Shown here: in pieces, positions 1 through 64,000 of the stretch | Numbering within the stretch: position 1 is the stretch's first letter | Layout of the letters: every line of letters starts with the position of its first letter | From: an uncultured Eubacteriales bacterium | GTDB lineage: Bacteria; Bacillota; Clostridia; Oscillospirales; CAG-382 | DNA length: 64,000 nucleotides | Direction of reading: 5' to 3' | Assembly: GCA_934444485.1 (NCBI GenBank) | Contig: CAKSCN010000001.1 | Span: forward strand, 12,355 to 76,354 | The notes under the pieces: generated by a model | Database searches by the model: none | What the model saw: the letters and a program-made list of their open reading frames with translations, nothing else | What the model was told of the DNA's origin: nothing | Translations under genes and position numbers: made by a program

Positions 1-88
1 CCTCGGCGGCAAGAACTGCGGCGTTTGCCGAGCCTGCGAGAACCAGAGCGCAGAGTAAGAGAGAGGCAATTCGGTTTCTTACTTTCAT
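1..88 (-). CDS. 5-prime end of a secreted protein (partial; continues left of the window)
   Basis: Reverse strand reads AAAGGAGA, a 7-nt spacer, then ATG at 88. The product starts MKVRNRIASLLLCALVLAGSANAAVLAAE, a typical signal peptide. It is absent from the ORF track because it runs off the window. Confidence 0.4.
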   Translation of the reverse strand, partial: MKVRNRIASLLLCALVLAGSANAAVLAAE

Positions 89-377
89 CTTTGTGTCTCC
101 TTTGTTTGAATTTGATTTATATTCAAAACGACATTTGCCGTTTCGGTTTTCGAGTTAAAGTATGCTTTTGCAGAGAAAATTGGAATTTGAAAAGAAAAAC
201 AATCTTTGCGGTTTGATTTACATAGACTGTATATGGAATAAAATGTTCCGTGATTTTATGATTTTTTGGCGATTTTTAAATTTTCGGCGGATTGTACAAA
301 TGTGAGGGGAGCAATTTGTGAGCAATGGCGAAAAAACGTCTTACACCGCAATAAAAAGCCGAGAGTAAATCGGAGAT

Positions 378-1013
378 TCAGTAATCTATCTCCATGAGGT
401 CGCTTATTCTTGTCCATGATGCCTTAAGATAGCCGAAGCTGAAATCGTCGCCGTCGGACTCCGCACCCGTCATGTAATAAGCCGTGCTCTTTCTGTCGAG
501 ATTTTTAACAAGAACATTTATGTATCTTGCACGGCTGTTGTAGGAGTGAAGTGTGAGGCTGTAGTCCTTGTAGAGAACGGTGCTTGCCGTTTTCTTGTTA
601 AAGCTGTAGAAATGAAGCGTTCCTTCGCTGTCGCCCATGTATGCCGATACGTAAAGATAGCCGTTTGTGTCTGCATGAACCCACATATCCATTGCAAAGA
701 AGTCGCTGTTGAGTCTGTCATCGCCGATTACATACTGCTCTTCGGCAAGGTCGAAAAGGTTTGTGTTGTCATCGGGTGCGTCAATAGAAGAGATCATAGC
801 CATGGTGCTGATATCCGAAACATTTATTTCACGTGTCTTTACGGTCACGTCCGCAATTTCCGTCATGTCGCCGTTTTCATCAATAAAGAAGAACTCGGGA
901 ATATCGTTCATGTTGCCGCTCTCGGCTTTTTCGTTTGCGGCGAATGCATTGCCGGAGGTCATTGCCGTGACTGCGAGGACAACTGTGAAAATAGCTGTAA
1001 ATATCTTTTTCAT
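378..1013 (-). CDS. secreted hypothetical protein (211 aa)
   Basis: ORF track. The N-terminus MKKIFTAIFTVVLAVTAMTSGNAFA is a signal peptide. It lies 30 nt downstream of the preceding secreted-protein gene and is probably co-transcribed. I recognise no domain. Confidence 0.7.
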   Translation of the reverse strand: MKKIFTAIFTVVLAVTAMTSGNAFAANEKAESGNMNDIPEFFFIDENGDMTEIADVTVKTREINVSDISTMAMISSIDAPDDNTNLFDLAEEQYVIGDDRLNSDFFAMDMWVHADTNGYLYVSAYMGDSEGTLHFYSFNKKTASTVLYKDYSLTLHSYNSRARYINVLVKNLDRKSTAYYMTGAESDGDDFSFGYLKASWTRISDLMEIDY

Positions 1014-1043
1014 GTTGGTTGTCCTTTCTTTTTTTAAAATTAA

Positions 1044-1454
1044 TCAGAATGTTTTGGTTATTGTTTTCGATGCTGTTTCGGTTTTTGATGAGGTATATGC
1101 TTTTGCGCTGATAACGAGCTTGTATGATTCGCCTTCTTCGGCGTCAAAATTGTCGTAGGCGGTCAAAGCGTTTGAAGCTGTTGAACGGCTCCAAGTATCA
1201 ACCTCATACCATGTATTTCCCTGCTTGTGGAATACTGTTATGTCGGCAGTGATTTTTACAACGGAAGTGTTGCCTTTGACATCAATTGACCACTCTCCGG
1301 CTTTTGCCGAACTGTCATATGTAAGCTGTCCCGAAACATTTTTGATATATGTCCAGTTGGGGCGGATAGGCTCTTCCTTTATAGCGGAAACACACAGTGA
1401 TGAAATTAAAAGTACTGCTGCGAGAGTGAAGGCAAATATTTTTTTGAAGTTCAT
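1044..1454 (-). CDS. small secreted hypothetical protein (136 aa)
   Basis: ORF track. Signal peptide MNFKKIFAFTLAAVLLISSLCVSA, with an AAAGGA ribosome-binding site upstream. The 39-bp sigma-linked motif sits 100 nt upstream. Confidence 0.7.
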   Translation of the reverse strand: MNFKKIFAFTLAAVLLISSLCVSAIKEEPIRPNWTYIKNVSGQLTYDSSAKAGEWSIDVKGNTSVVKITADITVFHKQGNTWYEVDTWSRSTASNALTAYDNFDAEEGESYKLVISAKAYTSSKTETASKTITKTF

Positions 1455-1553
1455 AGTAAAAATCCTTTCTTTTTTCTTTTTTTGATTTGATTTTGATTGG
1501 TTCTATAAGCTCAGCCCAATGGTATCACCTCCATACAAATTGCTCCCTTACCC

Positions 1554-1592
1554 TATATAACCGTTTTTCGAGGCAAAAAGTCAGCGATTTTT
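1554..1592 (-). promoter_or_regulatory. copy 1 of a 39-bp motif shared with the sigma-factor upstream region (putative sigma-dependent promoter)
   Basis: tatataaccgtttttcgaggcaaaaagtcagcgattttt matches 3078..3116 at 38 of 39 positions. Both copies lie upstream of minus-strand genes in the same orientation. Confidence 0.5.
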
Positions 1593-1684
1593 CAAATAAT
1601 TTTTTGAAAAAATTGAAATTCAGAGATTTGCACAAAAATCAGGTCGAAAATAACAGAAATCGAGCGGTAATTTTGGGTAAAATG

Positions 1685-2428
1685 CTAACGCACACTGCCG
1701 GCAATTTTTAACAGTTGCTCTTTGCCGATTTTGATGTTATCAAAGGTGTAAAGTGAATATTTGTATTCACCGTCGCTCCAAATCAAGGAATATGTTTCGT
1801 CATCAAAATAGTAAAGTAACAGACCGTCGCCGTTTCCGATTGCTACCGTTTCAATTGAACAGAATTCATTGTCCAGACTGTCGGAGGATCCGTCTATTAT
1901 TGTTTGGCTGTATGTGAGTATGATATTTTCGTCTTGCATGTATAGGATACTGAAACACCCCTTGATATCAAGACTAACCTCCCCCGTCCACTCTGCCGGA
2001 ATATCTCTCGGCTCTTTTTTCACCTCGATAAATTCGGGCGGATTCTTGAGGCGTGACTCAAAGCCGAGGTCGAGGAAGACGTCGAAAAGCTCAACCGAGG
2101 CATTCCAGAACCTGCCGGCAAAGCGCAGAAAGCCTTCACGCATGGCGCCGACGTTAAACGTCATTGCAAATGTGAGCGCACATATGACTGCGGCAACGGC
2201 GATTCGTCTGAGCGGAATGAACGAAAAACCGTATTCGCGGCGGTTGTATTCATCTCTGAGGAGGCGCTTTATCCGTCGGTTGAGCGAACGGGGACGTTTT
2301 GCCGCACGCTTTGAATATGCTTCGTATTCTTCGGAATTCAACTGCGCCGTGACATTCGCCATTGCTTCCGTAAGGGTGACGTTTTCGGCGCCTTTTTCGT
2401 TGTCAATACCGACAGCCATGTATATCAT
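1685..2428 (-). CDS. putative anti-sigma factor, single-pass membrane protein with a DUF4367-like extracytoplasmic domain
   Basis: It overlaps the 3-prime end of the sigma gene by 26 nt. It has a basic cytoplasmic N-terminus, one transmembrane segment (IAVAAVICALTFAMTFNVGAM), and a C-terminal beta-rich domain like those paired with Clostridial ECF-type sigma factors. Confidence 0.6.
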   Translation of the reverse strand: MIYMAVGIDNEKGAENVTLTEAMANVTAQLNSEEYEAYSKRAAKRPRSLNRRIKRLLRDEYNRREYGFSFIPLRRIAVAAVICALTFAMTFNVGAMREGFLRFAGRFWNASVELFDVFLDLGFESRLKNPPEFIEVKKEPRDIPAEWTGEVSLDIKGCFSILYMQDENIILTYSQTIIDGSSDSLDNEFCSIETVAIGNGDGLLLYYFDDETYSLIWSDGEYKYSLYTFDNIKIGKEQLLKIAGSVR

Positions 2429-3038
2429 ACTCCTTTTCGAGAATTTCTTTGAGCCGTGAACGCGCCTTGTAAAGACGGGTGCGCACTGCTCCGGTGTTTA
2501 TTCCGAGGTATTCCCCCGCCTCCGCACAGGAGAGGCCGCAGAAATACACAAGGTTCACGGCGTCACGCATTTCGGGCGTGAGCTTTTCCACCGCACTGCG
2601 CACCGCTTCACACTCTTCACGGCGTATTATTATTTCCTCCGTGTCGTCTGCTTCGTCGGAAAAGCACGCTTCAAGAGAGCTTTCTCCTTCAACGTCGCAG
2701 TCGTCGCAATATGAGGGCTGTACCTCGTGGTGCGAAATGCGCTTGCGGCGGTTGTAGTTGTCTATCGCCTTGTTGCGCACTATGCTCCGTATGCATATCG
2801 CCGCCATACTGCATATGACCTCGTCCGAACGCCCTTTGAGCTTCGGCAGGTATTTTATCATTCTGCACAGGGCGTCATTTACGGCGTCCTCCGCATCGTG
2901 CTTTTTGCCGAGTACCTCGAGAGCGGCGGTGTACATGAAGTCGCCGTATTTTTCGTAGATACGTTCAATCAGGCGTATGTCCTCTTTAACCGTGTCGGTT
3001 CCCGTCCCGACAACAGCCATTACAATGAAAAGATTCAT
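2403..3038 (-). CDS. RNA polymerase sigma-70 family (ECF-like) sigma factor
   Basis: Region 2-like sequence DAEDAVNDALCRMIKYLPKL and region 4 helix-turn-helix sequence LVYFCGLSCAEAGEYLGINTGAVRTRLYKARSRLKE. Confidence 0.85.
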   Translation of the reverse strand: MNLFIVMAVVGTGTDTVKEDIRLIERIYEKYGDFMYTAALEVLGKKHDAEDAVNDALCRMIKYLPKLKGRSDEVICSMAAICIRSIVRNKAIDNYNRRKRISHHEVQPSYCDDCDVEGESSLEACFSDEADDTEEIIIRREECEAVRSAVEKLTPEMRDAVNLVYFCGLSCAEAGEYLGINTGAVRTRLYKARSRLKEILEKEYDIHGCRY

Positions 3039-3077
3039 TCGTTACCGTTACCTCTGAACAAACTTTCTCCGCTGCTA

Positions 3078-3116
3078 TATATAACCGTTTTTCGAGGCAA
3101 AAAGTCAGCGGTTTTT
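3078..3116 (-). promoter_or_regulatory. copy 2 of the 39-bp motif, 40 nt upstream of the sigma-factor start (putative autoregulated promoter)
   Basis: 38 of 39 positions match 1554..1592, in the same orientation relative to the downstream gene. Confidence 0.5.
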
Positions 3117-3324
3117 GCGATAGTTTACAATTTATTTACAAAAGGCGAAGAATACCGCCTCTCCGCCGCTAAAATTTATCGTTTTCTCCTTGAGGAAAAG
3201 CGGCGTCAGAGCTTTTCAACTCCAACTCCACTCTGATGAAATCCGAGCTTTCCCTCACCGCACACGCCCCAATTTCGCACCATGTAATCAATGAAGAAAA
3301 GCGACTTTAGAAGCTTTTCCTCCC

Positions 3325-3357
3325 CAATTCTCCATTTTCCACTTTCAATTCTCAATT
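3325..3357. repeat. degenerate 7-bp tandem array (caattct/ccatttt type), inverted version of the array at 6948..6980
   Basis: Read directly: caattct ccatttt ccacttt caattct caatt. The reverse complement resembles gaattgaaaattgagaatggagaatggggaatt at 6948..6980. Confidence 0.7.
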
Positions 3358-3379
3358 AAAAAAGTGCAGACTTTGCACT
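3357..3379 (-). terminator. putative rho-independent terminator (minus strand)
   Basis: On the minus strand, the stem AGTGCA/TGCACT is followed by TTTTTT. It lies downstream of the 31-aa small ORF. Confidence 0.45.
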
Positions 3380-3407
3380 TGACAAATCCGCACCGATGTG
3401 GTACAAT
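3379..3407 (+). promoter_or_regulatory. near-consensus sigma-A promoter (TTGACA, 17-nt spacer, TGg-TACAAT)
   Basis: TTGACA at 3379..3384, a 17-nt spacer ending in TGG, and TACAAT at 3402..3407. No plausible plus-strand CDS lies downstream, so the transcript would be antisense to the small ORF. Confidence 0.6.
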
Positions 3408-3485
3408 ATAAGTGAAAGAGGCGAACCTTAACGGTTATGCCGCTTCAGGGTACTTTTTTAGATAACCCCTATGGGCAAGTGGGGG

Positions 3486-3581
3486 TTATCTTACTGTTTG
3501 CACAGGAAGTGCAAATGAAAAAATGTAGAGCACTATGATAACGGCTATAGCCAGTTTCCATATGCGTTCGTATTTCTTCAT
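3486..3581 (-). CDS. 31-aa hydrophobic peptide, type I toxin-like
   Basis: GAGGAGGTG ribosome-binding site, a 6-nt spacer, then ATG at 3581. The product is MKKYERIWKLAIAVIIVLYIFSFALPVQTVR, and the stop codon lies inside a GATAACCCC/GGGGTTATC hairpin. It is too short for the ORF track and was found by eye. Confidence 0.4.
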   Translation of the reverse strand: MKKYERIWKLAIAVIIVLYIFSFALPVQTVR

Positions 3582-3692
3582 TGCAATCACCTCCTCTCTC
3601 GACAAACGTCGTAAAGGGGAAGCGACATAACCGCCCAGTATTTAACTGTAGAAAATTCAACCTCTTTCAGCCGAGCCTTGCTCGACTTTTTT

Positions 3693-3721
3693 ATTTTATC
3701 ACAGTTTTTGACAAAATGCAA
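3693..3721 (-). promoter_or_regulatory. putative sigma-A promoter for the small-ORF transcript (TTGCAT, 17-nt spacer, TGa-TAAAAT)
   Basis: The reverse strand has TTGCAT (3721..3716), a 17-nt spacer, and TAAAAT (3698..3693). It converges on the plus-strand promoter at 3379. Confidence 0.4.
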
Positions 3722-3855
3722 GAATATTTTGTAAAGGTTGAGGTTTTTGTGCCTACCGTTTGTCGTATTTCTACGGTATGGAAACGATAACCATACCTTG
3801 GGTTAATTCGGAACGGAGCATATATGCTCGTCAAGCCCGTTCCCTACAAAGTACC

Positions 3856-3930
3856 ATTGAGAGAATGCAAACTTCGAGCTACGCACTCTCAATAAAGCTT
3901 GATTTTCACTGAATTTCCCATGAAGAAAGC
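3856..3930. repeat. direct repeat R1 (about 75 nt), partner at 4102..4177
   Basis: attgagagaatgcaaacttcgagctacgcactctcaataaagcttgattttcactgaatttcccatgaag aligns with atggagaaagtgctaaccttgagtttcgcactctcaaggaagcttaattctcaccgaattccccatgag. I estimate about three quarters of positions match. Confidence 0.7.
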
Positions 3931-4101
3931 ACTTATCCGACAGTCCCTCAGTCCGACGACTGCGTAACGACTTCGTCGTGACAGCTCCGGAGGTTGCCTT
4001 GCAACCGGTTGCACAAGAGGATGCCTCCGGAGTTGACACGGTCAACTCGAGAGTAAATTGCTTCGCAATTTCTCTGGCGGCTTTGCCGCCTCCAATACAC
4101 C

Positions 4102-4177
4102 ATGGAGAAAGTGCTAACCTTGAGTTTCGCACTCTCAAGGAAGCTTAATTCTCACCGAATTCCCCATGAGCAAGCGC
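4102..4177. repeat. direct repeat R2, partner of 3856..3930
   Basis: See R1. The two copies bracket a 170-nt run of five perfect hairpins. Confidence 0.7.
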
Positions 4178-4216
4178 AAACCTCAATTCAAGCACTGCCC
4201 CAAAAGCTCATCTTTC

Positions 4217-4513
4217 CGTAATTTGTCGTCGAACGAAGTGAGGTGCAAATTTCGGGAACGGGAGAAGGTAGAAATTACAGTCCCCACAAAGCCTGATGCA
4301 AAAAAATCACGACCCGGCGCTTGCGTATATGGCGTCGGGTCGCCGTACTATCTCGGATAAGATGAGTCTTCCTCATTTCACGACGGAGGCTTAGCCGATG
4401 TCGTGTGGTACTACCTCTAAATTACTATAGGATAAAGTCTTTTGGTTCTTTTCTTCAGAAAAGAACACCCCCGTAAAGCTCTCGTAAGCCCTCGTAATCC
4501 CCGTAAGCCTTCG
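4217..4513 (-). repeat. intergenic element immediately 3-prime of pheT, homologous to the element 3-prime of clpX (60340..60696)
   Basis: Collinear shared blocks: aaattacagtcccc, a terminator hairpin with a gcgtatatgg loop, catttcacgacggag...gtcgtg, and ccccgtaagc-type 10-mers next to the stop codon. Confidence 0.65.
4300..4342 (-). terminator. rho-independent terminator downstream of pheT
   Basis: On the minus strand, the stem CGACCCG..CGGGTCG with inner CGC/GCG pairs is followed by TGATTTTTTT. Confidence 0.6.
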
Positions 4514-6922
4514 TCAGCCTCTGAGGGTTACGCCGAAATCTTTTTCGAGACCGGCGAGAATTTTACCGACCGTGCTGTCGGCGTCGGTATCGGAGAGAGT
4601 GCGATCCTTAGCACGGAGCGTAAGGCTGTACGCCATGCTCTTCTTGCCGAAGCCGAGACGGTCGCTCTTGAATACGTCGAATACCTTTACGGATTCGAGT
4701 ACGCTTCCGCCGTACTTCTTGATAGCCGCCGCAAGAGTGCCTGCTTCGAGCGCGTCGTCGCAGACGAACGCAAGGTCACGTGTCGTTGCCGGGAACTTCG
4801 GAAGAGATGTATACTGCTTCTCGGTTCTTCTGTCGGCAAAGAGCTTGTCAACGTCGATCTCGGCCGCATATACGGTCACGTCAAAGTCGAAGTTCTCCGC
4901 TACCTTCGGATGAATCTGTCCGAGTATCGCTATGACGTCGTCGCCCTTCTTTATGACCGCACATCTGCCCGGATGGTAAGACGGATCGTCCTTGAGCGCC
5001 GTTACCGTGTAGTCGGAGTCGGAAACGTCAATGCCGGCTATTGCAAATACGTTCTCGCAAAGTCCCTTGAGACTGTAGAAATCACCCTTGCCGTAGGTCG
5101 TGATGACCGTCGTCATCTTCTCGTTCGCAAGCTTGTTGCCCTCTTCCTTGCGGTACACCTTCGCCATCTCGAACACCGCCGCCTCGGACGCACGCTGACG
5201 TCTGTTGAATGAAAGCACCTCGAGTACATTCGCAAGAGCGGTCGTTCTCATTATGCTCGTGTCCTCGCCGAGAGGATTGGAGATAACTATCGAGTCACGG
5301 AGCGCACTGTCGGGAGCGAGTCTTATCTTGTCGTATGCCTTGGGGCTGATGAACGAGTATGTCTGTATCTCGTAAAGTCCCTTGTCAACAAGCATTCCGG
5401 CTATCTTTGCAAGGAACTTCTGCTTGTCGTTTCTGCCGCCGTTTACCGCCTCGCCCTTGAAACGGGTAGCTTCTATCTTGTTGTAACCCCATATTCTCGC
5501 CACCTCTTCGGCAATGTCGGGCATCTCAACTATGTCCGCTCTGAACGACGGAGGAATAAGCTTGCCGTCACGGTACTCTATCGAAAGAGCCGCAAGCGTA
5601 TCGAGCATAAAGCTCTCGGGGATGTCCGTGCCGAGGAATGCGTTTATCTTCGCCGCATCGAACGGTATCTCGGGGATCTCTCTCTTGGTCGGATATACGT
5701 CTATCTCGCCGTCAACGACCGTGCCGCATCCGAGAAGCTCGACAAGCTCGCACGCACGCTCAAGCGCCGGAAGCGTGTTCTCTGCGTCAAGTCCCTTTTC
5801 GTATCTGCCGCTTGCCTCGGTTCTGAGTCCCAGGTCTCTTGCGGTGATTCTGACGGACGGTCCGGAGAACGCCGCAGACTCGAAAATAACGGTCGTCGTG
5901 CCGTCCGTAATCTCGCTGTTTTCACCGCCCATGACGCCGGCAACCGCAACCGGTCTCTCACCGTCGGCGATAACCATCATGCGCTCCTCGAGGTTTCTTT
6001 CAACGCCGTCGAGAGTCACTATCTTCTCGCCCTTTGCGGCGTTTCTTACTATAATCTTGCCGCTCTTCAGAAACTCCTTGTCGAAAGCGTGCATCGGCTG
6101 ACCGTACTCAAGGCATACAAAGTTCGTGATGTCAACGATGTTGTTTATCGGACGAACGCCGCTTGCCCAAAGTCTCTCACGGAGCCACAGAGGCGACGAT
6201 CCTACCTTTACGTTCTTGACCGCACGGGAGGTGTATCTGTAGCACGTGTCGGGAACCTTTATCTCGACGTCGATGTAGTTCTTTATGTTGTCTCCGTCGC
6301 CGGAACCCTTGACGACCGGCTTGTGAGGCGTGAAGGTCTTGCCGTAGGAAACAGCGCTCTCACGTGCAAGTCCGAGTACCGAAAGGCAGTCGGGGCGGTT
6401 GGGGGTAATCTCGAACTCAACGACGGTGTCGTCGTAGCCGCAGACCTTCTTTATGTCGTCGCCGACCTTGAAATTCTGACCCTCGTCCTTTATGAGCCAG
6501 ATACCGTCCTCGGCGGCATACGGAAACTCATGCTTCGAGAGACCAAGCTCTCCGAGAGAGCAGAGCATACCGTTTGACGGAAGACCTCTGAGCTTGCCCG
6601 CCTTTATCTTCGTGCCGTCGGGGAGAAGAGAGTTGTGGAGAGCCGCCGGAACATATTCTCCGGGCTTTACGTTCTGTGCGCCGGTGATTATCTGCACAGG
6701 CTCGCCCTTGCCCACGTCTACCTGACAAATGAGCAGATGGTCGCTGTCGGGGTGCTTCTCAACGCTTATGAGCTTGCCAACAACGACGTTTTCGATTTTG
6801 TCCGAGAGAACCTCGAAGCCCTCAACCTTGGAGCCTGTGTCGGTCATTCTGTCGGAATATTCCTTTGGTGTTACATTTTCAAGCTTTACGTAATCCGAAA
6901 GCCATTTAAGTGATAAATTCAT
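4514..6922 (-). CDS. pheT: phenylalanine--tRNA ligase beta subunit
   Basis: 802 aa. The N-terminus MNLSLKWLSDYVKL is typical. It shows the tRNA-binding, B3/4, B5 and FDX-ACB domain order usual for PheT, and pheS lies upstream in the same orientation. Confidence 0.95.
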   Translation of the reverse strand: MNLSLKWLSDYVKLENVTPKEYSDRMTDTGSKVEGFEVLSDKIENVVVGKLISVEKHPDSDHLLICQVDVGKGEPVQIITGAQNVKPGEYVPAALHNSLLPDGTKIKAGKLRGLPSNGMLCSLGELGLSKHEFPYAAEDGIWLIKDEGQNFKVGDDIKKVCGYDDTVVEFEITPNRPDCLSVLGLARESAVSYGKTFTPHKPVVKGSGDGDNIKNYIDVEIKVPDTCYRYTSRAVKNVKVGSSPLWLRERLWASGVRPINNIVDITNFVCLEYGQPMHAFDKEFLKSGKIIVRNAAKGEKIVTLDGVERNLEERMMVIADGERPVAVAGVMGGENSEITDGTTTVIFESAAFSGPSVRITARDLGLRTEASGRYEKGLDAENTLPALERACELVELLGCGTVVDGEIDVYPTKREIPEIPFDAAKINAFLGTDIPESFMLDTLAALSIEYRDGKLIPPSFRADIVEMPDIAEEVARIWGYNKIEATRFKGEAVNGGRNDKQKFLAKIAGMLVDKGLYEIQTYSFISPKAYDKIRLAPDSALRDSIVISNPLGEDTSIMRTTALANVLEVLSFNRRQRASEAAVFEMAKVYRKEEGNKLANEKMTTVITTYGKGDFYSLKGLCENVFAIAGIDVSDSDYTVTALKDDPSYHPGRCAVIKKGDDVIAILGQIHPKVAENFDFDVTVYAAEIDVDKLFADRRTEKQYTSLPKFPATTRDLAFVCDDALEAGTLAAAIKKYGGSVLESVKVFDVFKSDRLGFGKKSMAYSLTLRAKDRTLSDTDADSTVGKILAGLEKDFGVTLRG

Positions 6923-6947
6923 AATTATACTACCTCCATAAAATGAA

Positions 6948-7037
6948 GAATTGAAAATTGAGAATGGAGAATGGGGAATTAACGCTGAAAAGCTTCGCCT
7001 TTAATAATTGACAATTGACAATTGAGAATTGACAATT
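6948..7037. repeat. two 7-bp tandem arrays (aattgaa/aattgag/aatggag, then aattgac x4) separated by gaaaagcttcgc
   Basis: Read directly at 6948..6980 and 7006..7037, immediately upstream of the pheT start. Confidence 0.8.
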
Positions 7038-7255
7038 AATATGGAAAAGCTTCGCTGATTTGTCAAAGCCAACAGAGTTGACGAGGTCAAATCGAGAGGA
7101 AATGTTCGCTTCCTATTGTGCGTTTGTGCTTGATTGAATGGTGCAAACTTTTAGGCGGTGCGGTGACTTGCCGTTCGGGACATACGGCGATTTTAAACCA
7201 CTGATAAAACGCATTTTCTCTCGGGTTGATGAAGTCACCGGGAGTTAAACTCAGT

Positions 7256-7290
7256 AATTGTCAATTGTCAATTGTCAATCGTCAAACGTC
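7256..7290. repeat. 7-bp tandem array aattgtc x5 (inverted relative to 7006..7037), abutting the yitT-family stop codon
   Basis: aattgtc aattgtc aattgtc aatcgtc aaacgtc. The reverse complement of 7256..7273 equals 7006..7023 exactly (18 nt). Confidence 0.8.
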
Positions 7291-8203
7291 ACGGCATTTC
7301 CCTGAAACCTTTTCCCACGATATCGCTTGTATTTGAGATGAGAACGAACGAATGAGGGTCGTTTTTCTTCACGACGCCTTTAAGCATTGCCGCCTGCTGA
7401 CGGTTGACCGCAGTGAGAATGAGCGTCTTTTCCTCTCCCGAGAAGCCGCCGTTTACTTTCCACGACGTCAGTCCCCTGTGGAGATTCACTCTGATGAAGT
7501 TCTCCGTCTCGTCGGGATTTGAGGTCACGATGATAAAATACTTCGAGCGGTTTATGCTGTCGATAACCGAATCGACGATGAAGGTCTTGGCAAGAAGTCC
7601 GAGAGTCGAGAAGAGTCCCGTGCGGATGCCGAAGATGAAGTATACGCCGATTACAACCGCAACGTCCGCCGCGAAAAGAGCAGAACCGACGTCGATTTTA
7701 AACGCCTTTTTCAGAAGCATTGCGACGATGTCCGTGCCGCCGGTCGAACCCTTGAAATTGAAGAGTATCGCCGAGCCTATCGCCGGCAGAAGCACGGCAA
7801 AGCAAAGCTCGAGAAGCGGTTCGTCCGTAAGCGGTGCGGAAAGCGGAACAAGAGCCTCGAAAACAGATAACAGAGCCGACATCAAAAGACTGCAATACAC
7901 AGTCCTCAGACCGAAGCTTTTTCCGAGTACGGCAAAGCCGACGATAAGAAGTGCGATATTGCACACCGACACGAACTGCGACGGCGATATGAACGGCACA
8001 AGGTGTCCCACAATGACCGAGATGCCGGAGAGTCCGCCGGTGGCGAAGTTGTTCGGATACTTGAAAAAGTATATTCCGACCGTAACCGCAAACGTGCCGA
8101 GAGTCAAGAGAAGATACTCCGTGATTTTTGACACGGGACGTCTCGCTCCGTTGGGAAAGACTCTTCTCTCCCGGTTTTCCTCATACGGATTTTCGTTTGT
8201 CAT
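7289..8203 (-). CDS. YitT-family membrane protein (DUF2179-type C-terminal domain)
   Basis: 304 aa. A polytopic N-terminal half carries repeated GG(T/L)xG segments (FATGGLSGISVIVG, GSTGGTDIVAMLL). The soluble C-terminal domain includes YFIIVTS...HRGLTSW...TAV, as in YitT/YpjC proteins. Confidence 0.75.
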   Translation of the reverse strand: MTNENPYEENRERRVFPNGARRPVSKITEYLLLTLGTFAVTVGIYFFKYPNNFATGGLSGISVIVGHLVPFISPSQFVSVCNIALLIVGFAVLGKSFGLRTVYCSLLMSALLSVFEALVPLSAPLTDEPLLELCFAVLLPAIGSAILFNFKGSTGGTDIVAMLLKKAFKIDVGSALFAADVAVVIGVYFIFGIRTGLFSTLGLLAKTFIVDSVIDSINRSKYFIIVTSNPDETENFIRVNLHRGLTSWKVNGGFSGEEKTLILTAVNRQQAAMLKGVVKKNDPHSFVLISNTSDIVGKGFREMP

Positions 8204-8215
8204 ACCGGCTCACCG

Positions 8216-9235
8216 TCAAAACTGCGACAGGAAGCGGATGTCGTTTTCGTAGAGAAGTCTCATGTCGTCGATGTTGTACTTTCTCATGACGATTCTCTCG
8301 ATGCCCATGCCGAACGCAAAGCCGGAGTAAACGTCGGGATCAATGTTGCAGCGGCGAAGCACGTTCGGGTGAACCATACCTGCGCCGAGAATTTCAATCC
8401 AGCCCTCGCCCTTGCAGAGACGGCAGCCCTTTCCGCCGCATACAAAGCACGAAACGTCAACCTCTGCGGACGGCTCGGTGAACGGGAAGTGGTGCGGACG
8501 GAAACGGATTCTCGTACCGTCGCCGAACATCTTCTCGGCAAACATTTCGAGTGTTCCTCTGAGGTCGCCCATCGTTATACCCTTGTCAACAACAAGACCC
8601 TCGACCTGGTGGAACATAGGCGAATGGGTTGCGTCAACGGCGTCGGAGCGGTAAACTCTGCCGGGGGAAATTATTCTTATCGGAGGACGCTGAGCCTCCA
8701 TTACGTGTATCTGAACGCTCGAGGTCTGTGTGCGGAGCGTTACCTCAGGGTTGATGTAGAAGGTGTCCTGCGTGTCTCTTGCCGGGTGGTTCGGAGGAAT
8801 GTTGAGCGCTTCAAAGTTGTAGTAGTCGTACTCAACCTCGGGACCGTCGGCGATGGTGAAGCCCATGCCGGTGAAGATATCCTCAATCTCGGCGGAAATC
8901 TTGCTTATCGGGTGCGCGCGTCCTATGGGAGTCTCGGTCGAGGGGAGAGTGACGTCGATTCTTTCCTTTTCAATCTTCGCCTGCTCCTCTTTTTCCTTGA
9001 TGAGTGCGGAGACCTTATCGACCGCTTCCTCAATGTTTCCTCTTATTTCGTTTGCAAGCTGACCGATAATCGGACGTTCCTCTGCGGTGAGCTGACCCAT
9101 GGAACGGAGCGCCGTTGCAAGCTCGCTCTTTTTGCCGAGGTACTTGACCTTGAGTGCGTCAAGCTCGGACGAATCCTTTGCGGCATTTATAAGTCCGAGA
9201 GCGTCGGCTTTGATTTTTTCAAGTTTTTCTCTCAT
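8216..9235 (-). CDS. pheS: phenylalanine--tRNA ligase alpha subunit
   Basis: 339 aa with class II aaRS motifs ([30 protein letters not shown]). Confidence 0.95.
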
Positions 9236-9337
9236 GTTTATGACCTTTCCTTTCCTTTATTTGCATTTTACGGTATTTGTGTATTGCCGCCGTTTTGCTT
9301 TTTGACATCGGTGAAGTGTCGGAGAGTGTGCAGAGCA

Positions 9338-9598
9338 TAAAAAAAGCCCGACAGAAAAAACTCTGCCGGGACGGAAATTTCCGCGGTACCACCCTGCTTC
9401 CGACGTGACGGACAATTTCCCCACATCGGCACTTCGGACCGTAACGAGGTCTGACGGCGGAGTCTCCCCCGCACCGCTCGAAAGCGAAAACGCAAGCGTC
9501 ACCGGTGCAAAGCCGCTTTCAGCAGGTTACGGCTCTCTCTGTCTGCACTTTTTGCAACGCCGCACTCTTTGTCACTGCGGCATACTTCTTCTTATACA
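9338..9598 (-). promoter_or_regulatory. T-box riboswitch leader (Phe specifier probable) with terminator, upstream of pheS
   Basis: The reverse strand carries the T-box sequence GGGTGGTACCGCGG (9394..9381). It is followed by a terminator CCCGGCAGAG-TTTTTT-CTGTCGGGC and a T run (9370..9338). An AGAGAGAG bulge-like motif lies upstream, TTC occurs twice in the expected specifier region, and a TGG-TATACT extended -10 is near 9606..9614. Confidence 0.8.
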
Positions 9599-9816
9599 CA
9601 CTGTCAGTATACCATGCGTTTGTGAATATATCTACACATATTTGAAAAGATATCGCAATTGAATAATGGCGTGAAAGGGCGGAATGTGTGCGCTGTTTGA
9701 TAAAAAACGGCAAAATGCGGCGCAAACTGTAATTATGCACATTTTGAAGCCGACATTGTGATATTTTTAATACAAATTGCCGTCTTTCGATGATATAATG
9801 ATACTGACGGCGGTGC

Positions 9817-10638
9817 TTATCTGTCGGCTCCCCTCTGAAACTTTTTCGGACTGCTTCCGACTCTCTCCCGGAAAGTTCGTATAAAGTGACTTTCTTCGGC
9901 AAATCCGCATTTGTGAGCCGTTTCGATTACTGTAGCGCCGCTTGTCAGCATTTTCATGGCGTTGGTTATTCTCACGTCGAGAATATGCTGCTTCACGGTC
10001 TTTCCGATGACCGACTTGAAGTCGTCGCCGAGCTTTGTTCTGTTGACGTAGAACCTCTTCGACAGATCCTCTATTTTCAGCTCGCCGGCATAGTTTTCCG
10101 ATATATAGCTAAGTATCTCTCCTATATATCCGAGGCTGTTCCCGTTCGATTCGTTTGAACCGAGAGGAATGCGTTCGCCGTAAAAGCGTGCCGCAAGGTC
10201 AACGAGAAACGCAAAATGGCGTTCGTATTCCTCGGGACGGCTTCCGTTCTCAGGGTAAAGGCGCAGAACGGGAAGTACGGCTTCTCCGACCTTGCCCGTA
10301 AGCGGAAGAAGGGCAAGATTTTCCTTAAATATTCCGCACCTTTCAAAGACGCCCGGAATGTATTTTTCGACATATGCGTCGTTGAAATGGTACTTATACC
10401 TTTCGTAATTCACTCCGTTTTTTGCCGTGAGCTTGTGAAAACTGCACGGAGCATGGAATATAACGCAGGGACCGTCTATGTCCGCAGACACTCCGCCGCC
10501 TATCACGGAGAGCACTCCCGAAACGACGAAGCTCATTTCAAAACAGCGGTGAAAGTGCATATTGCCCTGAAATCCGTCGCTTTCGCAATGTGCGGCGTTA
10601 AGGTCTTCCTTTATGTAGTCGTAAAAAATCCTGTCCAT
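9817..10638 (-). CDS. AraC-family transcriptional regulator (N-terminal cupin-like sensor, C-terminal HTH)
   Basis: C-terminal AraC HTH sequence (VKQHILDVRITNAMKMLTSGATVIETAHKCGFAEESHFIRTFRERVGSSPKKF). I place the start at ATG 10638 (GGGGTGAG ribosome-binding site) because a TGaTACAAT -10 element sits inside the longer ORF-track version (to 10707). Confidence 0.8.
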   Translation of the reverse strand: MDRIFYDYIKEDLNAAHCESDGFQGNMHFHRCFEMSFVVSGVLSVIGGGVSADIDGPCVIFHAPCSFHKLTAKNGVNYERYKYHFNDAYVEKYIPGVFERCGIFKENLALLPLTGKVGEAVLPVLRLYPENGSRPEEYERHFAFLVDLAARFYGERIPLGSNESNGNSLGYIGEILSYISENYAGELKIEDLSKRFYVNRTKLGDDFKSVIGKTVKQHILDVRITNAMKMLTSGATVIETAHKCGFAEESHFIRTFRERVGSSPKKFQRGADR

Positions 10639-10751
10639 ATTCTCACCCCATTCGTACTTATACATTGTATCACGTTTTGCGGCAAAAGTAAATACCGTTT
10701 TTGTCAATAATATCGAGATTTATATGCAAATTCAACATTCGGAGGTACAAA

Positions 10752-13700
10752 ATGAAACTCAAAACACTTGCAAAGCTCACGCTTACGGTTCTTGCGGCGG
10801 CGGCTCTGTGCCTTGCTGTCAGCGCGAAGGAGCCTGTTTCGGTCGGCAAGCCGGTCACGGTATCGTCGTTTCAATCGGGGAACATTGCGGCGAATATAAA
10901 CGACGGCGACGACGACACACGCTGGTGTGCGTCCGGCTCGGTCTATCCGCAGGAGATTGTTATCGACCTTGAGGGTTGGTACGACTTATCCGACGCCGAC
11001 ATTTACTTTCACCGTCCCGACTGGGACAAAGACCGTCACTACAGCTTCAAGCTTTTCGGGAGCTCGGACGGCGAAAGCTACTCTCTCCTTGACGGCGGCG
11101 ACTTCTCCGCAAACGAGAGCACCGAACGCAGACTCGTCTTCACCCTCACCGGCACGGCACGCTACGTGAAGCTTGAAATGTATTCGTGCAGCTCGTCAAG
11201 CGGTTGGGCGAGTGTGAGTGAGATGACGCTTTACGGCACACCTGCGGCGAACAGCGGCATAACGGTGGCGGAAGCAGAGACGCTTCCCGGAGTTACGGTC
11301 GATTTCGGCACGCCGTTTTCATCGCTTTCTCTCCCCGAAAAAGCCTCCGTCAAGCTCTCGAACGGAGCAATTCTCGAAGCCGGGCTTTCGTGGGATTCGT
11401 CGGAATACGACCCCGAAAAATCGGGCGAGCAGGTTCTCACGGCGACCTTCACGGGACTTCCGGCAGGCGTGGCAGCGGGCGGAATATCGGTGACGAAAAA
11501 AGTCTCTGTCAGAAGCAGTGACTACAAGCCGCCGGTCTCGGTGCGCGAGAAGCTTCCGATAAACGACGGCTGGAAATTTCACGACGGCAACGTTTCATCG
11601 GCGGCAAGCGCAATCTTCGACGACTCCGACTGGGAGTCGGTCACTCTTCCGCACACAAACGACGCTTACAGCGGACTCGGAGATAAGGAGTTCGTAAGAG
11701 GTACAGACTGGTACAGAAAGGTTCTCTTTGTCCCCGAGGAAAAGTACGCCGGCAGAGTATATCTCGAATTTGACGCCGCATATTCGGCGACGACCGTTTA
11801 CGTCAACGGCACTCAGGCAGGCGACACTCATTACGGCGGCTACAATCGCTTCAGATACGACATAACCGACGCCGTCAATTTCGGTGCGGACAATATCATA
11901 GCGGTAAAGGTTGACAGCAATCTCAATTCCGTCCCTCCCGTCTCCGGAGACTTCACGAAGTTCGGCGGAATTACGGGCGACGTTTACGTTATATACACAA
12001 ATCCCATCCATGCGGAGCTTCTCGATTACGGTTCTCCCGGAGTGTTCTTCACTCCCGAAAGAATCGGTGAGACCGACAGCTGGAGGCTATCCGTGACCTC
12101 CGATATCGTAAACGACGGAAATGAGGAAAAGACGCTCACCGTCAAAACCGTGCTTCGGGACGTATCCTCGTTCGACCCCATTCCCGGCATACCCGAGAGC
12201 CTCACGCCTTTTGACGAAAGCACGATGTTCGGCGACCGTATTTACGCCGAGTCAGAGAAGGCTCTCACAGTTGCGCCCGGCAAAAAGGCGGCGTTTTCCG
12301 ATGTTCTCGATGTCTCCTCACCGAGACTCTGGGACGGCATAAACGACCCGTTCAGGTATGAGGCGGTTCTCGAAATATACGACGGAGACACGCTTATCGA
12401 CAGCGTTGAGCAGAAGATAGGCTTCCGATACTTTTCGGTTGACCCCGACGAGGGATTTTTCCTCAACGGCAAAAAGTACCCTCTCAGAGGCGTGGGATAT
12501 CACGAGGACTACATCGGCGCCGGAAGCGCCATGACCGACGAAATGTGGGACGAATCCTTTGCAATGGTATATGAGCTTGGTGCGACCGTCTCGAGACTCG
12601 TTCACTATCCGCACGACGAATATTCGTATGAGCTTTGCGACAGGTACGGTATCGTCGTATGGACGGAGCTTTCACAGATAAGCTGGCTCGACGAAAACGA
12701 CGCAAAGTATTTTGAGCGCACGCCGGAATCTCTGAAGGAGCTTATCCGTCAGCAGAAAAACCGCCCGTCGTTGTGCTTCTGGGGAATACAGAACGAGGTC
12801 GGTGTCGGTAAAAATGCGCCGTGGAGCGATGCGACCGACGACTTCATGAACAGCCTCGTTGCCCTTGCGAAAAGCGAAGACCCGACAAGACTCACCGTTC
12901 AGGCGTCCTGCAACTGGGATATCTGCGGCAAGGAGTGGCTTACCGACCTTATTGCGATAAACACCTACCCCCTCTGGTACAGTAACGGCAATCTCGGCGA
13001 CATAGTTGACAGCTATATCAAAAACAACCTCAACAATCCCTTGTACCCCCACTGGAACGGCAAGCCCGTCGGCGTATCGGAGTACGGTGCAGGCTCGAGC
13101 ATTTTCCACCACTCCGACTTCCCGACCGCACCCGTACCGAGCGGAAAGTTCCATCCCGAGGAATGGGCAAGCGTCGCTCACGAATCGGCGATACACGAGA
13201 TAAACAAGCGTGACAATCTCTGGATGACCGCAATCTGGTGTATGTTTGACTTCGCCTCAAACGGTCGAAACGAGGGGGACTCTGCCGGTATAAACGACAA
13301 GGGCCTTGTCACACGTGACCGCAAGACGAAGAAGGACGCTTTCTACCTCTACAAGGCAAACTGGATGTCTGCGGAGCGTGACCCGTTCGTGTACATCACC
13401 TCACGCCGCATGACCGAGAGAGAGGTCGCCTCGAACACGATAACCGTCTACTCGAATATGCAGTCGGTCGAGCTTTTCAGAAACGGCGTAAGTCTCGGAG
13501 AAATGACCTCGGTCGGCGACGGTATCTTCAGAACGGAAAACGTTTCATACGGAGAAATAGGCGACGAAACGACGCTTACCGCAAAGTGCGGCGACGTGAC
13601 CGACAGCATATCCTTCACACGAAAGGCAAGCTCAAGTCTCGAGTTTGACGTAGTCGCCGACGGCATATACATAAATGAAAACGACGGCACTATCCTTTTC

Positions 13701-14840
13701 TCGCAGAACACAAACGCCGAGAATGTTTCCGACTGCTTCCATACAAATTACAACGCCGTGTTCTCGGTTATCGACACCGACCATGCGACGACCGTCGAAA
13801 GCGGACTTATAAAGCCCGGAATGATACTCCGAATAACCGCCGAGGACGGAAAGGCAAGCCGTGATTACAATGTCATCGCAACGAGCATAGCAAGAGGAAA
13901 GCCTGCGACGGCGTCGTCCGAATCCGGTAATAACCGTGCCTCGGGTGCGGTTGACGGAGTTATAAGCAGCGACTCCGGCTTCAAGTGGGACGGTTCGTCC
14001 GCAGCACCCGATTTTCCGTCGGCGTGGCTCATGATCGACCTCGAAAAGGAATACACCCTCACCAAAACCAAGATTTACTTCTTCCCCGGGTGGGGCGGCA
14101 CGAGAGCGTACAAGTACAACATATACGTCGGAACGACAAAGGACAGCCTTGAAAAGGTTGTTGACCGCACGCAGAACACCGAGATAGGAGAAATCGACGA
14201 CCTTCTCGGCAACATCAAGGGTCGCTATGTCAAGATTGAGATAATAACCAACAGCGACTACGAAAGCGGCAACTCATCAGCGCTTCCGAGCATACTCGAA
14301 GCCGAGATAAACGGCTACAATCTCCTGTCCGACACGGCGGTATTCGACCACGAGCTAAAGACCGTCACCATACCGGCAGGCGAGGTAATGCCGTCGGAGC
14401 TTCTTTCGCAGATAAAGGTTGACGGCAACGCACTTCTGAGCATCGAAGCGCCGGCATACTACCTCATGGCGGGCGACAAGCTCATCGTGACCGACTACGC
14501 CGGCGGCAGGACGGTTTACACCGTGCGCTTCTCCGAGGGCAAGACCTACGTCCGTGCAGACTCTGTTTCCGACATCGACGCCGCAGACAAGGACAAGGTT
14601 GTGTACGTTGTGAAGAAGTCCGACGCCGACCTTTGCAGGTACCTCACCGACGGCGGCTTCACGCTCGCATACCTAGGCGACGCCGACACTGACGGCACTC
14701 TCGACGCAGAGGATTTGCGTGCGTATCTGCGTGCGCTCTGCGGAGCCGGGACTCTCGACGTGACTCTCTGCGACATCGACGGCGACGGCAGAGTGGGGCT
14801 TTCGGACCTCCGCGCGCTCGCAAAAATGCTCGAAGACTGA
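10752..14840 (+). CDS. secreted glycoside hydrolase family 2 enzyme with two F5/8 type C (discoidin/CBM32-like) modules and a C-terminal dockerin
   Basis: GGAGGT ribosome-binding site, then MKLKTLAKLTLTVLAAAALCLAVSA as signal peptide. GH2 sugar-binding region (DWESVTLPHTNDAY, WYRK, YVNG) with catalytic-region motifs WGIQNEVG and VSEYGAG. Two discoidin-like modules. The C-terminus has duplicated Ca-binding dockerin segments DTDGTLDAEDLRAYL and DIDGDGRVGLSDLRALAKML. Confidence 0.85.
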   Translation: MKLKTLAKLTLTVLAAAALCLAVSAKEPVSVGKPVTVSSFQSGNIAANINDGDDDTRWCASGSVYPQEIVIDLEGWYDLSDADIYFHRPDWDKDRHYSFKLFGSSDGESYSLLDGGDFSANESTERRLVFTLTGTARYVKLEMYSCSSSSGWASVSEMTLYGTPAANSGITVAEAETLPGVTVDFGTPFSSLSLPEKASVKLSNGAILEAGLSWDSSEYDPEKSGEQVLTATFTGLPAGVAAGGISVTKKVSVRSSDYKPPVSVREKLPINDGWKFHDGNVSSAASAIFDDSDWESVTLPHTNDAYSGLGDKEFVRGTDWYRKVLFVPEEKYAGRVYLEFDAAYSATTVYVNGTQAGDTHYGGYNRFRYDITDAVNFGADNIIAVKVDSNLNSVPPVSGDFTKFGGITGDVYVIYTNPIHAELLDYGSPGVFFTPERIGETDSWRLSVTSDIVNDGNEEKTLTVKTVLRDVSSFDPIPGIPESLTPFDESTMFGDRIYAESEKALTVAPGKKAAFSDVLDVSSPRLWDGINDPFRYEAVLEIYDGDTLIDSVEQKIGFRYFSVDPDEGFFLNGKKYPLRGVGYHEDYIGAGSAMTDEMWDESFAMVYELGATVSRLVHYPHDEYSYELCDRYGIVVWTELSQISWLDENDAKYFERTPESLKELIRQQKNRPSLCFWGIQNEVGVGKNAPWSDATDDFMNSLVALAKSEDPTRLTVQASCNWDICGKEWLTDLIAINTYPLWYSNGNLGDIVDSYIKNNLNNPLYPHWNGKPVGVSEYGAGSSIFHHSDFPTAPVPSGKFHPEEWASVAHESAIHEINKRDNLWMTAIWCMFDFASNGRNEGDSAGINDKGLVTRDRKTKKDAFYLYKANWMSAERDPFVYITSRRMTEREVASNTITVYSNMQSVELFRNGVSLGEMTSVGDGIFRTENVSYGEIGDETTLTAKCGDVTDSISFTRKASSSLEFDVVADGIYINENDGTILFSQNTNAENVSDCFHTNYNAVFSVIDTDHATTVESGLIKPGMILRITAEDGKASRDYNVIATSIARGKPATASSESGNNRASGAVDGVISSDSGFKWDGSSAAPDFPSAWLMIDLEKEYTLTKTKIYFFPGWGGTRAYKYNIYVGTTKDSLEKVVDRTQNTEIGEIDDLLGNIKGRYVKIEIITNSDYESGNSSALPSILEAEINGYNLLSDTAVFDHELKTVTIPAGEVMPSELLSQIKVDGNALLSIEAPAYYLMAGDKLIVTDYAGGRTVYTVRFSEGKTYVRADSVSDIDAADKDKVVYVVKKSDADLCRYLTDGGFTLAYLGDADTDGTLDAEDLRAYLRALCGAGTLDVTLCDIDGDGRVGLSDLRALAKMLED

Positions 14841-14885
14841 ATGCGTACACGCATGCGCACACGAATGCGTAAACGCATAATAAAT

Positions 14886-14922
14886 GCGCACCTCAAAAAC
14901 GGGGTGCGCTGTTCTTTTATTT
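14886..14922 (+). terminator. rho-independent terminator after the GH2 gene
   Basis: GCGCACC-tcaaaaac-GGGGTGCGC followed by tgttcttttatttg. A near-identical copy is at 44674..44709. Confidence 0.65.
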
Positions 14923-14993
14923 GTGCGTATTCCGTGAAGTGCGGAAAGCCCGCCGCCGCAAAGCCTCGTGATAAAGTGCCTCGGCACGCTTCT

Positions 14994-15209
14994 TTAAAAG
15001 AGCGACGTTAACGTAAACCATATCGCCGGAACGGCCGCCGCAAGCCCGAGTACAAGGCAGATTATCGCCCCGGTCTTTTTCGTCCCCTCTCGTCCGCTCT
15101 TTACGAACATCACAACCGCCGCCGCTATAAGCGCTATCGAGGCAATCACCGACGTCGCAAGGACGCATAAAAGCACAAGGTCAATAAGAAGTATCGATAT
15201 AAAAGCCAT
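14994..15209 (-). CDS. small two-TM membrane protein (71 aa)
   Basis: AGGGGGGAC ribosome-binding site before ATG 15209. The product starts MAFISILLIDLVLLCVLATSVIASIALIAAAVVMF and has a second hydrophobic helix. The start is trimmed from the ORF-track 15281. Confidence 0.5.
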   Translation of the reverse strand: MAFISILLIDLVLLCVLATSVIASIALIAAAVVMFVKSGREGTKKTGAIICLVLGLAAAVPAIWFTLTSLF

Positions 15210-15410
15210 GTCAGTCCCCCCTTTTTTTGTTACCGCATTCATTCTACCACAAATCGGCCCGAATTGCAAGCACTTTGACAAAATTCTCCGATATGCCGAA
15301 AAATTAACAAAAATATATTTAAATTACGACGATAGTATGATATCATATACGGTAGATAAATGTGGTGACGCATTTTTGAATCGAATCTAAAAGAACAGGA
15401 GATAATAAAA

Positions 15411-15995
15411 ATGGCAAAAATACTTGTAGAAACTTCCGCAAGACACGTTCACCTTTCCCGTGAACACGTTGAAATCCTTTTCGGCAAGGGTCATGAGCTT
15501 ACCTTTAAGAAGGCTCTTTCCCAGCCCGGTCAGTTCGCCTGCGAAGAAAGAGTTACCGTCGTCGGCGCAAAGAATGAGATAAAGAACGTCATCATTCTCG
15601 GACCCGAAAGAAAGGCAACTCAGGTTGAGGTTTCCCTCACCGACGCAAGAACTCTCGGCGTTACGGCTCCCGTAAGAGAGTCCGGAGACATCGCCGGAAG
15701 CGGTGCCTGTAAGATAGTCGGACCTTGCGGAGAGGTCGAGATAACCGAGGGCGTTATCGCCGCAAAGCGTCACATTCATCTCACTCCCGAGGCGGCTGCC
15801 GAGTTCGGCGTTGAGGACAAGCAGATTGTCTGCGTAAAGATCGATTCCGAGGGCAGAAAGACGATATTCGGCGACGTTGTCGTAAGAGTAAGCGACAAGT
15901 TCTCGCCTGCTATGCACATCGACACCGACGAGTCCAACGCCGCTTGCGCCGCTCCCGGTATGATGGGCGAAATTATCGTTAACTGCGGAAAGTAA
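15411..15995 (+). CDS. pduL: phosphate propanoyltransferase / PduL-type phosphotransacylase
   Basis: 194 aa with the duplicated PduL signature (SARHVHLS near the N-terminus and AKRHIHLTPE in the second half) and a matching overall length. Confidence 0.85.
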   Translation: MAKILVETSARHVHLSREHVEILFGKGHELTFKKALSQPGQFACEERVTVVGAKNEIKNVIILGPERKATQVEVSLTDARTLGVTAPVRESGDIAGSGACKIVGPCGEVEITEGVIAAKRHIHLTPEAAAEFGVEDKQIVCVKIDSEGRKTIFGDVVVRVSDKFSPAMHIDTDESNAACAAPGMMGEIIVNCGK

Positions 15996-16043
15996 TCGCA
16001 CCGATTTTCAGTTTGCAAACATTTATGTAAAGGAGAAATAAAA

Positions 16044-16739
16044 ATGGCAGTATTATCACATGAAGTAGAATCTATGTGCGTCGTAGCCAAGGGTCCTCAT
16101 CACGGTCCCGCTCCCATTCCCGAAGAGGGCAAGTGGGTCAAGGCTTACGAAATCAAGGACATTTCCGGTCTTTCCCACGGTATAGGCTGGTGCGCTCCTC
16201 AGCAGGGCACCTGCAAGCTCACCCTCAACGTAAAGAACGGTATCATCGAGGAAGCTCTCGTTGAGACCTGCGGCTGCTCCGGTATGACTCACTCTGCGGC
16301 TATGGCAGGTGAAATCCTTCAGGGCAAGACAATTCTCGAAGCTCTCAACACAGACCTTGTTTGCGACGCAATCAACGTTGCAATGAGAGAGATCTTCAAG
16401 CAGCTCGTATACGGAAGAACACAGACCGCTTTCTCCGAGGGCGGACTTCCCGTCGGCGCCTCCCTTGAGGACCTCGGCAAGGGACTTCGTTCTCAGGTCG
16501 GCACAATCTTCGCCACCAAGGAAAAGGGCGTAAGATACCTCGAAATGGCAGAGGGCTACATTCTCGAAATGGGTCTTGACGCAGACAACGAGGTTATCGG
16601 CTACAAGTTCGTACACCTCGGCAAGATGATGGACGCAATAAAGAAGGGCGTTGACCCCAAGGAAGCTTACGAGTCCAACGTTAAGACTTACGGTCGTTAC
16701 GACGAAGCAGTCAAGTATATCGACCCGAGAAAGCAGTAA
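16044..16739 (+). CDS. NifU/IscU-like Fe-S scaffold-domain protein, partner of the GGGtGRT protein
   Basis: 231 aa with Cys motifs GWCAPQQGTC and ETCGCSGMTHS, reminiscent of the NifU N-terminal domain. AAAGGAGA ribosome-binding site. It ends 20 nt before the GGGtGRT gene. Confidence 0.65.
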   Translation: MAVLSHEVESMCVVAKGPHHGPAPIPEEGKWVKAYEIKDISGLSHGIGWCAPQQGTCKLTLNVKNGIIEEALVETCGCSGMTHSAAMAGEILQGKTILEALNTDLVCDAINVAMREIFKQLVYGRTQTAFSEGGLPVGASLEDLGKGLRSQVGTIFATKEKGVRYLEMAEGYILEMGLDADNEVIGYKFVHLGKMMDAIKKGVDPKEAYESNVKTYGRYDEAVKYIDPRKQ

Positions 16740-16758
16740 GAGTAAGGAGGTAGTATAA

Positions 16759-17766
16759 ATGTCTAACAACGTAGTATTTGAAGGAAAAGAAAGAAGAATG
16801 GCAGGCATTGAAAAGTGCCTTGCGGAATACGGCATTGCTGACCTCGAAGAAGCTCAGAAGATCTGTCTCGACAAGGGTATCAATGTTGACGAAATAGTAA
16901 AGGGCATTCAGCCCATCGCCTTCGACAACGCAAGCTGGGCGTACACACTCGGTGCGGCAGTTGCAATAAAGAAGGGCGTTAAGACCGCCGCAGACGCCGC
17001 AGAAGCTATCGGTATCGGACTTCAGGCATTCTGCATTCCCGGCTCTGTTGCACAGAACAGAAAGGTCGGCCTCGGTCACGGCAACCTTGCCGCAATGCTT
17101 CTCCGCGAAGAGACAAAGTGCTTCTGCTTCCTCGCAGGTCACGAGTCCTTTGCAGCCGCTGAAGGCGCTATCGGTATCGCAAGAACCGCAAACAAGGTAA
17201 GAAAAGAGCCGCTCAGAGTTATCCTCAACGGTCTCGGCAAGGACGCCGCATTCATCATCTCGAGAATCAACGGCTTCACCTATGTTCAGACCGACTACGA
17301 CTTCTACAACGACGAGCTTAAGATTGTCAGGGAGAAGGCATACTCGAACGGCGACAAGGCAAAGGTAAAGTGCTACGGTGCGAACGACGTTCTCGAAGGC
17401 GTTGCAATCATGCGTCACGAGGGTGTCGACGTATCGATCACCGGCAACTCCACCAACCCGACAAGATTCCAGCACCTCGTAGCCGGCACTTACAAGAAGT
17501 GGGCAAACGAGAACGGCAAGAAGTACTTCTCCGTTGCCTCCGGCGGCGGCACGGGCAGAACGCTTCATCCCGACAACATGGGCGCAGGTCCTGCTTCCTA
17601 CGGTCTTACCGACTCCATGGGCAGAATGCACGGCGACGCTCAGTTCGCAGGTTCTTCTTCAGTTCCGGCGCACGTTGAGATGATGGGTCTTATCGGTATG
17701 GGCAACAACCCGATGGTAGGCGCAACGGTTGCTGTTGCTGTTGCGGTCGAGGAAGCTACCAAGTAA
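16759..17766 (+). CDS. GGGtGRT-family protein (conserved, function unknown)
   Basis: 335 aa containing the eponymous motif SGGGTGRTLHPDNMGAGPASYG. AAGGAGG ribosome-binding site. Confidence 0.8.
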   Translation: MSNNVVFEGKERRMAGIEKCLAEYGIADLEEAQKICLDKGINVDEIVKGIQPIAFDNASWAYTLGAAVAIKKGVKTAADAAEAIGIGLQAFCIPGSVAQNRKVGLGHGNLAAMLLREETKCFCFLAGHESFAAAEGAIGIARTANKVRKEPLRVILNGLGKDAAFIISRINGFTYVQTDYDFYNDELKIVREKAYSNGDKAKVKCYGANDVLEGVAIMRHEGVDVSITGNSTNPTRFQHLVAGTYKKWANENGKKYFSVASGGGTGRTLHPDNMGAGPASYGLTDSMGRMHGDAQFAGSSSVPAHVEMMGLIGMGNNPMVGATVAVAVAVEEATK

Positions 17767-17793
17767 TAAATCCTCTCCGATATTCAATATGAA

Positions 17794-17830
17794 ACCCGAC
17801 CTCCGAGGCTCTCCCTCGGGGGTTTTTTTA
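17794..17830 (+). terminator. rho-independent terminator after the GGGtGRT gene
   Basis: CCTCCGAGG-ctct-CCCTCGGGGG stem followed by TTTTTTT. Confidence 0.75.
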
Positions 17831-17914
17831 ACAAAATGAGCTTGACCGGGCGGAGAAATAAATATATAATGATAACGGACTCTTTAATATTACATACTGT
17901 CGGAGGGCAAAAAC

Positions 17915-19566
17915 ATGAAAAAGACACTTAATTTTTGCATTACGGTCTTTGTGCTTGTCGCCGCATTTGCGTTTTCGGTGAGTGCTGCGGAGATTATTGA
18001 CAGCGGCTTTTGCGGTGCCGATGGCTACGGTACCAACATCACTTGGACGCTTGACAGCGAGGGAACGCTGACGCTTGAGGGAACCGGCGCTATGGGATAT
18101 CACAGATTTATATGGGACAAGCGCCCCTGGTAAAAAGAATCGTTATCTCAGACGGTATATCTCAGATCGAAAACTTTAATAATTTTGAAAACCTTGAGTA
18201 TGTGAGCATTCCGGACAGCGTAGTTTATATAGAAGCCCATGCTTTTTCCGATTGTAAAAATCTGCGTTCCGTGACGCTTCCGAAAAATTTAACCTATATC
18301 GGCGATTACGCCTTTTGCAATTGCAGCAGTCTTACTGCTTTGCACTTTCCCGCAAGTCTTAGAACTCTGGGCAAATATGCTCTCAAGGGGTGCACCTCAC
18401 TTGAGACTATTACGGTTGAAGACGGCAGCTACAAATTTTACAACGACGAATACGGCGTGCTGTACAGCAAGAACAAAATGGAGCTTATTCAATACCCTGC
18501 GGCAAGTGCGTTTACAAGCTATGAAATTCCGAAAAGCGTAAGAAAAATCTCGAGCTATGCCTTTTACGGCAGCAAAAACCTTGCTTCGATAACATTTAAC
18601 GACGGTTTAAGGGAGATAAGAGAGTACGCCTTTAGCGGCTGCACCGGTCTTACTTCCGTAGTTTTGCCGGAAAGTGCCATGGAACTGTGGTCTGATACGT
18701 TTTCCCACTGTACAAGCCTCTCTTCCGTAACGCTGCCTTCAGAGCTGAATCAAATTAGCGGCTATATGTTTGCAGGCTGCACATCGCTTACATCCATTAC
18801 AATTCCCGAAAGCGTAACGGTGATTGGAGATGGTGCCTTCAGCGGCTCCGGTCTCACATCAATCACACTGCCTGCCGGCTTAACAAAAATCCGTGGAGGA
18901 ATAGTCTCAGGCTGCAAAAATCTGACCTCCGTAACCATTCCTCCGAATGTAACCGACATAGGAATGAACGCTTTTGTGCGTTGCAGCAATCTTACATCTA
19001 TAGTAATACCCAAAAGCATTCGTCACATCACTCATCCGATATTTATGGATACTCCTCTTTTGAATGTGTACTTTGGCGGCACGGAAGCCGATTGGAAAGC
19101 ACTGGAGTTGGACGAAGAATGCAGAACACCGTTTTCCTCGCCGGTAATACACTATTCGACGTATACTACCATACCCATTATGTCCGTCCGCTCCACCGAC
19201 ATCCGCTCCTACATATTCGGCAGCGAGATAGAGTCGTACAACGTCAACGGCTCGACGTGCATAGTTGCCGAGGATCTAATGAATTACGGCTTCACCGTTG
19301 AGTGGGACGGCAGGGCAAGATTACTATTTATAACTCATCCCTCGGACGACTTCACTCAGGCTGAAAAGAAGAATTTCGGTGCGAAGAGCGGCAATATCGG
19401 CGAAAAGCTGACGGAGACCGTGCCGACGGATATCGTCACCTACGTGAACGGAAGAGAAGTACCGTCGTACAACATTGACGGCAGAACCGTTATCTACATC
19501 GATTCTCTCAGCGTCTTCGGAAATATCTCATGGGACGGCGGCGCAAGAACCATATCGCTCGGCTGA
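17915..19566 (+). pseudogene. BspA-type leucine-rich-repeat surface protein, split by a 1-nt frameshift at a C4 run (17915..18133 plus 18112..19566)
   Basis: The first ORF is a signal peptide plus the usual GTGAMxxx N-terminal lead-in and stops at 18131. The LRR body (repeats of xIPxSVxxIGxxAFxxCxxLxS) continues in the -1 frame. Reading CCCC at 18124..18127 as CCCCC would give the uninterrupted DKRPLVKRIVISDG. Confidence 0.6.
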
Positions 19567-20031
19567 CCTCAGACTGCTCTCTCCCGCCTTAACAAAAAAA
19601 GAACCGCTCCCTTCCTCTCGGTTGGGGGCGGATTTCCGTTTGCCGACGCATTCAAAACACCGTCATATATTTGCGTGAATATGGTACACCGTTTTTGTCT
19701 CTGCGTCGGCGTAGTACATGTCATAAAGGATTTCTCGCCGAAAGCATATCCCCCCCTCCTCCGTGCGGTATCGTTCAAACCCGGTATACCTTAAAATTGC
19801 GGCTGTCAATCTCTTTTTGCATAAGGTTCGGTGGTGGAAAACAATGTCACGGCAGTTAGTCGGACGGCGCATAAAGAGAACAGCACACCTCGGTCTTTGA
19901 GATGTGCTGTATTTTTATCATCCGCAGTGTCTGTTTAAAAGTGTCGGCAGTGTCAATCACGCACAATCACAACGAATGCGGCGTCGCATCCGCTTCCGGC
20001 AGATTTCTTTGCGGATATGAAGCTTCTCGAC

Positions 20032-23000
20032 TCACTCGTTCTTATCTACGACAGCCGACACACTGCTGCAAAGAGGAGCAAGATTTGTTTTGTCCCAGAT
20101 AAACAGACAAACTTTCTTTTCCGTTTCCGTCGAAATTCCGTCAAGTTCAATTTCGGCACTTCCATCGGTAAAGGTTATCGGAAAGACTTTTACTATACGG
20201 TTGCCTGAATTGTAAACCGCAATGTAAGCGTTGCAATTTTCCGAAACATTCTCAACGCAAGCGGTTACGACAATTTTACCGTTGACAATTGCCGCTTCAA
20301 AGCTTGTAACGGATACAAAAGAGGATTCCGCTACTTTTGCTTCGACAAGTTCTCCGCATTTTGTGCAGTATCTTCCGATAAGCTGTATCTGCGTTGAGGA
20401 GGGAATTTGCTCCCAATTATCGTCAAGCTCGTGCAGACATCCTGTACCCTGCACCGTTGCCTGCTTTGAGGATTCATGCTCATCAGCCGTTTGAATGTGT
20501 CGGCAAACACTGCATTCATAGTAGTATATGTTATCCCCCTCGTATCCGAAGAACATATTGAGAAGCTTTTCAATCAGCACTCTCAACCAATGCTTCGGTA
20601 CAGTTCTTTTACGGTAATTATGCGGCAGTTTCTCCGTGGTCTCGGTCGTTTCATCTCCGCATTCGGAACAGCTGTATACAACTTCTCCGGCAGATGTGCA
20701 GGTTGACTCTTTTGAGGAAACCACCTCATAAGTGTGCCCTTTTGCCGGAACATTGGTAGCTTCGATGTATCCGCAAACAAGGCAGGCACGTTCGGCGGTT
20801 CCGGTTGCCGTGCAGGACGCTTCGTTTACAGTACTCCATTCTCCGAAAGTATGTTCAAGCTTTTTAGTTTCGTTGGTACGGAATTCCTCTGCGCAGGTTT
20901 CGCAGATGTAAACGTCATAACCGTTTTCCGAACACGTCGAAGGAACGTTTCTCACAAATTCACCTCTTGTGTGTCCGAATGCCGGCAAAATTATACTTAC
21001 CACCGTTTCTCCGCAATCTGCGCAAACAGAGACCTTGCTTCCGTCTGCAGTGCAGGTGGCGGGAACAACCTCGCTGTCCTCCAAACGGTGCTTCTCATAT
21101 ACCGCTTGCGCACAGAAATCCGCTTGTGCCGTCGCCGGAAGAAAATCGGCGTAGCCGTCGCCGTCAATGTCCCAGCCGACAAACACATACGTAAAATCGC
21201 CGTCCGTGCGATTGGTCATATAAGGCTGACGAATAACCTCGGAGTTCGTGTAAGCACGCCAATCGAGAATATTCCCGTCAAAATCACGGAATTCGGCAAA
21301 GAACCATTCTCCTCCGTAATACACCTTGTTTCCGTTGCTCCAACCGGGGAAACGCATGTCCCAATCAAGCTCTTTCTTTTCACGCTCAACAAAAATCCTG
21401 CCGTCAGTCAATCTGCCGAACTCATATTTTCCTTTTACGTTATAATTCTTGAAGAGAACAATATTTTTCAGCGTTTCCGGCCAAGAACCGAATACCGGGA
21501 GCGTGCTGCCCAAGGTAAGCATTTCAAGGTTTGTGTACTTGTCAAAATCTGTGAAGGTATTGAGATTGTCATCCGCCAGTGCCTTTAACGTTTTATAGGT
21601 TTTGCTGTACGCCGTTTGTGCAAGACCGCCCTCAAACGGGGGTGCATAGCGGAGTCCTTCTTTTGCGGTTATCAGCCAACCGTCCTGGATAAGCAAGCCG
21701 TTTTTGTAATTGCCGTCGTTTCTCTCATATGGTGTATCGTATACTATGCATGCGTCGCTGGCAGTATTTACGTTATCGTATCCCTCTATGCGTTCAATCG
21801 TTCCGTCGAGTGTCAGCTTCTCCAAACCTGTGTAAACGAACGATGCAGCTCCGACGACCGTATCTTTTCCTCTGATATAAGCCTCTGTCAACGCACGCGA
21901 GAAAGCGAATGCTCTGTATCCGACAAGACCTACATCGTAAAGCTTTGCTGTCCTCAGACTTCGGCAGGACGAAAATGCTTCTCTGCCGACAGAAACTCCG
22001 TGTATCTCAACCGTTTCAAAGTTTCCTCCGTAAAAGGCTTTTTCGTCGATAACAATATTTCCGTCGGGAATTATGAGATTCTTAACTCCGCTGAATTTTC
22101 TGAACGTATACTGCTCTCCGTCAAAATTTTCGGGGAGCGTTACCGTGTCCTCACTTCCGAGATAGCTCAAAAGCATATGCTTACCGTCGCCGTAATTTGC
22201 AAACAGGAAGTCCCCTTTTTCTACGCACTTGAAGCTTTCATATCCGGTCTTGCAGTCGGTTGTTCCGTCCGCATTTATAACGGCGAAGGCATTCTTTGCA
22301 AGTCCTTTTTCCAAGGTTATCGGAACGTTGCTTCGATTTACAATCAACGCTATGCGTTCCAATGAATCATAGGTGTACCCATCCGGAACCTTAATCGAAG
22401 TTATGTTTTCTCCGACAGTGATATGTGTAATATTCTCGCATCCTGTAAGTTCTCTGACATCAATCGATGTCATTTTTTCGGGAAGAGTAAGAACCGCAAG
22501 ATTGCTGAGTCCGTTAAGTCCTCCGTTCAGTTCCGTGATGCCGCTTCCTTTTTCAAACGAAAGCTTTCGGATAGACGAATTTCCGCTGAGGTGCCGTATG
22601 TCGGTTACAGTGTTCGGAATGCATACATCAACGGCTTCTGTCGTTACCAAAATAACCGATGTAACGTCCTTGTCATACAGTATACCGTCAAGCAATACGA
22701 AGTTTTTGTTGTTCTCCGACAGAATAATCCTTTTCAGCTCTCCGCATCCGTTGAAAGCGGTGGGATCGATGCTCTCGAGACTATCTGAAATTTCGAAGGT
22801 TTCAATTCCCGTACAGTCTTTAAAAGTGTTTGCGCCGATCGAAACAAGCGTCGGTGAGCACTTTATTTCCTTTATGCTCTTGATTCCGGAAAGACCGGCA
22901 GACTGATCTATAGCGGTTTGGTCAACGCCCACGGTCGGATCATCGCCGAGGAAGTGCATATTCTCGACAACCATCGGTTCGGTATAGGTGCTTTTGTTGG

Positions 23001-26000
23001 AATTTTTGATCTGCGACCATTGCTGCATTGTGCCGTTGTAATAGAGATCCTTAACGGTCAGTTTTCTTGAATCGTATTGATATGTCAAGGGGAAAGAGGT
23101 CAACGTAGACGGAAGATAGAGAGTTTCAAGATACTCGCTTGTGTAAAGTTGCGTGAAAGCGTCATAGCCTACCGTTTCAACGCCCTCCTCAAGGCGAACG
23201 TTTTTCAAGGAATGGCACTCCTTGAATGCCACATCCCCGATAGATTTCACCCATGAGGGAATCGTGACGCTTGTCAATCCGGTCCACATAAATGTTTGAC
23301 CGTTAATTTTCGTAACGCCTTTCGGAATATTGATTGATTTGATGCCGGTACCCATGAATGCGGTGCCGCCGATTTCTGTCACACTCTCGGGCAATTCAAT
23401 ACTGCTTATACCGCTTCCGAAGAAAGTACTTCCTCCGATAGTTGTCAAATTCGGCGGCAAATTGACTTCCTTTAAGCTTAGACAGTCACGGAACGTCGAG
23501 TTTCCTATTTTTGTTAAATTATCCGGTAAAACAGCTTTTGTGAGAGATTTGCATTCATAAAAAGCCCCAGACTCATTCAACTGTAAAGAATGACATTCCG
23601 AAAGATCTGCCTCCGTAAGTCCAGAATACATAAATGCTTCAGATCCTATGTATTGGAGACTTTCGGGGAAACGGAAGTTCTCGAGCGACGGGGTCCAGAA
23701 AAATGCCCTCTTTCCTATTCTTTCAAGGTTGTTTGCACCTGACACTTCCGTAAGAAGTTTGCAGTCATTAAATGCGTGTTCCTCAATTACCGTAACACTG
23801 TCCGGAAGATTTACAGTTTTCAATGCAGGACAGTTAATAAACGCCTGCTCGGAAATATTCGTCATGACAGCTCCCTCCTCAAAGGAAACTGTTGTAAGCG
23901 AAGGATGAGCTGCGAGGACAGAGCCAAAGCTCGTTAATGTAGCCGGGACAACGTAATCCGTCACATCGGGAGAAAGCCAAATGAGCTGAGTTTTGTCCTT
24001 GTTGTAGAGTGCGCCGTTTTCAAATATAAACGACTCATTTTCGGGAGCCAACCGCACATTGCGAAGTGATGGACAGTTGCCGAATGCATTAAAACCTATT
24101 TCTGTTACGGAGGCGGGAATATTTATTTCTTCCAAAGATGTGCAGTCTCTGAACGCCTCTGCGCCTATTTCCTCAACCGTATCGGGAAGCGTAATGCTCT
24201 TGAGATTATAATTATCTCTAAAGGCTTCTCTGCCAATTACCGTAACCTTGCTTCCAAAGGTAATGCTTTCCAAATTTTCTCGATGCCAGAAAGCGACGTC
24301 ACTGATTACCGTCAGATTTTCAGGTAAAATTACATTTTTGGAAATTCTTCCGATTTGATTTGAAAGTGTGTAGCTGTGTCCCTCGATTTCTTCCGGAAGA
24401 GTAACGGTATCTTCATTGCCCACATAATCGGCAAACATATATGTTGTATTTCCTTTACTGTCAGTCTTCTTGAAGAATCGGAGTTTGTCCTCGGTAACAA
24501 ATGTGTCCCAATCTCCGTGATTACTCGGATTTCTGTAGTGACCGTTTCCGTCGGCATCTATCCACACATAGGAACGTCCCGTCCAATCGAGTGAGCTGTT
24601 GTTTTCGACGTAATCGGCATAGGGGAAACCTTCATTGCTTTTCAGTGTGGAGGGTATCTTCATGTAGTCAAGTGTATTATCTGAAAATACATCGCCAGCG
24701 ACGGTTTCAACGCCCTCTTCAAGAATTATTCTTTTAAGGTTGGTGCATTTATAGAAAGCCATTTTTCCGATGTTAGTGTTTTTCGCAGTGATGGTTACCG
24801 ACCTGAGAGGCAAGTAATCTCTTAAGAAATTTTCTCTGATTTCCGAATATGTCTCGGGGATGACAAGATCCGTCAGCAATTCTCCGTTAATATACACTTT
24901 TTCAGGCTTACTGGAAGAATATGACTGCGGTATTCCTATATAAGTAAACAATGCAGAGATATCGTCGAGATACAGTTCTTTTGACCGTTTACACAATTCG
25001 GAAGCTCCGCTTTCTATATTGCTGTGTAAATAAAGCTTGTCTACACTTCCGGCTCCGAGTATATCATTGAGTTCCGTAACTTTTTTCGGAATAACAAATG
25101 TACCAAGTTGGCAGTATCCAAAAGCATACTTTCCTATAGTTTCCACCGAGTCTGGCAGATTGACGGTTGTGAGATTTTTACAGTTGTACAGCATATATTC
25201 CGGAATTGAAGTGACCCCCTCCGCAAAGGTTACTGCTTTGAGGCTTGTGCATCCGGCGAGAGAATTTATATAGTTGCTCGAGGAAAGGTTCGCCTCTGTC
25301 AGCAGTTCGCCGCCTATATACAGGTTATATTCCTTAAAGTAACTGTGGTGATTTCCGTAGCTTGAAAGTTTCACCTTTTGCAGCCAATCTTCAAGCTTGC
25401 CGTCATAATAAATATCTGTTGTAATTTGCTTTTCGGAAAGATCGCTGAATTCAATGTTAAGCCCTACGATATTTTTTGAAAGATGCAGTTCTTTCAGATA
25501 CGGAAGTTTGCTTGAAAATGCGTATCTTTCGAGTTGTGTAATCTCGTCGGAAAGATAGAGCTTCCCCGAAACTCCACACGGAACGCCATGATCCGAACCT
25601 AAGAAAGCATGGTGCATTCTGGTACATATTTTACCATCCGGAGTCTTCAACAAGATTGCATTATCAAAGGAATATCTTGCGGGACAATCCATAAAGGCGT
25701 AGCTGTAAACAGTATCCACTGTATTCGGAAGATCGATGCTTTCAATGCTTTTGCACTGATAGAATGCGCCGGTGCGGACATTTGTTATATCTCCCGTTAT
25801 GCTCACACGTTTCAGGCTTTCGGGTATGTAGGTTGCATTTGCCGTATACCTTCCGGCACCGAACAGCCAGCCGAACCATGTGTAATCGGAGTCTTCAAAC
25901 GACGCTCCGATAAACGGAACGGAAATATCCTCAATCTCCGAGCATTCCGAGAAAACGCCGAGTCCGAGCTCTAAGGTTTTCGCATACTCATTCGGAATAA

Positions 26001-29000
26001 CGATTTTCTTCATCGTATTTCCCATGAATGCGTACTCGCCCAATTCAACTACGTTTTTGGGGAGAATAATTTGGTCGAAGTTGCATTTTGCAAACGCATA
26101 ATTGTAGATGCCGATGATATTGCTGTTTTCACCGAACGGCAGTTTACGCAGAGAGGAACAACCGTAGAAGGCGAAGTCCGAAATTTCGACAACGCTGTCG
26201 GGCAGCTCAATATTTGCAAGAGAAGTACATCCGTAGAACACACCCTCGTAAATGCCCTTTATACCGCTTTCTGCCGAAATATCCACTCTTGTCAGGTCTT
26301 TGCACATCGCAAAGGCGTAGTAGTCGAGCGAAATAAGGCTGTCGGGAAGGCTTATGCTCTTAAGTGATGAATTATAGAAGCAGCGGTAACCGAAGGTCAA
26401 TATATTTGCATCCGGCGCAAAGTCCACTCTTGTCAGCTTGCTGTTTTCAAACGCACCGAAACCGAGAACCTCGACCTCTTTGGGGAGTGACATTGTTCCC
26501 GTTTTTCCGGCAGGAGCCGCTATCAGTTTTCTGCCGTCCTTGGAGCACAGCAAACCGTCAACCGCTTTGTATTTCGGATTTTCCTCCGACACTTCAAAAG
26601 CGTCAAGGTGCTGTAAGCCGACAAGAGAATACTCTCCTATGTACGTAAGGTTTGCCGGAATATATACTTTCTCCAATGCCGTATTGTAGAATGCGTTTGA
26701 CATAAGCCGGAGGTCTTCTCCGCCGCCGAATGAAACCGAAGTAAGCTCCGTACAGTTGCGGAAAGCGCCATGACCTACCGATGTTATTGTGTCGGGCAAT
26801 TCTGCTGTAACAAGTTTTGTCTGATAGAATGTGTTATCGGGAATTTCCGAGAGGGGATATTCTCTCAGGTCAACGCTTACAAGACCGCTTTCCGAGAAAA
26901 CGCCCTGTCCCATTGCCGTTAAGCTTCCGGGGAGTTTTACCGTATTGAGATTTGCGCAGTTTGAAAACGCCTTCTGCTCAATTACGGAGAGCGAGGGAGT
27001 CGTGCCGAAGTTTACCTCTGAAATTGCACTTTCTGCGAATGCGTTTTTGCCTATGAAAGTAACCGAATCGGGTATAGTCACACTCTGCAGCGAGCTTGAA
27101 GCAAATGCGTATGCCTGAATATTGTTTACCGTATTCGGAATCACGATGCTTTCCACAGGTGTTCCTTCAAATGCGTGACCGCCGATAGACACGATGTCGC
27201 CGTCAAATCCCTGTTTTGAGAAATCAACAGCTGGTTCCGATCCTTTATAGGCGATAATCGATACTCCTCCGTCCGTCAGCTCCGCATATTTCCAGGAATC
27301 GTTTTCCTCAACAAATACGACGCCGACATAGTAACCTCTGACACCGAAATCCCAGTTTTCCTGAAGCTCTGCCGGGAGGGATGCCGCCTTAAAGTAGACG
27401 TCAATTGTATCAAAAGCGTTAAATGCGTGGCGGCCTATGAACGACACTTTTTCGGGCACGGCAATCGCCTTTAATTTTTTACATCCGTAGAAAGCATAAC
27501 GTCCTATTTCGGTAAGAGAATCGGGAAGTTGGATATCGTTGAGGCTTTCACAAAAACGGAAAGCGTAATTTCCGACAGCTTCTACCGAGGCATCACCGAA
27601 ATCGATGCTCTGCAGGCCGCTCAAGCCCTCGAATGCACACGCCTGTATTGTTTTCAGCGCACTGCCGTCTTCAAAAATAACCTTGTTCAGGTTGTCTGCA
27701 CCCTTAAACATATATGCCGCTATGCGGTCGAGCTTGCTGTCTGCGGCAAATGTTACCTGTATCAGCTTTTTGCATCCGACAAAAACGCCCTGTCCCATAG
27801 AGGTGATGCCGGACGGGATGCGCAGGTAACGGATACCGGTGTTCGCAAACACGCCCAAGCCGAGTCTCTTCACCGAGGAGTTATTTCCTATTGTAATTTC
27901 GGTCAGATTTTGGCAATCGGCAAAAGCCAGGCGCGACAACTGTTCCACAGAATCAGGTATGCTGATTTTATTCAACTTACCAACGCCGCAAAAAGCCCCT
28001 GTTTCTATCATCCTCAAGCCCTCGGGCAGAATGACATCCGTAAGGTTTGCCGTTCCTTTAAATGCGGACGCACCGACCGTAACAACGGTTTCCGGAACGG
28101 TAAATTGTTTCCGCTCGTGACCGGCAGGATAAGTCACAAGAGTCGTCATGTCTTTATTATACAAAACACCGTCCGCCGAAATGTATACTTCATTCAGCTC
28201 GTCAACGGAAATATCCGTCAGCTCTCGGCAATACGAGAAAGCACCGCTGCCGACTTTTTTTATGTTGGACGAAAGTTCAATGACCGTCAAGCCTGATAAC
28301 GAAAAGGCATCGTCTCCTATTGTTACAAGGCTCTGCGGAAGCTTTATCGACGAAAGTGAAGGAGTTGACGCAAAGGCGCTCTCGCCAATCATGCGCAAAT
28401 TGCTGTTATCTCGAAATTCGACGGTTGCAAGCGACGGCACTCCCCTGAACGCCGACTTCCCGATAACGGATACTTCGTTGGGAATTTCAATCTCGAGGAG
28501 GTTTGTGCTTTCAAATGCAGACTCACAGATTTCGGCAAGGCGGCTGCCGTCTTCAAACTCGATTTTTGTCAATCCGGAGCCGGAGAATGCATTTTCACCG
28601 ATGGAATACACTGTGGCAGGTATTCTGATTGAGGTCAGCGATGAGCAGTTTGTGAAAATTCCGTCAGGCGCTGATGTCATATTGTTGCCCCATTTTACCT
28701 CGGTAAGCTCTTCACAGTTTGAAAATGCCCTGAGGCCTACTCTGTTTACACTGTCGGGAAAAGACACCGAAGTGAGTGACGAGTAATTGAAAGCCGTATC
28801 ACCTATTACACTGACAGCGGACAAATCAACCTCGTCGATTTTCGCATATGCAAATGCCGACTCCCCGATGCTTTGCACGCCGGCGGGAATACTGTATATA
28901 TCTTTTGTCTGTGCTCCTGCGGGGTATGCAACCAATACCGTTGCTGTACCGTTAAGCAAAACGTTGTCGGTCGTACGGTAAAACGAGTTTCCGGACACCA

Positions 29001-31014
29001 CCTCAAAGCTGTTCAGAGAAATACAGCCGAAAAACGCCGAGCCGTTCAGCTTTTTTACGTTCTTTGTGACCTTAAAGCTGCTTATTGCACTGTTTCCAAA
29101 TGCATTGTTTCCGATGCTTTCAAGCAATGCATTGTCCGAGACAGAGACACTTTGCATACGTGAAGCGTTATAAAAGGCACGCTCGCCGACGGTTTTCAGA
29201 TTGTCCGGCAATGCAATTGACAAGAGATTAGAGCAATTTTCAAATGCCGATATACCGATTTTCTCCAGCCCGTCAGGAAGAGTAACCCGGCGAAGACGAG
29301 TCTGATTCATAAAGGCATTGTCGCCGACAGATGATACAATCTTTCCGTCAATCATTTCCGGAACCGTTATGTAGCGACGTTTTCCGGTATAACTGCGTAT
29401 CTCAATCGTTCCGTCATCAAGTTCAACATAAGTATAGGGAACGCCGTCTTCTTCGTTTACCCAATTTGCGTACAGAGTCAAATCCGACTTCCATGTATCT
29501 CTGTACCAATCCAGTTCCTCCGTGCAGTCGATATCGTAATACCAACCGTCAAACACGGCATAATTGCGTTCCGGAACGGGCAAGTTCTGCAGGGTATGTC
29601 CCTCGATAAATATCTGCTTCGTATTATCGAGCTCCGACGACAACATATCAAATGTGACGGTTCTTCTTGTTTCGCATATAAGCGCCTCAACATCCAAAGC
29701 ACCGTAGCCGTAATAGAAGTCTTCACCGAGGTCACCGAGATCCCTACAGGAAGCATAAAGCTGTTCTCTGAGTTCGGGTAATTCCGTGCGCAAATTTTTT
29801 GAAACGTAAAGTGCGGAAGCACCGGCTACGACCGGGCAAGCAAGTGAGGTTCCGCTTACCGTTTTATAACCGCCGCCGAGAGTTGTCGTGTAAACCGTTC
29901 CCGGAGCAACTATATCGGAATTATCTCCGTAATTTGAATAATCCGCAAGCTCCCAGCTGTTATTTTCCAGTGCGCCTACAGCAATACAGTTCTGATCTGC
30001 CGCCGGATAAAACAGTCTTGAAGTCGCATCGTTGCCTGCCGCCGCAATACAGAGAACGTCGCTATCTGCGGCAAGGCTTAAAGCCTCCTCAAATCCGCTG
30101 TCGGGACCGGGGCTTCCGAAAGACATATTTACAATTTTTGCATTCCGTTCAATGGCATAATAAATTGCGAAAATCAAGTCCGAGTTTTTGAATTTTCCCT
30201 TTCCCTCGTTTTCGCATTTAATAACCAACAGTTTCACGTCCGGTGCTATACCGACGATACCTTTTCCGTCCATGGACGCAGCAATAACACCGGCAACCTG
30301 TGTGCCGTGTCCGTTATCGTCCTCAATCAGCGACCAATCGTAGGATGATGAGTCCAAACCGGTATCCTTGACAATTCGGTCATAGGTCGCATTATAAGAG
30401 TATTCGCTGATCTTCCCTGCAAATTCCGGATGGTCGGTATCTATACCGGTATCGATAACCGCCACAGTAACGCCTTCTCCGCGTGTTTTGTTCCAGGAAT
30501 CGCCAAAATTCAGATAATCAAAATATGTTTGCTTATTGTAATCCGTATCCGAAACGGCATAGGAGTTTTTATGTACCGGTATTGTTTTTTCATCGGAGAG
30601 GGAAGATGCGGGTAAAGAATCAACCGAGTCTTCATCACTGTCGTTTTCCATAAGTAAAGCGTAATAATCCAATGAAAAGCTCGAAAGAAGAGATTTGTTC
30701 TCGGAATCCGAAAAAATGTCCTTGACAGTGATATTTTCGGGAAGAGAAAGAACGGAAAACGATCCGTCAAAGCTCGTCCTCAGCGAGGCGTTAAAGCGTT
30801 CTGCCAAACTTTTCGCACGTGAAACAGATACGTTCCTCAAAATCAAAGAGTTTTCGGAATAATTGCCGTGTTGCAATTCAAGCTCTTCAAGACGAGTTTC
30901 TCTTTGATGTTCCAAGCGAATGTCCCTGTAAAAGCAAAAAACACCGGTCAGAACAAGCAAAACCGCTGTCACTGCAAAAACACCGTTAAGTACTGATTTT
31001 TTCTTCATCTTCAT
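20032..31014 (-). CDS. giant membrane-anchored surface protein: subtilisin-like S8 peptidase, very long BspA-type LRR region, and C-terminal four-Cys repeats
   Basis: About 3,660 aa. N-terminal anchor KKSVLNGVFAVTAVLLVLTGVFCF. S8 catalytic triad contexts VAVIDTGID, HGTQVAG and SGTSLACP. Dozens of LRR_5-like repeats (IPxxVxxIGxxAFxxC). The C-terminus has four copies of (A/S)TC(T/S)xxGxxxxxCxxCG...GH. The start is either ATG 31014 or ATG 31008, after AAAGGAGA. Confidence 0.85.
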   Translation of the reverse strand: MKMKKKSVLNGVFAVTAVLLVLTGVFCFYRDIRLEHQRETRLEELELQHGNYSENSLILRNVSVSRAKSLAERFNASLRTSFDGSFSVLSLPENITVKDIFSDSENKSLLSSFSLDYYALLMENDSDEDSVDSLPASSLSDEKTIPVHKNSYAVSDTDYNKQTYFDYLNFGDSWNKTRGEGVTVAVIDTGIDTDHPEFAGKISEYSYNATYDRIVKDTGLDSSSYDWSLIEDDNGHGTQVAGVIAASMDGKGIVGIAPDVKLLVIKCENEGKGKFKNSDLIFAIYYAIERNAKIVNMSFGSPGPDSGFEEALSLAADSDVLCIAAAGNDATSRLFYPAADQNCIAVGALENNSWELADYSNYGDNSDIVAPGTVYTTTLGGGYKTVSGTSLACPVVAGASALYVSKNLRTELPELREQLYASCRDLGDLGEDFYYGYGALDVEALICETRRTVTFDMLSSELDNTKQIFIEGHTLQNLPVPERNYAVFDGWYYDIDCTEELDWYRDTWKSDLTLYANWVNEEDGVPYTYVELDDGTIEIRSYTGKRRYITVPEMIDGKIVSSVGDNAFMNQTRLRRVTLPDGLEKIGISAFENCSNLLSIALPDNLKTVGERAFYNASRMQSVSVSDNALLESIGNNAFGNSAISSFKVTKNVKKLNGSAFFGCISLNSFEVVSGNSFYRTTDNVLLNGTATVLVAYPAGAQTKDIYSIPAGVQSIGESAFAYAKIDEVDLSAVSVIGDTAFNYSSLTSVSFPDSVNRVGLRAFSNCEELTEVKWGNNMTSAPDGIFTNCSSLTSIRIPATVYSIGENAFSGSGLTKIEFEDGSRLAEICESAFESTNLLEIEIPNEVSVIGKSAFRGVPSLATVEFRDNSNLRMIGESAFASTPSLSSIKLPQSLVTIGDDAFSLSGLTVIELSSNIKKVGSGAFSYCRELTDISVDELNEVYISADGVLYNKDMTTLVTYPAGHERKQFTVPETVVTVGASAFKGTANLTDVILPEGLRMIETGAFCGVGKLNKISIPDSVEQLSRLAFADCQNLTEITIGNNSSVKRLGLGVFANTGIRYLRIPSGITSMGQGVFVGCKKLIQVTFAADSKLDRIAAYMFKGADNLNKVIFEDGSALKTIQACAFEGLSGLQSIDFGDASVEAVGNYAFRFCESLNDIQLPDSLTEIGRYAFYGCKKLKAIAVPEKVSFIGRHAFNAFDTIDVYFKAASLPAELQENWDFGVRGYYVGVVFVEENDSWKYAELTDGGVSIIAYKGSEPAVDFSKQGFDGDIVSIGGHAFEGTPVESIVIPNTVNNIQAYAFASSSLQSVTIPDSVTFIGKNAFAESAISEVNFGTTPSLSVIEQKAFSNCANLNTVKLPGSLTAMGQGVFSESGLVSVDLREYPLSEIPDNTFYQTKLVTAELPDTITSVGHGAFRNCTELTSVSFGGGEDLRLMSNAFYNTALEKVYIPANLTYIGEYSLVGLQHLDAFEVSEENPKYKAVDGLLCSKDGRKLIAAPAGKTGTMSLPKEVEVLGFGAFENSKLTRVDFAPDANILTFGYRCFYNSSLKSISLPDSLISLDYYAFAMCKDLTRVDISAESGIKGIYEGVFYGCTSLANIELPDSVVEISDFAFYGCSSLRKLPFGENSNIIGIYNYAFAKCNFDQIILPKNVVELGEYAFMGNTMKKIVIPNEYAKTLELGLGVFSECSEIEDISVPFIGASFEDSDYTWFGWLFGAGRYTANATYIPESLKRVSITGDITNVRTGAFYQCKSIESIDLPNTVDTVYSYAFMDCPARYSFDNAILLKTPDGKICTRMHHAFLGSDHGVPCGVSGKLYLSDEITQLERYAFSSKLPYLKELHLSKNIVGLNIEFSDLSEKQITTDIYYDGKLEDWLQKVKLSSYGNHHSYFKEYNLYIGGELLTEANLSSSNYINSLAGCTSLKAVTFAEGVTSIPEYMLYNCKNLTTVNLPDSVETIGKYAFGYCQLGTFVIPKKVTELNDILGAGSVDKLYLHSNIESGASELCKRSKELYLDDISALFTYIGIPQSYSSSKPEKVYINGELLTDLVIPETYSEIRENFLRDYLPLRSVTITAKNTNIGKMAFYKCTNLKRIILEEGVETVAGDVFSDNTLDYMKIPSTLKSNEGFPYADYVENNSSLDWTGRSYVWIDADGNGHYRNPSNHGDWDTFVTEDKLRFFKKTDSKGNTTYMFADYVGNEDTVTLPEEIEGHSYTLSNQIGRISKNVILPENLTVISDVAFWHRENLESITFGSKVTVIGREAFRDNYNLKSITLPDTVEEIGAEAFRDCTSLEEINIPASVTEIGFNAFGNCPSLRNVRLAPENESFIFENGALYNKDKTQLIWLSPDVTDYVVPATLTSFGSVLAAHPSLTTVSFEEGAVMTNISEQAFINCPALKTVNLPDSVTVIEEHAFNDCKLLTEVSGANNLERIGKRAFFWTPSLENFRFPESLQYIGSEAFMYSGLTEADLSECHSLQLNESGAFYECKSLTKAVLPDNLTKIGNSTFRDCLSLKEVNLPPNLTTIGGSTFFGSGISSIELPESVTEIGGTAFMGTGIKSINIPKGVTKINGQTFMWTGLTSVTIPSWVKSIGDVAFKECHSLKNVRLEEGVETVGYDAFTQLYTSEYLETLYLPSTLTSFPLTYQYDSRKLTVKDLYYNGTMQQWSQIKNSNKSTYTEPMVVENMHFLGDDPTVGVDQTAIDQSAGLSGIKSIKEIKCSPTLVSIGANTFKDCTGIETFEISDSLESIDPTAFNGCGELKRIILSENNKNFVLLDGILYDKDVTSVILVTTEAVDVCIPNTVTDIRHLSGNSSIRKLSFEKGSGITELNGGLNGLSNLAVLTLPEKMTSIDVRELTGCENITHITVGENITSIKVPDGYTYDSLERIALIVNRSNVPITLEKGLAKNAFAVINADGTTDCKTGYESFKCVEKGDFLFANYGDGKHMLLSYLGSEDTVTLPENFDGEQYTFRKFSGVKNLIIPDGNIVIDEKAFYGGNFETVEIHGVSVGREAFSSCRSLRTAKLYDVGLVGYRAFAFSRALTEAYIRGKDTVVGAASFVYTGLEKLTLDGTIERIEGYDNVNTASDACIVYDTPYERNDGNYKNGLLIQDGWLITAKEGLRYAPPFEGGLAQTAYSKTYKTLKALADDNLNTFTDFDKYTNLEMLTLGSTLPVFGSWPETLKNIVLFKNYNVKGKYEFGRLTDGRIFVEREKKELDWDMRFPGWSNGNKVYYGGEWFFAEFRDFDGNILDWRAYTNSEVIRQPYMTNRTDGDFTYVFVGWDIDGDGYADFLPATAQADFCAQAVYEKHRLEDSEVVPATCTADGSKVSVCADCGETVVSIILPAFGHTRGEFVRNVPSTCSENGYDVYICETCAEEFRTNETKKLEHTFGEWSTVNEASCTATGTAERACLVCGYIEATNVPAKGHTYEVVSSKESTCTSAGEVVYSCSECGDETTETTEKLPHNYRKRTVPKHWLRVLIEKLLNMFFGYEGDNIYYYECSVCRHIQTADEHESSKQATVQGTGCLHELDDNWEQIPSSTQIQLIGRYCTKCGELVEAKVAESSFVSVTSFEAAIVNGKIVVTACVENVSENCNAYIAVYNSGNRIVKVFPITFTDGSAEIELDGISTETEKKVCLFIWDKTNLAPLCSSVSAVVDKNE

Positions 31015-31047
31015 TCTCCTTTGACCTTGTGACTTCTGTTGTGCCGA

Positions 31048-31074
31048 TACCACATAATTGACATTATGTTGTTT
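31048..31074 (-). promoter_or_regulatory. 27-bp leader element, copy A (upstream of the giant protease-LRR gene)
   Basis: taccacataattgacattatgttgttt is the exact reverse complement of 31246..31272. It lies 33-39 nt upstream of the start codon and contains the internal palindrome ACATAAT-GTCA-ATTATGT. Confidence 0.6.
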
Positions 31075-31245
31075 TAGCATCCTACATTATACACTGTTTC
31101 TTTTGTAAGTCAACATATATATACAAATTAACCCGATTTTTGTAATAATTAACACAAATATTGGATTTTGAATATAAAATTAAATTCAAATTTTGACTTT
31201 ACCGTTTTAATTTCAACACTTTTGCCGCTTGTTTTTACCTTATTT

Positions 31246-31272
31246 AAACAACATAATGTCAATTATGTGGTA
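31246..31272 (+). promoter_or_regulatory. 27-bp leader element, copy B (upstream of the amidase-dockerin gene)
   Basis: aaacaacataatgtcaattatgtggta lies 29 nt upstream of ATG 31302, just before the AGGGAGGAAG ribosome-binding site. Its position and orientation relative to its gene match those of copy A. Confidence 0.6.
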
Positions 31273-31301
31273 ATGCGGCAAAAATATTTTAGGGAGGAAG
31301 A

Positions 31302-34300
31302 ATGATGAAAATCAAACGAACCGTAACCGCTCTGTTCCTTGCGGCGACAATGGTGTTATCCACGCCGTTTGTTGCGGCAGAGGAAAAGCCTGAAGCGTTA
31401 CAGGACGACAGGCAGACCGAAGTAACCGAAACTGCGGAAGCTCCAACCGAAGCTTCACGTGTCGGCGAATCCGGCGAAACCGGCGGAACCGCAGCGGAAG
31501 AAACGGAAACAGCACAAGAGCCGGCGGAGGAAGAACAGAAACCGGCACAGCAGCCCGAGAACAGCGAAGCATCTGAAGCTGAAAAAAATTCGGACGAAGT
31601 ATCGCAAAATGATGAGCAGACCGAAGCGGATAAAACCGCAGAGGAAGAATCGAAGCCATCCGAGGACAAAGAGCCGAACGAAGCGACTGAAGTAGCAGAG
31701 GAAACGATAAAGACCGAAAACGACGAAGCTGAGAAAGTCGAAGAGAAAGCGGAAAATGCAGAAGCCAAGGCTGATAAACCCACTGAAAACGAATCAGCCG
31801 AAACCGACAAAGCCGAGATAGAAAGCGAAACCGATTTGAATGATGATGGCAGGGGAGAAGACGAAAAAATTGCTGAAAAGGTTTTTGATAGTGTTGAAAC
31901 AGTAATTTCAGATGACGAAGAAAACTGCCATACCATGACAAAGAAGTGGTTTTACGACAAGAAAAGTGTTAATTTGTTTGAGGATACAGATCCATCGGTT
32001 TTAAAAACAATTGAAGAATATTTTGATTTTAGATTGAAATCTGTATGTGAAACTCGTGGGAAAGAAACTGAGCTTATATCAGACGATGTTGCCGGGATAG
32101 AAGAAGCCCGCAGAAAAGGTCTTAATAAGTTTTGGAAAAAATTGAATATAAAAGTAACCGACGCCGATCATAATGTGCGAATCGATAAGGTTGAAGAGTC
32201 TGACGGCAATGTTACGGCATACGTTTACGAGTGGATATTCTATGATTATGAAGATCTCGATGCCGACGGTGTGACAATGGATGTCGCAGGATTCGGTGTT
32301 GAACATATTCTATGTCTTGAACTTGTCGACGGCGAATACATAGTCGCAGAAGATCTATACGACGAATCGGAAAGAAGCGGTGTTTGCACAACAGAAGAAA
32401 AAGAATACCCCGACGAGCCTGAGATGATTACATCTGATAAAGAAGGCGGTTATGATGACAGTGCCTCGCTGTTTACTTCGAATTACTATTATGACTACGA
32501 TGTGTCCGCAGCTATTGCCTATGCCGACAAATATGCAATAAACTACAATCCCTCATACTATAACTTCAACTCTATTGGCGGCGACTGTGCAAACTTTGTA
32601 TCTCAGTGTATTAATGCAGGTGGTATGCCGCAAGTGGTAGGTTCTGCATATGGCACAGATTGTTGGTATTATAAAACATCAAACAACCGAAGCGCTACTT
32701 GGACAGGAGCGCACCAGCTAAGAAATTGGATGGCTAACAAAAGAGGATTATTGATATCAAGCCCGAGTAATGACCAATTGTACGCCGGAAGCCCGTTTTT
32801 TACCAACAGCGGTGGACATGCATTGATTTGTGTGGGATACAATTCCGCAGGAAGTGCATTGTATTCTGCTCACAATAGTGACGCATACAGAGAAAAAGTA
32901 TATATTTCAAGTGTGAATTACACTGTTCAGCTTACTCCTTCAAACTATCTAAACAACAAGTACGGCGTAATCTATCACGCTAACGGCGGTACGGGCGAAC
33001 CTTCTTCACAAACAAAATATTATGGTCAGGATATAACCTTGAGTACCGTAAAACCTACTCGTACAGGGTATACGTTTAAGAAGTGGAATACCTCGTCAGA
33101 CGGCAGTGGTATCACATACGCACCCGGCGCAACATACAGCGAAAATGCTCCTCTGCATTTGTACGCTCAGTGGGAGGCAATTTCTTACACAATCACCTAC
33201 AACGCCAACGGCGGCACGGGCGCACCTTCGTCGCAGACAAAGATATATGATCAAAAAGTTACTTTAAGCAGTTTGAAGCCGACACGCACAGGATATGATT
33301 TTGTTTGTTGGAATACGAAATCAAACGGAAGCGGAACGAACTGGTATCCGGGTGATACTTATGGTTACTATGAGGGCAATCTGTACTTGTACGCTAAGTG
33401 GAAAGCGAAAACCTATACGATTACGTATAATGCAAATGGTGGTACGGGCGCACCTGCATCACAAACCAAGACGCATGGTAAGAGTATAAATTTGAGAAGT
33501 TCCACACCGACACGTGAAGGATACGACTTTGTTTGTTGGTATACAAATTCAAACGGTAGCGGCGTTCGTTGGGATCCTAATGAAAACTATAGCATCGATG
33601 AAGACTTGTATTTGTACGCTCAGTGGGAACCGAAAACCTATACAATTACATACAACGCAAACGGAGGAACAGGCGCACCATCGTCGCAGACAAAGACGTA
33701 TGATCAGACCATATACCTAAGCAATTCAGTGCCGGCACGCACAGGTTATGATTTTGTTTGCTGGAATAATATAATTTCTGATGGAGTTTGGGTGGAATGG
33801 TATCCCGGGGATAGCTTCAGTGCTAACTGCGATCTGAATTTGTATGCTCAGTGGGAAGCAAAAACATATAAAATTATATACGACACCAACGGAGGTACAG
33901 GCACACCTGCATCTCAGACAAAGACGTATGATCAGGACATATACCTAAGCAATTCGGTGCCGATACGCACGGGATATGAGTTTGTTCGTTGGAATACAAA
34001 AGCAGACGGAAACGGTGTGAACTGGTATCCGGGTGAGAGCTATAGCGCTAACGACGATTTGTACTTGTATGCGCAGTGGGACAAAGTATACACAATTACA
34101 TACGACGCCAACGGCGGCACCGGGGCACCGGAAGCGCAGGAAAAAATGCCGTGGTACTACCACGTACGCTTGAGAAGCACCGTCCCGACACGTACAGGAT
34201 ACATATTTATATGTTGGAATACAAAAGCGGACGGAAGCGGTGTACGTTGGGACCCCGACGAAGCCTATGACAAAGAAACAGATTTGCACTTGTACGCACA

Positions 34301-34490
34301 ATGGGGTGCTTTTGTTGACATAACAGGAGACGGCAAAACTGACCGTGCGGATGCAGAAATGGTACTGAAGCATGATTCCGGTCTTGTTACACTAACCGGC
34401 AGCCGATTCTCTGCGGCAGATGTAAACAGCGACGGTAAGGTTGATTTCAACGATGCCGTTCTCATGCTGAAATACTTGGAAGAGCATTGA
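31302..34490 (+). CDS. secreted putative peptidoglycan amidase (Amidase_6-like) with an acidic low-complexity N-region, about 7 Listeria-Bacteroides (Flg_new) repeats, and a C-terminal dockerin
   Basis: Signal peptide, then an E/K/T/A-rich region. Putative amidase core IGGDCANFVSQCINAGGMP...GHALICVGY. Repeats of YTITYNANGGTGAPSSQTKxY...PTRTGYxFxxWNT..DGSG..Y.PG..Y......LYAQW. Dockerin DITGDGKTDRADAEMVL...ADVNSDGKVDFNDAVLMLKYL. Confidence 0.8.
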   Translation: MMKIKRTVTALFLAATMVLSTPFVAAEEKPEALQDDRQTEVTETAEAPTEASRVGESGETGGTAAEETETAQEPAEEEQKPAQQPENSEASEAEKNSDEVSQNDEQTEADKTAEEESKPSEDKEPNEATEVAEETIKTENDEAEKVEEKAENAEAKADKPTENESAETDKAEIESETDLNDDGRGEDEKIAEKVFDSVETVISDDEENCHTMTKKWFYDKKSVNLFEDTDPSVLKTIEEYFDFRLKSVCETRGKETELISDDVAGIEEARRKGLNKFWKKLNIKVTDADHNVRIDKVEESDGNVTAYVYEWIFYDYEDLDADGVTMDVAGFGVEHILCLELVDGEYIVAEDLYDESERSGVCTTEEKEYPDEPEMITSDKEGGYDDSASLFTSNYYYDYDVSAAIAYADKYAINYNPSYYNFNSIGGDCANFVSQCINAGGMPQVVGSAYGTDCWYYKTSNNRSATWTGAHQLRNWMANKRGLLISSPSNDQLYAGSPFFTNSGGHALICVGYNSAGSALYSAHNSDAYREKVYISSVNYTVQLTPSNYLNNKYGVIYHANGGTGEPSSQTKYYGQDITLSTVKPTRTGYTFKKWNTSSDGSGITYAPGATYSENAPLHLYAQWEAISYTITYNANGGTGAPSSQTKIYDQKVTLSSLKPTRTGYDFVCWNTKSNGSGTNWYPGDTYGYYEGNLYLYAKWKAKTYTITYNANGGTGAPASQTKTHGKSINLRSSTPTREGYDFVCWYTNSNGSGVRWDPNENYSIDEDLYLYAQWEPKTYTITYNANGGTGAPSSQTKTYDQTIYLSNSVPARTGYDFVCWNNIISDGVWVEWYPGDSFSANCDLNLYAQWEAKTYKIIYDTNGGTGTPASQTKTYDQDIYLSNSVPIRTGYEFVRWNTKADGNGVNWYPGESYSANDDLYLYAQWDKVYTITYDANGGTGAPEAQEKMPWYYHVRLRSTVPTRTGYIFICWNTKADGSGVRWDPDEAYDKETDLHLYAQWGAFVDITGDGKTDRADAEMVLKHDSGLVTLTGSRFSAADVNSDGKVDFNDAVLMLKYLEEH

Positions 34491-34506
34491 TCATTAAAAG
34501 TGCAAA

Positions 34507-36234
34507 ATGCTTTCAAAGAGTAATTATAGCAAGCAACAGCTGATGTTGCTGTTTCCAAACTTGTTGTGTATGCTGTGTGCAGGCGGATTCAATTGGCAAT
34601 ACTGCATTATTCCGTTGATACTTATGGGAATATACCTCGCATTAAATTTCAAAAGAATAAACGGAACGCTCGGTATTGCTTCGCTGGCTTTACTTATTCT
34701 GCTAACGGCATCCGTGGTGTCAACAAAAGGTGATCCAAAGAGTGCGGTTTATGAAAGTGAAAAATTACTTTGCTTCATATCAGCTTTGCTCATTGGCAGT
34801 ACAACCGACAAAAAAAGCATATGCGGTATTTACGGTTTATGTATGACTTTTCTGGCAGCAATCGGTTTGTTTGCATACTGTTTTCACCTTAATTTTGCGG
34901 ACTTAATTCTTGACGACAGATATTTTTTGCGGTTACAATCCTCTGTTCAGTATGCAAACACAACTGCGTGTCTGCTGGCGTGCGGATACTTTTTCTCTAT
35001 TGATACCGTATTAAGAGTCAATACATCTCTCAAGAGATGCATATCGCAAATGATTCTTCTCTCATTGTACCTGACGTTTTCAAAAGCGTGCATTCCCATC
35101 TTTATTGCGGTATGCGTACTGTTAGTTCTGAAAAGGATTAATTGCAGGCTCATTATTGTCAGACAAAATATAATCGCAATGTTATTCTTCATACCTATTG
35201 CAATATGTGTTAAATACAACATATGCTTATTAGCCGGGATGCTTGCTATTGCCTGTATTCTGCTTGGCGGGTATGCGGATAATCATGAGTGGGATTTGTC
35301 TAAACTTTGGCTTGTATTTCTTGCATGCGCACTGATTGTTTCTTTGACAATTGCGATAAAATACCCTGTTGTTTTCGATTCTCTGCACCAAAGAATGGCG
35401 TTTATGAAAGACGCATGGGGTGCAACAAAAAAATATCCATGGGGATTCGGAAGCGGAAGCTGGGAGGTACTGCAATACAAATTTCAAACCGCCTCATACA
35501 GCGTCGGACTTATACATAATGGGTGGTTACAAATATTGTTCGACAACGGTGTAATATTTTTAGCTGTTATAACGACACTAACGGTATTCACGATGTATAC
35601 GCTAAGAAAAAGAAAAGACCACCTCATGTTTTCAGTGATTTCAATTATTTCTCTGCATTCCTTTGTGGATTTTGATTTTTCCTTTCCCATTGTACTAATG
35701 ATATTCGGAATGATTATCGGTTCAACATTAGATATCGACTCAGGGAAAGGGATTGTTCATATTGGCAGATTGTGTTCCTTTGTGTTTTTGGCAGCCCTTG
35801 CAATAACGTCAATCCATATGAGTCGGGAATACATATTGAGAAACTCATTAGAACGAAATTACATGCGAAATGATTTATGGGAAGCAGAGCAAAGAGGCAT
35901 TATACTTGAGAAACTGTGTCCATACGACGCCAAGCTTCAGATATCAATTGGCATGATGGAGTTCTTACAAAACGAAGACACAGCCGCATTGAGAGAACGA
36001 CTCCGCAAAGCAGTCAGCATATCGCCCAATGATCCAAGCGTTTACAAGTACTATATGAAGTACTCGCTTGATACGGATAATGTTTATGATATGTGCTGCC
36101 ATTACATAGATCTTTGTCCAATGCAGGAGGGAACAATGGAGTACATTAACGATTATACAAAGGAGGCATACAACAAAGGGATAATAACCGCAAAAGAACG
36201 AGAAGATATTTTAAAAAAACTCAATAGTCACTAA
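34507..36234 (+). CDS. O-antigen ligase-like (Wzy_C family) polytopic membrane protein with a helical-repeat C-terminal domain
   Basis: 575 aa with more than 10 hydrophobic segments. The loop WGFGSGSWEVLQYKFQTASYSVGLIHNGWLQILFDNGVIF resembles the O-antigen ligase/WaaL signature. The exact start is uncertain because the ribosome-binding site is weak. Confidence 0.65.
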   Translation: MLSKSNYSKQQLMLLFPNLLCMLCAGGFNWQYCIIPLILMGIYLALNFKRINGTLGIASLALLILLTASVVSTKGDPKSAVYESEKLLCFISALLIGSTTDKKSICGIYGLCMTFLAAIGLFAYCFHLNFADLILDDRYFLRLQSSVQYANTTACLLACGYFFSIDTVLRVNTSLKRCISQMILLSLYLTFSKACIPIFIAVCVLLVLKRINCRLIIVRQNIIAMLFFIPIAICVKYNICLLAGMLAIACILLGGYADNHEWDLSKLWLVFLACALIVSLTIAIKYPVVFDSLHQRMAFMKDAWGATKKYPWGFGSGSWEVLQYKFQTASYSVGLIHNGWLQILFDNGVIFLAVITTLTVFTMYTLRKRKDHLMFSVISIISLHSFVDFDFSFPIVLMIFGMIIGSTLDIDSGKGIVHIGRLCSFVFLAALAITSIHMSREYILRNSLERNYMRNDLWEAEQRGIILEKLCPYDAKLQISIGMMEFLQNEDTAALRERLRKAVSISPNDPSVYKYYMKYSLDTDNVYDMCCHYIDLCPMQEGTMEYINDYTKEAYNKGIITAKEREDILKKLNSH

Positions 36235-36238
36235 GGAG

Positions 36239-37774
36239 ATGATTTCTTTGAAAGATTACTGGAAGGTAATAAGCCTCGTACTTACCTTGTCGGTAATGAT
36301 GTCCTATGTTTGCATTTGTTTGGCAGGGACAGACACTGCGGAAAATATCACAAAAGCCGTTGGAGATGTAATTAACGGTCTTGATGATATTGGAAACGGA
36401 CCGACAGATAAAACAAAAACAGAATCCGTCGAAAACATTTCGGACGTTGAAGATGATTTGGCGGAAATCATGTCGGAAAACACCGTAAACAGTGTCAGGG
36501 GAGATGTATACAGCCTCAGGATTGCCGCCGAAAACGGAAAAGTCGGAGACACGATAACCGTCACTGTATCTATCCCGTCAAGAGCCAACGGTACAGGGGC
36601 AGTCGGCGGAAGCTTCAATCTTGTGTACGATAACGCAAAAATGAACCTTGTAGAAGCAACAACAGGAGAGCTTATTTCCGGCTGCGCATCGTCACTCAAC
36701 CCTAATTTTGCGCCAAATAAAATAAGGCTCTCATTTGCCGGGACAAGCGAACTATCGGCAAACGGCGGAGCCCTTGTGACGGCTAAATTTAAATATAAAG
36801 CCGCAGGCACGGCAATATTTTCGGCGGAAGATTTGCAGCTTTGCGGTTTTGATTTAAGTCAATTTTATTGTACCGACTCTTCAAAATCGGTTACGATAAC
36901 CTCGGCAAGCACAACCGTCTCCGTCACCGGAGTCTCGCTTAACAAATCTTCGGCAACGCTCAATGTCGGCGACACAACGACGCTCACCGCAACCGTTGCT
37001 CCTTCAAATGCAACAAACAAAAATGTTACATGGACATCGTCGAACACGGCTGTTGCAACCGTATCAAACGGTGTTGTCACCGCAAAGAAAGCCGGAACGG
37101 CGACGATTACCGTTAAAACCGCAGACGGCAATAAGACCGCAACGTGCAGCGTGACGGTGAAGGCGGCAACTGACAATTCTAAAGCCAGATTTACTTTTAG
37201 CGAAGCTACTGGGCGTCCTGGCAATCAGGTAAAGATTACTCTTAGTTTAAAATCTGCTGAAACAATCAATTCGGTTGCATTGTCAGAAATTAGTTTTGAC
37301 TCCAATGTACTGATATTCGACGGGTTCACGGATTATGACAATATTAGTGACTTGTCAATTCTTCCGCCGAGTTTTGATGCCGATAAAATGGCTATCATCT
37401 TCGCCTTGAAAAACGCAACAGCTTTTGACGGAAAAATATGTACACTAAATTTTAGAATTAAGGAAAATGCTACCGAAGGCGTGTATAATATCAACGCTAA
37501 TTCTACAGTTAAATTTGGTTCAAAGTTAGTTTCGTCGTCTGTTACCGCCGGTGAGATAACAGTTTGTATGCAAATTCTTGGTGATATAGACGGTAATGAA
37601 ACCGTAGATATTGATGATGCCGTGCTTTTATTCCAACATAGCATGCTTCCAGATCTTTACCCTGTCAAATATATCGGGAGCATGGACTTCAACAATGACG
37701 GCACAGTAGATATTGACGATGCTGTCCGCCTGTTCCAATACAGTATGCTTCCGGATTTGTACCCCTTGAATTGA
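36239..37774 (+). CDS. adaptor scaffoldin-like protein: cohesin, Big_2, cohesin, dockerin
   Basis: Cohesin-like module (YSLRIAAENGKVGDTITVTVSIPS...GGSFNLVYDNAKMNLVE). Big_2 module (VTGVSLNKSSATLNVGDTTTLTATVAPSNATNKNVTWTSSN). A second cohesin-like module. Dockerin with duplicated DIDGNETVDIDDAVLLFQHSMLPDLYP and DFNNDGTVDIDDAVRLFQYSMLPDLYP. The true start may be TTG 36248, which is better spaced from AAGGAG. Confidence 0.75.
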   Translation: MISLKDYWKVISLVLTLSVMMSYVCICLAGTDTAENITKAVGDVINGLDDIGNGPTDKTKTESVENISDVEDDLAEIMSENTVNSVRGDVYSLRIAAENGKVGDTITVTVSIPSRANGTGAVGGSFNLVYDNAKMNLVEATTGELISGCASSLNPNFAPNKIRLSFAGTSELSANGGALVTAKFKYKAAGTAIFSAEDLQLCGFDLSQFYCTDSSKSVTITSASTTVSVTGVSLNKSSATLNVGDTTTLTATVAPSNATNKNVTWTSSNTAVATVSNGVVTAKKAGTATITVKTADGNKTATCSVTVKAATDNSKARFTFSEATGRPGNQVKITLSLKSAETINSVALSEISFDSNVLIFDGFTDYDNISDLSILPPSFDADKMAIIFALKNATAFDGKICTLNFRIKENATEGVYNINANSTVKFGSKLVSSSVTAGEITVCMQILGDIDGNETVDIDDAVLLFQHSMLPDLYPVKYIGSMDFNNDGTVDIDDAVRLFQYSMLPDLYPLN

Positions 37775-37808
37775 ATTTGACTGATAAAAAATAGAGAGGA
37801 CTTTAAAC

Positions 37809-40800
37809 ATGAAAAGAATAATAACAATACTTGTGGCGTTGATGATGTGTTTTTCTTTTGTTATCGTGAATGCAAAAGAAGCTATCCCTGCTGAAGCTAA
37901 GTCGATTTTCACTTTGGAATCTTCCAAAGGCTACCTTGGTGAAACAGTTAAGATTAAGATTTCACTTAAATGCACGGAGGATATCAACTCCATAGCACTT
38001 TCAAGATTTAATTATGATGAAAATGTATTTGAGTTTGTTTCTTTTTCTGATTATGATCACATAAACGATATGACAATTCTTCCGCCAAGTTTCGACGAAG
38101 ATGTAATCGCCATTTCTTTAGCTTTGAAAGAAACAAAAAAGTTCAGTGGAACCATTTGTACAGCAACGTTTAAAATAAATTCAAATGCAGAACCCGGTAC
38201 ATATACAATTTCTGCAGAGCCGCTAACTAAAAAGAAGTCTGATATTGTGGATTCTTTCACAATTCCTGCTGAAATAGTAGTATCAGATAGGCCTAAGAAA
38301 GACTTCCCCTCGACGATAAAGTTTGAGGACAAGGAAGTTGAGTACAACGGCAAGGAACAGTCGATAACGGTATCCGGCAAGCTTCCTGCCGGAACAGAGG
38401 TTGAGTACAACAATACCAATAAGGCAACGGACGCCGGAGAATACAAGGCCGAAGCTATTCTCACAGCTCCCGGTTACAACGAGAAAAAGCTTGAAGCAAA
38501 CCTCACCATTCTTCCGAAAGCAATCACCGCAAGCGGAGTAACCGCCGAAAACAAGACCTATGACGGTACTGATGAAGCGAAGATAAGCGGCGGAAAAATC
38601 GAAGGAATAGAGGAGGGCGATGACGTTAACGCCACCTGTCCCGAAACAGGAAAATTCGCAAGTGCCAATGCGGGCAACGGTATTTCTGTTACTGCTTCCG
38701 ATATTGTTCTCAGCGGTGCTGACGCTCATAATTATAAAATTGCGAAGCAGCCGTCGCTGAAAGCAAACATCACTCCCGCCCCCATAACCGTAACCGCAGA
38801 CAACAAGAGCATGAGAAAGGGCGACAGCCTTCCCGAACTTACCTACAGTGTAACAGACGGTGAACTGTTCGACGATAACGCACTCTCCGGCAAGCTTGCA
38901 ACAAAGGCGAACGGTTCCAAGACAGGCGAATTTGACATAACAGTCGGCACACTCAAGGCTTCCGCAAACTACAAGATGACCTTTATCGGCGGAAAGCTTA
39001 CCGTCTCCGATAAAAAAGCACAGGATGTGGTTATCGCAAAGGTTGACAAAAAGACATACGGCGACGCTTCCTTCTCAATTGCTCCCGAATCCGACGGCAA
39101 CTCCGAGCTCGGCACATTTACATACAAAAGCAGCAACTCCGATATAGCGGAAATCGACAGCAACGGCAACGTTATAATAAAGGCGGCGGGAAATGTTTCC
39201 CTGACAGTAGAACGTGCCGGAAATGACAACATCGCAGATTTCAGCACTACCGTTAAGCTCAATGTTGCCAAGGCTAAGATTACGGTTACCGCAAATGCCG
39301 CTACAAAGCGTTTCGGCACTCAGGACCCCGAGCTTACCTATACGTACACAGGCGAGTTGGTCGGTGCGGACGAATTCACGGGTGCTCTTTCGAGAAAATC
39401 CGGCGAAAAGATAGGCAAGTACGCCATTACCATCGGCACACTCTCCCTCGGCAAAAACTACGACATCTCTTTTGTCGGTGCAACCTTTGAAATTACCGAC
39501 AAGACGCCGCAGAATATCACAGTTTCGTGCGACAGCGAAAAAACCTACGGCGACGACGATTTCAAGATTACCGTCACCCCCGACGCCGTTTCCGGACTTA
39601 CAGCATTCACTTATGAAAGCAGTAATACCAACGTTATTGAGGTCTCCGCAGACGGCACCGTTACCGTAAAAGCAGCCGGTGAAGCGACAATTACGGTAAA
39701 GCAAGCCGGGAACGATGAGTTTGCTCCTTTTGAAAAGACGATTGCAATAAAGGTCGGCAAGAAGTCTGTCGGCATTGTTTCTCTCGATTTGGATAACAAG
39801 ACCGTCATTTTCGATATTGATGCGGAGGGCATTTCACTTGACTTTGACAAGCTTGTCATCGAAAGAGTAAAGGATTCGGAGAAGGTCAATGTAACCGGAA
39901 TGGTTCTCACGGGCGAAAAGGCTGAGAACTACGCACTCACAACAGAGTCCTTTGAAACAACGGCGGATGCAGAAAATCTTGTGGATATCACCGTAAAGGC
40001 GTCCGGAGGTGATGTTGAAGGCGCAGGAACACACATAAAGAACAGCAAGGTAACTCTCACCGCAAAGCCTAACTCCGGTTACAGCTTTGACGGATACTAC
40101 GTAGGCACAAAGCTTGTATTTGCCAAGGCGGTATATGAATTTGATGCTGCCGAAGATATTGAACTCACCGCAAAATTTACAAGACACAGTACCGGAAGTT
40201 CTTCCTCCGAGGTCTTTCCCGTGAAGGGCGGTGGAAACAGCGGCACAAAGCAGGAGGTTGCCAAGATAACAGTAACCTTCGACACCAACGGCGGCAGTAC
40301 AATACAGACACAGACTATTTCGACCGGTTGCACCGCAATAAGACCCATGAACCCTGTAAAGGACGGATACATCTTTGACGGTTGGTATTCCGACAAAGAG
40401 CTTACCAAATCGTTTGCATTTGCGACAATTCTCAGAGAGAACACCACAATTTACGCAAAGTGGGCACCCGGAGCGGAAATGGGTAAGAGACAGTTCGTAC
40501 TCACCGTAGGAAGCATGAATGCGAACGTGTTCGGTGAATCAAAGGTAAATGATGTTGCTCCCATAGTCAAGAACAACCGCACCATGCTCCCGGCTCGTTT
40601 TGTTGCTGAAAACCTCGGTGCGACAGTTGAGTGGGACGCCGAAAACCGTGTTGTCACCGTAAAGAATGCAACTGTAACGATTAAGATAACAATCGGTTCG
40701 GATATTGCGACAGTGAACGGCGTTGAAGAGAAGCTTGATTCTCCGGCATTCATAGAGAACAGCCGTACATACACTCCTGTTCGCTTTATTGCCGAAAAGC

Positions 40801-40865
40801 TTGGCGCAACCGTTGAATGGAATGCGGCAAGAAACGAGGTCGTTATCACAAAGGCGGCTCGCTGA
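37809..40865 (+). CDS. anchoring scaffoldin-like protein: cohesin-like module, YDG/MBG repeats, one Flg_new repeat, C-terminal copper-amine-oxidase-N-like (stalk) repeats
   Basis: Signal peptide. The N-terminal module is paralogous to the second cohesin of the preceding gene (shared ...INS(I/V)ALS...ILPPSFD...). KTYDGT and MBG-type blocks (ITVTADNKSMRKGDSLPELTYSVTDG...GTLKASANYKMTFIGGKLTV). C-terminal MLPARFVAENLGATVEWDAENRVVTV and YTPVRFIAEKLGATVEWNAARNEVVIT. Confidence 0.75.
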   Translation: MKRIITILVALMMCFSFVIVNAKEAIPAEAKSIFTLESSKGYLGETVKIKISLKCTEDINSIALSRFNYDENVFEFVSFSDYDHINDMTILPPSFDEDVIAISLALKETKKFSGTICTATFKINSNAEPGTYTISAEPLTKKKSDIVDSFTIPAEIVVSDRPKKDFPSTIKFEDKEVEYNGKEQSITVSGKLPAGTEVEYNNTNKATDAGEYKAEAILTAPGYNEKKLEANLTILPKAITASGVTAENKTYDGTDEAKISGGKIEGIEEGDDVNATCPETGKFASANAGNGISVTASDIVLSGADAHNYKIAKQPSLKANITPAPITVTADNKSMRKGDSLPELTYSVTDGELFDDNALSGKLATKANGSKTGEFDITVGTLKASANYKMTFIGGKLTVSDKKAQDVVIAKVDKKTYGDASFSIAPESDGNSELGTFTYKSSNSDIAEIDSNGNVIIKAAGNVSLTVERAGNDNIADFSTTVKLNVAKAKITVTANAATKRFGTQDPELTYTYTGELVGADEFTGALSRKSGEKIGKYAITIGTLSLGKNYDISFVGATFEITDKTPQNITVSCDSEKTYGDDDFKITVTPDAVSGLTAFTYESSNTNVIEVSADGTVTVKAAGEATITVKQAGNDEFAPFEKTIAIKVGKKSVGIVSLDLDNKTVIFDIDAEGISLDFDKLVIERVKDSEKVNVTGMVLTGEKAENYALTTESFETTADAENLVDITVKASGGDVEGAGTHIKNSKVTLTAKPNSGYSFDGYYVGTKLVFAKAVYEFDAAEDIELTAKFTRHSTGSSSSEVFPVKGGGNSGTKQEVAKITVTFDTNGGSTIQTQTISTGCTAIRPMNPVKDGYIFDGWYSDKELTKSFAFATILRENTTIYAKWAPGAEMGKRQFVLTVGSMNANVFGESKVNDVAPIVKNNRTMLPARFVAENLGATVEWDAENRVVTVKNATVTIKITIGSDIATVNGVEEKLDSPAFIENSRTYTPVRFIAEKLGATVEWNAARNEVVITKAAR

Positions 40866-40973
40866 ACGTTTTTTGCGTGTATGCACTGTCCGAAAGAGTA
40901 AGTATCTGAGGGCATGATATATCTGCGTCCCTCCTCATGGGGGACGCTTTTTACAAAGAGCAGAGAGGAATGC

Positions 40974-43900
40974 ATGATAGTGAAAAAGCATCATCTGAAA
41001 AAAGTCTTTTCATTTGTATTTGCCGTTTTGGTGTGCCTGTGCGGCATGCAATTTGTTGCGGCGGAAGAAAAGGAAGAAAGTTTATCTTTGGAGAATGAGG
41101 AGAATACTGAACCTAATGAGATAGAATCGGATTCTTTTCCATTCTATTTCATTTCCGACGGCAAGCTATATAAAGCCGACAAGGATAGCGAAATACTGAT
41201 CGACGGAGAGTATACATTTAAACAGATTTTTTCGGAGTACAGTCTTGTATTTGCGCGAGGGATTGACTCCGACGGCAACACACACGATGTAATTCTGGGA
41301 AATGCTGGAGAAGTAAACTTTGAAGGGAAGGATAAGATAATCGCTCTTCAATCCGTAACCGGCAGAGCAAACGAAACCACAATATATAACTATATCAGAA
41401 ATACTATGGGATTAAACGAAGCAGCGGCTTGCGGAATGCTTGCAAACATTCAGAATGAGTCCGGCTTTAATCCCACTGCCGAAGGAGATAACTATACAAG
41501 CTACGGCATTTGTCAATGGCACGCTTCACGCAAGGAAAGCCTGAAAAACTATTGTTCAAAAAACAGTCTTGACTACAGAACTTTAGATGGTCAGCTCAAA
41601 TACCTCGAGTACGAGCTGAAAAACAGTTTTGCAGGTGTATGGAATCATCTCAGGACAACTGAAAACACAGCCGACGGTGCTTATGACGCCGGCGCATATT
41701 GGTGTGCCTATTTTGAAAAACCGGCAGGTTACGGCGAATGGAAAAACGGCGTATTAATTTATGGCAGTGTAACAATAGCCCGAGGAAATCTTGCGAAGAA
41801 TACATATTGGGCAGAATATGGAACGTCCGTAGCTGCCTGCGACGGCTGGCTTTACACGCAGTACAATGACCCTGACGGGGAACACAGCATAAACGCAGAC
41901 GCAGCTGTCGGAAACGAACTCGGAACTATTCCTACAGAAGACGGTTCAGGATGCGGATATGTCGTTGTCACAAAATACAGTTCCGACAGGAAATGGGGAT
42001 ATGTATCTTATAAAGGCGTTACCGGCTGGACTCGTCTCTATGAGCCGTATATCAAATATGTCAGCGATTATACCTGTCCTGTGGTCACCTTTAACGCCAA
42101 CGGCGGCACACTTTCCGGCGACAGTACAAAAAAAGTCTACATAAACACATATTACGGCACACTTCCCACTGCTTCAAGAATCGGATATACATTCGACGGT
42201 TGGTACACCTCAACGCAAACACAGAATCCGAAGTATGAAATTACCGCAGATACCGTCGTTTCCGTTACGGTAGATCAAACCTATTATGCCCACTGGACGC
42301 CTAACAACTATACAATCAATTACAGTGCCAACGGCGGTACAGGTGCTCCGGCATCACAGACAAAGACACATGGTCAGAGTATAAACCTGAGCAGTTTAAA
42401 ACCTACACGCACAGGATATACATTCAAGTGCTGGAACACTCAGGCAGACGGAAGCGGTACGGATTGGTATCCAAATGAAACCTACAGCACAAATAGAGAT
42501 TTGTTTTTGTATGCTAAGTGGGAAAAAGTCAGTATAAGTAAAAGTTTGTTTTTGCACCCAAATTATGGAGATAACGAATCCATGCTGCTATGCTTCAACG
42601 AAAGCGGCGAATTTGCTGAAATTGCCCCGTTTGAAAGGGATGGCTACGAACAAATAGGCTGGTCTCTCTCCCCCTCCTCATCCGAAATTGCTTATGGATT
42701 TGCTGATAACAACAGAACCTATATAACGTACGACGAAATGGATGGAGATGTTTACCTCTATGCGGTGTGGAAAGCAAATACATACACCATTACATACAAC
42801 GCCAACGGCGGTACAGGTTCTCCCTCGTCGCAGACAAAGACACATGGTCAGAGTATAAATTTGAGAGACGCTACACCAACACGTATAGGGTACAATTTCT
42901 TGTTTTGGACAGTGACACCTGACGGAGGATCTTGTTGGTATCCGGGCGAAAGCTATGAAGGAAACAGGGATTTGCATTTGTATGCACAATGGGAAGCGAA
43001 AACTTACACGATCGCATATAACGCCAACGGCGGCACGGGTGCACCCTCGTCGCAGACAAAGACACATGGTAAAAGTATATACCTGATAAGTTCAACACCG
43101 ACGAGGGATGGATACGATTTTATTTATTGGAACACAAGAGCGGACGGCAGCGGCGTGCGTTGGGATCCAAACGATAGCTATAGCATTGATGCAGATTTGT
43201 ATTTATATGCTCAATGGAAATCTGTGATCACCCCCGGCGACATAAACGGTGACGGTGAAATTGACTATGCGGATGCAGTCATGGCTTTGAAGCACGACTC
43301 CGGTCTTGTTACACTCACAGGTGACAAGCTCACTGCGGCCGATGTGAACAGTGACGGCGAGGTTGATTTCAACGATGCAGTTCTAATTCTTAAATACGAC
43401 AGCGGGCTTATTTCGGAGTTCGATGTCATTTCAAAGGTTTATTTTGTCCCGGAAAACACAACATACCTGAAAGTCGGCGAGTACTTTAATGTTGACGCCG
43501 TTGCAAGGTATATGGACGGCAGATTCGAGCCATATGCCTCGAAACTGGATATGTATGTTTCTTCAGGTGAAAATGTCGTTTCCGTAAATGGTGTAAAGGT
43601 AACCGCCCTCAAAGAAGGCAACGCAACCGTGCGATTCAGAAATAAGGTGGGTGGGCTTGAAAATGAGAGCTTCTATATTGTTGTTACAGGTGATTCAAAA
43701 GATGAAAACACTATATCCACCATCACGCTTCCGGAAACAAGCGTCACGCTTTATGTCGGCGACACATACGACATATCCGCCACAGCAACTTACAAAGACG
43801 GGAGCCAAAGGCTGTTTGAAAACACAGAGGCGTACATTTACAGTGGTTCAGATTATATCAGTCTCGACGGCAACACGATAACCGGGTTGAAAGCGGGAAC

Positions 43901-44525
43901 TGCGAAAATCAGATTTAAGAACGAGTATCTCTCCAATAGGACTTTCACTGTTTACATAATTGACGTCAGCTACAGAATAACCCGATCCTACGAAAAAGTC
44001 ACTAATGCGGACGGCGAAAAGGTTCTCACCTACACAGTCTACAACCCCTACACGGGCAAAACGGAAGATATTGAGGCGGTAAACCCCAATGCCGCTATCG
44101 CTCCCGCCGGCACGATTCTTTCAAAATCAGACAGTTACTTGAACAACGACGATGTTTACGGTACAATCAATCCAAATCTGTCATCGGGAAGTGTCGAGCT
44201 TAATACCACACTGAAGACCGACAAACTCGGCAAGCTCGGTTGGGTTGAAATTGAAAGCTATGACACAGATTTCGCCACTTTACGCGCTAATTTACGTGTT
44301 GTCGGCGATACAAATGTTTACAACATTACCGGCTCTACGACCGTTACCTTCTTGGATTATTCCGAAGCAACGCTCAAGGTCGTGGACGCCACAGTTCTCG
44401 GTTCATCTTCGACGGCTTATCGGTACAAAAGCAACAAATCAAACAAGCTGAGAGCATTCATATCCGCAAAGAAATCTGCCGGAAGCGGATACGACGCCGC
44501 ATTCGTTATGATTGTGCGTGATTGA
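40974..44525 (+). CDS. secreted lysozyme-like muramidase (phage tail lysozyme-type domain) with Flg_new repeats, an internal dockerin and Big_2-like modules
   Basis: Start at ATG 40974 (GAGAGGA ribosome-binding site; signal MIVKKHHLKKVFSFVFAVLVCLCGMQFVAA). Lysozyme-like block AAACGMLANIQNESGFNPTAEGDNYTSYGICQWHASRKESLKNYC. Flg_new repeats almost identical to those of 31302..34490. Dockerin GDINGDGEIDYADAVMAL...ADVNSDGEVDFNDAVLILKY. Two Big_2-like modules follow. Confidence 0.8.
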   Translation: MIVKKHHLKKVFSFVFAVLVCLCGMQFVAAEEKEESLSLENEENTEPNEIESDSFPFYFISDGKLYKADKDSEILIDGEYTFKQIFSEYSLVFARGIDSDGNTHDVILGNAGEVNFEGKDKIIALQSVTGRANETTIYNYIRNTMGLNEAAACGMLANIQNESGFNPTAEGDNYTSYGICQWHASRKESLKNYCSKNSLDYRTLDGQLKYLEYELKNSFAGVWNHLRTTENTADGAYDAGAYWCAYFEKPAGYGEWKNGVLIYGSVTIARGNLAKNTYWAEYGTSVAACDGWLYTQYNDPDGEHSINADAAVGNELGTIPTEDGSGCGYVVVTKYSSDRKWGYVSYKGVTGWTRLYEPYIKYVSDYTCPVVTFNANGGTLSGDSTKKVYINTYYGTLPTASRIGYTFDGWYTSTQTQNPKYEITADTVVSVTVDQTYYAHWTPNNYTINYSANGGTGAPASQTKTHGQSINLSSLKPTRTGYTFKCWNTQADGSGTDWYPNETYSTNRDLFLYAKWEKVSISKSLFLHPNYGDNESMLLCFNESGEFAEIAPFERDGYEQIGWSLSPSSSEIAYGFADNNRTYITYDEMDGDVYLYAVWKANTYTITYNANGGTGSPSSQTKTHGQSINLRDATPTRIGYNFLFWTVTPDGGSCWYPGESYEGNRDLHLYAQWEAKTYTIAYNANGGTGAPSSQTKTHGKSIYLISSTPTRDGYDFIYWNTRADGSGVRWDPNDSYSIDADLYLYAQWKSVITPGDINGDGEIDYADAVMALKHDSGLVTLTGDKLTAADVNSDGEVDFNDAVLILKYDSGLISEFDVISKVYFVPENTTYLKVGEYFNVDAVARYMDGRFEPYASKLDMYVSSGENVVSVNGVKVTALKEGNATVRFRNKVGGLENESFYIVVTGDSKDENTISTITLPETSVTLYVGDTYDISATATYKDGSQRLFENTEAYIYSGSDYISLDGNTITGLKAGTAKIRFKNEYLSNRTFTVYIIDVSYRITRSYEKVTNADGEKVLTYTVYNPYTGKTEDIEAVNPNAAIAPAGTILSKSDSYLNNDDVYGTINPNLSSGSVELNTTLKTDKLGKLGWVEIESYDTDFATLRANLRVVGDTNVYNITGSTTVTFLDYSEATLKVVDATVLGSSSTAYRYKSNKSNKLRAFISAKKSAGSGYDAAFVMIVRD

Positions 44526-44537
44526 CACCTTTATCAG

Positions 44538-44709
44538 CTGCGACATCGACAGCGACGGCAGAGTGGGACTTTCGGACACGTGAGCTTGCGAAAATGCTCA
44601 GCGACTGAGGAAAACCTAAGCGTGTGTTCGGATAAAGGTATCCGTATATCAAATGCGTACACGCATAATAAATGCGCACCTCAAAAACGAGGTGCGCTGT
44701 CTTTTTGTT
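44538..44709 (+). pseudogene. relic of a dockerin-coding 3-prime end plus terminator, duplicate of 14768..14922
   Basis: ctgcgacatcgacagcgacggcagagtgggactttcggac matches the GH2 dockerin segment at 38 of 40 positions and encodes CDIDSDGRVGLSD then a stop. The downstream gcataataaatgcgcacctcaaaaacgaggtgcgctgt terminator block is also shared. Confidence 0.7.
44674..44709 (+). terminator. rho-independent terminator (copy of 14886..14922)
   Basis: GCGCACC-tcaaaaac-GAGGTGCGC followed by tgtctttttgtt. Confidence 0.6.
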
Positions 44710-44987
44710 CGTGCTGTTCTGCGTTCGATGTGATACCACTTCTCCGAAGACGTCCGACTCATTCATTGCAAGCTGCCGCCACACCGCCGCTACGGAAAAT
44801 TACCACGGCGTCGCCACAAATGAAATCTGTATTAGAGGTGGTTCGTGGCTATTGCCCGGACAAGCGATTTATATTCTCCTGCCACCGGCGAGAGCTTATA
44901 AATTTTACACGAGTGGGTACCGCCGTGCCCTGCTTGCCATGTATGTTTGCGTCGCTATTATGGTTCCTTGCGGCACACGCAACAGTC

Positions 44988-47900
44988 TTACAGTGATTTC
45001 ATCACATCAAGTAAATGCTGATAGCTGTCAACATCATGGTACTTGACATTTTCGGTAGAAATCTCATTAAAGAGTTTTCTTGCACAGGAAATCTTCGCTT
45101 TTTCAATGGGCTTCAAGCTCAAGCTTTCCATCGTACCCTTAGTCTCGGCGATAAAGTAGATGTGTTTTACCGTTCCCTCGTAGAAAGCGATTGCCCAGTC
45201 GGGCGAATAGTTTCCGACCGGAGTAGGAATATGGAATCCTCTCGGCAGTTTTGCATACACGCATACTTCCTCGGCATTATCCAAGTCCTCGGCAAATCGG
45301 CGTTCCACGCTTTTTTCGGCGTAGCCGTCGGTAAATACATAGTCTTGAATATGCTTTGTCGCCTTGAAAGCCTTGTCAATGCTCGTCAAGGTCTTTTCGG
45401 CAGTAAAGATGGTGCTGTCATACTCGCCCTCAATTTGGTCGTAAGAAATGTGTTCAACAATCATCGTTGCCTTTTGCTCGTTGATAAGGCGAATGACTTT
45501 GGCGATAAATTCTTCCGGATTTGCTTTGTACATAGCAAACTTTACCGGCGAGATACCTTTGATAATTTCTACGACTGTCTTTCTTGTCAAAACTGTTCCT
45601 TCCGCAATTTTGCCAACAAGGTCGTATTTGATTTGGCTTACCTCGCCACGCTTCAGCGTAGTCGTGCGTGTCTTTGCTGTCTTAAATGCTTCGCCACGCT
45701 CCAAGGCGTTTGCGTCCATTTCATCTGTCTGCTCGCCTTTAGAAACCGTGTAGGTCAGCTCGGAAACAAACAGCTCGCTGTCAATATGCTTGATGGATTT
45801 TTGGATTAACTCGGCACTATCGAACGAAACGGTATAGGCGTATTTATGGTTGATCTGCTTCCATAGTGCTTGAAATTCTTTCTTGGCAAAATTATCATTA
45901 AGCGGATTTCCCTTGATTGCGGATTCGTGACCATCCGAGAACATATCATCAAGAACGGAATCATCGTATACCGATTGAATCAATGTCTGAATTCCGTCAT
46001 TCATCGGTGCCAGCTCTGCCGGAAGCGGAGCAAGCGTTCCCATTTTCAAATCCATGCGATACTTGTCCGTAACCTTGCGATCCATGTCAACATACCGGTT
46101 GGCAATCAGATAGAACTCGATAGCGTTTGCCGTCTTATCATCAATAACAGTAGGCTTACCGTCCACCTTGACAAACTTGCCTTTGAAGTATTCGCTGGTA
46201 GCAGCCGTCGGTCTGTCATACAGAACCTTCTTGATGTCAGCTTGCAGGTCAGCCACAAAGCCCTTGTAGCTCTCGCTTGCGATAACCGTCAGCTTGTTAA
46301 TATCGTGGATTCTGTCTCCGAGGACTTCCGCATCCATTCTGTTTCCTGCCCGGTTTACGCAGAGACGCAGACCTCGCCCGACCTCCTGCCGCTTCTGTGT
46401 GGAGCTGTCGCTGTGTTTCAGCGTACAAATCTGGAACACATTCGGGTTATCCCAGCCTTCGCGCAAAGCGGAATGTGAGAAGATGAAGCGTGTCGGCTCG
46501 TCTAAGGAAAGCAGACGCTCCTTGTTCTTCAAAATCAGGTCGTATGCGGAAATATCATCCGAAAACTCGGAACCTCTTTTGAGTGCGGAGTTGATGCTGT
46601 GTCCGGTCTTTTTATCAATGCTGAAATAGCCTTTGTGAGTGTCGGCGACTTCAATGCTGCGGAGATATTTCTGATACGGCGTATCGAACAGAGTCAGATA
46701 CTCGTTAAGAATGTTGTTGTATTCTTCTTCAAAGATACGCCCGTACTCACCGAGCAGCTCGTTTCCGTCCTCATCATATTGGCGGTACTTTGCAACCTCG
46801 TCAATGAAAAACAGGGAAAGCGTTTTGATTCCCATATCAAAGAGTTTTTCTTCTTTCTCAAAGTGAGACTGTATGGTTTCTCTGATTTGGATTCGCCGCA
46901 TATCCTGCTCTACCACATCACCGATAACCTCTCCTTGGCGAATAACCATGCCATTCGTTAAAGTCACCGTGCCGTGAATCGGCTCAATGTCGGAAATGGT
47001 ATAGCCGTTTTTGTATTGCTCCATTTCGCCGGACTTGTAATAGAGGTCGTCGCCGACGGCAAACTGAAACATTTTCCGTTTATGCCCGCTTTGCTGTGCC
47101 ACTTCGATTTCAAGCTTTGCCATAGGCGGCTTGTTCGGAGAAAGCACTATGTTTTCGAGATAGAGATACTGACTCGTGCCGGTAAGGTTCTTTACCTCAA
47201 AGCCCTTGACCTCAATCTTCTTGACGAGTTTCTTATTAAACGCATCCAAAGCGTCAAGTACATAGACAAGGTTGTGCTGCTTGGCGTGCGTGGCAGAGTA
47301 GTTCAAGCTGAACAGCGGATTGAAGTTCTGCAGTGCTTTCTGCGTGACCTCACCGCCCATTTTCTGCGGTTCATCCAAAATGATAATCGGTCTGTTCGCC
47401 TTGATAACATCAATCGGACGGCGGGAACCGAATTCATCACGTTTGGAATAAATTATACGGGCTTCCTTGCTCTTGCCGTCCTCTTTCAAGGAAGAAGCGA
47501 ACGCCTGCGTATTGATAATCATGACATTGATACCGGAGCTTGACGAGAAGTTATCCAGCTCGTTTAAGTTGGAGCTGTTGTAGATGAAGAACCGAGTCTT
47601 CTTGCCGTACTGCTCCATAAAGTGGTCTGTTGTAATCTGGAAAGTCTTATTGACACCCTCACGGATAGCAATAGAGGGAACGACCACAATAAACTTGCTC
47701 CATCCGTAAAGCTTGTTCAGCTCAAACATGGTCTTGATGTAAACATAGGTTTTGCCCGTACCGGTCTCCATCTCTATATCGAGAGAACAGCGTCCGACGT
47801 TTCCGATGAGCTTGTCCGAAACTTTGATGTTGTTCTCGTTCTGAATAGCACGGATGTTATCAAGCAACTGCTCTTTTGTCAGCTCAATCTCTTCATTCTT

Positions 47901-48086
47901 GTAGCCGTTGCTCAACAGATCGTCTTCATTATCCGTCATATCAAAACTACTCTGTTTATTTGCCTGCGGCTTGCCTAAATCCGGGGTATAGAAAACCTTG
48001 TCGTGGTGAGGCTGTCCGCTGAATACACGAGCGACCGCTTCAACTGCTTCGGTTTGATACTGCTGTATCTTAAAGTTAAATTTCAT
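44988..48086 (-). CDS. res: Type III restriction-modification system Res subunit (DEAD/DEAH-like helicase-nuclease)
   Basis: 1,032 aa. N-terminus MKFNFKIQQYQTEAVEAV, Walker A METGTGKTYVY, motif II IILDEPQKM, helicase C block SHSALREGWDNPNVFQICTL. The C-terminal endonuclease-like region is typical of Type III Res. Confidence 0.85.
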   Translation of the reverse strand: MKFNFKIQQYQTEAVEAVARVFSGQPHHDKVFYTPDLGKPQANKQSSFDMTDNEDDLLSNGYKNEEIELTKEQLLDNIRAIQNENNIKVSDKLIGNVGRCSLDIEMETGTGKTYVYIKTMFELNKLYGWSKFIVVVPSIAIREGVNKTFQITTDHFMEQYGKKTRFFIYNSSNLNELDNFSSSSGINVMIINTQAFASSLKEDGKSKEARIIYSKRDEFGSRRPIDVIKANRPIIILDEPQKMGGEVTQKALQNFNPLFSLNYSATHAKQHNLVYVLDALDAFNKKLVKKIEVKGFEVKNLTGTSQYLYLENIVLSPNKPPMAKLEIEVAQQSGHKRKMFQFAVGDDLYYKSGEMEQYKNGYTISDIEPIHGTVTLTNGMVIRQGEVIGDVVEQDMRRIQIRETIQSHFEKEEKLFDMGIKTLSLFFIDEVAKYRQYDEDGNELLGEYGRIFEEEYNNILNEYLTLFDTPYQKYLRSIEVADTHKGYFSIDKKTGHSINSALKRGSEFSDDISAYDLILKNKERLLSLDEPTRFIFSHSALREGWDNPNVFQICTLKHSDSSTQKRQEVGRGLRLCVNRAGNRMDAEVLGDRIHDINKLTVIASESYKGFVADLQADIKKVLYDRPTAATSEYFKGKFVKVDGKPTVIDDKTANAIEFYLIANRYVDMDRKVTDKYRMDLKMGTLAPLPAELAPMNDGIQTLIQSVYDDSVLDDMFSDGHESAIKGNPLNDNFAKKEFQALWKQINHKYAYTVSFDSAELIQKSIKHIDSELFVSELTYTVSKGEQTDEMDANALERGEAFKTAKTRTTTLKRGEVSQIKYDLVGKIAEGTVLTRKTVVEIIKGISPVKFAMYKANPEEFIAKVIRLINEQKATMIVEHISYDQIEGEYDSTIFTAEKTLTSIDKAFKATKHIQDYVFTDGYAEKSVERRFAEDLDNAEEVCVYAKLPRGFHIPTPVGNYSPDWAIAFYEGTVKHIYFIAETKGTMESLSLKPIEKAKISCARKLFNEISTENVKYHDVDSYQHLLDVMKSL

Positions 48087-48744
48087 AGTCAGACACCTTT
48101 ATTTCAAGTTTACTTGTAATAAACTCAATAGTCTTATTACCATGCGACGCTGAATCAAGATTAAATATTTCTTGAATTGCATGAATATTGGCATCGTGTT
48201 CATCAAAGAAATATGCCAAATCTCTAACAGCCTTCAGAGCATTTTCTGCAGTATTTATATCCAAGTCTAATTCTATATATTTTGTTATATCAAAATCAGA
48301 ATTAAGAATTGCTTTAGCATCTGTGCCTCGACTTTTGGGATGAACGCATTTGTTACGATTTTCAACCAAAGCAATTAAGCCTGAGTAGTATGGCTTGCTT
48401 TTATTTATTTCAACTTTCAATAATTCTTTGGATATGTGTTCAAATTTACATATCGTCGGACGCTTTTCTAATTTCCCATAAAAATTTTCATCCCCCAAGC
48501 ATGCGGCTGCATAATCATTTAAAAACGCTTCAATGCACATAGCGGAAAATACAACAGCAGTTATGCTTAATTTATAAATGCTTCTGTATTTTGTAAGCAA
48601 ATCGTTTATGTCTTCGGTAGAGGTAGTCATTTTGTCTAATCTCTCTGCACAGTAGTAAGCATTCACAGCCATCTCACAATACATCGCAGATAAACAATTA
48701 ATTCTTATCTGAGAATATATTGGATAAATACCTTGTTTTTCCAT
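48076..48744 (-). CDS. uncharacterised protein with a HEPN-like RNxxxH motif, inserted between mod and res
   Basis: 222 aa counted from ATG 48744, which lies 1 nt after the mod stop (TGATATG). Its 3-prime end overlaps the res start by 11 nt. It looks predicted helical and carries LVENRNKCVHPKS (Rx4H, at 48357..48340). The codon usage is visibly AT-rich. Confidence 0.6.
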   Translation of the reverse strand: MEKQGIYPIYSQIRINCLSAMYCEMAVNAYYCAERLDKMTTSTEDINDLLTKYRSIYKLSITAVVFSAMCIEAFLNDYAAACLGDENFYGKLEKRPTICKFEHISKELLKVEINKSKPYYSGLIALVENRNKCVHPKSRGTDAKAILNSDFDITKYIELDLDINTAENALKAVRDLAYFFDEHDANIHAIQEIFNLDSASHGNKTIEFITSKLEIKVSDYEI

Positions 48745-48745
48745 A

Positions 48746-50731
48746 TCACAGCACCTTCCTAACTGTTGACGGACTAATCGAAGCGAAAATCTGGTCAAAG
48801 TTCGTCAGCACAGAATCGCTTGCCATACCGCTGTCACGGAACACGGCATAATAAGGCTGTTCCTTGGCAATAGCCGTAACGACCTCATCGGAGATGTTGT
48901 TATCGAAGCAGGCATACAGGAAACCGTCCGCCACATTGAACACCTTGCATCCGCCGATAGTGGTCTCCTCAATTTTGGAGGAAAGAAGTATGCCGAGGTC
49001 GAGCATGACCTGGAAAAGCAGATCTTCGGGAGTCCTGTCTTCCTTTATGTTGTCAGTCAGCTGATCGAACATACTGATTTCATAATCGTCAGGATTGTAA
49101 TACACATCTCTCATGTTGGAGGTATCACACTTCAAAACACGGAAACCGACATCTAATGCAGAATTCTTAATGCATAATTCATAATTATCGCATTCCGTCA
49201 TCTTACACTTTTCATTATGCATTATGCATTGTGAATTATGAATTATTTGCGCCCCGGCACGGCGGATGCGCTCCTTGCCGATTTCGCATATATCACGATA
49301 ACCGTTTTTGAACGCTTCACTCTTTTCATCGGTCTTTTCCGGAAGCTGAACCATAATGAACTTGCGGTGTCCGCCATCCTCAGCATTCAGTTGCATAACA
49401 GCGTGGGCAGTGGTTGCAGAGCCGGAGAAGAAGTCGAGCACAATGGAGTTTTCACTAGATGCTATACTGCAAAACAATTTTATAAGTTTTGAAGGCTTAG
49501 GAAAGTCAAAAACACCTATTCCCAATAAATCTTGTAACTCTCTTGTCCCTTTTATTGAAATATACTCCTTATCTATCAATACAGTTTTGGGCATTTCAGT
49601 TAATTTTCGCATTTTTTGATAAATTCGTATAATTCCATCAGAGCCCTTTCTTGCAATTAAATCGGACAACTGCCTTGAAGCTTTTTCGTTTTTTCCCCAT
49701 CTCCAGACGCTGTCAAACCCGTTTACAGAAATAGGAAATACCTCTTTATAATTCATCTTTTTTTCAAGATATACATTACAAAATCCGTTTTCATCCTCAG
49801 ATAACAAATCAACATAAAATGGATATCTTAGATTAGGACGATTAGTAGAGTTAAAAGCTCGTGCATTTTGATTTCTCAAATCTTGAAGATTGAATCCTCC
49901 TTTTTCGTCTTGAAATTGAAATTTCTTTCCTTCTATTTCCATTTCATTTAACGATACTATTTCAATATTTTTTGCATAAATTACAACTTGCTCATGTGTT
50001 TTTGCAAATCCTCCATATCTTCTTCCTTCTGTTTTAACTATTATTGTCGTTAATGCTATAAAATTTATTTCACCAAATATTTCATCACAAAGTTTTCTTA
50101 AATTATCAACTTCATTATCATCAATACTTATAAAAATAACACCATCATCAGACAGCAAGTCCTTTGCCAGCTTCAATCTCGGATAAATCATATTAAGCCA
50201 ATCGGTATGGAAACGACCGTTGCTTTCGGTGTTCTGCACCATACGGTTGCCGTCCTCATCGTATTGTCCGCTGTTTGCAAGATACTCATCCGTACTCTGA
50301 GCAAAGTCATCCTCATACACAAAATCATTTCCCGTATTGTACGGAGGATCTATGTAAATCATCTTGATTTTGCCGAGATAGGTTTCCTGCAATAGCTTCA
50401 GCACTTCAAGATTGTCGCCCTCAATATAGAGGTTTTCGGTGGTATCAAAGTCCACGCTTTCCTCACGGCAGGGACGGAGCGTTTTGGAAATGGGAGCGTT
50501 CGCCAGCAGGACGGACTTCCTCTTGTCCGGCCAGGTGAACTGATAGCGTTCCTCTTTTCCGTCAACAACCTTTGTGCCTATTTCCTGCATCAGCACATCC
50601 TTGTCAATGGCACGAACCACTTCGCCGTTCTCGTCAATCGTCTCCGTAACGGCGTTCGGGAACATCTCCGCTAACTTCTTGAAATTCTCATCGGCTTTGT
50701 TCGCCGTTTGCATTCTTAATTTATCACTCAT
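48746..50731 (-). CDS. mod: Type III RM Mod subunit, N6-adenine/N4-cytosine beta-class DNA methyltransferase
   Basis: 661 aa. Motif IV IYIDPPYNTGNDF comes before motif I VLDFFSGSATTAHAV (beta-class order). The central presumed target-recognition region (about 49450..50150) is AT-rich. Confidence 0.85.
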   Translation of the reverse strand: MSDKLRMQTANKADENFKKLAEMFPNAVTETIDENGEVVRAIDKDVLMQEIGTKVVDGKEERYQFTWPDKRKSVLLANAPISKTLRPCREESVDFDTTENLYIEGDNLEVLKLLQETYLGKIKMIYIDPPYNTGNDFVYEDDFAQSTDEYLANSGQYDEDGNRMVQNTESNGRFHTDWLNMIYPRLKLAKDLLSDDGVIFISIDDNEVDNLRKLCDEIFGEINFIALTTIIVKTEGRRYGGFAKTHEQVVIYAKNIEIVSLNEMEIEGKKFQFQDEKGGFNLQDLRNQNARAFNSTNRPNLRYPFYVDLLSEDENGFCNVYLEKKMNYKEVFPISVNGFDSVWRWGKNEKASRQLSDLIARKGSDGIIRIYQKMRKLTEMPKTVLIDKEYISIKGTRELQDLLGIGVFDFPKPSKLIKLFCSIASSENSIVLDFFSGSATTAHAVMQLNAEDGGHRKFIMVQLPEKTDEKSEAFKNGYRDICEIGKERIRRAGAQIIHNSQCIMHNEKCKMTECDNYELCIKNSALDVGFRVLKCDTSNMRDVYYNPDDYEISMFDQLTDNIKEDRTPEDLLFQVMLDLGILLSSKIEETTIGGCKVFNVADGFLYACFDNNISDEVVTAIAKEQPYYAVFRDSGMASDSVLTNFDQIFASISPSTVRKVL

Positions 50732-51501
50732 TTGGGAGTCCCCTCTTTCTTGTTTATATTATTTATACATTGCTGTAGGATATAATTTTTGTCCTCTGTA
50801 TGCCATTTTAAATATGACGCATTCAAATTTTTTATAAGGTTATCAATGAGATTACTACACAGTTTTATTTTTTCTTTTTCTATTTTACTTCGATCATTAT
50901 ACACATAAGAATCTATCTTTAAAGGGAATCGTGCCTCTTCCGCGAGATTTTCCATGCTTAAAGCTTCTGACAAATTAGTGTAGTTTTCTTTTATTGCTTT
51001 TAAGTATTCTTCGCCATTTTCTAAAACGGAAAACCATAATTTTATTTCTTTGTCATCAAATAAACCATTTATATTGTGATTGGAAATTTTTAATTCTTTA
51101 ACATTTGTCGGCGACAAATATTTAATAAGTTCTTTGCTATCTCTTCCCAAACAAACAGTGTTGTAAATGTCGATCTTCGCCATTTTTAAAAATAATTCGG
51201 TCGTATGATGCATTAGGAAAACTGTTGGAAGAAGTGAGAAATAATTCAGTTGTTTCGATAATACTTCTTGCTGTTTTGATGTTGCCACCAGATATGCGGT
51301 AAAATATTGCTGAAATGCATTGCTTATCAATTGCCTATCTTGCATCAGTTCTCCGAAGATCAGCTTTAAAATTTCTTCAGTTGAGATACTATCCTTTTTC
51401 TGCTCAGTCAAGCAAGTTTCAACCTTATTCCAATATTCGGCACTAGAACGACTCTCGTTACGTGCTTTTTCAAATATTTCTTTTAGTGTCACTTCACCCA
51501 T
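50728..51501 (-). CDS. uncharacterised 257-aa protein between the DUF4391 gene and mod
   Basis: ORF track. AAAGGA ribosome-binding site. Its stop overlaps the mod start in ATGA. It looks predicted helical and very AT-rich. I recognise no motif. Confidence 0.55.
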   Translation of the reverse strand: MGEVTLKEIFEKARNESRSSAEYWNKVETCLTEQKKDSISTEEILKLIFGELMQDRQLISNAFQQYFTAYLVATSKQQEVLSKQLNYFSLLPTVFLMHHTTELFLKMAKIDIYNTVCLGRDSKELIKYLSPTNVKELKISNHNINGLFDDKEIKLWFSVLENGEEYLKAIKENYTNLSEALSMENLAEEARFPLKIDSYVYNDRSKIEKEKIKLCSNLIDNLIKNLNASYLKWHTEDKNYILQQCINNINKKEGTPK

Positions 51502-51509
51502 GAAGATTA

Positions 51510-52100
51510 TTATCCTTTCAGCATTTTTATTCTTTGTACAATTTCAAACTTCTTCCTCGGCTGTTTCTCATTCCTTGCCTGCTTTTCGAGCTTTTCAATT
51601 TCCTTTAGGAGCTTTTCCCTGCGTTCATCAACGGCAATCTGCTCATTCAAAGAATTGCCCTGTTCCAGCTCCACGCCGCCGACAGTCGAGACTATATTCT
51701 CCCACGCCTTATCAAGGTTCAAACCTTTGAGTTCTATGTGTTGTTCCGCTGTCGGCTTCCACTCCGTTTGCAATATCTTTAAACGATATACGGCAAGTTT
51801 GCTTTCGCTTCCGCACTCCAGAAAAAAGAGGATGTTTTGCGGTATCAGTTTTGACAATGTTTCTATTGTTCTTTCGGAGAAATCTTTTCTTTTCAGAGAT
51901 ACCAGCAAAACAAAAAAGCTCTTAACTTCATCTCCGGCAGAAATATTTACATTATTCGGTGTTACCTCATTTACAATTGTAATTCTCGATATATCTGCGT
52001 CAAATCTATCTTTTTCTGCCGTTTTCATTTGAAACTTCGCATATATAGCTTTCTTAGGAAGCTGTTTACTCACTTCCGTAGTTTTGGGAAGTCCGAGCAT
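51510..52100 (-). CDS. DUF4391-like protein
   Basis: 196 aa. The N-terminal LGLPKTTEVSKQLPKKAIYAKF...ISRITIVNEVTPNNVNI resembles DUF4391 proteins, which commonly sit between SNF2-like helicases and methyltransferases. GGTGAGGTG ribosome-binding site lies inside the helicase 3-prime end. Confidence 0.55.
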   Translation of the reverse strand: MLGLPKTTEVSKQLPKKAIYAKFQMKTAEKDRFDADISRITIVNEVTPNNVNISAGDEVKSFFVLLVSLKRKDFSERTIETLSKLIPQNILFFLECGSESKLAVYRLKILQTEWKPTAEQHIELKGLNLDKAWENIVSTVGGVELEQGNSLNEQIAVDERREKLLKEIEKLEKQARNEKQPRKKFEIVQRIKMLKG

Positions 52101-52109
52101 TTAATCACC

Positions 52110-55100
52110 TCACCGCACGACTAAGAAACAAATCAGTTCAAAGTCGTCAAGTCCTTTAATTTCATTTGATAAAAAGCTTACCGTATCGCCGCTCAAAAAG
52201 CTGTCAATATCATTTTCTTCCTTGACATCAATTATAGAGTTTATGGATTCACTCAGCAGCTCGGAAATCTCACTCATATTGCGCCCGTCGTCTGTCTCAT
52301 CGTTAAAACGGTGATAGAGTGCTTCGATTGGCTTGTCCTTGCCGCGGCAAAGCAGATGCATTGTATCGAGAAGCTTTTTCGGCTGCAAGTAATCACAGAC
52401 TACATCGCCGTCGTTACCGATATAGACCATATAAAACGGATGAAGCCGATTCTTGTTATCAATATTGATGCTTTGCTCTCGGTTCTTCAGTACAAAGACA
52501 ACGCCGGGAGGGCAATCCTTTGATGCAGGAGCAACGGCATGAAGCCCCATAGGGGTATGCTCCAATTCCGGATGATGCTTGATATATTCCAGCAAATCAA
52601 GGCGGAACTCGTTCAATCCCAAATCCATGATGGAGATGCCGGAGGACATATCTTCAATATCTACAACTTCCTCCTGCAAGCGCTTGAGCTGTGTTTTACG
52701 GTATTCAAGGTCGTGCTTTTCTTCATCGGAGAGAATGTTGTCGTCGCCCGTAGCGGTCATATCGACAATCTTCATTCTCGTTTCAACTTTCGATTTCAGA
52801 TTGATATATTCGTCAAGAGTAATATCGGGCCAGAAATTGACAAGCTGAATGACCTTGTTCCTGCTGCCGATACGGTCAACTCGTCCAAATCGCTGAATGA
52901 TGCGAACGGGGTTCCAATGAATATCGTAATTGATAAGGTAGTCGCAGTCCTGCAGGTTCTGACCTTCGGAGATACAGTCTGTTGCAATCAAAATATCAAT
53001 ATCGACTTTCGGGATGCTGTCAAACATATCTCTGTCTTTTGACTTCGGAGAAAAACAAGTCAGAACGGTGTTCATATCTGCTCGTTTCAGCTTTGCGGTC
53101 GTGCGTCCTTCAACAGAACCGGTAACAACCGCTGTGTTCAAGCCGTATTTTTTCAGCATGAACGCAGAGACATTATCATAAAGATACATAGCCGTATCAG
53201 CAAAAGCGGTAAAGATAATTACTTTCTTGTTTCCTTCGTTGATAGGATGCTCCACCTTATTTGACAGGTCTTCCAAAAGCTCCTGCAGCTTGCTGTCGTG
53301 TTCCGGCGTGATGTCATCCACCATAATTGTAAGAAGTTCAAGAATTTCCCGGTCCTTCGCAAGCTCTCCACGCCACGAAAGTCTATCCATATCGGCAAGG
53401 TCAATCTGAACTTTCCTGCCGATGCTTGCAAAGTCATCGCTGTTCTGGTCGTCAAGGTCGTATTCATCAACATCGGAAATATCTGTGAGATTGACCGTTG
53501 CTCCGACCGTATTTTCGTAATCATCTATCGACTCAATAGTGGTGTCAATCAGCTCCTTGATTCTGCGAAGCGTCAGATTGAAAGAATAGACGGAGCTTTC
53601 CATACGCTTCATCAAGTTTATCGCCATCAGGCGGCGAATACCCAGCTCACGGCTTGCCTGCGTGAAGCCGACATTAACCTTGTTATCTCCATACAACTCG
53701 GCGTACTTTTCCATTCGGCTCGGCAAAATGTAATGAGACGGACGGTAAATATCCAGGTTCAGCTTTGTAAGCTGTTCAAAAATTTCGTTATAGCTGATAG
53801 CGTCCTTCAAATCGGTCAGATGCGGTGTGTGCGATTTAGGAACCAGCCTTTCCGGGAACTTACCGATAGAGGTCGTATCATAATATTTCTCGATGTGCTT
53901 TCTGGAGCGGGCAATCGTAACGCTGTCCAACACCTCAAAGAAGTCAAAGTCAAGCATACGGAGCAGGTTGTCGGTTGTTCTATCGCAAGGTTCCCATTTG
54001 CTCCATGTATTGAACGCTTTCTGTGCGTTTCGGAAAATATCATCAATGGTATGCGTCGTTTTCAGCTTGCTGTCGAGCAGAGAGGAATCTCCCTCGTAAG
54101 CGAGCTGCAACTGATTTTTCAAATCATTGAAGCGTGTATTGACCGGCGTGGCGGAAAGCATAAGGACCTTTGTCTTTACGCCTTTGCGTATGACCTGTTT
54201 CAGTAAAGTGGTATAACGATTTTCTTTTTCTCCGTCTTCGGAATCGAGTTTGCCGCCATTGCGGAAGTTGTGTGATTCATCAATCACAACAAGGTCGTAT
54301 GTATCCCAACGCAGGCGGGACAAATCCGTTCCGTTGGACATACCGTGTGTCCGCCCAATATCGGTATGATAAAGCACCTTGTAGTTCAACCTGTCTTCTG
54401 CAAGGGGATTGTTGATATAATTATCCCGATATGTATTCCAGTTGTTCGACAGCTTCTTCGGGCAAAGAACCAAAACGCTTTTATTTCTTGATTCGTAGTA
54501 CTTAATGACCGCCAAGGCAGTAAAGGTTTTACCGAGACCGACAGAATCGGCTAAAATGCAACCGTTATACTTTTCAAGCTTATTGATAATGGCAAGAGCC
54601 GCATCACGCTGAAAGTTAAACAACATATTCCACACTTTGCTGTCCTTAAACCCCGTCGCTTCATTCGGTAAGGTGTCTTCGGATACATCTTCAAGGAACT
54701 CATTGAAAATGTTATACAGCGTGATAAAGTAGATAAACTCCGGAGAATTTTCGTTATAGACCGCCGTAATATTCTCAATCACCCGGTCGGTTACATCCTG
54801 GAAGTTCTGCTTGTCGTTCCAAAGCTGCTCAAACAGGTCAATATAGCTCTTGCTCATCGGATATGACAGCCTCTGCGTAAAATTGTACGCATAATTACCA
54901 CGCTCACAGCCGAGGTCAACGGTTGTGAATTCATTAAAAGGCATATAGGTATACTGGTCATTATCCGAAAGTACATTCAAAAATCCCGGCACAACTTGAC
55001 TTGTGGTATTGGACTTAAAAATCGCTTTCTGCTTTATCCATTCCGCACACTCTTTTGCAATAGCCCTCTGGGTAAGTTCGTTGCGGAGCCGAATTTCAAA

Positions 55101-55766
55101 CTCGCTTCCGTAAAGGTTCTTTTCACGAGTTATTCGAGGAATATAAAACTCTCTTTTTGATTTTTCCGCTTTGTCGGTGGTAAAGGTGGGAGATGTAAAG
55201 ATAAACCGCAAGTCCTCAATACCCGAAAGGCTCTTTTTCAATTCTTCATAGGCATAGATAGAGAAGCAGGCTGCGGCAATTCTCAGCTTGCTTTTCTTTG
55301 TTACGGTTTCTTCCAAATCATCACGCAGCCGAAGGTGAATGTTATCAATCATTTTCGGCATCCCAAACACGTTTTGCGTGTTCTGCATTTGCGGCATAGT
55401 TATCTGAGCAGCCGCCTCAGAAGCAAGAGGTTGTGCGTCCTCATTTGCCGCCTGCTCACCCGGATAATGGATGAGAGAATCGTCAACATCAAAAAAATTC
55501 AGTTTCCCTTTTACGGGAAATGCTTTGATTTTACGCACATTCGTCAGATGCCACTCATAAGCATCCTCGTTTTGGTTGTAGACAGTACTATCAAGATTGG
55601 CAACGCAAAGAGCATAACCGGAAAGCATTCCCGGCACTTTCGGGTTTGCACTGCTGCAAATCAAAAGTTCGCCTCTGTGCTTGGTATCCCACGACCGATA
55701 TTCAATGTTTTTCGACCCTCGCAATATTTGTGTTGCGTAAGGGTTTTTAATTGATATTGCTTTCAT
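52110..55766 (-). CDS. ASCH-domain / SNF2-family helicase fusion protein
   Basis: Start at ATG 55766 (GGAGAGG ribosome-binding site). N-terminal ASCH-like [39 protein letters not shown]. SNF2 motifs [24 protein letters not shown], and [41 protein letters not shown]. Confidence 0.8.
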   Translation of the reverse strand: [1218 protein letters not shown]

Positions 55767-56061
55767 TCTTCTACCTCTCCTCAAAAAGTTGATACTTTCG
55801 CCACTTCACATTATACCGTACCGAGTGTCCGATATAAAGTACTCCGAGTGCAGCAGCTTTTCTTTTGTATAAAAATTCCATTCAATGTACTGCAATACTG
55901 CATTTTGTACCTGTGCTAACCGTTTTCCGATACCGCATTTAGTTCATCACAGTACTAAAACCAAGAAGATTATACCATAATTCTGAAATAATATCAAGTG
56001 TATGTTATAACATTTTAAAGATTGTTGTTCTCACAGGATGCGAAATTTGCGGACAGTACAT

Positions 56062-56100
56062 AAAGCAAAAGCACACCACGTTTATTGCAGACTGGTGTGC
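56062..56100 (-). terminator. rho-independent terminator after the HD-domain gene
   Basis: On the minus strand, the stem GCACACC...GGTGTGC is followed by TTTTGCTTT. Confidence 0.5.
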
Positions 56101-56194
56101 GTACACGGACAAGTTTTCGTCCGGTGAAAACAAAACACGTTTATAAAAAATCTTTTGTATCTTAACCGTGTATGCGGTTTTCCTATCGAAATGT

Positions 56195-57307
56195 TTAAGT
56201 ATTAGACGGCGGCTGTTGGCGAGTAAACAAAAATATACCGTTATTTTCATCAATTACATCAACGTCGAGCCAACTCGGCAAGCCTTTTATGCAATTTATG
56301 TAGTTATCGCAGTTATGCTTTGTTTTATACCGTATATCTTCAAAGTCCGTTCGGCTTATATAAGAGCATGCATCACCGTTTTTCAAATTTTGAATTGAAA
56401 TTCTGAAACCGCTATCGTCAGATTCTTCGTATTTAATCAACTCCAAACTGCCTATACCGAATTTTTTTACCGGCTCTATTGTGTCGGCAAGCGCCAATAC
56501 GAAGGCAATGCAATTATCTACCCCGATCTTCTTCTCATTATAACTCGTCTTGCCCTCTTCAGACAAATATGAATTCAATGTGTCTATCCAAACATTGTGG
56601 GAAATTATCGCATCCGCCGCTTTTGCATAATAACGGTAGTGCCTGTTTGAAAAACGCAGACCGTTATAATAAAACGATTCTCTTGAAATATCACTACCTA
56701 ATCCATATGCCTTTTCCCATGCGGTTTCAAAGTTTTTTCTAAGCCTATCATAAAGAAGTAATCCCCCGGCGATTCCGTGATCTATTACCCCTCTATTCGC
56801 CCCGGAACACCCAGCGCGATGAGAAAGATATATATTGATATGTGTCCTTGAATAGGTTCTAAATTCATTTTCTCTTAAGTACTTTATATTGAGAATTTTT
56901 TGAATTGCCTCCAAACCGTCATCTCGAAGCATTTTCAGATAGTTATCGTTTTCATTTTCCTCAAAAACATAACCTATATCGTGATACAGAGAAGCTAAAA
57001 ACCACAGGTATTTAAAATTGCCCATGTTTTTAAAATCAATGTGAAAACTTTCGGCGATTAAGATACCCAATAAATAGGTTGACACAATATGCGACGCACG
57101 ATCTTTTATTATATTGATGTCGCCATATATATCCAAATCGTCGAATAAATTCTCTTTTTCTCCGCACTTAAAATACTTTTTTATAAATTCATACGCTTTT
57201 TCGTTATCTGTCAACGCATTGTAATTCAACGTTGACGGACAATCATAATATGACCACCTGTCCCTATTTGAAATTAAGGCTTTATACTCGTCTTTCAGTG
57301 TTTGCAT
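56195..57307 (-). CDS. HD-domain (metal-dependent phosphohydrolase-like) protein with an uncharacterised C-terminal domain
   Basis: 370 aa. Residues are spaced as in the HD superfamily: RASHIVSTY, ASLYHDIGYVFE, VIDHGIAGG, LALADTIEP. It has its own ribosome-binding site and terminator. Confidence 0.6.
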   Translation of the reverse strand: MQTLKDEYKALISNRDRWSYYDCPSTLNYNALTDNEKAYEFIKKYFKCGEKENLFDDLDIYGDINIIKDRASHIVSTYLLGILIAESFHIDFKNMGNFKYLWFLASLYHDIGYVFEENENDNYLKMLRDDGLEAIQKILNIKYLRENEFRTYSRTHINIYLSHRAGCSGANRGVIDHGIAGGLLLYDRLRKNFETAWEKAYGLGSDISRESFYYNGLRFSNRHYRYYAKAADAIISHNVWIDTLNSYLSEEGKTSYNEKKIGVDNCIAFVLALADTIEPVKKFGIGSLELIKYEESDDSGFRISIQNLKNGDACSYISRTDFEDIRYKTKHNCDNYINCIKGLPSWLDVDVIDENNGIFLFTRQQPPSNT

Positions 57308-57420
57308 TTCTCATATATCCTTCCGTCTAAAGTAAATTATTCAGCAATCTGAATTTCGGTCAGCGTTCTCGGAATTCAAGGCATTACGGCATATAGCAGG
57401 AGATTTTGTTCTGCGAACGC

Positions 57421-57762
57421 TTATAAAACCGTTGCGGATTTGAGCAATTTCTGAGCATCCTCCATTATCGTGTGTTTGACGCAATTATCCGATGTTATTG
57501 TTATTTCTATATTCGATTTTTGTGCGTATTCATTTCCGTATATGTCACAGTATTCTATACAAAAATCGTATTGTTTGTACGGCAAGTTTTTTATGTCAAA
57601 AAAGCATCCGATATAGAGTTTATTTCCAACCGGGATTGAAACCGGGACTGTTTTTGCACACAAATCGCCGTCGTGGATTTTTAAGGAAATCGTACACCGA
57701 AGCGCACAGCCGTTTCCCGCATTTGTTATTTCAAGCGGAATAAAGTAGGCGTCCGGTATCAT
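57421..57762 (-). CDS. hypothetical 113-aa protein, downstream partner of the DUF4238-like gene
   Basis: ORF track. It lies 14 nt after the upstream stop. It is Cys-rich, looks predicted beta-rich, and has a weak ribosome-binding site. Confidence 0.45.
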   Translation of the reverse strand: MIPDAYFIPLEITNAGNGCALRCTISLKIHDGDLCAKTVPVSIPVGNKLYIGCFFDIKNLPYKQYDFCIEYCDIYGNEYAQKSNIEITITSDNCVKHTIMEDAQKLLKSATVL

Positions 57763-57776
57763 TTTTTGCCGTTTAC

Positions 57777-58610
57777 TTATACGGCACTTTCATTTTCCGG
57801 AAGCAAGCCATCTCGGTGCATTTCCGCAACTATTTCCGCCAATTGCTCTTTTGATGTTGCTGTCACATACCGTCTGTTGGCAGCTTCGCTAATGAACAAC
57901 CGGCAATTCAGATTTTTTACCGTTTCTTCGGTTTCAAATTTCGCACAGTATAATCCGTCCTCTCTAAGGAAACGCTCTTTTTCTTCAAGCGCAATAATCA
58001 CAGCCAACTTCGGCGTTACAGGCGCAATTATAGTATTCTTACACAGGCAAAAGCCGATATTCGGCAAAACAAACGGTATATTCGTTGTGTTGATACCCAA
58101 TGACACACATGGATTATCACCCACTATTTTATTTTTCACTGATGTGATTCCGAAAATAGCACACATATCGTGAAGAAAGGTCTTTGCAGCAGAAGAGGTA
58201 TTTGCAGCAGGAGTGGTTTCTTGAATAAAAATTGAAGAATATAAATCCTCACCGACGTCTTTTTGGCACTCGGTTCCCCTTGCTAAAAGAGCGTTGAAAT
58301 AGCGAATTACCGTTTCTTTGTCATGACAATCAAGCGTAACCGTATTTCCGTCAAGGATTCCTTTTGCTTTGTTTAAAAATTTTGAAAACGGTCTCTCGAC
58401 ATTTTCATTGAGAAATCTTTCCGTGTTTTCCGAAAAGAAGTCTTTTTCTGTGTTCAGGTGCTTTGATTGTCCCGGTTTAATCCTTTCGACGTTTGCAAAG
58501 CCGCACTTCGGCTTATCGGTAAAGTCGTAGAAATCCAACAGACCTTTTTCATTTTCAAACTGTTTTAGTATAAATCTCGGAATTTGAATGTGAGAGTTTA
58601 TTGATGTCAT
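57777..58610 (-). CDS. DUF4238-like protein
   Basis: 277 aa. GGAGGT ribosome-binding site. The N-terminal HIQIPRFILKQF resembles the DUF4238 HxVPxFYLKxF signature, and the later VGDNPCV resembles the family DNP motif. Confidence 0.5.
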   Translation of the reverse strand: MTSINSHIQIPRFILKQFENEKGLLDFYDFTDKPKCGFANVERIKPGQSKHLNTEKDFFSENTERFLNENVERPFSKFLNKAKGILDGNTVTLDCHDKETVIRYFNALLARGTECQKDVGEDLYSSIFIQETTPAANTSSAAKTFLHDMCAIFGITSVKNKIVGDNPCVSLGINTTNIPFVLPNIGFCLCKNTIIAPVTPKLAVIIALEEKERFLREDGLYCAKFETEETVKNLNCRLFISEAANRRYVTATSKEQLAEIVAEMHRDGLLPENESAV

Positions 58611-58854
58611 TTTTACCTCCGATATTTTAGATATTTTTCAAGCAAAACACGCCTTTAAGATGAGACTTAATAAATCAAAAAATGCGTCTGACACACGAAA
58701 ACCGCTACCAAACGAGAGGGTGTGTTTTTACTATGTGCGTCGTGATACTGTTTTCCCGAATCTCCACAGCACAGATGCACCGCAGAGAAATTAAAGTTAG
58801 TCATGGTATCGCTTTATTTTAGTGTTGTTTAACGCTCTCGATTTTAACTCACCG

Positions 58855-59247
58855 TCACAGCTTGGTATCGAGTGAAAGATATGAGCGTATCGACCTCGCT
58901 GCTTCTTTGTTTGTCTTTATAACATCGTTATCGCCGTCACTCGCCTGCATATTGTTTGATAATAGCAAAAGTGAGCGACATACTTCTGTTAAAACTTTTT
59001 TGGACGGAATCAGAAACCTTGCCAAAAATTTACGTTCTTGCGCAAATGCCTGGATTTTGCTTGCCATTTTTCGCAGCTCTTTCGAGGCTTCGTTATGCCA
59101 ATCAGCGTTTTCGACGTTATCATAAGGATTACTGTATGCACTCTCATATTGAAAGAGACAATAAGATATATCGGAACGCAGGTCATTATATTTTTTCAAA
59201 GGATCAGTGCACAAAATTCCGACAAACCAACCCACAAACTCACCCAT
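58855..59247 (-). CDS. hypothetical 130-aa protein
   Basis: ORF track. AGAGGT ribosome-binding site. It looks predicted helical, with no recognised motif. Confidence 0.45.
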   Translation of the reverse strand: MGEFVGWFVGILCTDPLKKYNDLRSDISYCLFQYESAYSNPYDNVENADWHNEASKELRKMASKIQAFAQERKFLARFLIPSKKVLTEVCRSLLLLSNNMQASDGDNDVIKTNKEAARSIRSYLSLDTKL

Positions 59248-59692
59248 AATAAATACCTCTATTCTGTAAATCGTTTTTCTAAAAGCATTCTCATGTCAAT
59301 CATCTAATCTTCGGCAGATAAATCATTGTACTTTCGGCTTGCTGAACAGTTTTCAGCTTCATCACGCCGCACGAACGTAAAAGCCCTCAAAGCGGCAAGC
59401 ACAAAAGTAAATGTGCAAAATTGCAACAAATCTTGCGTTTATTTGTCGACAGATTGACACATGGTTTTAATAATATATAAATATTATAATCTTTCATCTG
59501 CGTTTTGTCAAGCATTATTTGTTAAATGTCCCATAAATCGGACATATCTGCTTCGTGTAAGCGTGAGGTCGGCTCGGCGCAGTTTATCGATTGAAATTTA
59601 CGTCGCCGCCCCACAAAACTTTTTGAATAAAACTCCGATCTTTACAGAAAATAATGTTGTAAAAGAAAAGAAAAAGGAGTTTTATATAAATT

Positions 59693-60238
59693 ATGAAAGC
59701 AACAGGAATAGTGAGAAGAATAGACGACCTCGGACGTGTGGTCATACCGAAAGAAATCAGAAGAACAATGAGAATAAGGGAGGGCGACCCTCTGGAAATA
59801 TTCACGGATCGCGACGGCGAGGTAATTTTCAAGAAGTATTCGCCCATAGGCGAGCTTTTGGGCTTTGCGTCGCAGTACGCCGACACCCTCTGCAAGACCT
59901 GCTCATACCCCATTGTGATAACCGACCGTGACTCCGTCGTCGCCTACGCCGGTCTTCCCAAAAAGGAGGTCGCTGACAGAAAGGTTTCCCCCGACATCGA
60001 GGAAATTATGGAGTCTCGAAAGCTCTTCACAAGGCGTGAGGGCGAACACGCAAAATACCCCGTTGACAGCCTCGAAAAATACGAAATATCGTGCGCCATG
60101 CCGATTATCTCCGAGGGCGATATCATAGGCGCAGTCATGTCGATACTCCCCGAGGGCGGCACCGGCGTCCCCGACGACACCGAAATCAAGCTCATTCAGA
60201 CTGCCGCCGTGTTCCTTGGAAAACAGCTCGAGGCATAA
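59693..60238 (+). CDS. spoVT: stage V sporulation protein T (AbrB-family regulator with GAF-like domain)
   Basis: 181 aa. N-terminus MKATGIVRRIDDLGRVVIPKEIRRTMRIREGDPLEIF (SpoVT/AbrB swapped-hairpin domain). The length and C-terminal domain match SpoVT. Confidence 0.9.
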   Translation: MKATGIVRRIDDLGRVVIPKEIRRTMRIREGDPLEIFTDRDGEVIFKKYSPIGELLGFASQYADTLCKTCSYPIVITDRDSVVAYAGLPKKEVADRKVSPDIEEIMESRKLFTRREGEHAKYPVDSLEKYEISCAMPIISEGDIIGAVMSILPEGGTGVPDDTEIKLIQTAAVFLGKQLEA

Positions 60239-60262
60239 AAGGTGAAAAGCTGCGCTTTCAAC

Positions 60263-60294
60263 AATTGACGATTGACAATTGACGATTGACGATT
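60263..60294. repeat. 7-bp tandem array aattgac/gattgac x4.5
   Basis: aattgac gattgac aattgac gattgac gatt, located 25 nt after the spoVT stop, at the distal end of the clpX 3-prime element. Confidence 0.8.
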
Positions 60295-60339
60295 AGAGTT
60301 GAAAATCAAGGTCGCACGACGACGGAAGACGGATTTTTG

Positions 60340-60696
60340 CCGAATTTTGCTGTCGAGCCGTGCGAGGCGTAAAATCGGTGAACGGTATACGCTCCAAATT
60401 ACAGTCCCTCAAAATTTACGCTCACAAAAATCTAAGTCGGTCACTTACGTATATGGTGACCGACTTTCGCACTTTATTCGATTAGATGTGTCCTTGCCCA
60501 TTTCACGACGGAGTCCTCGACGACGTCGTGCGGCACCTGTGCAGACACACTTCGTAGTCTGCACGAAAGTAAATGCTTCGCAAGCTCGCATTTCTTTCCA
60601 TGTTCTACGTGAGCCTATACTTAATCCCCCTGCAAAACGGAGTTTTGCTCCTTAAAGCCTTTTGTCCCCGTAAGCTCTCGTTTGTCCCTGCGGCGA
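60340..60696 (-). repeat. intergenic element immediately 3-prime of clpX, homologous to 4217..4513
   Basis: Same block order as the pheT 3-prime element: aaattacagtccc, a terminator hairpin with an acgtatatgg loop, and catttcacgacggag...gtcgtg. The motif ccccgtaagctctcg sits beside the stop codon. Confidence 0.65.
60424..60466 (-). terminator. rho-independent terminator downstream of clpX
   Basis: On the minus strand, the stem AAGTCGGTCAC...GTGACCGACTT is followed by TAGATTTTTGTG. Confidence 0.55.
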
Positions 60697-61950
60697 TCAG
60701 CCTTCGACGGGTTTGGTGATGATTTTCGCTTCGCCTGTTTTTTCGACGAGCTCCTTTGTGATAATAACCTTGGCAACGTCGCCTCTCGAGGGGAGGTCGT
60801 ACATCAGCGGAAGCATTATTTCCTCGGTTATCGACCGCAAGCCTCTCGCACCCGTCTTTCTCTCCTCCGAAAGCTTCGCAATAGTCCTCAACGCTTCGTC
60901 CTCAAACTCAAGGTCGATACCGTCTATCGCAAAAAGCTTCTTGTACTGGTTCACAAGCGAATTCTTCGGCTCGGTCAGTATCTTCACCATCGCATCAACG
61001 TCAAGAGGGTCAAGGGACACAACAACCGGTATACGTCCCACAAGCTCAGGGATAAGTCCGTACTTAACAAGGTCGTGAGCCGTAAGCTCCTTGAGAAGTG
61101 CTCCGTTCGACTTCTCCTTTTCACCCACAAGCTTCGTGCCGAAACCGAGTGCCTGCTTGCCCGTGCGGTTCTTTATTATGTCCTCGATACCGTCGAACGC
61201 ACCGCCGCAGATAAAGAGAATGTTCGAGGTGTCAATCTGTATAAACTCCTGGTTCGGGTGCTTGCGTCCGCCCTGCGGAGGAACATTCGACACCGTACCC
61301 TCGAGTATCTTCAAAAGCGCCTGCTGTACGCCCTCGCCGGAAACGTCTCTCGTTATCGAGCGGTTCTCGCTTCGGCGGGAAATCTTGTCAATCTCGTCGA
61401 TGTAGATTATTCCCCTCTCGGCAAGGTTTACGTCGTAGTCCGCCGCCTGAATGAGGCGCAGAAGAATGTTCTCGACGTCCTCGCCCACATAGCCTGCCTC
61501 GGTGAGAGTCGTGGCGTCCGCTATCGCAAAAGGCACCTTCAGTATCTTCGCAAGCGTCTGCGCAAGGAGCGTTTTGCCCACACCCGTCGGGCCGAGAAGA
61601 AGCACGTTGCTCTTCTGAAGCTCAACGTCGTCAGCCTTCTTCTTGTCCTCGGAGAGTATTCTCTTGTAGTGATTGTACACCGCAACCGCAAGCGCCTTCT
61701 TCGCGGCGTCCTGACCGATAACGTACCTGTCAAGGTGTTCCTTTATCTCGTGCGGACGGGGAAGCGACTCAAACGAAAGTCCCTCTGCCGAGGCTTCGGG
61801 GTTCTCGGCGTCGTATTCGTTGATAATGCCCTCGCAGAGCATAACGCAGTTTGCGCATATGTTGACGCCTGCCGGTCCTTGGATTATCTTCTTCACTTCA
61901 CGTTCGCTCTTTCCGCAGAACGAGCAGATTATATCGGGTTTCTTTGCCAT
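60697..61950 (-). CDS. clpX: ATP-dependent Clp protease ATP-binding subunit ClpX
   Basis: Start at ATG 61950 ([19 protein letters not shown], a C4 zinc finger). Walker A GPTGVGKT, Walker [11 protein letters not shown], and IGF-type loop region. Confidence 0.95.
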
Positions 61951-62087
61951 ACTGTAAAACCGATCCTTTCCATCGCATCCATCGCACCGCAAAGGGGCGG
62001 CGCACTTAGGATTAAAACTCCGCCGACAGCACTGTGTGTTCCGCCGGCGGTTAAATTTACCTGTTTGTAAAACGACCCTTTCGGAAA

Positions 62088-62675
62088 TCAGTTTTCACGC
62101 TTTCCGATGACCTTGTCGACAAGACCGTAGCTGCAAGCTTCTTCGGCAGTGAGGAAGTTGTCTCTCTCGGTATCGTTCTCGATAGTCTCAAGGGGCTTGC
62201 CCGTCTGCTCGGAGAGGATTTTGTTCATTCTCTCACGGATGCGGAGTATGTGGTCGGCGTGAATCTTGATGTCGGTTGCCTGACCTCTTGTTCCGCCGAG
62301 AGGCTGGTGAATCATTATCTCGCTGTTGGGGAGAGCAAATCTCTTGCCCTTTGCGCCCGACGAGAGAAGAAACGCTCCCATCGAAGCCGCCATACCGACG
62401 CAAATGGTCGATACGTCGCACTTTATATAATTCATGGTGTCGTAAATCGCCATGCCTGCGGAAATAGAGCCGCCGGGACTGTTTATATAAAGGTTTATGT
62501 CTTTATCGGGATCTTTCGCTTCAAGGTAAAGAAGCTGCGCCACAACGAGGGACGCCGTTGCGTCGTTTACCTCATCGGCAAGAAACACGATTCTGTCATT
62601 GAGGAGTCTGGAATATATGTCGTAGGAACGTTCTCCTCTTCCGTCCTGTTCAACGACCATAGGTACAAGCGGCAT
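62088..62675 (-). CDS. clpP: ATP-dependent Clp protease proteolytic subunit ClpP
   Basis: Start at ATG 62675 (AAAGGAGG ribosome-binding site). [25 protein letters not shown], catalytic Ser context [11 protein letters not shown], and HQPLGG. Confidence 0.95.
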
Positions 62676-62728
62676 AATGCTGCCTCCTTTCGGATACAAG
62701 TCACAGACCGCGCACGGAAACCGGATTA

Positions 62729-64000
62729 TTACTCCGCATCTTCGGTCTTCTTCTTTCTGGTTGTCTTCTTGGGTTCCTCGGAACCGTCCTCGGTCTTAGC
62801 CTTCTTTGCACGGGTCTTCTTGGGCTTTTCCTCGGTCTTTGCTTCCTCCGCTGCCTTTGCGGCTTCTGCGTCAAGCTCCTCCTTGGTTACGGTCTCTTCG
62901 GTGATGTCCGCATACTCTCTTACCTTTGCGAAAGCCTTTTCGTAGGTTATCTCGTCCTTGAGGTAGTCGGGGGTGAGAGCCTTCTTTACGTCGTCAGCCT
63001 TCATGCCGTAAGCGGAAGCGATTTCGTTGTACTTAGCTTCGATGTCCTCGTCTGTCGCCTCAATACCCTCAAGCTTGATTATCTCTTCGAGAGCGAGAGA
63101 ACGCTTTACGTTGACCTCAGCAGCCTTGGAGTAGTGCTCCTTGAGGGACTCCTTGGTCATGCCGGTATACTTCATGAACATATCGAGGCTCATGCCCTGC
63201 TGACGGAGGTTAGCGTCGTATTCTCTTACGAGGTTTTCCTTTTCCTTGTCGTACATAACCTCGGGAATATCAGCTTCAACAAGCGCGCAGAGAGCTTCCG
63301 CAAGCTCCTCGCCGAGACGTCTTTCAGCGTCTGCGTCATGCTTCTTCTCTATCTTTGCCTTGATATCAGCCTTGTATTCATCGAGAGTATCGAATTCCGA
63401 TGCGTCCTTTGCGAACTCGTCGTCGAGAGCCGGAAGCTCTTCCTTTTCGAGAGAGTTGAGCTTTACCTTGAATACGGCAGCCTTGCCCTTGAGGTCCTCA
63501 GCATGGTACTCTTCGGGGAAGGTTACGTTTACGTCGAATTCCTCGCCGGGCTTTTTGCCGACGATCTGCTCCTCAAATCCGGGGATGAACTGACCGGAGC
63601 CGAGAGTGAGCTTGTGACCCTCGTCCTTGCCGCCTGCGAATGCGACTCCGTCAACAAAACCTTCGTAGTCGATGTTTGCGATGTCGCCTGTCTCTGCGGC
63701 TCTGTCCTCAACGGCAATGCTTCTTGCGAGTCTCTTGCGCGCTATCTCGAGGTCTGCGTCAACTTCGCTGTCCTCAACCTTGACGGTCTTCTTTGTGAGC
63801 TTAATGCCCTTATAGTCGCCGAGCTTTACGTCGGGCTTTCTGATGAATGTGACCTTTGCGATAACGCCCTCTTCGTTTTCAAAGTCAACGTCGGTGATTT
63901 CGGGAGTGTCGATAACGGTGTAGCCGCTTTCCTTTGCGCCTGCCTCGATTTCAGAGGGGAGAACGTCGTTTATTGCGTCCTCGAAGAATATGCCCTTGCC
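62729..64000 (-). CDS. tig: trigger factor (5-prime end beyond the window) with a K/E-rich C-terminal tail
   Basis: By my own translation the reverse frame stays open from 62729 to the window end. The product includes an FKBP-type PPIase region ([44 protein letters not shown]) and the C-terminal arm. The ORF track shows only the part from an internal Met. Confidence 0.9.

Follow-up and report, generated by a model that had tools for sequence, protein, structure and literature searches.

Two large surface-protein units diverge from a short intergenic region in the 64-kb stretch of DNA analyzed here (the window). On the minus strand lies a single giant gene, whose predicted secreted product joins a Peptidase_S8 domain to BspA-type LRR_5 stretches. 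On the plus strand, an Amidase_6-dockerin gene heads an operon of five co-directional genes (Table 1). These assignments bear out the gene descriptions given in an initial annotation of the region. The start of the giant gene may be placed at position 31014 or, given the ribosome-binding site (RBS) AAAGGAGA, more likely at 31008. The closest homologue of the amidase (64% identity) is found in another gene context, without the divergent partner.

Each of the two divergent 5' leaders carries one copy of the same 27-bp element, AAACAACATAATGTCAATTATGTGGTA, and the two copies are exact inverted copies of each other, just as the initial annotation had described. A repeat search returned the same pair, with arms of 27 nt each, 100% complementarity, and a separation of 171 nt. 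The spacing to the genes was also described correctly: the gap between site and start codon measures 29-32 nt for the plus-strand gene and 33-39 nt for the minus-strand gene, so that each copy sits just 5' of the RBS contained in that gap. The spacer between the copies is indeed AT rich (GC 0.24). The palindrome reported within the element, ACATAAT-GTCA-ATTATGT, is real and slightly longer than noted, with ACAACATAAT and ATTATGTGGT placed around GTCA and 9 of 10 positions paired. The annotation had further suggested looking for additional copies ahead of other genes. In the window there are none: the 27-mer occurs exactly twice, and no third copy was found with up to 3 mismatches allowed (chance expectation of 0 in 100 shuffles). 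The 18-bp core of the element, ACATAATGTCAATTATGT, likewise has no match in the window beyond the two sites with up to 3 mismatches, and the looser pattern CATAAT-N4-ATTATG, with 2 mismatches allowed, matches in the window at near chance level.

Table 1. Genes, sites, and predicted elements of the divergent region, in window coordinates
Feature	Position	Strand	Description
Target 1, giant secreted protein	20032..31014	-	Peptidase_S8 + BspA-type LRR_5; 3660 aa, 18 LRR_5 stretches
Left core site	31048..31074	.	27-mer on the minus strand; exact reverse complement of right site; fits 38-site family consensus
Left-site outer arm	31048-31057		TACCACATAA, as the + strand reads
Left-site asymmetric centre	31058-31063		TTGACA, as the + strand reads
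Left-site inner arm	31064-31074		TTATGTTGTTT, as the + strand reads
Presumed invertible segment	31075..31245	.	171 bp, GC 0.24, without ORF; size inside family range
Predicted sigma-70-type promoter P1	31086..31113	-	-35 TTGACT 31113-31108, 16-nt spacer, -10 TATAAT 31091-31086
Weak candidate promoter P2	31120..31149	+	TATACA-18-AATAAT with TG, 9/12; faces plus operon, back to back with P1
Possible terminator-like structure, orientation dependent	31219..31288	+	CUUUUGCCGC in segment pairs with GCGGCAAAA in outer flank
Right core site	31246..31272	.	27-mer on the plus strand; exact reverse complement of left site; matches family consensus
Right-site inner arm	31246-31256		AAACAACATAA
Right-site centre	31257-31262		TGTCAA
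Right-site outer arm	31263-31272		TTATGTGGTA
Target 2, five-gene operon	31302..44525	+	co-directional genes, intergenic gaps 4-48 nt
Operon gene 1	31302-34490	+	Amidase_6 + Flg_new + Dockerin_1
Operon gene 2	34507-36234	+	unknown gene
Operon gene 3	36239-37774	+	cohesin-Big_2-dockerin
Operon gene 4	37809-40865	+	YDG/MBG/Flg_new/Cu_amine_oxidN1
Operon gene 5	40914-44525	+	phage-tail-lysozyme-Flg_new-dockerin

Where else does the element occur? The exact 18-bp core was scanned for in the GTDB contigs, using one genome per species (596 Gb), and was found at 49 loci. At 16 of these it forms an inverted pair, with the copies 179-517 bp apart, and all 16 belong to Clostridia, including Ruminococcus, Oscillospiraceae, Lachnospiraceae, Sellimonas, Faecalicatena, and Blautia. 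A further 2 loci have a core whose partner site carries 1-2 mismatches. By arithmetic, an 18-mer should turn up in 596 Gb about 17 times as a single chance match, and the scattered single matches in Proteobacteria, Bacteroidota, and archaea fit this expectation. A search of 2.9 million viral contigs produced a single match, and a scan with a 22-mer of the site produced one unrelated short contig with an inverted pair of its own. A string search of the literature with the core gave a chance match only, in synthetic DnaA-box promoters.

Alignment of 38 family sites on the core gives the consensus (T)ACNACATAA - TGTCAA - TTATGTNGT(A), in which two ~10-bp inverted arms, conserved and palindromic, surround an asymmetric centre. 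The window sites agree with it at every conserved position, including the core ACATAA-N6-TTATGT with its ACN/NGT extensions, and the 27-mer covers the 26-28-bp consensus exactly. The identity between the two repeats ends at the edges of the 27-mer because the 27-mer spans just this recombination-site consensus. A short similarity, CGGCA(A/C)AA, extends 1-3 nt past both window sites. At one family locus (P0160), the arms ACATAA/TTATGT are kept and the centre is changed to TCAGCA in both of its sites, as expected of protein-binding arms with a crossover region that needs only to match its partner. Judged by its sequence, each window 27-mer is most likely a full core site for a tyrosine recombinase of the Xer/dif type. 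Because the two centres face opposite ways, recombination between the sites is predicted to give inversion, not deletion.

The segments enclosed by the family sites are 150-490 bp long, with a GC content of 0.21-0.44, and the inner segments of 19 loci are unrelated in sequence, orthologous loci excepted. The window segment is no exception, as an all-versus-all blastn comparison found no similarity between it and the inner segments of the other family loci. What most of the segments do share is a sigma-70-like promoter whose -10 box lies 4-45 nt from one site and which reads outward through that site. Genes targeted elsewhere in the family include those for an LRR_5 lipoprotein, Flg_new + cohesin proteins, a SpaA/VWA adhesin, a histidine kinase, a GGDEF protein, and proteins with helicase-associated domains. 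Several of them are of the types represented by the two targets in the window.

Another component that recurs at core-bearing loci is a gene for a tyrosine recombinase. A hidden Markov model (HMM) built from 12 adjacent ORFs detects an Xer-like tyrosine recombinase of ~280 aa in 18 core-bearing loci, and in 17 of the 18 the 3' end of this gene overlaps the proximal site or lies 0-65 nt from it. To briefly describe these recombinases, they share 47-58% mutual identity, retain the invariant R..K..HxxR..H..Y residues, and contain a Phage_integrase domain together with an N-terminal SAM-like domain in all 10 members tested. Their best PDB matches are XerA/XerC-like structures. Their best profiles are XerA, XerD, and XerC, with scores of 97-148 bits against equivalog cut-offs of 220-335. 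The family is large, with at least 7,992 clusters at E<=1e-60, annotated only as "tyrosine-type recombinase/integrase" or "XerD." In the 64-kb window, no recombinase of this or any other family was found when the family HMM was run against all ORFs of >=90 aa and 33 large ORFs were scanned with Pfam.

Do the segments actually invert? Inversion of the inter-site segment was seen directly in three independent family loci by comparing near-identical assemblies. (i) Between two metagenome-assembled contigs with 99% identical flanks (L002 and L018), the 280-bp inter-site segment lies in opposite orientation and the sequences flanking the core are swapped. The crossover therefore took place within the core. 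(ii) Of 10 assemblies that cover a Blautia locus and encode the identical recombinase (P0073), 1 has a 230-bp segment in one orientation and 9 have it in the other. The majority of nine includes a complete genome, and segment identity is 97-100% after reverse-complementing. In the minority state only, the predicted promoter (TTGAGC-17-TATAAT with TG) points toward the downstream gene. (iii) The assemblies of the P0160 locus are also split 1 versus 9. In these family inversions, the breakpoints fall within the 18 bp of the core. For the window locus itself, an exact look-up of the amidase protein retrieved 3 contigs (the window, L050, and L051), which are 100% identical and have the same orientation throughout; none of the three is flipped. 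An exact-match scan of JGI metagenome contigs with the right flank gave 0 matches to the window locus. By analogy with its relatives, the window segment may be expected to flip as well.

What, then, would drive the two units? Between each site and its start codon lie only 29-39 nt, which leaves no room for a promoter, and both units would thus be transcribed from inside the segment; as the region is laid out, they must both depend on promoters located there. A consensus scan of the segment identified P1, which matches the sigma-70 consensus at 11 of 12 positions, a score of that grade (>=11/12) being reached in 132 of 5,000 dinucleotide shuffles of the segment (2.6%). P1 is directed outward, toward the giant gene, with its -10 box 12 nt away from the left site, a placement that it shares with the promoters of most family loci. 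Its predicted transcription start is near 31079, so that the left site would span roughly +5 to +31 in the mRNA of the giant gene. The same scan found no promoter of comparable strength facing the plus operon; the sole candidate there is P2 (9/12), whose score is at chance level, as 1.3 such matches are expected per 700 bp from shuffles. A further possible structure, terminator-like in form, has the right site within it and UAUUUU directly after it, immediately 5' of the amidase RBS; it has a predicted energy of -18.8 kcal/mol (z -2.07). The mirror construct for the minus-strand gene is not significant (z 0.15). One may speculate, for this one side, that an OFF-state terminator forms at the right site.

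The arrangement as a whole is best explained as an inverton, that is, an invertible promoter flipped by a tyrosine recombinase, and the 27-bp repeats are probably its recombination sites. A recombinase dimer would bind the two ~10-bp inverted arms (ACNACATAA and TTATGTNGT) of each site, leaving the asymmetric 6-8-bp TGTCAA region between them as the crossover region. A tetramer would synapse both sites, and strand exchange in their centres would flip the 171-bp segment. In the sequenced orientation, P1 would drive the giant S8-protease/LRR gene. When the segment is flipped in silico, TTGACT-16-TATAAT sits 12 nt from the right site, and from this position P1 would serve the amidase-dockerin-cohesin operon through a comparable leader of ~60 nt. 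Since the sites are retained in both states, the same sequence would stand 5' of the RBS in both mRNAs. The cell would toggle between two surface-protein programs, with the units on alternately and not together. If P2 is real, control would not be strictly ON/OFF, and after a flip a unit would have a weak promoter and a long leader where it had had a strong promoter and a short one. Inversion is predicted to create the junctions ATTATGTTGTTT to AAATAAGGTAAAAAC and GTAGGATGCTA to AAACAACATAATG, and reads from the flipped state would run from GACATTATGTTGTTT into AAATAAGGTAAAAACAAGC and from GTGTATAATGTAGGATGCTA into AAACAACATAATGTC, continuing to GGTAATGCGGC. The putative recombinase is proposed to act in trans and to be encoded elsewhere in the genome, because none is encoded in the window.

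In its layout, the window locus departs from the family norm, as a second divergent target occupies the place where the recombinase gene normally sits. This second target is what would make the switch a toggle instead of an ON/OFF device. A fuller version of the proposal combines several elements: the 171-bp cassette is a true two-way toggle, with mutually exclusive expression of an S8-protease/BspA-LRR adhesin and of cohesin-dockerin-borne cell-wall hydrolases; the enzyme that flips it, acting in trans, belongs to an Xer-derived invertase clade comprising at least about 8,000 protein clusters; and the dif-type site serves as a portable promoter switch. We advance this combination tentatively, as one that may well hold but that we would stop just short of calling probable. 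The host, on the toggle reading, would be an uncultured gut or rumen Clostridium.

How does this compare with the reading in the initial annotation, in which the element was a shared operator or a 5'-untranslated-region (5'-UTR) hairpin coordinating both units? The core of that idea, a regulatory element that is present in both 5' leaders and links the two units, stands, and it is the operator or hairpin function that is not the best explanation. Such an element, bound by a dimeric transcription factor or folded in the RNA, would co-regulate both units without any DNA rearrangement. The site is near palindromic, falls within the predicted minus-strand mRNA just downstream of its start, and lies just 5' of both RBSs, and a 9-bp hairpin is possible. 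That hairpin is weak, however (-6.1 kcal/mol), and neither leader folds more stably than its shuffles (z -0.45 and -0.08). Folding of the native and flipped leaders yielded only a trivial 7-9-bp hairpin without excess stability. Rfam had no relevant match over the whole window at gathering thresholds, or at E<=1 over 30900-31400, where mir-233 alone appeared (E 0.14). No other gene in the window has a copy upstream. Elsewhere, what accompanies the core is a recombinase gene and segments that invert, not a regulator or a fixed distance from a start codon, and conserved arms around a variable centre are typical of recombination sites. A functional 5'-UTR hairpin is thus poorly borne out by these values, and we consider the operator-or-hairpin explanation as a whole quite improbable. 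The co-regulation of the two units also gives way: promoter inversion would express them alternately, and the core elsewhere flanks segments found in both orientations. The annotation had imagined in addition that the copies are bridged by a dimeric protein. A dimer on each palindrome is indeed probable, with the difference that the protein would most likely be a recombinase and not a regulator.

A different objection accepts the inverton and doubts that it still works. The switch could be locked, a fossil whose cognate recombinase has been lost, with P1 left permanently facing the S8-LRR gene, and with the amidase operon either silent or weakly driven by P2. The lack of a recombinase within 64 kb, where family switches normally have one adjacent, is in keeping with this, as is the single orientation in all three assemblies. 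Three assemblies are nevertheless too few to be telling, given the 9:1 splits at family loci, and a trans-acting invertase of the XerC/XerD family, RecV, is known in Clostridia. The two 27-bp sites have not diverged from each other and agree with the consensus at every conserved position, and an intact five-gene operon of 13 kb would be hard to maintain without a promoter of its own. On balance, a fossil is unlikely.

The nature of the recombinase itself might also be questioned, as the sites resemble those of the XerC/XerD-dif system. The 28-bp dif site has the same succession of arm, 6-bp centre, and arm; 15 of the 18 core positions agree with E. coli dif (GCATAATGTATATTATGT; dif sequence from PMC3025954), with the frame CATAA-N6-TTATG shared; and the family recombinases find their best matches in XerA, XerD, and XerC. 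Housekeeping Xer recombinases might then act on these dif-like sites in place of a dedicated invertase, which would also account for the absence of one nearby. Against this, the family loci nearly always have a paralogue of their own, and these paralogues, unlike the XerC and XerD of the dif system, score far below the Xer equivalog cut-offs given above. The arms are symmetric and not asymmetric like those of XerC/XerD-type sites, which suggests that a single recombinase species acts at sites of the window type, and the left arm of the Firmicute dif, ACTTCCTAGAA, differs. We hold action by housekeeping Xer proteins to be highly improbable. That one of the copies is simply the chromosomal dif site was considered and rejected: dif is a single asymmetric copy per replicon, located at the terminus and used for resolution, whereas the window has two inverted copies with symmetric arms, 171 bp apart, for which promoter inversion is proposed. 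A miniature inverted-repeat transposable element (MITE) or an insertion sequence (IS) remnant, with the 27-mers as terminal inverted repeats, would match the outward form of a 225-bp AT-rich unit bounded by perfect 27-bp inverted repeats. There is no target-site duplication, though (the flanks read ...GCCGA and ATGCGG...), the interior is not conserved among loci, no second copy exists in the 64 kb, the 2.9 million viral contigs held one match only, and the family segments invert in place between fixed flanks. With no target duplication, no conserved interior, and inversion in place, this candidate was rejected as barely credible.

Where does the proposed inverton stand among known systems? 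The E. coli fimS switch has 9-bp inverted repeats (IRs), a 314-bp segment, two recombinases, the accessory proteins IHF and Lrp, and a one-sided target. It too is an invertible promoter, turned by the adjacent tyrosine recombinases FimB and FimE and setting a surface structure ON or OFF (PMC2784873). Closer in taxonomy are the switches of Clostridioides difficile governed by RecV, the XerC/XerD-family invertase that acts in trans on unlinked switches. Its cwpV and flgB flagellar switches consist of 21-bp IRs flanking 154-195 bp upstream of surface-structure genes, and the flagellar switch was found by strain comparison, as the family inversions were here (PMC2784873, PMC5386303). The differences are that the RecV IR, AAGTT(A/G)CTAT(A/T)TTACAAAAAA, is unrelated to the window site; that the cwpV switch contains no promoter and works by terminator formation; and that each RecV switch controls one unit, in place of the two divergent units in the window.

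The closest precedent for an either/or toggle comes from Xer-like inversions that alternate surface proteins from one promoter, namely, Xer1-vpma in Mycoplasma agalactiae and mba/UU376 and UU172/UU171 in Ureaplasma (PMC2268961, PMC3047005). In those systems, genes or the 5' ends of genes are moved to a fixed promoter, often producing chimeras, and neither the organisms nor the sites are related to the window. In the window, by contrast, a small promoter cassette is proposed to move between two fixed genes.

The family to which the window sites belong may already have been encountered as a group. A PhaseFinderDC survey of the hCom2 gut community (Microbiome, 2025) defined inverton group 139, with 33 invertons from 17 strains, 32 of them in Clostridia; in the examples quoted, IRs of 14-26 bp enclose about 206-228 bp (PMC11892184). 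Nearly all adjoin a tyrosine-type recombinase/integrase of invertase group 35, flipping was seen both in cultured cells and in mice, and the IR motif was called previously unpublished (PMC11892184). Taxon, dimensions, and recombinase linkage all agree with those of the core family, and the two are probably the same, a match made on taxon, size, and linkage and not on motif sequence. The survey gives no site anatomy, comparison with dif, or mechanism, and the group it describes is unlike the window switch, which has no nearby recombinase and has two divergent targets (PMC11892184). Phase variation by invertons is thus known, and what is unusual here is the two-way layout without a nearby recombinase gene.

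If the proposed toggle is true, one small flip of DNA would decide which is expressed, the protease-adhesin gene (11 kb) or the operon of surface-anchored hydrolases (13 kb), and would explain surface variation in an uncultured Clostridium that bears cohesins and dockerins. It would matter for annotation, as neither unit is predicted to have a promoter of its own, and also for the interpretation of metagenomic expression data and of assembly breaks at such sites. For what is apparently the main recombinase-linked inverton family of Clostridia, the comparison supplies a dif-like anatomy of arm, 6 bp, and arm, and it ties that anatomy to a clade of Xer-like recombinases that is extremely abundant and experimentally uncharacterized. 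The pattern ACATAA-N6-TTATGT in inverted pairs offers a simple way to look for such switches, including orphans that methods relying on proximity to a recombinase would miss.

The inverton family, consisting of the window and contigs from other genomes that bear the same dif-like core (L numbers), splits into two configurations according to whether the asymmetric centres of the sites point into or out of the segment. The inward type, in which TTGACA is directed inward, comprises Ruminococcus/Oscillospiraceae-type loci (L002, L007, L014, L030, L035, and L049) and the window. The outward type comprises Lachnospiraceae-type loci (L016, L024, L026, L028, L031, L045, L056-L065, and L076), and here the recombinase stop codon is often overlapped by the proximal site. 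L038, from a horse-faeces Clostridia MAG, carries three core sites downstream of the recombinase (1371-1759). Two share one orientation and the third has the other, a mixed arrangement that would allow alternative nested inversions.

Could the recombination sites themselves contribute to promoters? On the opposite strand, the 6-bp crossover centre reads TTGACA and so is identical to the -35 consensus. A promoter scan paired it with a -10-like hexamer 16 to 18 nt inside the segment, scoring up to 11/12, in several family loci (L033, L047, L011, L023, and L002), a pairing that could reflect promoters straddling the recombination site. The scan found no -10 hexamer after the centre TTGACA at either site in the window.

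Elsewhere in the window (6940-7290), arrays of a 7-bp unit, AATTGAC, lie between pheT, which starts at 6922 on the minus strand, and a YitT-family gene ending at 7289. They contain four to five copies, with TTGACA at every junction, and form inverted arms of 31 nt that are 94% complementary and 216 nt apart. The region is without an Rfam match and may represent a further structure that is invertible or binds protein. A defence-like cluster (44988-55784) immediately follows the surface-protein operon, and further surface or secreted proteins are encoded near the proposed switch. Neither the LRR_5 nor the GH2 gene in the window is preceded by a copy of the recombination core.

Coordinates of sequence elements and neighbouring genes in the window
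Feature	Position	Strand	Remarks
Degenerate array gaattgaaaattgagaatggagaatgggg	6947-6980		
AATTGAC array	7001-7038		One orientation
AATTGAC array	7255-7286		Inverted
AraC regulator	9817-10707		Adjoins GH2 enzyme
GH2 enzyme, 1379 aa	10701-14840		F5/8 type C domains; C-terminal EF-hand/dockerin-like match; adjoins AraC regulator
LRR_5 protein, 484 aa	18112-19566		Convergent with giant gene
CGGCA(A/C)AA	31036-31046; 31276-31284		Outer flanks
Crossover centres	31058-31063; 31257-31262		
CUUUUGCCGC	31219-31228		Non-promoter end of segment
9-bp stem around right site	31219-31228 with 31276-31284		Present orientation; then UAUUUU just before amidase RBS
Type III restriction enzyme (ResIII + RE_endonuc)	44988-48086	-	Defence-like cluster
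N6_N4 DNA methylase	48746-50731	-	Defence-like cluster
DUF4391 protein	51510-52100	-	Defence-like cluster
SNF2/helicase with ASCH domain, 1224 aa	52110-55784	-	Defence-like cluster

Directly beyond the 27-mer, both outer flanks share CGGCA(A/C)AA, which is complementary to CUUUUGCCGC within the segment. The resulting stem around the right site has a predicted folding energy of -18.8 kcal/mol (z -2.07); the mirror structure for the minus-strand gene was not significant on folding. The right-site stem may be a terminator of the OFF state, comparable to the one in the cwpV switch.

Follow-up and report, generated by a model that had tools for sequence, protein, structure and literature searches.

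A block of five genes from an uncultured gut Clostridia bacterium is best read as a surface operon, probably phase-variable, which encodes a three-tier cohesin-dockerin assembly with two complementary peptidoglycan hydrolases, and foreign cell walls are the favoured target. The probability of this reading as a whole is estimated at roughly 0.55. The block was analyzed within a stretch of 64 kb, hereafter called the window, together with related loci (L numbers). Dockerin-tagged wall hydrolases as such are known; a published precedent exists, and the searches for relatives indicate that they are common. The new element is the coupling of a cohesin-dockerin wall-hydrolase scaffold to an apparent promoter switch, and no link of dockerins with invertons or phase variation was found in the literature search.

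Organization of the gene block

ORF calling revealed five co-oriented open reading frames on the plus strand, at 31302-34490 (g1), 34507-36234 (g2), 36239-37774 (g3), 37809-40865 (g4), and 40914-44525 (g5). The gaps from g1-g2 to g4-g5 are 16, 4, 34, and 48 nt, which confirms the tight spacing reported in the first-pass annotation. The module assignments of that annotation were mostly right according to Pfam, with corrections to the dockerin identity, to the dockerin position and start of g5, and to the ligase assignment of g2. It overlooked the upstream promoter segment that is probably invertible, the likelihood that adaptor molecules chain to one another, and the existing parallels in other systems.

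The start codon of g5 is probably M21, at nt 40974. A terminator-like hairpin with a T run is present on the plus strand at 40925..40955 (hairpin at 40925-40947), between g4 and this probable start. Being behind this hairpin, g5 may be only partly coupled to the upstream operon.

Two predicted cargo enzymes

The protein encoded by g1 (31302..34490, plus strand) is composed of a signal peptide, a 169-aa Glu-rich acidic linker, a conserved N-domain with Amidase_6, six Flg_new repeats, and a D1-type dockerin. Pfam supports the original description as an Amidase_6-like enzyme with a dockerin, through matches to Amidase_6 (E 5e-25; aa 399-538), six Flg_new, and Dockerin_1 (E 2e-7). The dockerin is located at aa 1006-1059 (nt 34317-34478). 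C429, H506, and H524 are the candidate residues of a cysteine hydrolase; in the family alignment the Cys is invariant and the His residues are conserved. The AF2 model of the g1 family has a papain-like fold (pLDDT 89.6). When the PDB was searched with this model, the YjcM model was matched with an E-value of 6e-8, and CHAP and NlpC/P60 structures were matched weakly (E 0.03 to 1.3). The g1 protein is expected to belong to the papain-like cysteine hydrolases, as CHAP and NlpC/P60 enzymes do, and is predicted to cut the peptide stem. Of the 50 nearest Amidase_6 relatives, 13 have a dockerin.

The g5 protein (40974..44525, plus strand; the long open reading frame begins at 40914) includes a signal peptide, a lysozyme domain similar to that of phi29 gp13, a weak SH3b-like stretch, four Flg_new repeats, a D1-type dockerin, and a 375-aa extension. 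Its earlier designation as a lysozyme-like enzyme with a dockerin is supported by Phage_lysozyme2 (E 5e-30) and Dockerin_1 (E 5e-8), besides the four Flg_new matches, but the dockerin (aa 774-828 of 1203; nt 43233-43397) is internal and not terminal. The extension downstream consists of two weak Big_2 modules and approximately 200 aa without a recognised fold. The lysozyme domain (aa 153-298) is a sequence homologue of the lysozyme domain of phi29 gp13 (E 7e-9), and E182 is aligned to the MQSES motif of the latter. The g5 protein is expected to be a lysozyme-like enzyme that cuts the glycan strand. By sequence and fold, g1 and g5 both look like muralytic enzymes.

The dockerins of g1 and g5, previously called near-identical, share 70% identity; they nonetheless represent one type (D1). 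The dockerins of g3 and of a GH2 gene in the window are of other types, as had been proposed, according to pairwise comparison.

Predicted adaptor and anchor, and probable cohesin-dockerin pairing

The adaptor scaffoldin g3 (36239..37774, plus strand) consists of a signal peptide, cohesin C1 (aa 86-225), Big_2 (229-305), cohesin C0 (311-447), and a D3 dockerin with the SMLPDLYP motif (447-511). Its Dockerin_1 score of 22.1 bits is slightly below the cut-off of 22.9, and two clear Ca-loop repeats are present; with these and the Pfam matches, the module order given for g3 at first reading is borne out. The anchor g4 (37809..40865, plus strand) comprises a signal peptide, an N-terminal cohesin C0 (aa 27-163), a stalk of YDG, MBG_2, Big_2, and Flg_new, and Cu_amine_oxidN1 at the C-terminus (aa 909-1013; Pfam E 5e-35). 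The YDG/MBG repeats and the copper-amine-oxidase-like C-terminus had been recognised before, and so had the cohesin. The latter has no Pfam match and was verified through its 47% identity to the second cohesin of g3 (E 1e-38); the orthologue of this cohesin in L015 matches Pfam Cohesin with 36.5 bits. With only 47% identity, a shared specificity of the two cohesins is putative. Association of Cu_amine_oxidN1 with the cell wall is reported in the literature, with the binding activity being putative.

Across lineages, the dockerin types of a locus vary in step with its cohesin types. Dockerin D1 was found solely beside cohesin C1, in three independent lineages (the window, L005, and L006/L007), and dockerin D3 accompanies cohesin C0 in two (the window and L008/L039). 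A recurrent arrangement (the window, L005, L008, and L090) is a cohesin-dockerin dyad at the C-terminus of the adaptor, with the next gene encoding a protein whose N-terminal cohesin belongs to that type. The five-gene block contains a plausible partner cohesin for each of its dockerin types. The D1-tagged cargo in L005 and L006 is an LRR or Big_2 protein, not a hydrolase.

Contigs from a sister strain (L102-L104) have flanks 97-99% identical to the window, and 37170-38292 is exchanged as one block. The exchanged segment includes the second cohesin and the dockerin of g3 and the cohesin of g4; the replacement is C4, C4, D2, C4, with breakpoints at module boundaries. This joint swap fits the predicted pairing of the adaptor dockerin with the anchor. 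Inclusion of the second cohesin is forced only if the left breakpoint lies upstream of it, and linkage could explain part of the pattern. Type co-variation, together with the block exchange in the sister strain, supports the putative cargo, adaptor, and anchor tiers assigned in the first-pass annotation.

The membrane protein g2

The second gene (34507..36234, plus strand) encodes a multi-pass membrane protein, described initially as O-antigen ligase-like. Its own match to Wzy_C is weak, with an E-value of 0.011 and a score of 16 bits, where the cut-off is 31.7. Its homologues with 33% identity have precomputed Wzy_C matches, and the top PDB match of the family profile is an oligosaccharyltransferase (9rmk; E 0.002). 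In the AF2 model, the chain crosses the membrane several times and has a TPR-like domain at the C-terminus (approximately aa 440-575); R296, H337-N338, and H384 are conserved. The protein can be placed in a rare Wzy_C or O-oligosaccharyltransferase-like family, and from g2 alone the assignment is weak.

Homologues of g2 (approximately 33% identity) are embedded in the cohesin-dockerin clusters of L009-L012 and L015, and clusters with such homologues also encode NlpC_P60-dockerin or Transglut_core-dockerin cargo. Some other homologues are in cohesin-free housekeeping contexts (L013, L014, L016, and L018).

Inverted repeat upstream of the operon

Upstream of g1, a segment of 171 nt with 24% GC (31075..31245) is bounded by an inverted repeat, with the left arm at 31048..31074 and the right arm at 31246..31272, 30 nt upstream of the g1 ATG. 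All 27 of the 27 positions are complementary between the arms (matches expected by chance: 0.00). The left arm contains the recombinase-type site ACCACATAAT-TGAC-ATTATGTTGT. The ribosome-binding site of g1, AGGGAGG, is at approximately 31292-31298.

The segment holds one strong promoter-like site on the minus strand, TTGACT-16-TATAAT from 31113 to 31086, identified as a consensus match at 11 of 12 positions. A second, weaker match (9/12) is present on the plus strand. As assembled, the strong site is directed away from g1, at a divergent gene (20032..31080, minus strand; 3682 aa) for a surface protein with Peptidase_S8, one Flg_new, and 18 BspA-type LRR stretches (S8-LRR). The start of this gene is probably M23, at nt 31014, and the gene caller placed the start of the 3660-aa protein at M23 in L002/L105. 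The S8-LRR gene is predicted to be the alternative output of the switch.

The left-arm site agrees at every conserved position with the consensus of a family of 41 sites, ACMACATAAT-N4-ATTATGTKGT. Of 83 related loci, 73 have a site of this family directly 3' of a gene for a 279-aa tyrosine recombinase. In relatives, the homologous segments have a single such promoter near one end. Both orientations of the segment were found in five groups of recombinase-associated loci; between L011 and L012, the flanks are 100% identical, and the core is 100% identical only after it is reverse-complemented. By homology to these loci, it is probable that the segment at the window locus flips as well.

Proposed assembly and alternative explanations

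The three-tier assembly is considered very probable. The g4 protein would be exported and fixed to the wall through Cu_amine_oxidN1, with its C0 cohesin at the tip of a stalk of Ig-like and other repeats. The g3 protein would dock onto g4 through its D3 dockerin. As g3 carries its own C0-type cohesin, further g3 molecules could attach to it, giving short chains. The single C1 cohesin of each g3 would bind either of the two enzymes by its D1 dockerin, g1 for the peptide stem or g5 for the glycan strand. The g2 protein would probably glycosylate the components, or else the wall polymer by which they are held. Transcription of g1-g4 would start within the 171-nt segment, and a tyrosine recombinase whose gene lies elsewhere would invert this segment, with the strong promoter driving either the giant S8-LRR protein, as assembled, or the scaffold operon.

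The least secure step is the target. Foreign peptidoglycan, from neighbouring cells or wall debris, is tentatively preferred over housekeeping autolysis because the enzymes would be on long linkers far from the producer's wall and because the operon appears optional. The same assembly might hold the bacterium's own autolysins, which act in wall turnover, daughter separation, or making room for large surface structures, with the dockerin in place of an SLH, SH3, or LysM tether. This explanation, although rather unlikely, agrees with the relatives of both catalytic domains, in which the place of the dockerin is taken by classical wall-binding modules, as is typical of autolysins: SLH (on 13 of the 50 nearest Amidase_6 relatives), SH3_3, PG_binding_1, LysM, and choline-binding modules. 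The weak SH3b-like stretch in g5 points in the same direction, and no immunity-like gene is evident within the five-gene block. However, an on/off promoter switch would be an unexpected control for essential autolysins, with the strong promoter facing away from the operon in three assemblies, and a stalk protein of 1018 aa, an adaptor, and four to six repeat modules between the anchor and the catalytic domains form a geometry ill-suited to the underlying wall. Both arguments are indirect.

Less likely again is that the inverted repeat is what remains of an inverton that is now dead or static, as might follow the loss of its recombinase; the operon would then be weakly expressed or silent at all times, or would depend on a different promoter. 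No recombinase homologue was found within the 64-kb window, and the flipped orientation was not seen in the assemblies that cover the segment (the window, L001, and L002/L105). In the right half-site, one base deviates from the commonest consensus (TTGT instead of TGGT), but TTGT is as frequent as TGGT among the family sites at that position (17 against 16). The fully complementary arms argue for continuing selection or recent activity. A single recombinase can act in trans on several sites, as established for RecV of C. difficile and Mpi of B. fragilis.

It is improbable that the complex is not muralytic and that the substrate of the two catalytic domains is some other polymer of the surface or the host, for example a glycoprotein, or else a peptide or isopeptide bond. 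Amidase_6 is described only as a "putative amidase" family, in which neither a solved structure nor an assayed member was found; the CHAP and NlpC/P60 fold matches are weak, as described above; lectin domains are present among the 50 closest relatives (Lectin_C in 9, RicinB in 6); and protease activity was undetectable for NlpC/P60_2 of R. flavefaciens (PMC3573020). Against this, Amidase_6 shares chains with Peptidase_M23, GH25, PG_binding_1, SH3_3, and choline-binding repeats, and with a lysozyme domain in two relatives, and the g5 domain, with its Glu conserved, matches a wall lysozyme of a phage that has been studied by experiment.

The least probable explanation is that the block is a variable surface-protein island, not a functional unit, and that its dockerins bind scaffoldins encoded elsewhere: the GH2 dockerin has no partner cohesin within the 64-kb window, a lysozyme-dockerin gene stands alone in L020, far from any cohesin, one surface cohesin of R. 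bromii takes many dockerins (PMC4611034), and a relic of the GH2 3' end downstream of g5 (44538..44705, plus strand; second dockerin repeat, stop codon, and bidirectional terminator at 44674-44697, with a 2-nt deletion) shows the patchwork nature of the locus, but the co-variation of types and the joint exchange in the sister strain are hard to explain without local pairing.

Comparison with known systems

The predicted three-tier scaffold resembles the cellulosomes and amylosomes of Ruminococcus (ScaA/B/C/E of R. flavefaciens; the Sca proteins and Amy4 of R. bromii), in which type-specific pairs build cargo, adaptor, and anchor tiers. Amy4 combines a cohesin and a dockerin in one protein, as g3 does, and is able to self-associate. 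A Ruminococcus surface cohesin also binds dockerins of peptidases and LRR proteins (PMC4611034). Unlike these systems, the block is devoid of carbohydrate-active cargo, its anchor uses Cu_amine_oxidN1 instead of a sortase signal, and it forms one small operon behind a putative invertible promoter.

The closest precedent for the cargo is RflaF_05439 of R. flavefaciens, with two NlpC/P60-like modules and an X-dockerin (XDoc) bound to the ScaE cohesin. This papain-like protein comes from a wall-hydrolase superfamily, and its dockerin tethers it to the cell surface (PMC3573020). It differs in docking directly on the sortase-anchored ScaE of a cellulosome system, with no adjoining dedicated adaptor or anchor genes. 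Its catalytic family is not Amidase_6, and in the block a glycan-cleaving partner would share the dockerin type. Surface proteins with a single cohesin and the copper-amine-oxidase-like domain PF07833, as in g4, are known as OlpC of C. thermocellum and ScaG of A. cellulolyticus (PMC3413522). In g4, however, the cohesin is N-terminal and PF07833 C-terminal, with approximately 750 aa of YDG, MBG, Big_2, and Flg_new between them, and the predicted partner is the adaptor dockerin, not an enzyme dockerin.

Promoters inverted by tyrosine recombinases include fimS of E. coli (FimB/FimE), the cwpV and flagellar switches of C. difficile (RecV), and the invertons of Bacteroides. The segment and its homologues resemble them in their short inverted repeats, in the length of the promoter segment (approximately 170-320 nt) upstream of genes for surface structures, and in the presence of both orientations in natural populations of related loci. 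They differ in their distinct site family, paired with the conserved 279-aa recombinase. In the window, where flipping is predicted, a divergent surface-protein gene takes the place of the recombinase gene, and therefore one flip could toggle two outputs.

The combination of a glycan-strand cutter with a peptide cutter is also seen in phi29 gp13, which carries a lysozyme and an M23 peptidase. In the block, the two activities would reside on separate polypeptides, joined non-covalently through a common dockerin type, whereas the relatives with Amidase_6-lysozyme fusions carry them covalently.

Gene Block and Domain Composition

Five plus-strand genes, designated g1 to g5, follow one another with gaps of 16, 4, 34, and 48 nt. 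Based on Pfam, g1 (31302-34490) encodes an Amidase_6 domain, six Flg_new repeats, and a C-terminal dockerin; g3 (36239-37774) encodes a predicted adaptor composed of cohesin, Big_2, cohesin, and dockerin; and g5 (40914-44525) encodes Phage_lysozyme2, four Flg_new repeats, and an internal dockerin. g2 (34507-36234) encodes a Wzy_C-like membrane protein with a sub-threshold Pfam match. The putative anchor g4 (37809-40865) has an N-terminal cohesin, YDG, MBG_2, Big_2, Flg_new, and a C-terminal Cu_amine_oxidN1. The tightly spaced, co-oriented ORFs described in the first-pass annotation were all found, and most of its module assignments agree with Pfam; overall, its observation is partly confirmed and its interpretation partly supported. 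The N-termini of g1, g3, g4, and g5 are signal-peptide-like. Identical or near-identical copies of the locus are present in several gut metagenome assemblies.

The g3 protein matches Pfam Cohesin in two stretches (E 3e-16). A homology search with the whole g3 was dominated by Big_2 proteins and yielded about 11 useful matches. The cohesin claimed for g4 is upheld by 47% identity to g3 cohesin 2 (E 1e-38), though it has no Pfam match of its own; its orthologue in L015, a locus from a Hadza-gut MAG, scores 36.5 bits against Pfam Cohesin. Dockerin_1 exceeds the cut-off in g1 and g5 and reaches 22.1 against a cut-off of 22.9 in g3, and the duplicated Ca-binding loop repeats are seen in all three dockerins. 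The dockerins of g1 and g5 had been called near-identical, but their measured identity is 70%.

The modules proposed for g5, a lysozyme-like enzyme with a dockerin, were recovered, but the dockerin is internal and is followed by a 375-aa extension, which starts exactly at the point where the orthologous dockerins of the related loci L005 and L006 end. Neither the last ~200 aa of g5 nor the N-domain of g1 could be assigned to a Pfam family. Within the extension, NCBIfam NF053514 (BLB8/JUQZ-1 family) matches aa 881-913 (nt ~43554-43652) exactly at the 40-bit cut-off; this match may reflect a Big_2-like fold only. A terminator-like hairpin on the plus strand (40925-40947, with a T run to 40955) lies between g4 and the probable start of g5. 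The true start is probably M21 at nt 40974, with the hairpin falling in the first 20 codons of the long ORF; transcription of g5 may be partly independent.

Predicted Wall Enzymes

The Phage_lysozyme2 domain of g5 scores 104.9 bits against a Pfam cut-off of 28.2, and it is homologous to the N-terminal lysozyme domain of phi29 gp13 (PDB 3csr, E 7e-9). The g5 motif NIQNES is aligned with NMQSES of gp13, and the motif Glu corresponds to E182. This Glu is presumably the catalytic residue of the gp13-type lysozyme domain. Homologues of the g5 domain are ordinary secreted proteins with SH3_3, LysM, PG_binding_1, SLH, or fn3; several carry a dockerin, and one carries both a dockerin and a cohesin.

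The catalytic unit of g1 consists of a conserved N-domain and Amidase_6 (aa 195-560), the latter with 88.9 bits against a Pfam cut-off of 23.2. Its family is large, with 72 representative clusters at E < 1e-30. Among the 50 closest representatives, Amidase_6 is present in all 50, SLH, Dockerin_1, and Flg_new in 13 each, and Lectin_C in 9, while SH3_3, PG_binding_1, choline-binding, Peptidase_M23, GH25, and Cohesin modules are seen in smaller numbers. Dockerin is thus as frequent as SLH on this enzyme family. The dockerin of g1 and g5 occupies the place held by wall-binding modules in their relatives. In two relatives of g1, Amidase_6 and a lysozyme-like domain are combined on a single chain, and in the closest relatives, P0301 and P0302, Amidase_6 is fused to a C0-type cohesin and a SMLPELYP dockerin.

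Across 22 diverse members of the g1 family, C429 is invariant and H506 and H524 are nearly so. Neither a single-sequence nor a profile search found a PDB sequence relative of Amidase_6, and the search for an assayed Amidase_6 member returned none. The AF2 model of g1 aa 381-560 (pLDDT 89.6) places the Cys where a helix starts and the His residues in or next to beta strands. It matches the integrative model of Bacillus subtilis YjcM (E 6e-8) and resembles papain-like wall hydrolases, among them CHAP and NlpC/P60, only weakly (E 0.03 or higher). The enzyme homologies and the wall-binding modules of the relatives make g1 and g5 credible predicted peptidoglycan hydrolases, which would have complementary bond preferences.

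The target of these enzymes is the least certain point. A role as autolysins acting on the cell's own wall is a serious rival; foreign peptidoglycan is favoured because the operon looks optional and the catalytic domains would lie far from the anchor. A prophage or conjugation origin of the g5 "phage tail lysozyme" was rejected, as the block has no flanking phage or transfer genes and the close homologues are secreted proteins with wall-binding modules.

Cohesin and Dockerin Types

All cohesins and dockerins from the window and 100 related loci were classified through similarity clustering into cohesin (C) and dockerin (D) types. D1 (DSGLVTLTG) is found in g1 and g5 and in cargo proteins of relatives, and in the window, L005, and L006/L007 it is adjacent only to C1. 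D3 (SMLPDLYP) is the dockerin of the g3 adaptor and is adjacent to C0 in the window and L008/L039. The other two types are from relatives: D0 is adjacent to C2, C3, and C5 (L005, L009-L012, and L090), and D2 is adjacent to C4 (L006 and L015). This co-variation, together with the cassette replacement described below, gives indirect support to the predicted specific, Ca-dependent binding of D1 to C1, connecting cargo to adaptor, and of D3 to C0, connecting adaptor to anchor.

A recurring layout is present in the window, L005, L008, and L090: a cohesin-dockerin dyad ends the adaptor, and the next gene opens with a cohesin of the adaptor's last type. L009 carries three such cohesin-dockerin proteins. 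The co-variation also suggests that g3 could dock onto further g3 molecules. Docking onto like molecules has been published for Ruminococcus bromii Amy4 (PMC4611034).

The strongest evidence on local pairing is a natural swap in a sister strain, represented by three assemblies (L102-L104, one of them derived from a Hadza sample). Their identity to the window is 99.4% over the 3' end of g1, g2, and cohesin 1 and Big_2 of g3, up to nt 37170, and resumes at 97% from nt 38292. In the window, the exchanged stretch (37170-38292) covers cohesin 2 and the dockerin of g3 plus the cohesin of g4; in its place the sister strain has cohesin and dockerin modules in the order C4, C4, D2, C4. The breakpoints fall at module boundaries. 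Binding specificity appears to be re-wired in nature by the exchange of a cohesin-dockerin-cohesin cassette across a gene boundary. The swapped cassettes would provide a ready-made set of candidate orthogonal pairs and allow the rules of pairing to be tested on natural variants.

Outside the block, the plus strand at 10701-14840 encodes a GH2 enzyme that carries two F5/8 type C domains and a third dockerin type. No partner cohesin for this dockerin was found in the 64-kb window; its scaffoldin must be encoded elsewhere.

Putative Anchor and Membrane Protein

The g4 protein has no sortase signal, and its C-terminal end is Cu_amine_oxidN1. Clostridium thermocellum OlpC and Acetivibrio cellulolyticus ScaG each have one cohesin together with Cu_amine_oxidN1 (PMC3413522), and the domain is reported to be frequent in cell-wall hydrolases (PMC4137172). 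Published work thus links it by association to proteins of the cell surface and to wall hydrolases (PMC4137172, PMC3413522). A 484-aa BspA-type LRR protein encoded at 18112-19566 on the plus strand has a C-terminus (GFTVEWDG...) which resembles the Cu_amine_oxidN1 repeat by eye; there was no Pfam Cu_amine_oxidN1 match to this C-terminus at E <= 0.001. This LRR protein may share the putative wall-association module of g4.

Support for the tentative description of g2 as O-antigen-ligase-like comes from signs of remote homology rather than from its Wzy_C match (E 0.011, 16 bits), which is far under the Pfam cut-off of 31.7. There was no NCBIfam match to g2. The family is rare; eight homologues with ~33% identity were found, some of which have precomputed Wzy_C matches, and a scan with the family alignment revealed only distant MAGs labelled as uncultured Clostridia or Oscillospiraceae. 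The sources are human, goat, and buffalo gut. R296, H337-N338, and H384 are invariant across the family. The top PDB match of the family profile is the "oligosaccharyltransferase" 9rmk (E 0.002), and in the AF2 model (pLDDT 77) the protein crosses the membrane several times and has a TPR-like tail.

A g2 homologue lies within a cohesin-dockerin cluster in three other lineages. The cluster of L011/L012 encodes an NlpC_P60-LRR-dockerin cargo and an SLH-cohesin anchor, that of L009/L010 is similar, and that of L015 encodes a Transglut_core-dockerin cargo and an orthologue of g4. Other homologues come after rpsB-tsf with no cohesins nearby. It is likely that g2 is functionally linked to the cohesin-dockerin assembly; as a candidate role, it could glycosylate the components or a wall polymer that holds them.

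Inverted Repeat Upstream of g1

A feature missed in the first-pass annotation lies between g1 and the divergent S8-LRR gene (20032-31080, minus strand), whose 3682-aa product has Peptidase_S8 and BspA-type LRRs. It is a 27-nt inverted repeat with 100% complementarity between 31048-31074 and 31246-31272, for which 0.00 occurrences are expected by chance. The segment between the arms is 171 nt with 24% GC. Each arm contains a near-palindrome, ACCACATAAT-TGAC-ATTATGTTGT, in a layout typical of a tyrosine-recombinase site.

The segment includes one strong promoter-like match, TTGACT-16-TATAAT, defined solely by 11/12 agreement with the sigma-70-type consensus. This site reads toward the S8-LRR gene from the minus strand, and 12 nt separate it from the left arm. 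The right arm is 30 nt from the ATG of g1, ribosome-binding site included. There is no plus-strand gene in the 11 kb upstream of g1, and therefore its transcription must start in or next to the segment. Should the segment flip, the layout predicts alternating expression of the S8-LRR protein and the g1-g4 operon, with g5 only partly coupled to the latter owing to the hairpin that precedes it.

The 64-kb window contains no homologue of the 279-aa recombinase found in related loci and no further copies of the recombinase-type site. The flipped form was not seen in the window or in the other assemblies covering this element (L001 and L002/L105), all of which have the same orientation. Because of the missing recombinase and the single orientation, flipping at this locus is graded as probable only.

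A Recombinase-Associated Inverton Family in Gut Clostridia

Five related cohesin-dockerin clusters encode a 279-aa tyrosine recombinase directly followed by a pair of sites of the same kind, at 6155-6419 in L005, 8160-8470 in L008, 3504-3756 in L009, 5134-5386 in L011, and 1366-1618 in L012. These recombinases are 58-93% identical to one another. The promoter-bearing segment spans 205-320 nt in the recombinase loci, compared with 171 nt for that of the window. Two of the clusters, L011 and L012, were recovered from separate metagenomes. For 300 nt on either side of the element their sequences agree completely (100%), and the 205-nt cores do so only after one is reverse-complemented. The predicted promoter points toward the cluster in L012 and away from it in L011. 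A conserved 73-aa ORF with no Pfam match was observed just 5' of the recombinase in L009 (2348-2569), L011 (3980-4201), and L012 (212-433).

A metagenome scan with the recombinase alignment added 80 loci, and 83 recombinase loci were examined. In 73 of them the site pair is present, and it begins no more than ~130 nt after the stop codon. Of the ten loci that lack it, nine extend at most 626 nt downstream; L035, with ~2 kb, is the exception. From 41 distinct sites, the consensus ACMACATAAT-N4-ATTATGTKGT (M = C/A, K = T/G) was derived, and the window arms agree with it at every conserved position. Both orientations are present in five independent groups of near-identical loci.

The elements are located upstream of cohesin-dockerin clusters in 14 of the 73 loci. 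Others are associated with LRR giants, Eco57I-type methylase and helicase (restriction-modification) genes, SPFH/Band7 and zinc-ribbon proteins, and signal-peptidase-like small-gene clusters; examples of such non-cohesin loci are L099 (11829-16234), L067 (11001-16408), L022 (4377-5681), and L101 (11174-12292). This distribution suggests a phase-variation system of general use, covering both surface and defence loci. No site of the family was found upstream of the L015 cluster. Peptidoglycan-hydrolase cargo is not universal in inverton-controlled cohesin clusters, as none was found in eight further first-gene cargos. Large catalogues of invertons may already include the family.

Precedents and Proposed Function

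Cohesin-dockerin systems have been studied almost entirely as machines that digest plant fibre or starch, and control through DNA inversion is normally associated with capsules, fimbriae, and restriction systems. Dockerins on proteins not active on carbohydrates are established; about half of the >220 dockerin proteins of Ruminococcus flavefaciens are not CAZymes. One of the proteins of this species, RflaF_05439, has two NlpC/P60-like modules and an X-dockerin which binds ScaE (PMC3573020). In R. bromii, the surface cohesin Sca2 binds dockerins of peptidases and LRR proteins (PMC4611034). Therefore, a dockerin-borne enzyme similar to wall hydrolases is not a new idea, and such enzymes are common. 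No paper combining a dockerin with an invertible promoter, an inverton, or phase variation was found in the open-access literature searched. Within that literature, four features appear to be new: a dedicated cargo/adaptor/anchor operon for two complementary predicted wall hydrolases, the recurrent Wzy_C-like gene, the cassette swap of specificity, and the link between cohesin-dockerin clusters and an inverton.

These elements can be combined into one reading, a phase-variable "murosome". A surface filament of self-chaining cohesin-dockerin proteins would concentrate a glycan cutter and a peptide cutter, with which the cell would breach the walls of bacteria nearby or use them as food. One promoter flip would turn the assembly on in a subpopulation and turn the giant protease-LRR surface protein off. 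A widespread, apparently undescribed recombinase-inverton family would give cohesin-dockerin assemblies bet-hedging control in gut Clostridia, and strains would re-wire the assembly by exchanging whole cohesin-dockerin-cohesin cassettes. The probability of this reading is estimated at roughly one in five.

The locus and its relatives would extend the cohesin-dockerin principle to the display of bacterial-wall cutters in uncultured gut Clostridia, and DNA inversion appears to act as an on/off switch for such assemblies. Given the clear site consensus, the dedicated recombinase, and the observed flips, metagenomic reads that already exist could be used to test directly for phase variation among gut microbes that have received little study.

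Flanking DNA

A lower-GC island (38-47% GC) at 44988-58610 carries several defence-type genes on the minus strand: a type III restriction enzyme (ResIII and RE_endonuc, 1032 aa), an N6/N4 DNA methylase (661 aa), and an ASCH and SNF2-helicase protein (1224 aa), together with a DUF4238 protein and unannotated ORFs.

Just past the stop codon of g5, the stretch 44538-44705 is a copy of the 3' end of the GH2 gene (14768-14935) with ~85-90% identity. It includes the second dockerin repeat, the stop codon, and the bidirectional terminator, and has a 2-nt deletion. This stretch is a relic and shows that the C-terminal extension of g5 either pushed aside, or became joined to, a gene whose 3' end formerly encoded a GH2-type dockerin.

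What the first reader, a model, noticed from the sequence alone, without database searches (positions are those of the whole stretch)
56195..59247. Cluster of stand-alone candidate defence genes next to the RM operon: HD-domain protein, a DUF4238-like protein with a 113-aa partner, and a 130-aa orphan
Seen in sequence: there are three separate minus-strand transcription units, each with its own ribosome-binding site, in markedly AT-rich DNA between the RM operon and spoVT.
- The 370-aa protein carries an H...HD...H...D arrangement.
- The 277-aa protein starts HIQIPRFILKQF and has a DNP motif, both DUF4238-like. A Cys-rich 113-aa ORF follows 14 nt later.

Established knowledge: defence genes cluster in islands, and HD nucleases or phosphohydrolases are recurrent effectors.

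Inference: these may be uncharacterised one- or two-gene immune modules.
Basis: partly seen in the sequence, partly recalled or inferred. Interest (0 to 1): 0.6.

Follow-up and report, generated by a model that had tools for sequence, protein, structure and literature searches.

The report
Swappable defence-gene slot beside restriction operon

Summary
The four minus-strand ORFs exist exactly as described, in DNA of 36-41% GC against 51-54% in the core genes.

- **277-aa protein.** It passes Pfam's DUF4238 threshold, but only over its N-terminal ~110 residues. It is very distant from the one DUF4238 protein shown to block phage T7. It moves as a 909-bp single-gene cassette. Three of its four closest relatives sit in or beside type I RM operons; the fourth is on a contig too short to tell.
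- **113-aa "partner".** This is not a partner. It is the 3' remnant of a 274-aa membrane-protein gene that is intact in sister strains. The break lies about 8-10 nt upstream of its ATG.
- **370-aa protein.** It belongs to an unannotated family of at least 113 clusters with invariant H73, H109-D110, H177, H237 and D275. The AlphaFold2 model is confident, but nothing in the PDB matches it significantly. Its distribution is patchy. It is embedded in type I RM operons, sits next to a type III-like methylase, and in two genomes lies inside the BREX methyltransferase PglX. Sister strains have lost two thirds of the gene.
- **130-aa ORF.** It is lineage-restricted, appears to be under purifying selection, and its function is unknown.

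Verdict: this is a real defence-island cargo slot. The single-gene reading is supported and the two-gene reading is refuted. The HD-like family is a reasonable new defence candidate, but it is untested.

The parts
56195..57307 (-). Gene for a 370-aa divergent HD-superfamily protein. It has an intact H73 / H109-D110 / H177 / H237 / D275 metal-site signature. It is a candidate stand-alone defence effector.
   Evidence: - ORF.
- At least 113 homologous clusters, none with a Pfam domain or a name.
- Invariant residues in 84 sequences.
- Pfam HD is below threshold here (18.2 against 22 bits), but 38 of 84 family members hit it at E <= 0.01.
- AlphaFold2 pLDDT 91.4.
- No significant PDB or BFVD fold match.
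57421..57762 (-). 113-aa ORF. It is the 3' remnant (codons 162-274) of a 274-aa two-TM protein gene that is intact in sister strains. It is not a partner of DUF4238.
   Evidence: - Its 90% cluster contains P0274, a 274-aa protein whose C-terminus is 98% identical.
- It is the only cluster found among 5.8 billion proteins.
- DNA homology to L065 starts at window 57770, about 8 nt upstream of the ATG.
- No Shine-Dalgarno sequence.
57763..58670 (-). 909-bp single-gene cassette carrying the 277-aa DUF4238-family gene (57777-58610) with its GGAGG ribosome-binding site. It ends in a short hairpin just after the stop codon.
   Evidence: - The same 909 bp, at 94% identity, sits at a different chromosomal site in L068-L071 with neither neighbouring ORF.
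- PF14022 E 8.6e-11.
- 248 related representative clusters.
- dN/dS 0.38.
- Hairpin at 57767-57786.
58178..58213 (-). Tandem 18-nt duplication inside the DUF4238 gene. It encodes the strain-variable, low-confidence loop that makes this protein 277 aa rather than about 250 aa.
   Evidence: - Repeat family D3.
- Insertion relative to homologues.
- Loop differs between strain variants P0270-P0273.
- pLDDT 65-70 in residue blocks 121-140.
58855..59247 (-). 130-aa lineage-restricted ORF of unknown function. It is probably a real gene.
   Evidence: - ORF with AGAGG upstream.
- Against variant L072 there are 7 synonymous and 7 non-synonymous differences, dN/dS 0.25, binomial p 0.015.
- No family hits.
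- No homologue in any fetched locus or in phages.
59483..59511 (-). Perfect sigma-70-type promoter-like site (TTGACA-17-TATAAT) pointing at the 130-aa gene and the genes beyond it.
   Evidence: It lies inside the strain-specific segment defined.
57771..59613 (-). Strain-specific segment holding the promoter-like site, the 130-aa gene and the DUF4238 cassette. Sister strains carry Metallophos + 400-aa + the 5' part of the 274-aa gene here instead.
   Evidence: blastn of the window against L065 and L066, with the junction sequences.
56577..57373 (-). 797 bp (upstream region plus the 5' two thirds of the HD-like gene) that sister strains L065 and L066 have lost. The loss leaves a 123-aa remnant there.
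   Evidence: The deletion junction lies between near-identical TTGAAT(T)C repeats.
44988..55784 (-). Adjacent known defence operon: ASCH-SNF2 helicase, DUF4391, 257-aa unknown, type III Mod, 240-aa unknown, type III Res.
   Evidence: Pfam and PADLOC.

Best explanation
**What the locus is.** The interval between spoVT and an SNF2/type III restriction operon is a cargo slot of a defence island. Its contents are exchanged between strains of one gut Clostridia species, by homologous recombination in the conserved flanks plus illegitimate joins at short microhomologies.

In this strain the slot holds four items.
1. **A stand-alone DUF4238-family gene.** It is a distant member of the family whose E. 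coli P2-prophage representative blocks phage T7 as a single gene. I take it to be a self-contained anti-phage protein. The conserved polar set (H7, E64, E72, R111, N174, N235) would be its active or ligand site. The biochemical mechanism is unknown.
2. **An unannotated HD-superfamily protein.** Its six conserved ligands (H, HD, H, H, D) are the pattern of two-metal HD phosphodiesterases and nucleases, not of one-metal dNTPases. I take it to be a stand-alone metal-dependent nuclease or phosphodiesterase effector that accompanies, and in some genomes is physically built into, DNA-recognising restriction or BREX machines.
3. **A 130-aa orphan gene** of unknown role.
4. **A dead 3' fragment** of a neighbouring membrane-protein gene.

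**Shown:** gene content, family membership at Pfam level, conserved residues, cassette boundaries, strain-to-strain replacement, and embedding in RM/BREX loci.

**Inferred:** anti-phage function of either protein, two-metal chemistry, and nuclease against nucleotide substrate.
For: **Slot turnover**
- L065 and L066 share 96-99% identical flanks but carry Metallophos + 400 aa + an intact 274-aa gene + a truncated HD gene.
- The Metallophos protein hits the PADLOC candidate PDC-S10 at E 3e-12.

**DUF4238**
- Pfam PF14022 scores above its threshold.
- The published single-gene anti-T7 activity belongs to a family member (PMC9122126).
- The closest homologues lie between hsdM and hsdS or next to hsdM (L001-L005, L062).
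- The 909-bp cassette occurs alone at a second site.
- dN/dS is 0.38, p 0.0035 against neutrality.
- 'Guilt by embedding' is a published predictor of defence genes (bioRxiv 10.1101/2024.01.29.577857).

**HD-like family**
- The metal ligands are invariant.
- 38 of 84 members hit Pfam HD and no other family recurs.
- The weak fold hits are all HD-superfamily enzymes: PDE2/4/5/9, Cas3 and PgpH.
- The taxonomic spread is patchy: Clostridia, Bacteroidales, Spirochaetia and Burkholderiales.
- 73 immediate neighbours fall into 90 Pfam families, none seen more than 5 times. They include type I HsdM and HsdR, Fic/SoFic, BrxL, and PDC-S02, -S04 and -S22.
- With a limited seed set, 7 of 44 loci are directly embedded in or adjacent to RM or BREX.
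- In L047 the module is an in-frame insertion in PglX, matching PDB 8c45 at E 2.5e-236 in two stretches. In L037 a truncated PglX ends at the same point.
Against: - No phage-challenge data exist for either protein.
- The window's DUF4238 protein matches only the N-terminal 40% of the Pfam model. It is barely detectable against the validated protein: hhalign E 0.007 with probability 5%, and BLASTP not significant.
- Neither it nor any of 99 subfamily members hits a PADLOC model.
- The HD-like protein is below Pfam's HD threshold and has no significant structural neighbour. Its chemistry is therefore inferred from motifs alone.
- Most HD-family loci (about 37 of 44) are not visibly next to RM or BREX. 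I did not run a matched random-locus control.
- The slot contains decaying fragments, so its intact genes could also be on their way out.
Confidence: 0.6

Rival explanations
1. The HD-like protein is a housekeeping nucleotide-metabolism or signalling enzyme, such as a (p)ppGpp hydrolase, HD-GYP, dNTPase or 5'-nucleotidase, that merely happens to lie here.
For: - It has an HD-type metal site.
- The weak fold hits include cyclic-nucleotide phosphodiesterases and PgpH.
Against: - No NCBIfam hit at all, and no Pfam HD-subfamily hit.
- Sister strains of the same species have deleted two thirds of the gene.
- The neighbourhood is different in nearly every genome.
- The phyletic distribution is patchy.
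Confidence: 0.05
2. The DUF4238 gene and the 113-aa ORF form a two-gene immune module.
For: - The gap is 14 nt, they share a strand, and the ORF is intact and Cys-rich.
Against: - The 113-aa ORF equals residues 162-274 of a 274-aa two-TM protein in L065-L067. Homology begins about 8 nt before its ATG, which is an internal Met.
- It has no ribosome-binding site.
- DUF4238 copies in L068-L071, L001-L005 and L062 lack it.
- No other homologue exists among 5.8 billion proteins.
Confidence: 0.03
3. The HD-like and/or DUF4238 proteins are accessory subunits of the neighbouring restriction machinery rather than independent systems. They might act, for example, as an extra nuclease or a regulator for the SNF2/type III or type I enzymes.
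For: - Both families are repeatedly found inside RM operons, with overlapping or abutting reading frames.
- The HD module is fused in frame into PglX in L047.
Against: - Both also occur with no RM or BREX gene nearby. DUF4238 sits between surface-protein genes in L068, and most HD loci are of this kind.
- The host systems differ in type: type I, type III-like, BREX and SNF2.
- L065 keeps the SNF2/type III operon while losing the HD gene.
- The validated DUF4238 protein works alone.
Confidence: 0.15
4. The slot is a graveyard. The intact-looking genes are recently acquired, non-functional passengers, or selfish addiction or toxin genes, with no role in phage defence.
For: - Two gene remnants lie in the same slot in different strains.
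- No experimental data exist.
- The 113-aa remnant shows no sign of constraint: 1 synonymous and 3 non-synonymous differences.
Against: - Purifying selection acts on DUF4238 (dN/dS 0.38 and 0.21) and on the 130-aa ORF (0.25).
- All catalytic-type residues of the HD family are intact here.
- Both families are large and widespread.
Confidence: 0.15

Closest known systems
Rst_DUF4238, the single-gene anti-phage system from the E. coli P2-like prophage hotspot (Rousset et al. 2022, PMC9122126)
   Same: - Both match Pfam PF14022.
- Both share the N-terminal signature: H-x-x-[PQ]-x-x-L-K-x-F, and a helix ending in L..R.P.
- Both are single-gene, stand-alone cargo of a variable hotspot.
   Different: - Only the N-terminal ~110 residues are recognisably related. 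Pairwise BLASTP is not significant.
- The validated protein's SDNP strand motif has no conserved counterpart here.
- This subfamily is about 250 aa, lives in gut Firmicutes and is typically embedded in type I RM operons, not prophages. There are no hits in phage or viral collections.
- Anti-phage activity is untested.
Genes embedded in type I RM, BREX and other defence operons (PrrC, TgvAB and the candidates of Payne et al. 2024)
   Same: Both the DUF4238 subfamily and the HD-like family occupy the classic embedded positions: hsdM-X-hsdS, hsdS-X-hsdR, and within BREX.
   Different: - Neither protein is related to PrrC, GmrSD/TgvAB or any PADLOC 2.0.0 model.
- In the window itself they sit beside the RM operon, not inside it.
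HD-domain effectors of immune systems (Cas3 HD nuclease, the Cas10 HD domain, dGTPase/SAMHD1-type dNTPases) and two-metal HD phosphodiesterases (PgpH, HD-GYP, class I PDEs)
   Same: - The H..HD..H..H..D ligand pattern, in an all-helical core of about 280 residues.
- The weak Foldseek hits are exactly these enzymes.
   Different: - No significant sequence or fold match to any of them: best Foldseek E 0.17, TM below 0.2; PADLOC Cas3 E 0.03.
- There is no helicase or other fused domain.
- It has extra invariant residues of its own (K51, E116, Y160, N238, E278-P279-x-K281) and a small C-terminal alpha/beta domain.

Membership tests
DUF4238 (Pfam PF14022) | Whole-protein score above Pfam's gathering threshold | tested here: met
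   42.2 bits against a cut-off of 27, E 8.6e-11. Precomputed PF14022 hits also exist for P0001, P0003, P0118 and P0270.
DUF4238 (Pfam PF14022) | Match over the full length of the 281-position model, including the C-terminal half | tested here: not met
   Only model positions 5-111 are matched. hhalign to the validated protein aligns columns 5-115 only.
Rst_DUF4238 defence system | Recognisable homology to the experimentally validated protein (pFR101, E. coli TA007) | tested here: inconclusive
   Subfamily profile against the validated sequence gives E 0.0074 but probability 5%. BLASTP is not significant. No PADLOC model is hit by any of the 99 subfamily members; I could not verify whether PADLOC 2.0.0 holds a DUF4238 model.
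Rst_DUF4238 defence system | Functions and moves as a single gene | tested here: met
   The 909-bp cassette (gene plus ribosome-binding site) is the only DNA shared between two chromosomal sites. Homologues sit alone inside RM operons. Function itself was not tested.
Rst_DUF4238 defence system | Protects against phage when expressed | not testable with these tools
   This needs a plaque assay.
HD superfamily (Pfam PF01966 clan) | Conserved H...HD...D metal-binding residues | tested here: met
   H73, H109-D110 and D275, plus H177 and H237, are invariant in 84 sequences.
HD superfamily (Pfam PF01966 clan) | Score above Pfam's gathering threshold for HD | tested here: not met
   18.2 bits against 22. 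38 of 84 family members reach E <= 0.01, best 2.6e-5.
HD superfamily (Pfam PF01966 clan) | Fold superimposable on solved HD-domain structures | tested here: inconclusive
   The top Foldseek hits are HD-superfamily enzymes (PDE2A, PDE4/5/9, Cas3, PgpH), but E is at least 0.17 and TM at most 0.2.
Housekeeping HD enzymes ((p)ppGpp hydrolase, HD-GYP, dGTPase) | Match to a curated family model and a conserved genomic context | tested here: not met
   No NCBIfam hit. No Pfam subfamily hit in 84 members. Neighbours are variable. The gene is deleted in sister strains.
Cas3-type HD nuclease | HD domain joined to or encoded next to a Cas3 helicase and cas genes | tested here: not met
   PADLOC Cas3 gives only E 0.03. 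There is no helicase domain in the protein, and no cas families appear among the neighbours.
Two-gene module (DUF4238 + 113-aa ORF) | The partner co-occurs with homologues of the first gene and is a complete gene | tested here: not met
   The ORF is a truncated copy of the 274-aa P0274. It is absent next to every other DUF4238 copy.
Defence-island variable hotspot | Different cargo between conserved flanks in close relatives, next to known defence systems | tested here: met
   Window compared with L065/L066. The flanking type III RM/SNF2 operon is identified. The alternative cargo includes a PDC-S10-like Metallophos protein.

The most novel reading that the evidence does not exclude
The 370-aa protein founds a new family of two-metal HD effectors that are specialised to ride inside DNA-recognising immune machines: type I RM, type III RM and BREX. 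In some genomes the module is inserted in frame into the BREX methyltransferase PglX. That would give BREX, whose effector step is still unknown, a built-in hydrolase. If so, the family would be both a new stand-alone defence gene and a natural experiment on how BREX and RM complexes can be armed with an extra nuclease or phosphodiesterase.
Probability: 0.25. Interest if true: 0.65.

Novelty: new variant of a known kind. Interest (0 to 1): 0.42.

Why it matters
- **Defence-gene discovery.** If the HD-like family is a defence effector, it adds an unannotated family with no significant match to any solved structure to the list of RM/BREX-embedded immune genes. It is absent from Pfam, NCBIfam and PADLOC 2.0.0. 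Its in-frame insertion into PglX gives a concrete handle on how accessory hydrolases couple to BREX.
- **DUF4238.** The DUF4238 result extends a barely studied single-gene system from E. coli prophages to gut Firmicutes. It also shows that the gene travels as a roughly 0.9-kb cassette.
- **Annotation practice.** A tightly spaced "partner" ORF turned out to be a recombination scar. Two-gene modules should be checked against sister strains before being proposed.

Tried and rejected
- **Small ORFs after HD homologues.** In L012, L013 and L015 a 49-52-aa ORF follows the HD homologue. The two sequences are unrelated to each other and absent from the window, so they are not a conserved partner.
- **Recurrent partner of the HD family.** All-against-all clustering of neighbours found only BspA-type LRR_5 proteins, in 7 loci. 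That cluster mixes cytoplasmic Bacteroidales forms with spirochaete lipoproteins. There is no universal partner.
- **274-aa and 130-aa proteins as conserved partners.** Neither has a homologue in any other HD or DUF4238 locus.
- **DUF4238 locus scans.**
  - Two alignments were too diverse to give search patterns.
  - A 4-sequence alignment found nothing in JGI metagenome contigs or IMG/VR.
- **tblastn against phages and plasmids.**
  - HD and DUF4238 against plasmids: nothing.
  - The 130-aa protein against phages: nothing.
  - DUF4238 and HD against phages: nothing significant.
- **PDB searches.**
  - Sequence and profile searches for both proteins found nothing.
  - Foldseek of both confident models found nothing significant.
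- **RNA and repeats.** Rfam found no RNA family in the interval. There are no flanking att-like or IS-like repeats and no tRNA in the window.
- **HEPN guess.** The C-terminal extension of P0082-85 (EMRNRIIHSF, an R-x4-H pattern) was seen by eye only.
- **Wasted look-up.** One search failed because I trimmed the wrong end of the minus-strand coordinates. It was repeated correctly.


Full report
**1. What is in the sequence**

- 370 aa at 56195-57307
- 113 aa at 57421-57762
- 277 aa at 57777-58610
- 130 aa at 58855-59247

*Flanks.* Downstream lies an operon of ASCH-SNF2 helicase, DUF4391, a 257-aa unknown, type III Mod, a 240-aa unknown and type III Res. PADLOC gives MTase_III E 5e-217 and REase_III E 5e-291. 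Upstream, on the other strand, lie spoVT, clpX, clpP and tig.

*Composition.* GC is 0.36-0.41 across the four ORFs against 0.51-0.54 in the core genes.

*Left boundary.* To the left of the RM operon the genes encode dockerin/cohesin surface proteins, not defence proteins. The island therefore spans about 44988-59600. There is no tRNA, Rfam RNA or flanking repeat.

*Ribosome-binding sites and transcription.* Good Shine-Dalgarno sequences precede the 277-, 370- and 130-aa genes but not the 113-aa ORF. The only strong promoter-like site is a perfect TTGACA-17-TATAAT at 59511-59483, upstream of the 130-aa gene. The scan found no terminator-like site in the minus-strand intergenic regions. 'Three separate transcription units' is therefore unproven.

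**2. The 113-aa 'partner' is a gene fragment**

A search of 5.8 billion proteins found only the ORF itself. Its 90% cluster, however, also contains a 274-aa protein, P0274. That protein has two N-terminal transmembrane helices, and its last 113 residues are 98% identical to the ORF.

P0274 is encoded on contigs L065-L067. L065 and L066 come from the same species, with flanks 96-99% identical to the window. They carry, in the same slot: spoVT | Metallophos (241 aa) | 400 aa | 274 aa | a 123-aa C-terminal fragment of the HD-like protein | ASCH-SNF2....

blastn and the junction sequences give the following map.

| Window | L065 | Relationship |
|---|---|---|
| 60343-59614 | 1181-1910 | homologous |
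| 59613-57771 (promoter-like site, 130-aa gene, DUF4238) | 1911-4669 | unrelated |
| 57770-57374 | 4670-5066 | homologous again |
| 57373-56577 | absent | missing from L065 |
| 56576-52116 | 5070-9530 | homologous |

- Homology resumes about 8-10 nt upstream of the ORF's ATG, at a shared GGCAA. That ATG is internal Met162 of the 274-aa protein.
- The 797-bp loss in L065 lies between near-identical TTGAAT(T)C repeats.

Each strain type thus keeps a scar of a gene that is intact in the other. The slot is rearranged by recombination, and the '14-nt-spaced partner' is a remnant. No other DUF4238 locus has anything like it.

**3. The 277-aa protein**

*Family membership.* It passes Pfam's DUF4238 threshold (42 bits against 27), but only over model positions 5-111. 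An exhaustive HMMER search finds 248 related representative clusters, mostly about 250 aa and aligned over their full length. In 99 of them F18, E72, R111 and N235 are invariant, and S6, H7, P11, S60, E64, N174 and P197 nearly so.

*Structure.* The AlphaFold2 model is confident (pLDDT 89.9). It has no significant match in the PDB by fold or by sequence.

*Relation to the validated protein.* One DUF4238 protein from an E. coli P2-like prophage hotspot gives strong single-gene resistance to T7 (PMC9122126). I took its sequence from that paper's supplementary file 3. The relation is remote. Profile against sequence gives hhalign E 0.007 with probability 5%, over the N-terminal ~110 columns only. 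BLASTP is not significant.

*Genomic context.*
- P0002 and P0003 (44% identity) lie between hsdM and hsdS, or immediately after hsdM.
- P0119 lies next to a type I RM locus with an integrase.
- P0118 is on a contig too short to show context.
- A 94%-identical copy (P0270; L068-L071) sits at a different site of the same species' chromosome, between surface-protein genes. L068 positions 1-7929 match window 11734-19638 at 96.5%. The only DNA shared with this locus is window 58670-57763, which is 909 bp covering the gene and its ribosome-binding site.

So this is a mobile single-gene cassette.

*Selection.* dN/dS is 0.38 against L068 and 0.21 against L072.

*Variable loop.* A tandem 18-nt duplication at 58178-58213 makes a strain-variable loop.

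*Other collections.* No copies were found in phage, plasmid or viral-contig collections.

**4. The 370-aa protein**

*Family and conserved residues.* At least 113 homologous clusters exist, none with a Pfam domain or a source name. Across 84 of them the invariant residues are K51, H73, H109, D110, E116, Y160, H177, G178, G182, H237, N238, D275, E278, P279 and K281. This is the H..HD..H..H..D pattern. From general knowledge of the HD superfamily, that pattern marks two-metal phosphodiesterases and nucleases (PgpH, HD-GYP, Cas3) rather than the H..HD..D dNTPases. This point is an inference.

*Domain and fold evidence.*
- Pfam HD is below threshold for this protein (18.2 against 22 bits). It is the only family that recurs in the set, at 38 of 84 members.
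- There are no NCBIfam, PHROG or PADLOC hits apart from Cas3 at E 0.03.
- The AlphaFold2 model is confident (pLDDT 91.4, pTM 0.91).
- Foldseek finds nothing significant. The best, non-significant hits are all HD-superfamily enzymes: PDE2A at E 0.17, other PDEs, T. fusca Cas3 and PgpH.
- BFVD gives nothing.

*Distribution.* 45 loci were found among 185,579 species genomes, spread over Clostridia, Lachnospiraceae, Oscillospiraceae, Bacteroidales, Spirochaetia, Burkholderiales and Tenericutes. One locus was found in 2.9 million viral contigs. None was found in plasmids or phages.

*Context.* The 73 immediate neighbours fall into 90 Pfam families, none seen more than five times. They include HsdM, HsdR, ResIII, Fic/SoFic, BrxL, YhcG and KilA-N, and the PADLOC candidates PDC-S02, -S04 and -S22.

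A limited seed set places 7 of 44 loci directly in or next to RM or BREX:

| Locus | Position of the HD-like gene |
|---|---|
| L015 | hsdM-HD-hsdS |
| L020 | hsdS-HD-hsdR |
| L016 | HD-hsdR, reading frames overlapping |
| L038 | next to a type III-like Mod |
| L047 and L037 | inside BREX PglX |
| L050 | a PglX-like gene about 6.4 kb away |

- In L047 a single 1525-aa ORF reads PglX(1-858)-HD(859-1233)-PglX C-terminus. It matches solved PglX/BrxX (8c45, 9ewz) at E about 1e-236 in two stretches.
- In L037 a 53%-identical PglX ends at the same point, and the HD ORF overlaps it by 4 nt.
- Sister strains L065 and L066 have lost two thirds of the gene, so it is dispensable.

This refutes a housekeeping role. 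By the published 'guilt-by-embedding' logic (10.1101/2024.01.29.577857; TgvAB example PMC11411939), it supports a defence role. I did not run a matched random-locus control, so the enrichment is qualitative.

**5. The 130-aa ORF**

It has no informative family hit, no phage hit and no homologue in any fetched locus. A 93.7%-identical variant (L072) differs by 7 synonymous and 7 non-synonymous changes. That gives dN/dS 0.25 and p 0.015 against neutrality. It is probably a real gene. It is not part of the DUF4238 cassette. Its function is unknown.

**6. Most likely working model**

The slot is a recombination-driven cargo site of a defence island. I read DUF4238 as a self-contained anti-phage protein whose biochemistry is unknown. 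I read the HD-like protein as a stand-alone two-metal nuclease or phosphodiesterase effector that can also be plugged into RM or BREX machines.

- *Shown:* gene content, conservation, cassette limits, strain replacement, embedding.
- *Inferred:* anti-phage activity, metal stoichiometry, substrate.

Rivals, all less likely:
- housekeeping enzyme
- true two-gene module
- obligate accessory subunit of the neighbouring RM system
- non-functional passengers

**7. Novelty and score**

- The DUF4238 gene is a distant new member of a known defence family.
- The HD-like family is an unannotated candidate of a known general kind (HD effectors, embedded defence genes). Its PglX insertion is unusual; a search of the held papers turned up no report of it.
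- The two-gene idea is refuted.

Many such embedded candidates exist. Payne et al. list thousands of families, and nothing here has been tested experimentally. Interest is therefore moderate, at 0.42.

Noticed in passing
L047:5325-9902 and L037:5323-9131: An HD-like module homologous to the window's 370-aa protein lies inside the BREX methyltransferase PglX at the same position in two genomes. In L047 it is an in-frame insertion, giving one 1525-aa ORF that matches PDB 8c45 and 9ewz in two stretches. In L037 it is a separate ORF overlapping a truncated PglX by 4 nt.
   Followed up: partly
L065:2072-5019 (same slot as window 57771-59613): Sister strains carry different cargo in the slot: a Metallophos phosphoesterase (PADLOC candidate PDC-S10, E 3e-12), a 400-aa unknown, and an intact 274-aa two-TM protein. 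This may itself be a three-gene candidate defence system.
   Followed up: partly
window 48076-48798 and 50728-51501 (minus strand): Two ORFs (240 aa and 257 aa) with no family hits are embedded inside the SNF2/DUF4391/type III Mod-Res operon. In L065 the 257-aa position instead holds a second DUF4391 gene and a 23S_rRNA_IVP-family gene. The operon's interior therefore also varies between strains.
   Followed up: no
window 52110-55784 (minus strand): This 1224-aa protein joins an N-terminal ASCH domain to an SNF2 helicase. Its best PADLOC hit is 'C3a139 HKD+Snf2' (E 2e-124). A DUF4391 gene follows it, upstream of a type III RM pair. This is a composite system, not a plain type III RM.
   Followed up: no
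window 58178-58213: A tandem 18-nt duplication inside the DUF4238 gene encodes a low-confidence surface loop (..TTPAANTSSAAKT..). The loop differs strongly between strain variants; P0270 has STTKTSSTTKTPSIAKT.
   Followed up: partly
L021:9078-12155, L022:9078-10145, L024:9084-11108, L036:4104-5924: In Bacteroidales, HD-family genes are followed 13-19 nt later by BspA-type LRR_5 proteins. These have no signal peptide, share the N-terminus MAYFDKYGVEFSDD, and have different C-terminal ends. By eye, one end looks like a DEDDh exonuclease and another like a zinc ribbon.
   Followed up: no
P0082, P0084, P0085 (546-aa HD-family members): These carry a C-terminal extension of about 150 aa containing EMRNRIIHSF. 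That is an R-x4-H pattern reminiscent of HEPN RNases. The resemblance was seen by eye only, and a PDB sequence search found nothing.
   Followed up: partly
window 59483-59511 (minus strand): A perfect sigma-70 consensus (TTGACA-17-TATAAT) lies about 235 nt upstream of the 130-aa gene. It is inside the strain-specific segment, in the intergenic region shared with the divergently transcribed spoVT.
   Followed up: no
window 20032-31080 (minus strand) and 31302-44525 (plus strand): There is a 3682-aa ORF and a run of large dockerin, cohesin and Listeria-Bacteroides-repeat surface proteins. One has a phage-tail-lysozyme domain and one an amidase domain. In the sister strain L068 the DUF4238 cassette is inserted next to the homologue of this region.
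   Followed up: no
L064:667-1674 (IMG/VR UViG_3300045988_145231): This is the only viral-contig relative of the HD-like protein (27% identity) found among 2.9 million contigs. Its neighbourhood was not examined.
   Followed up: no
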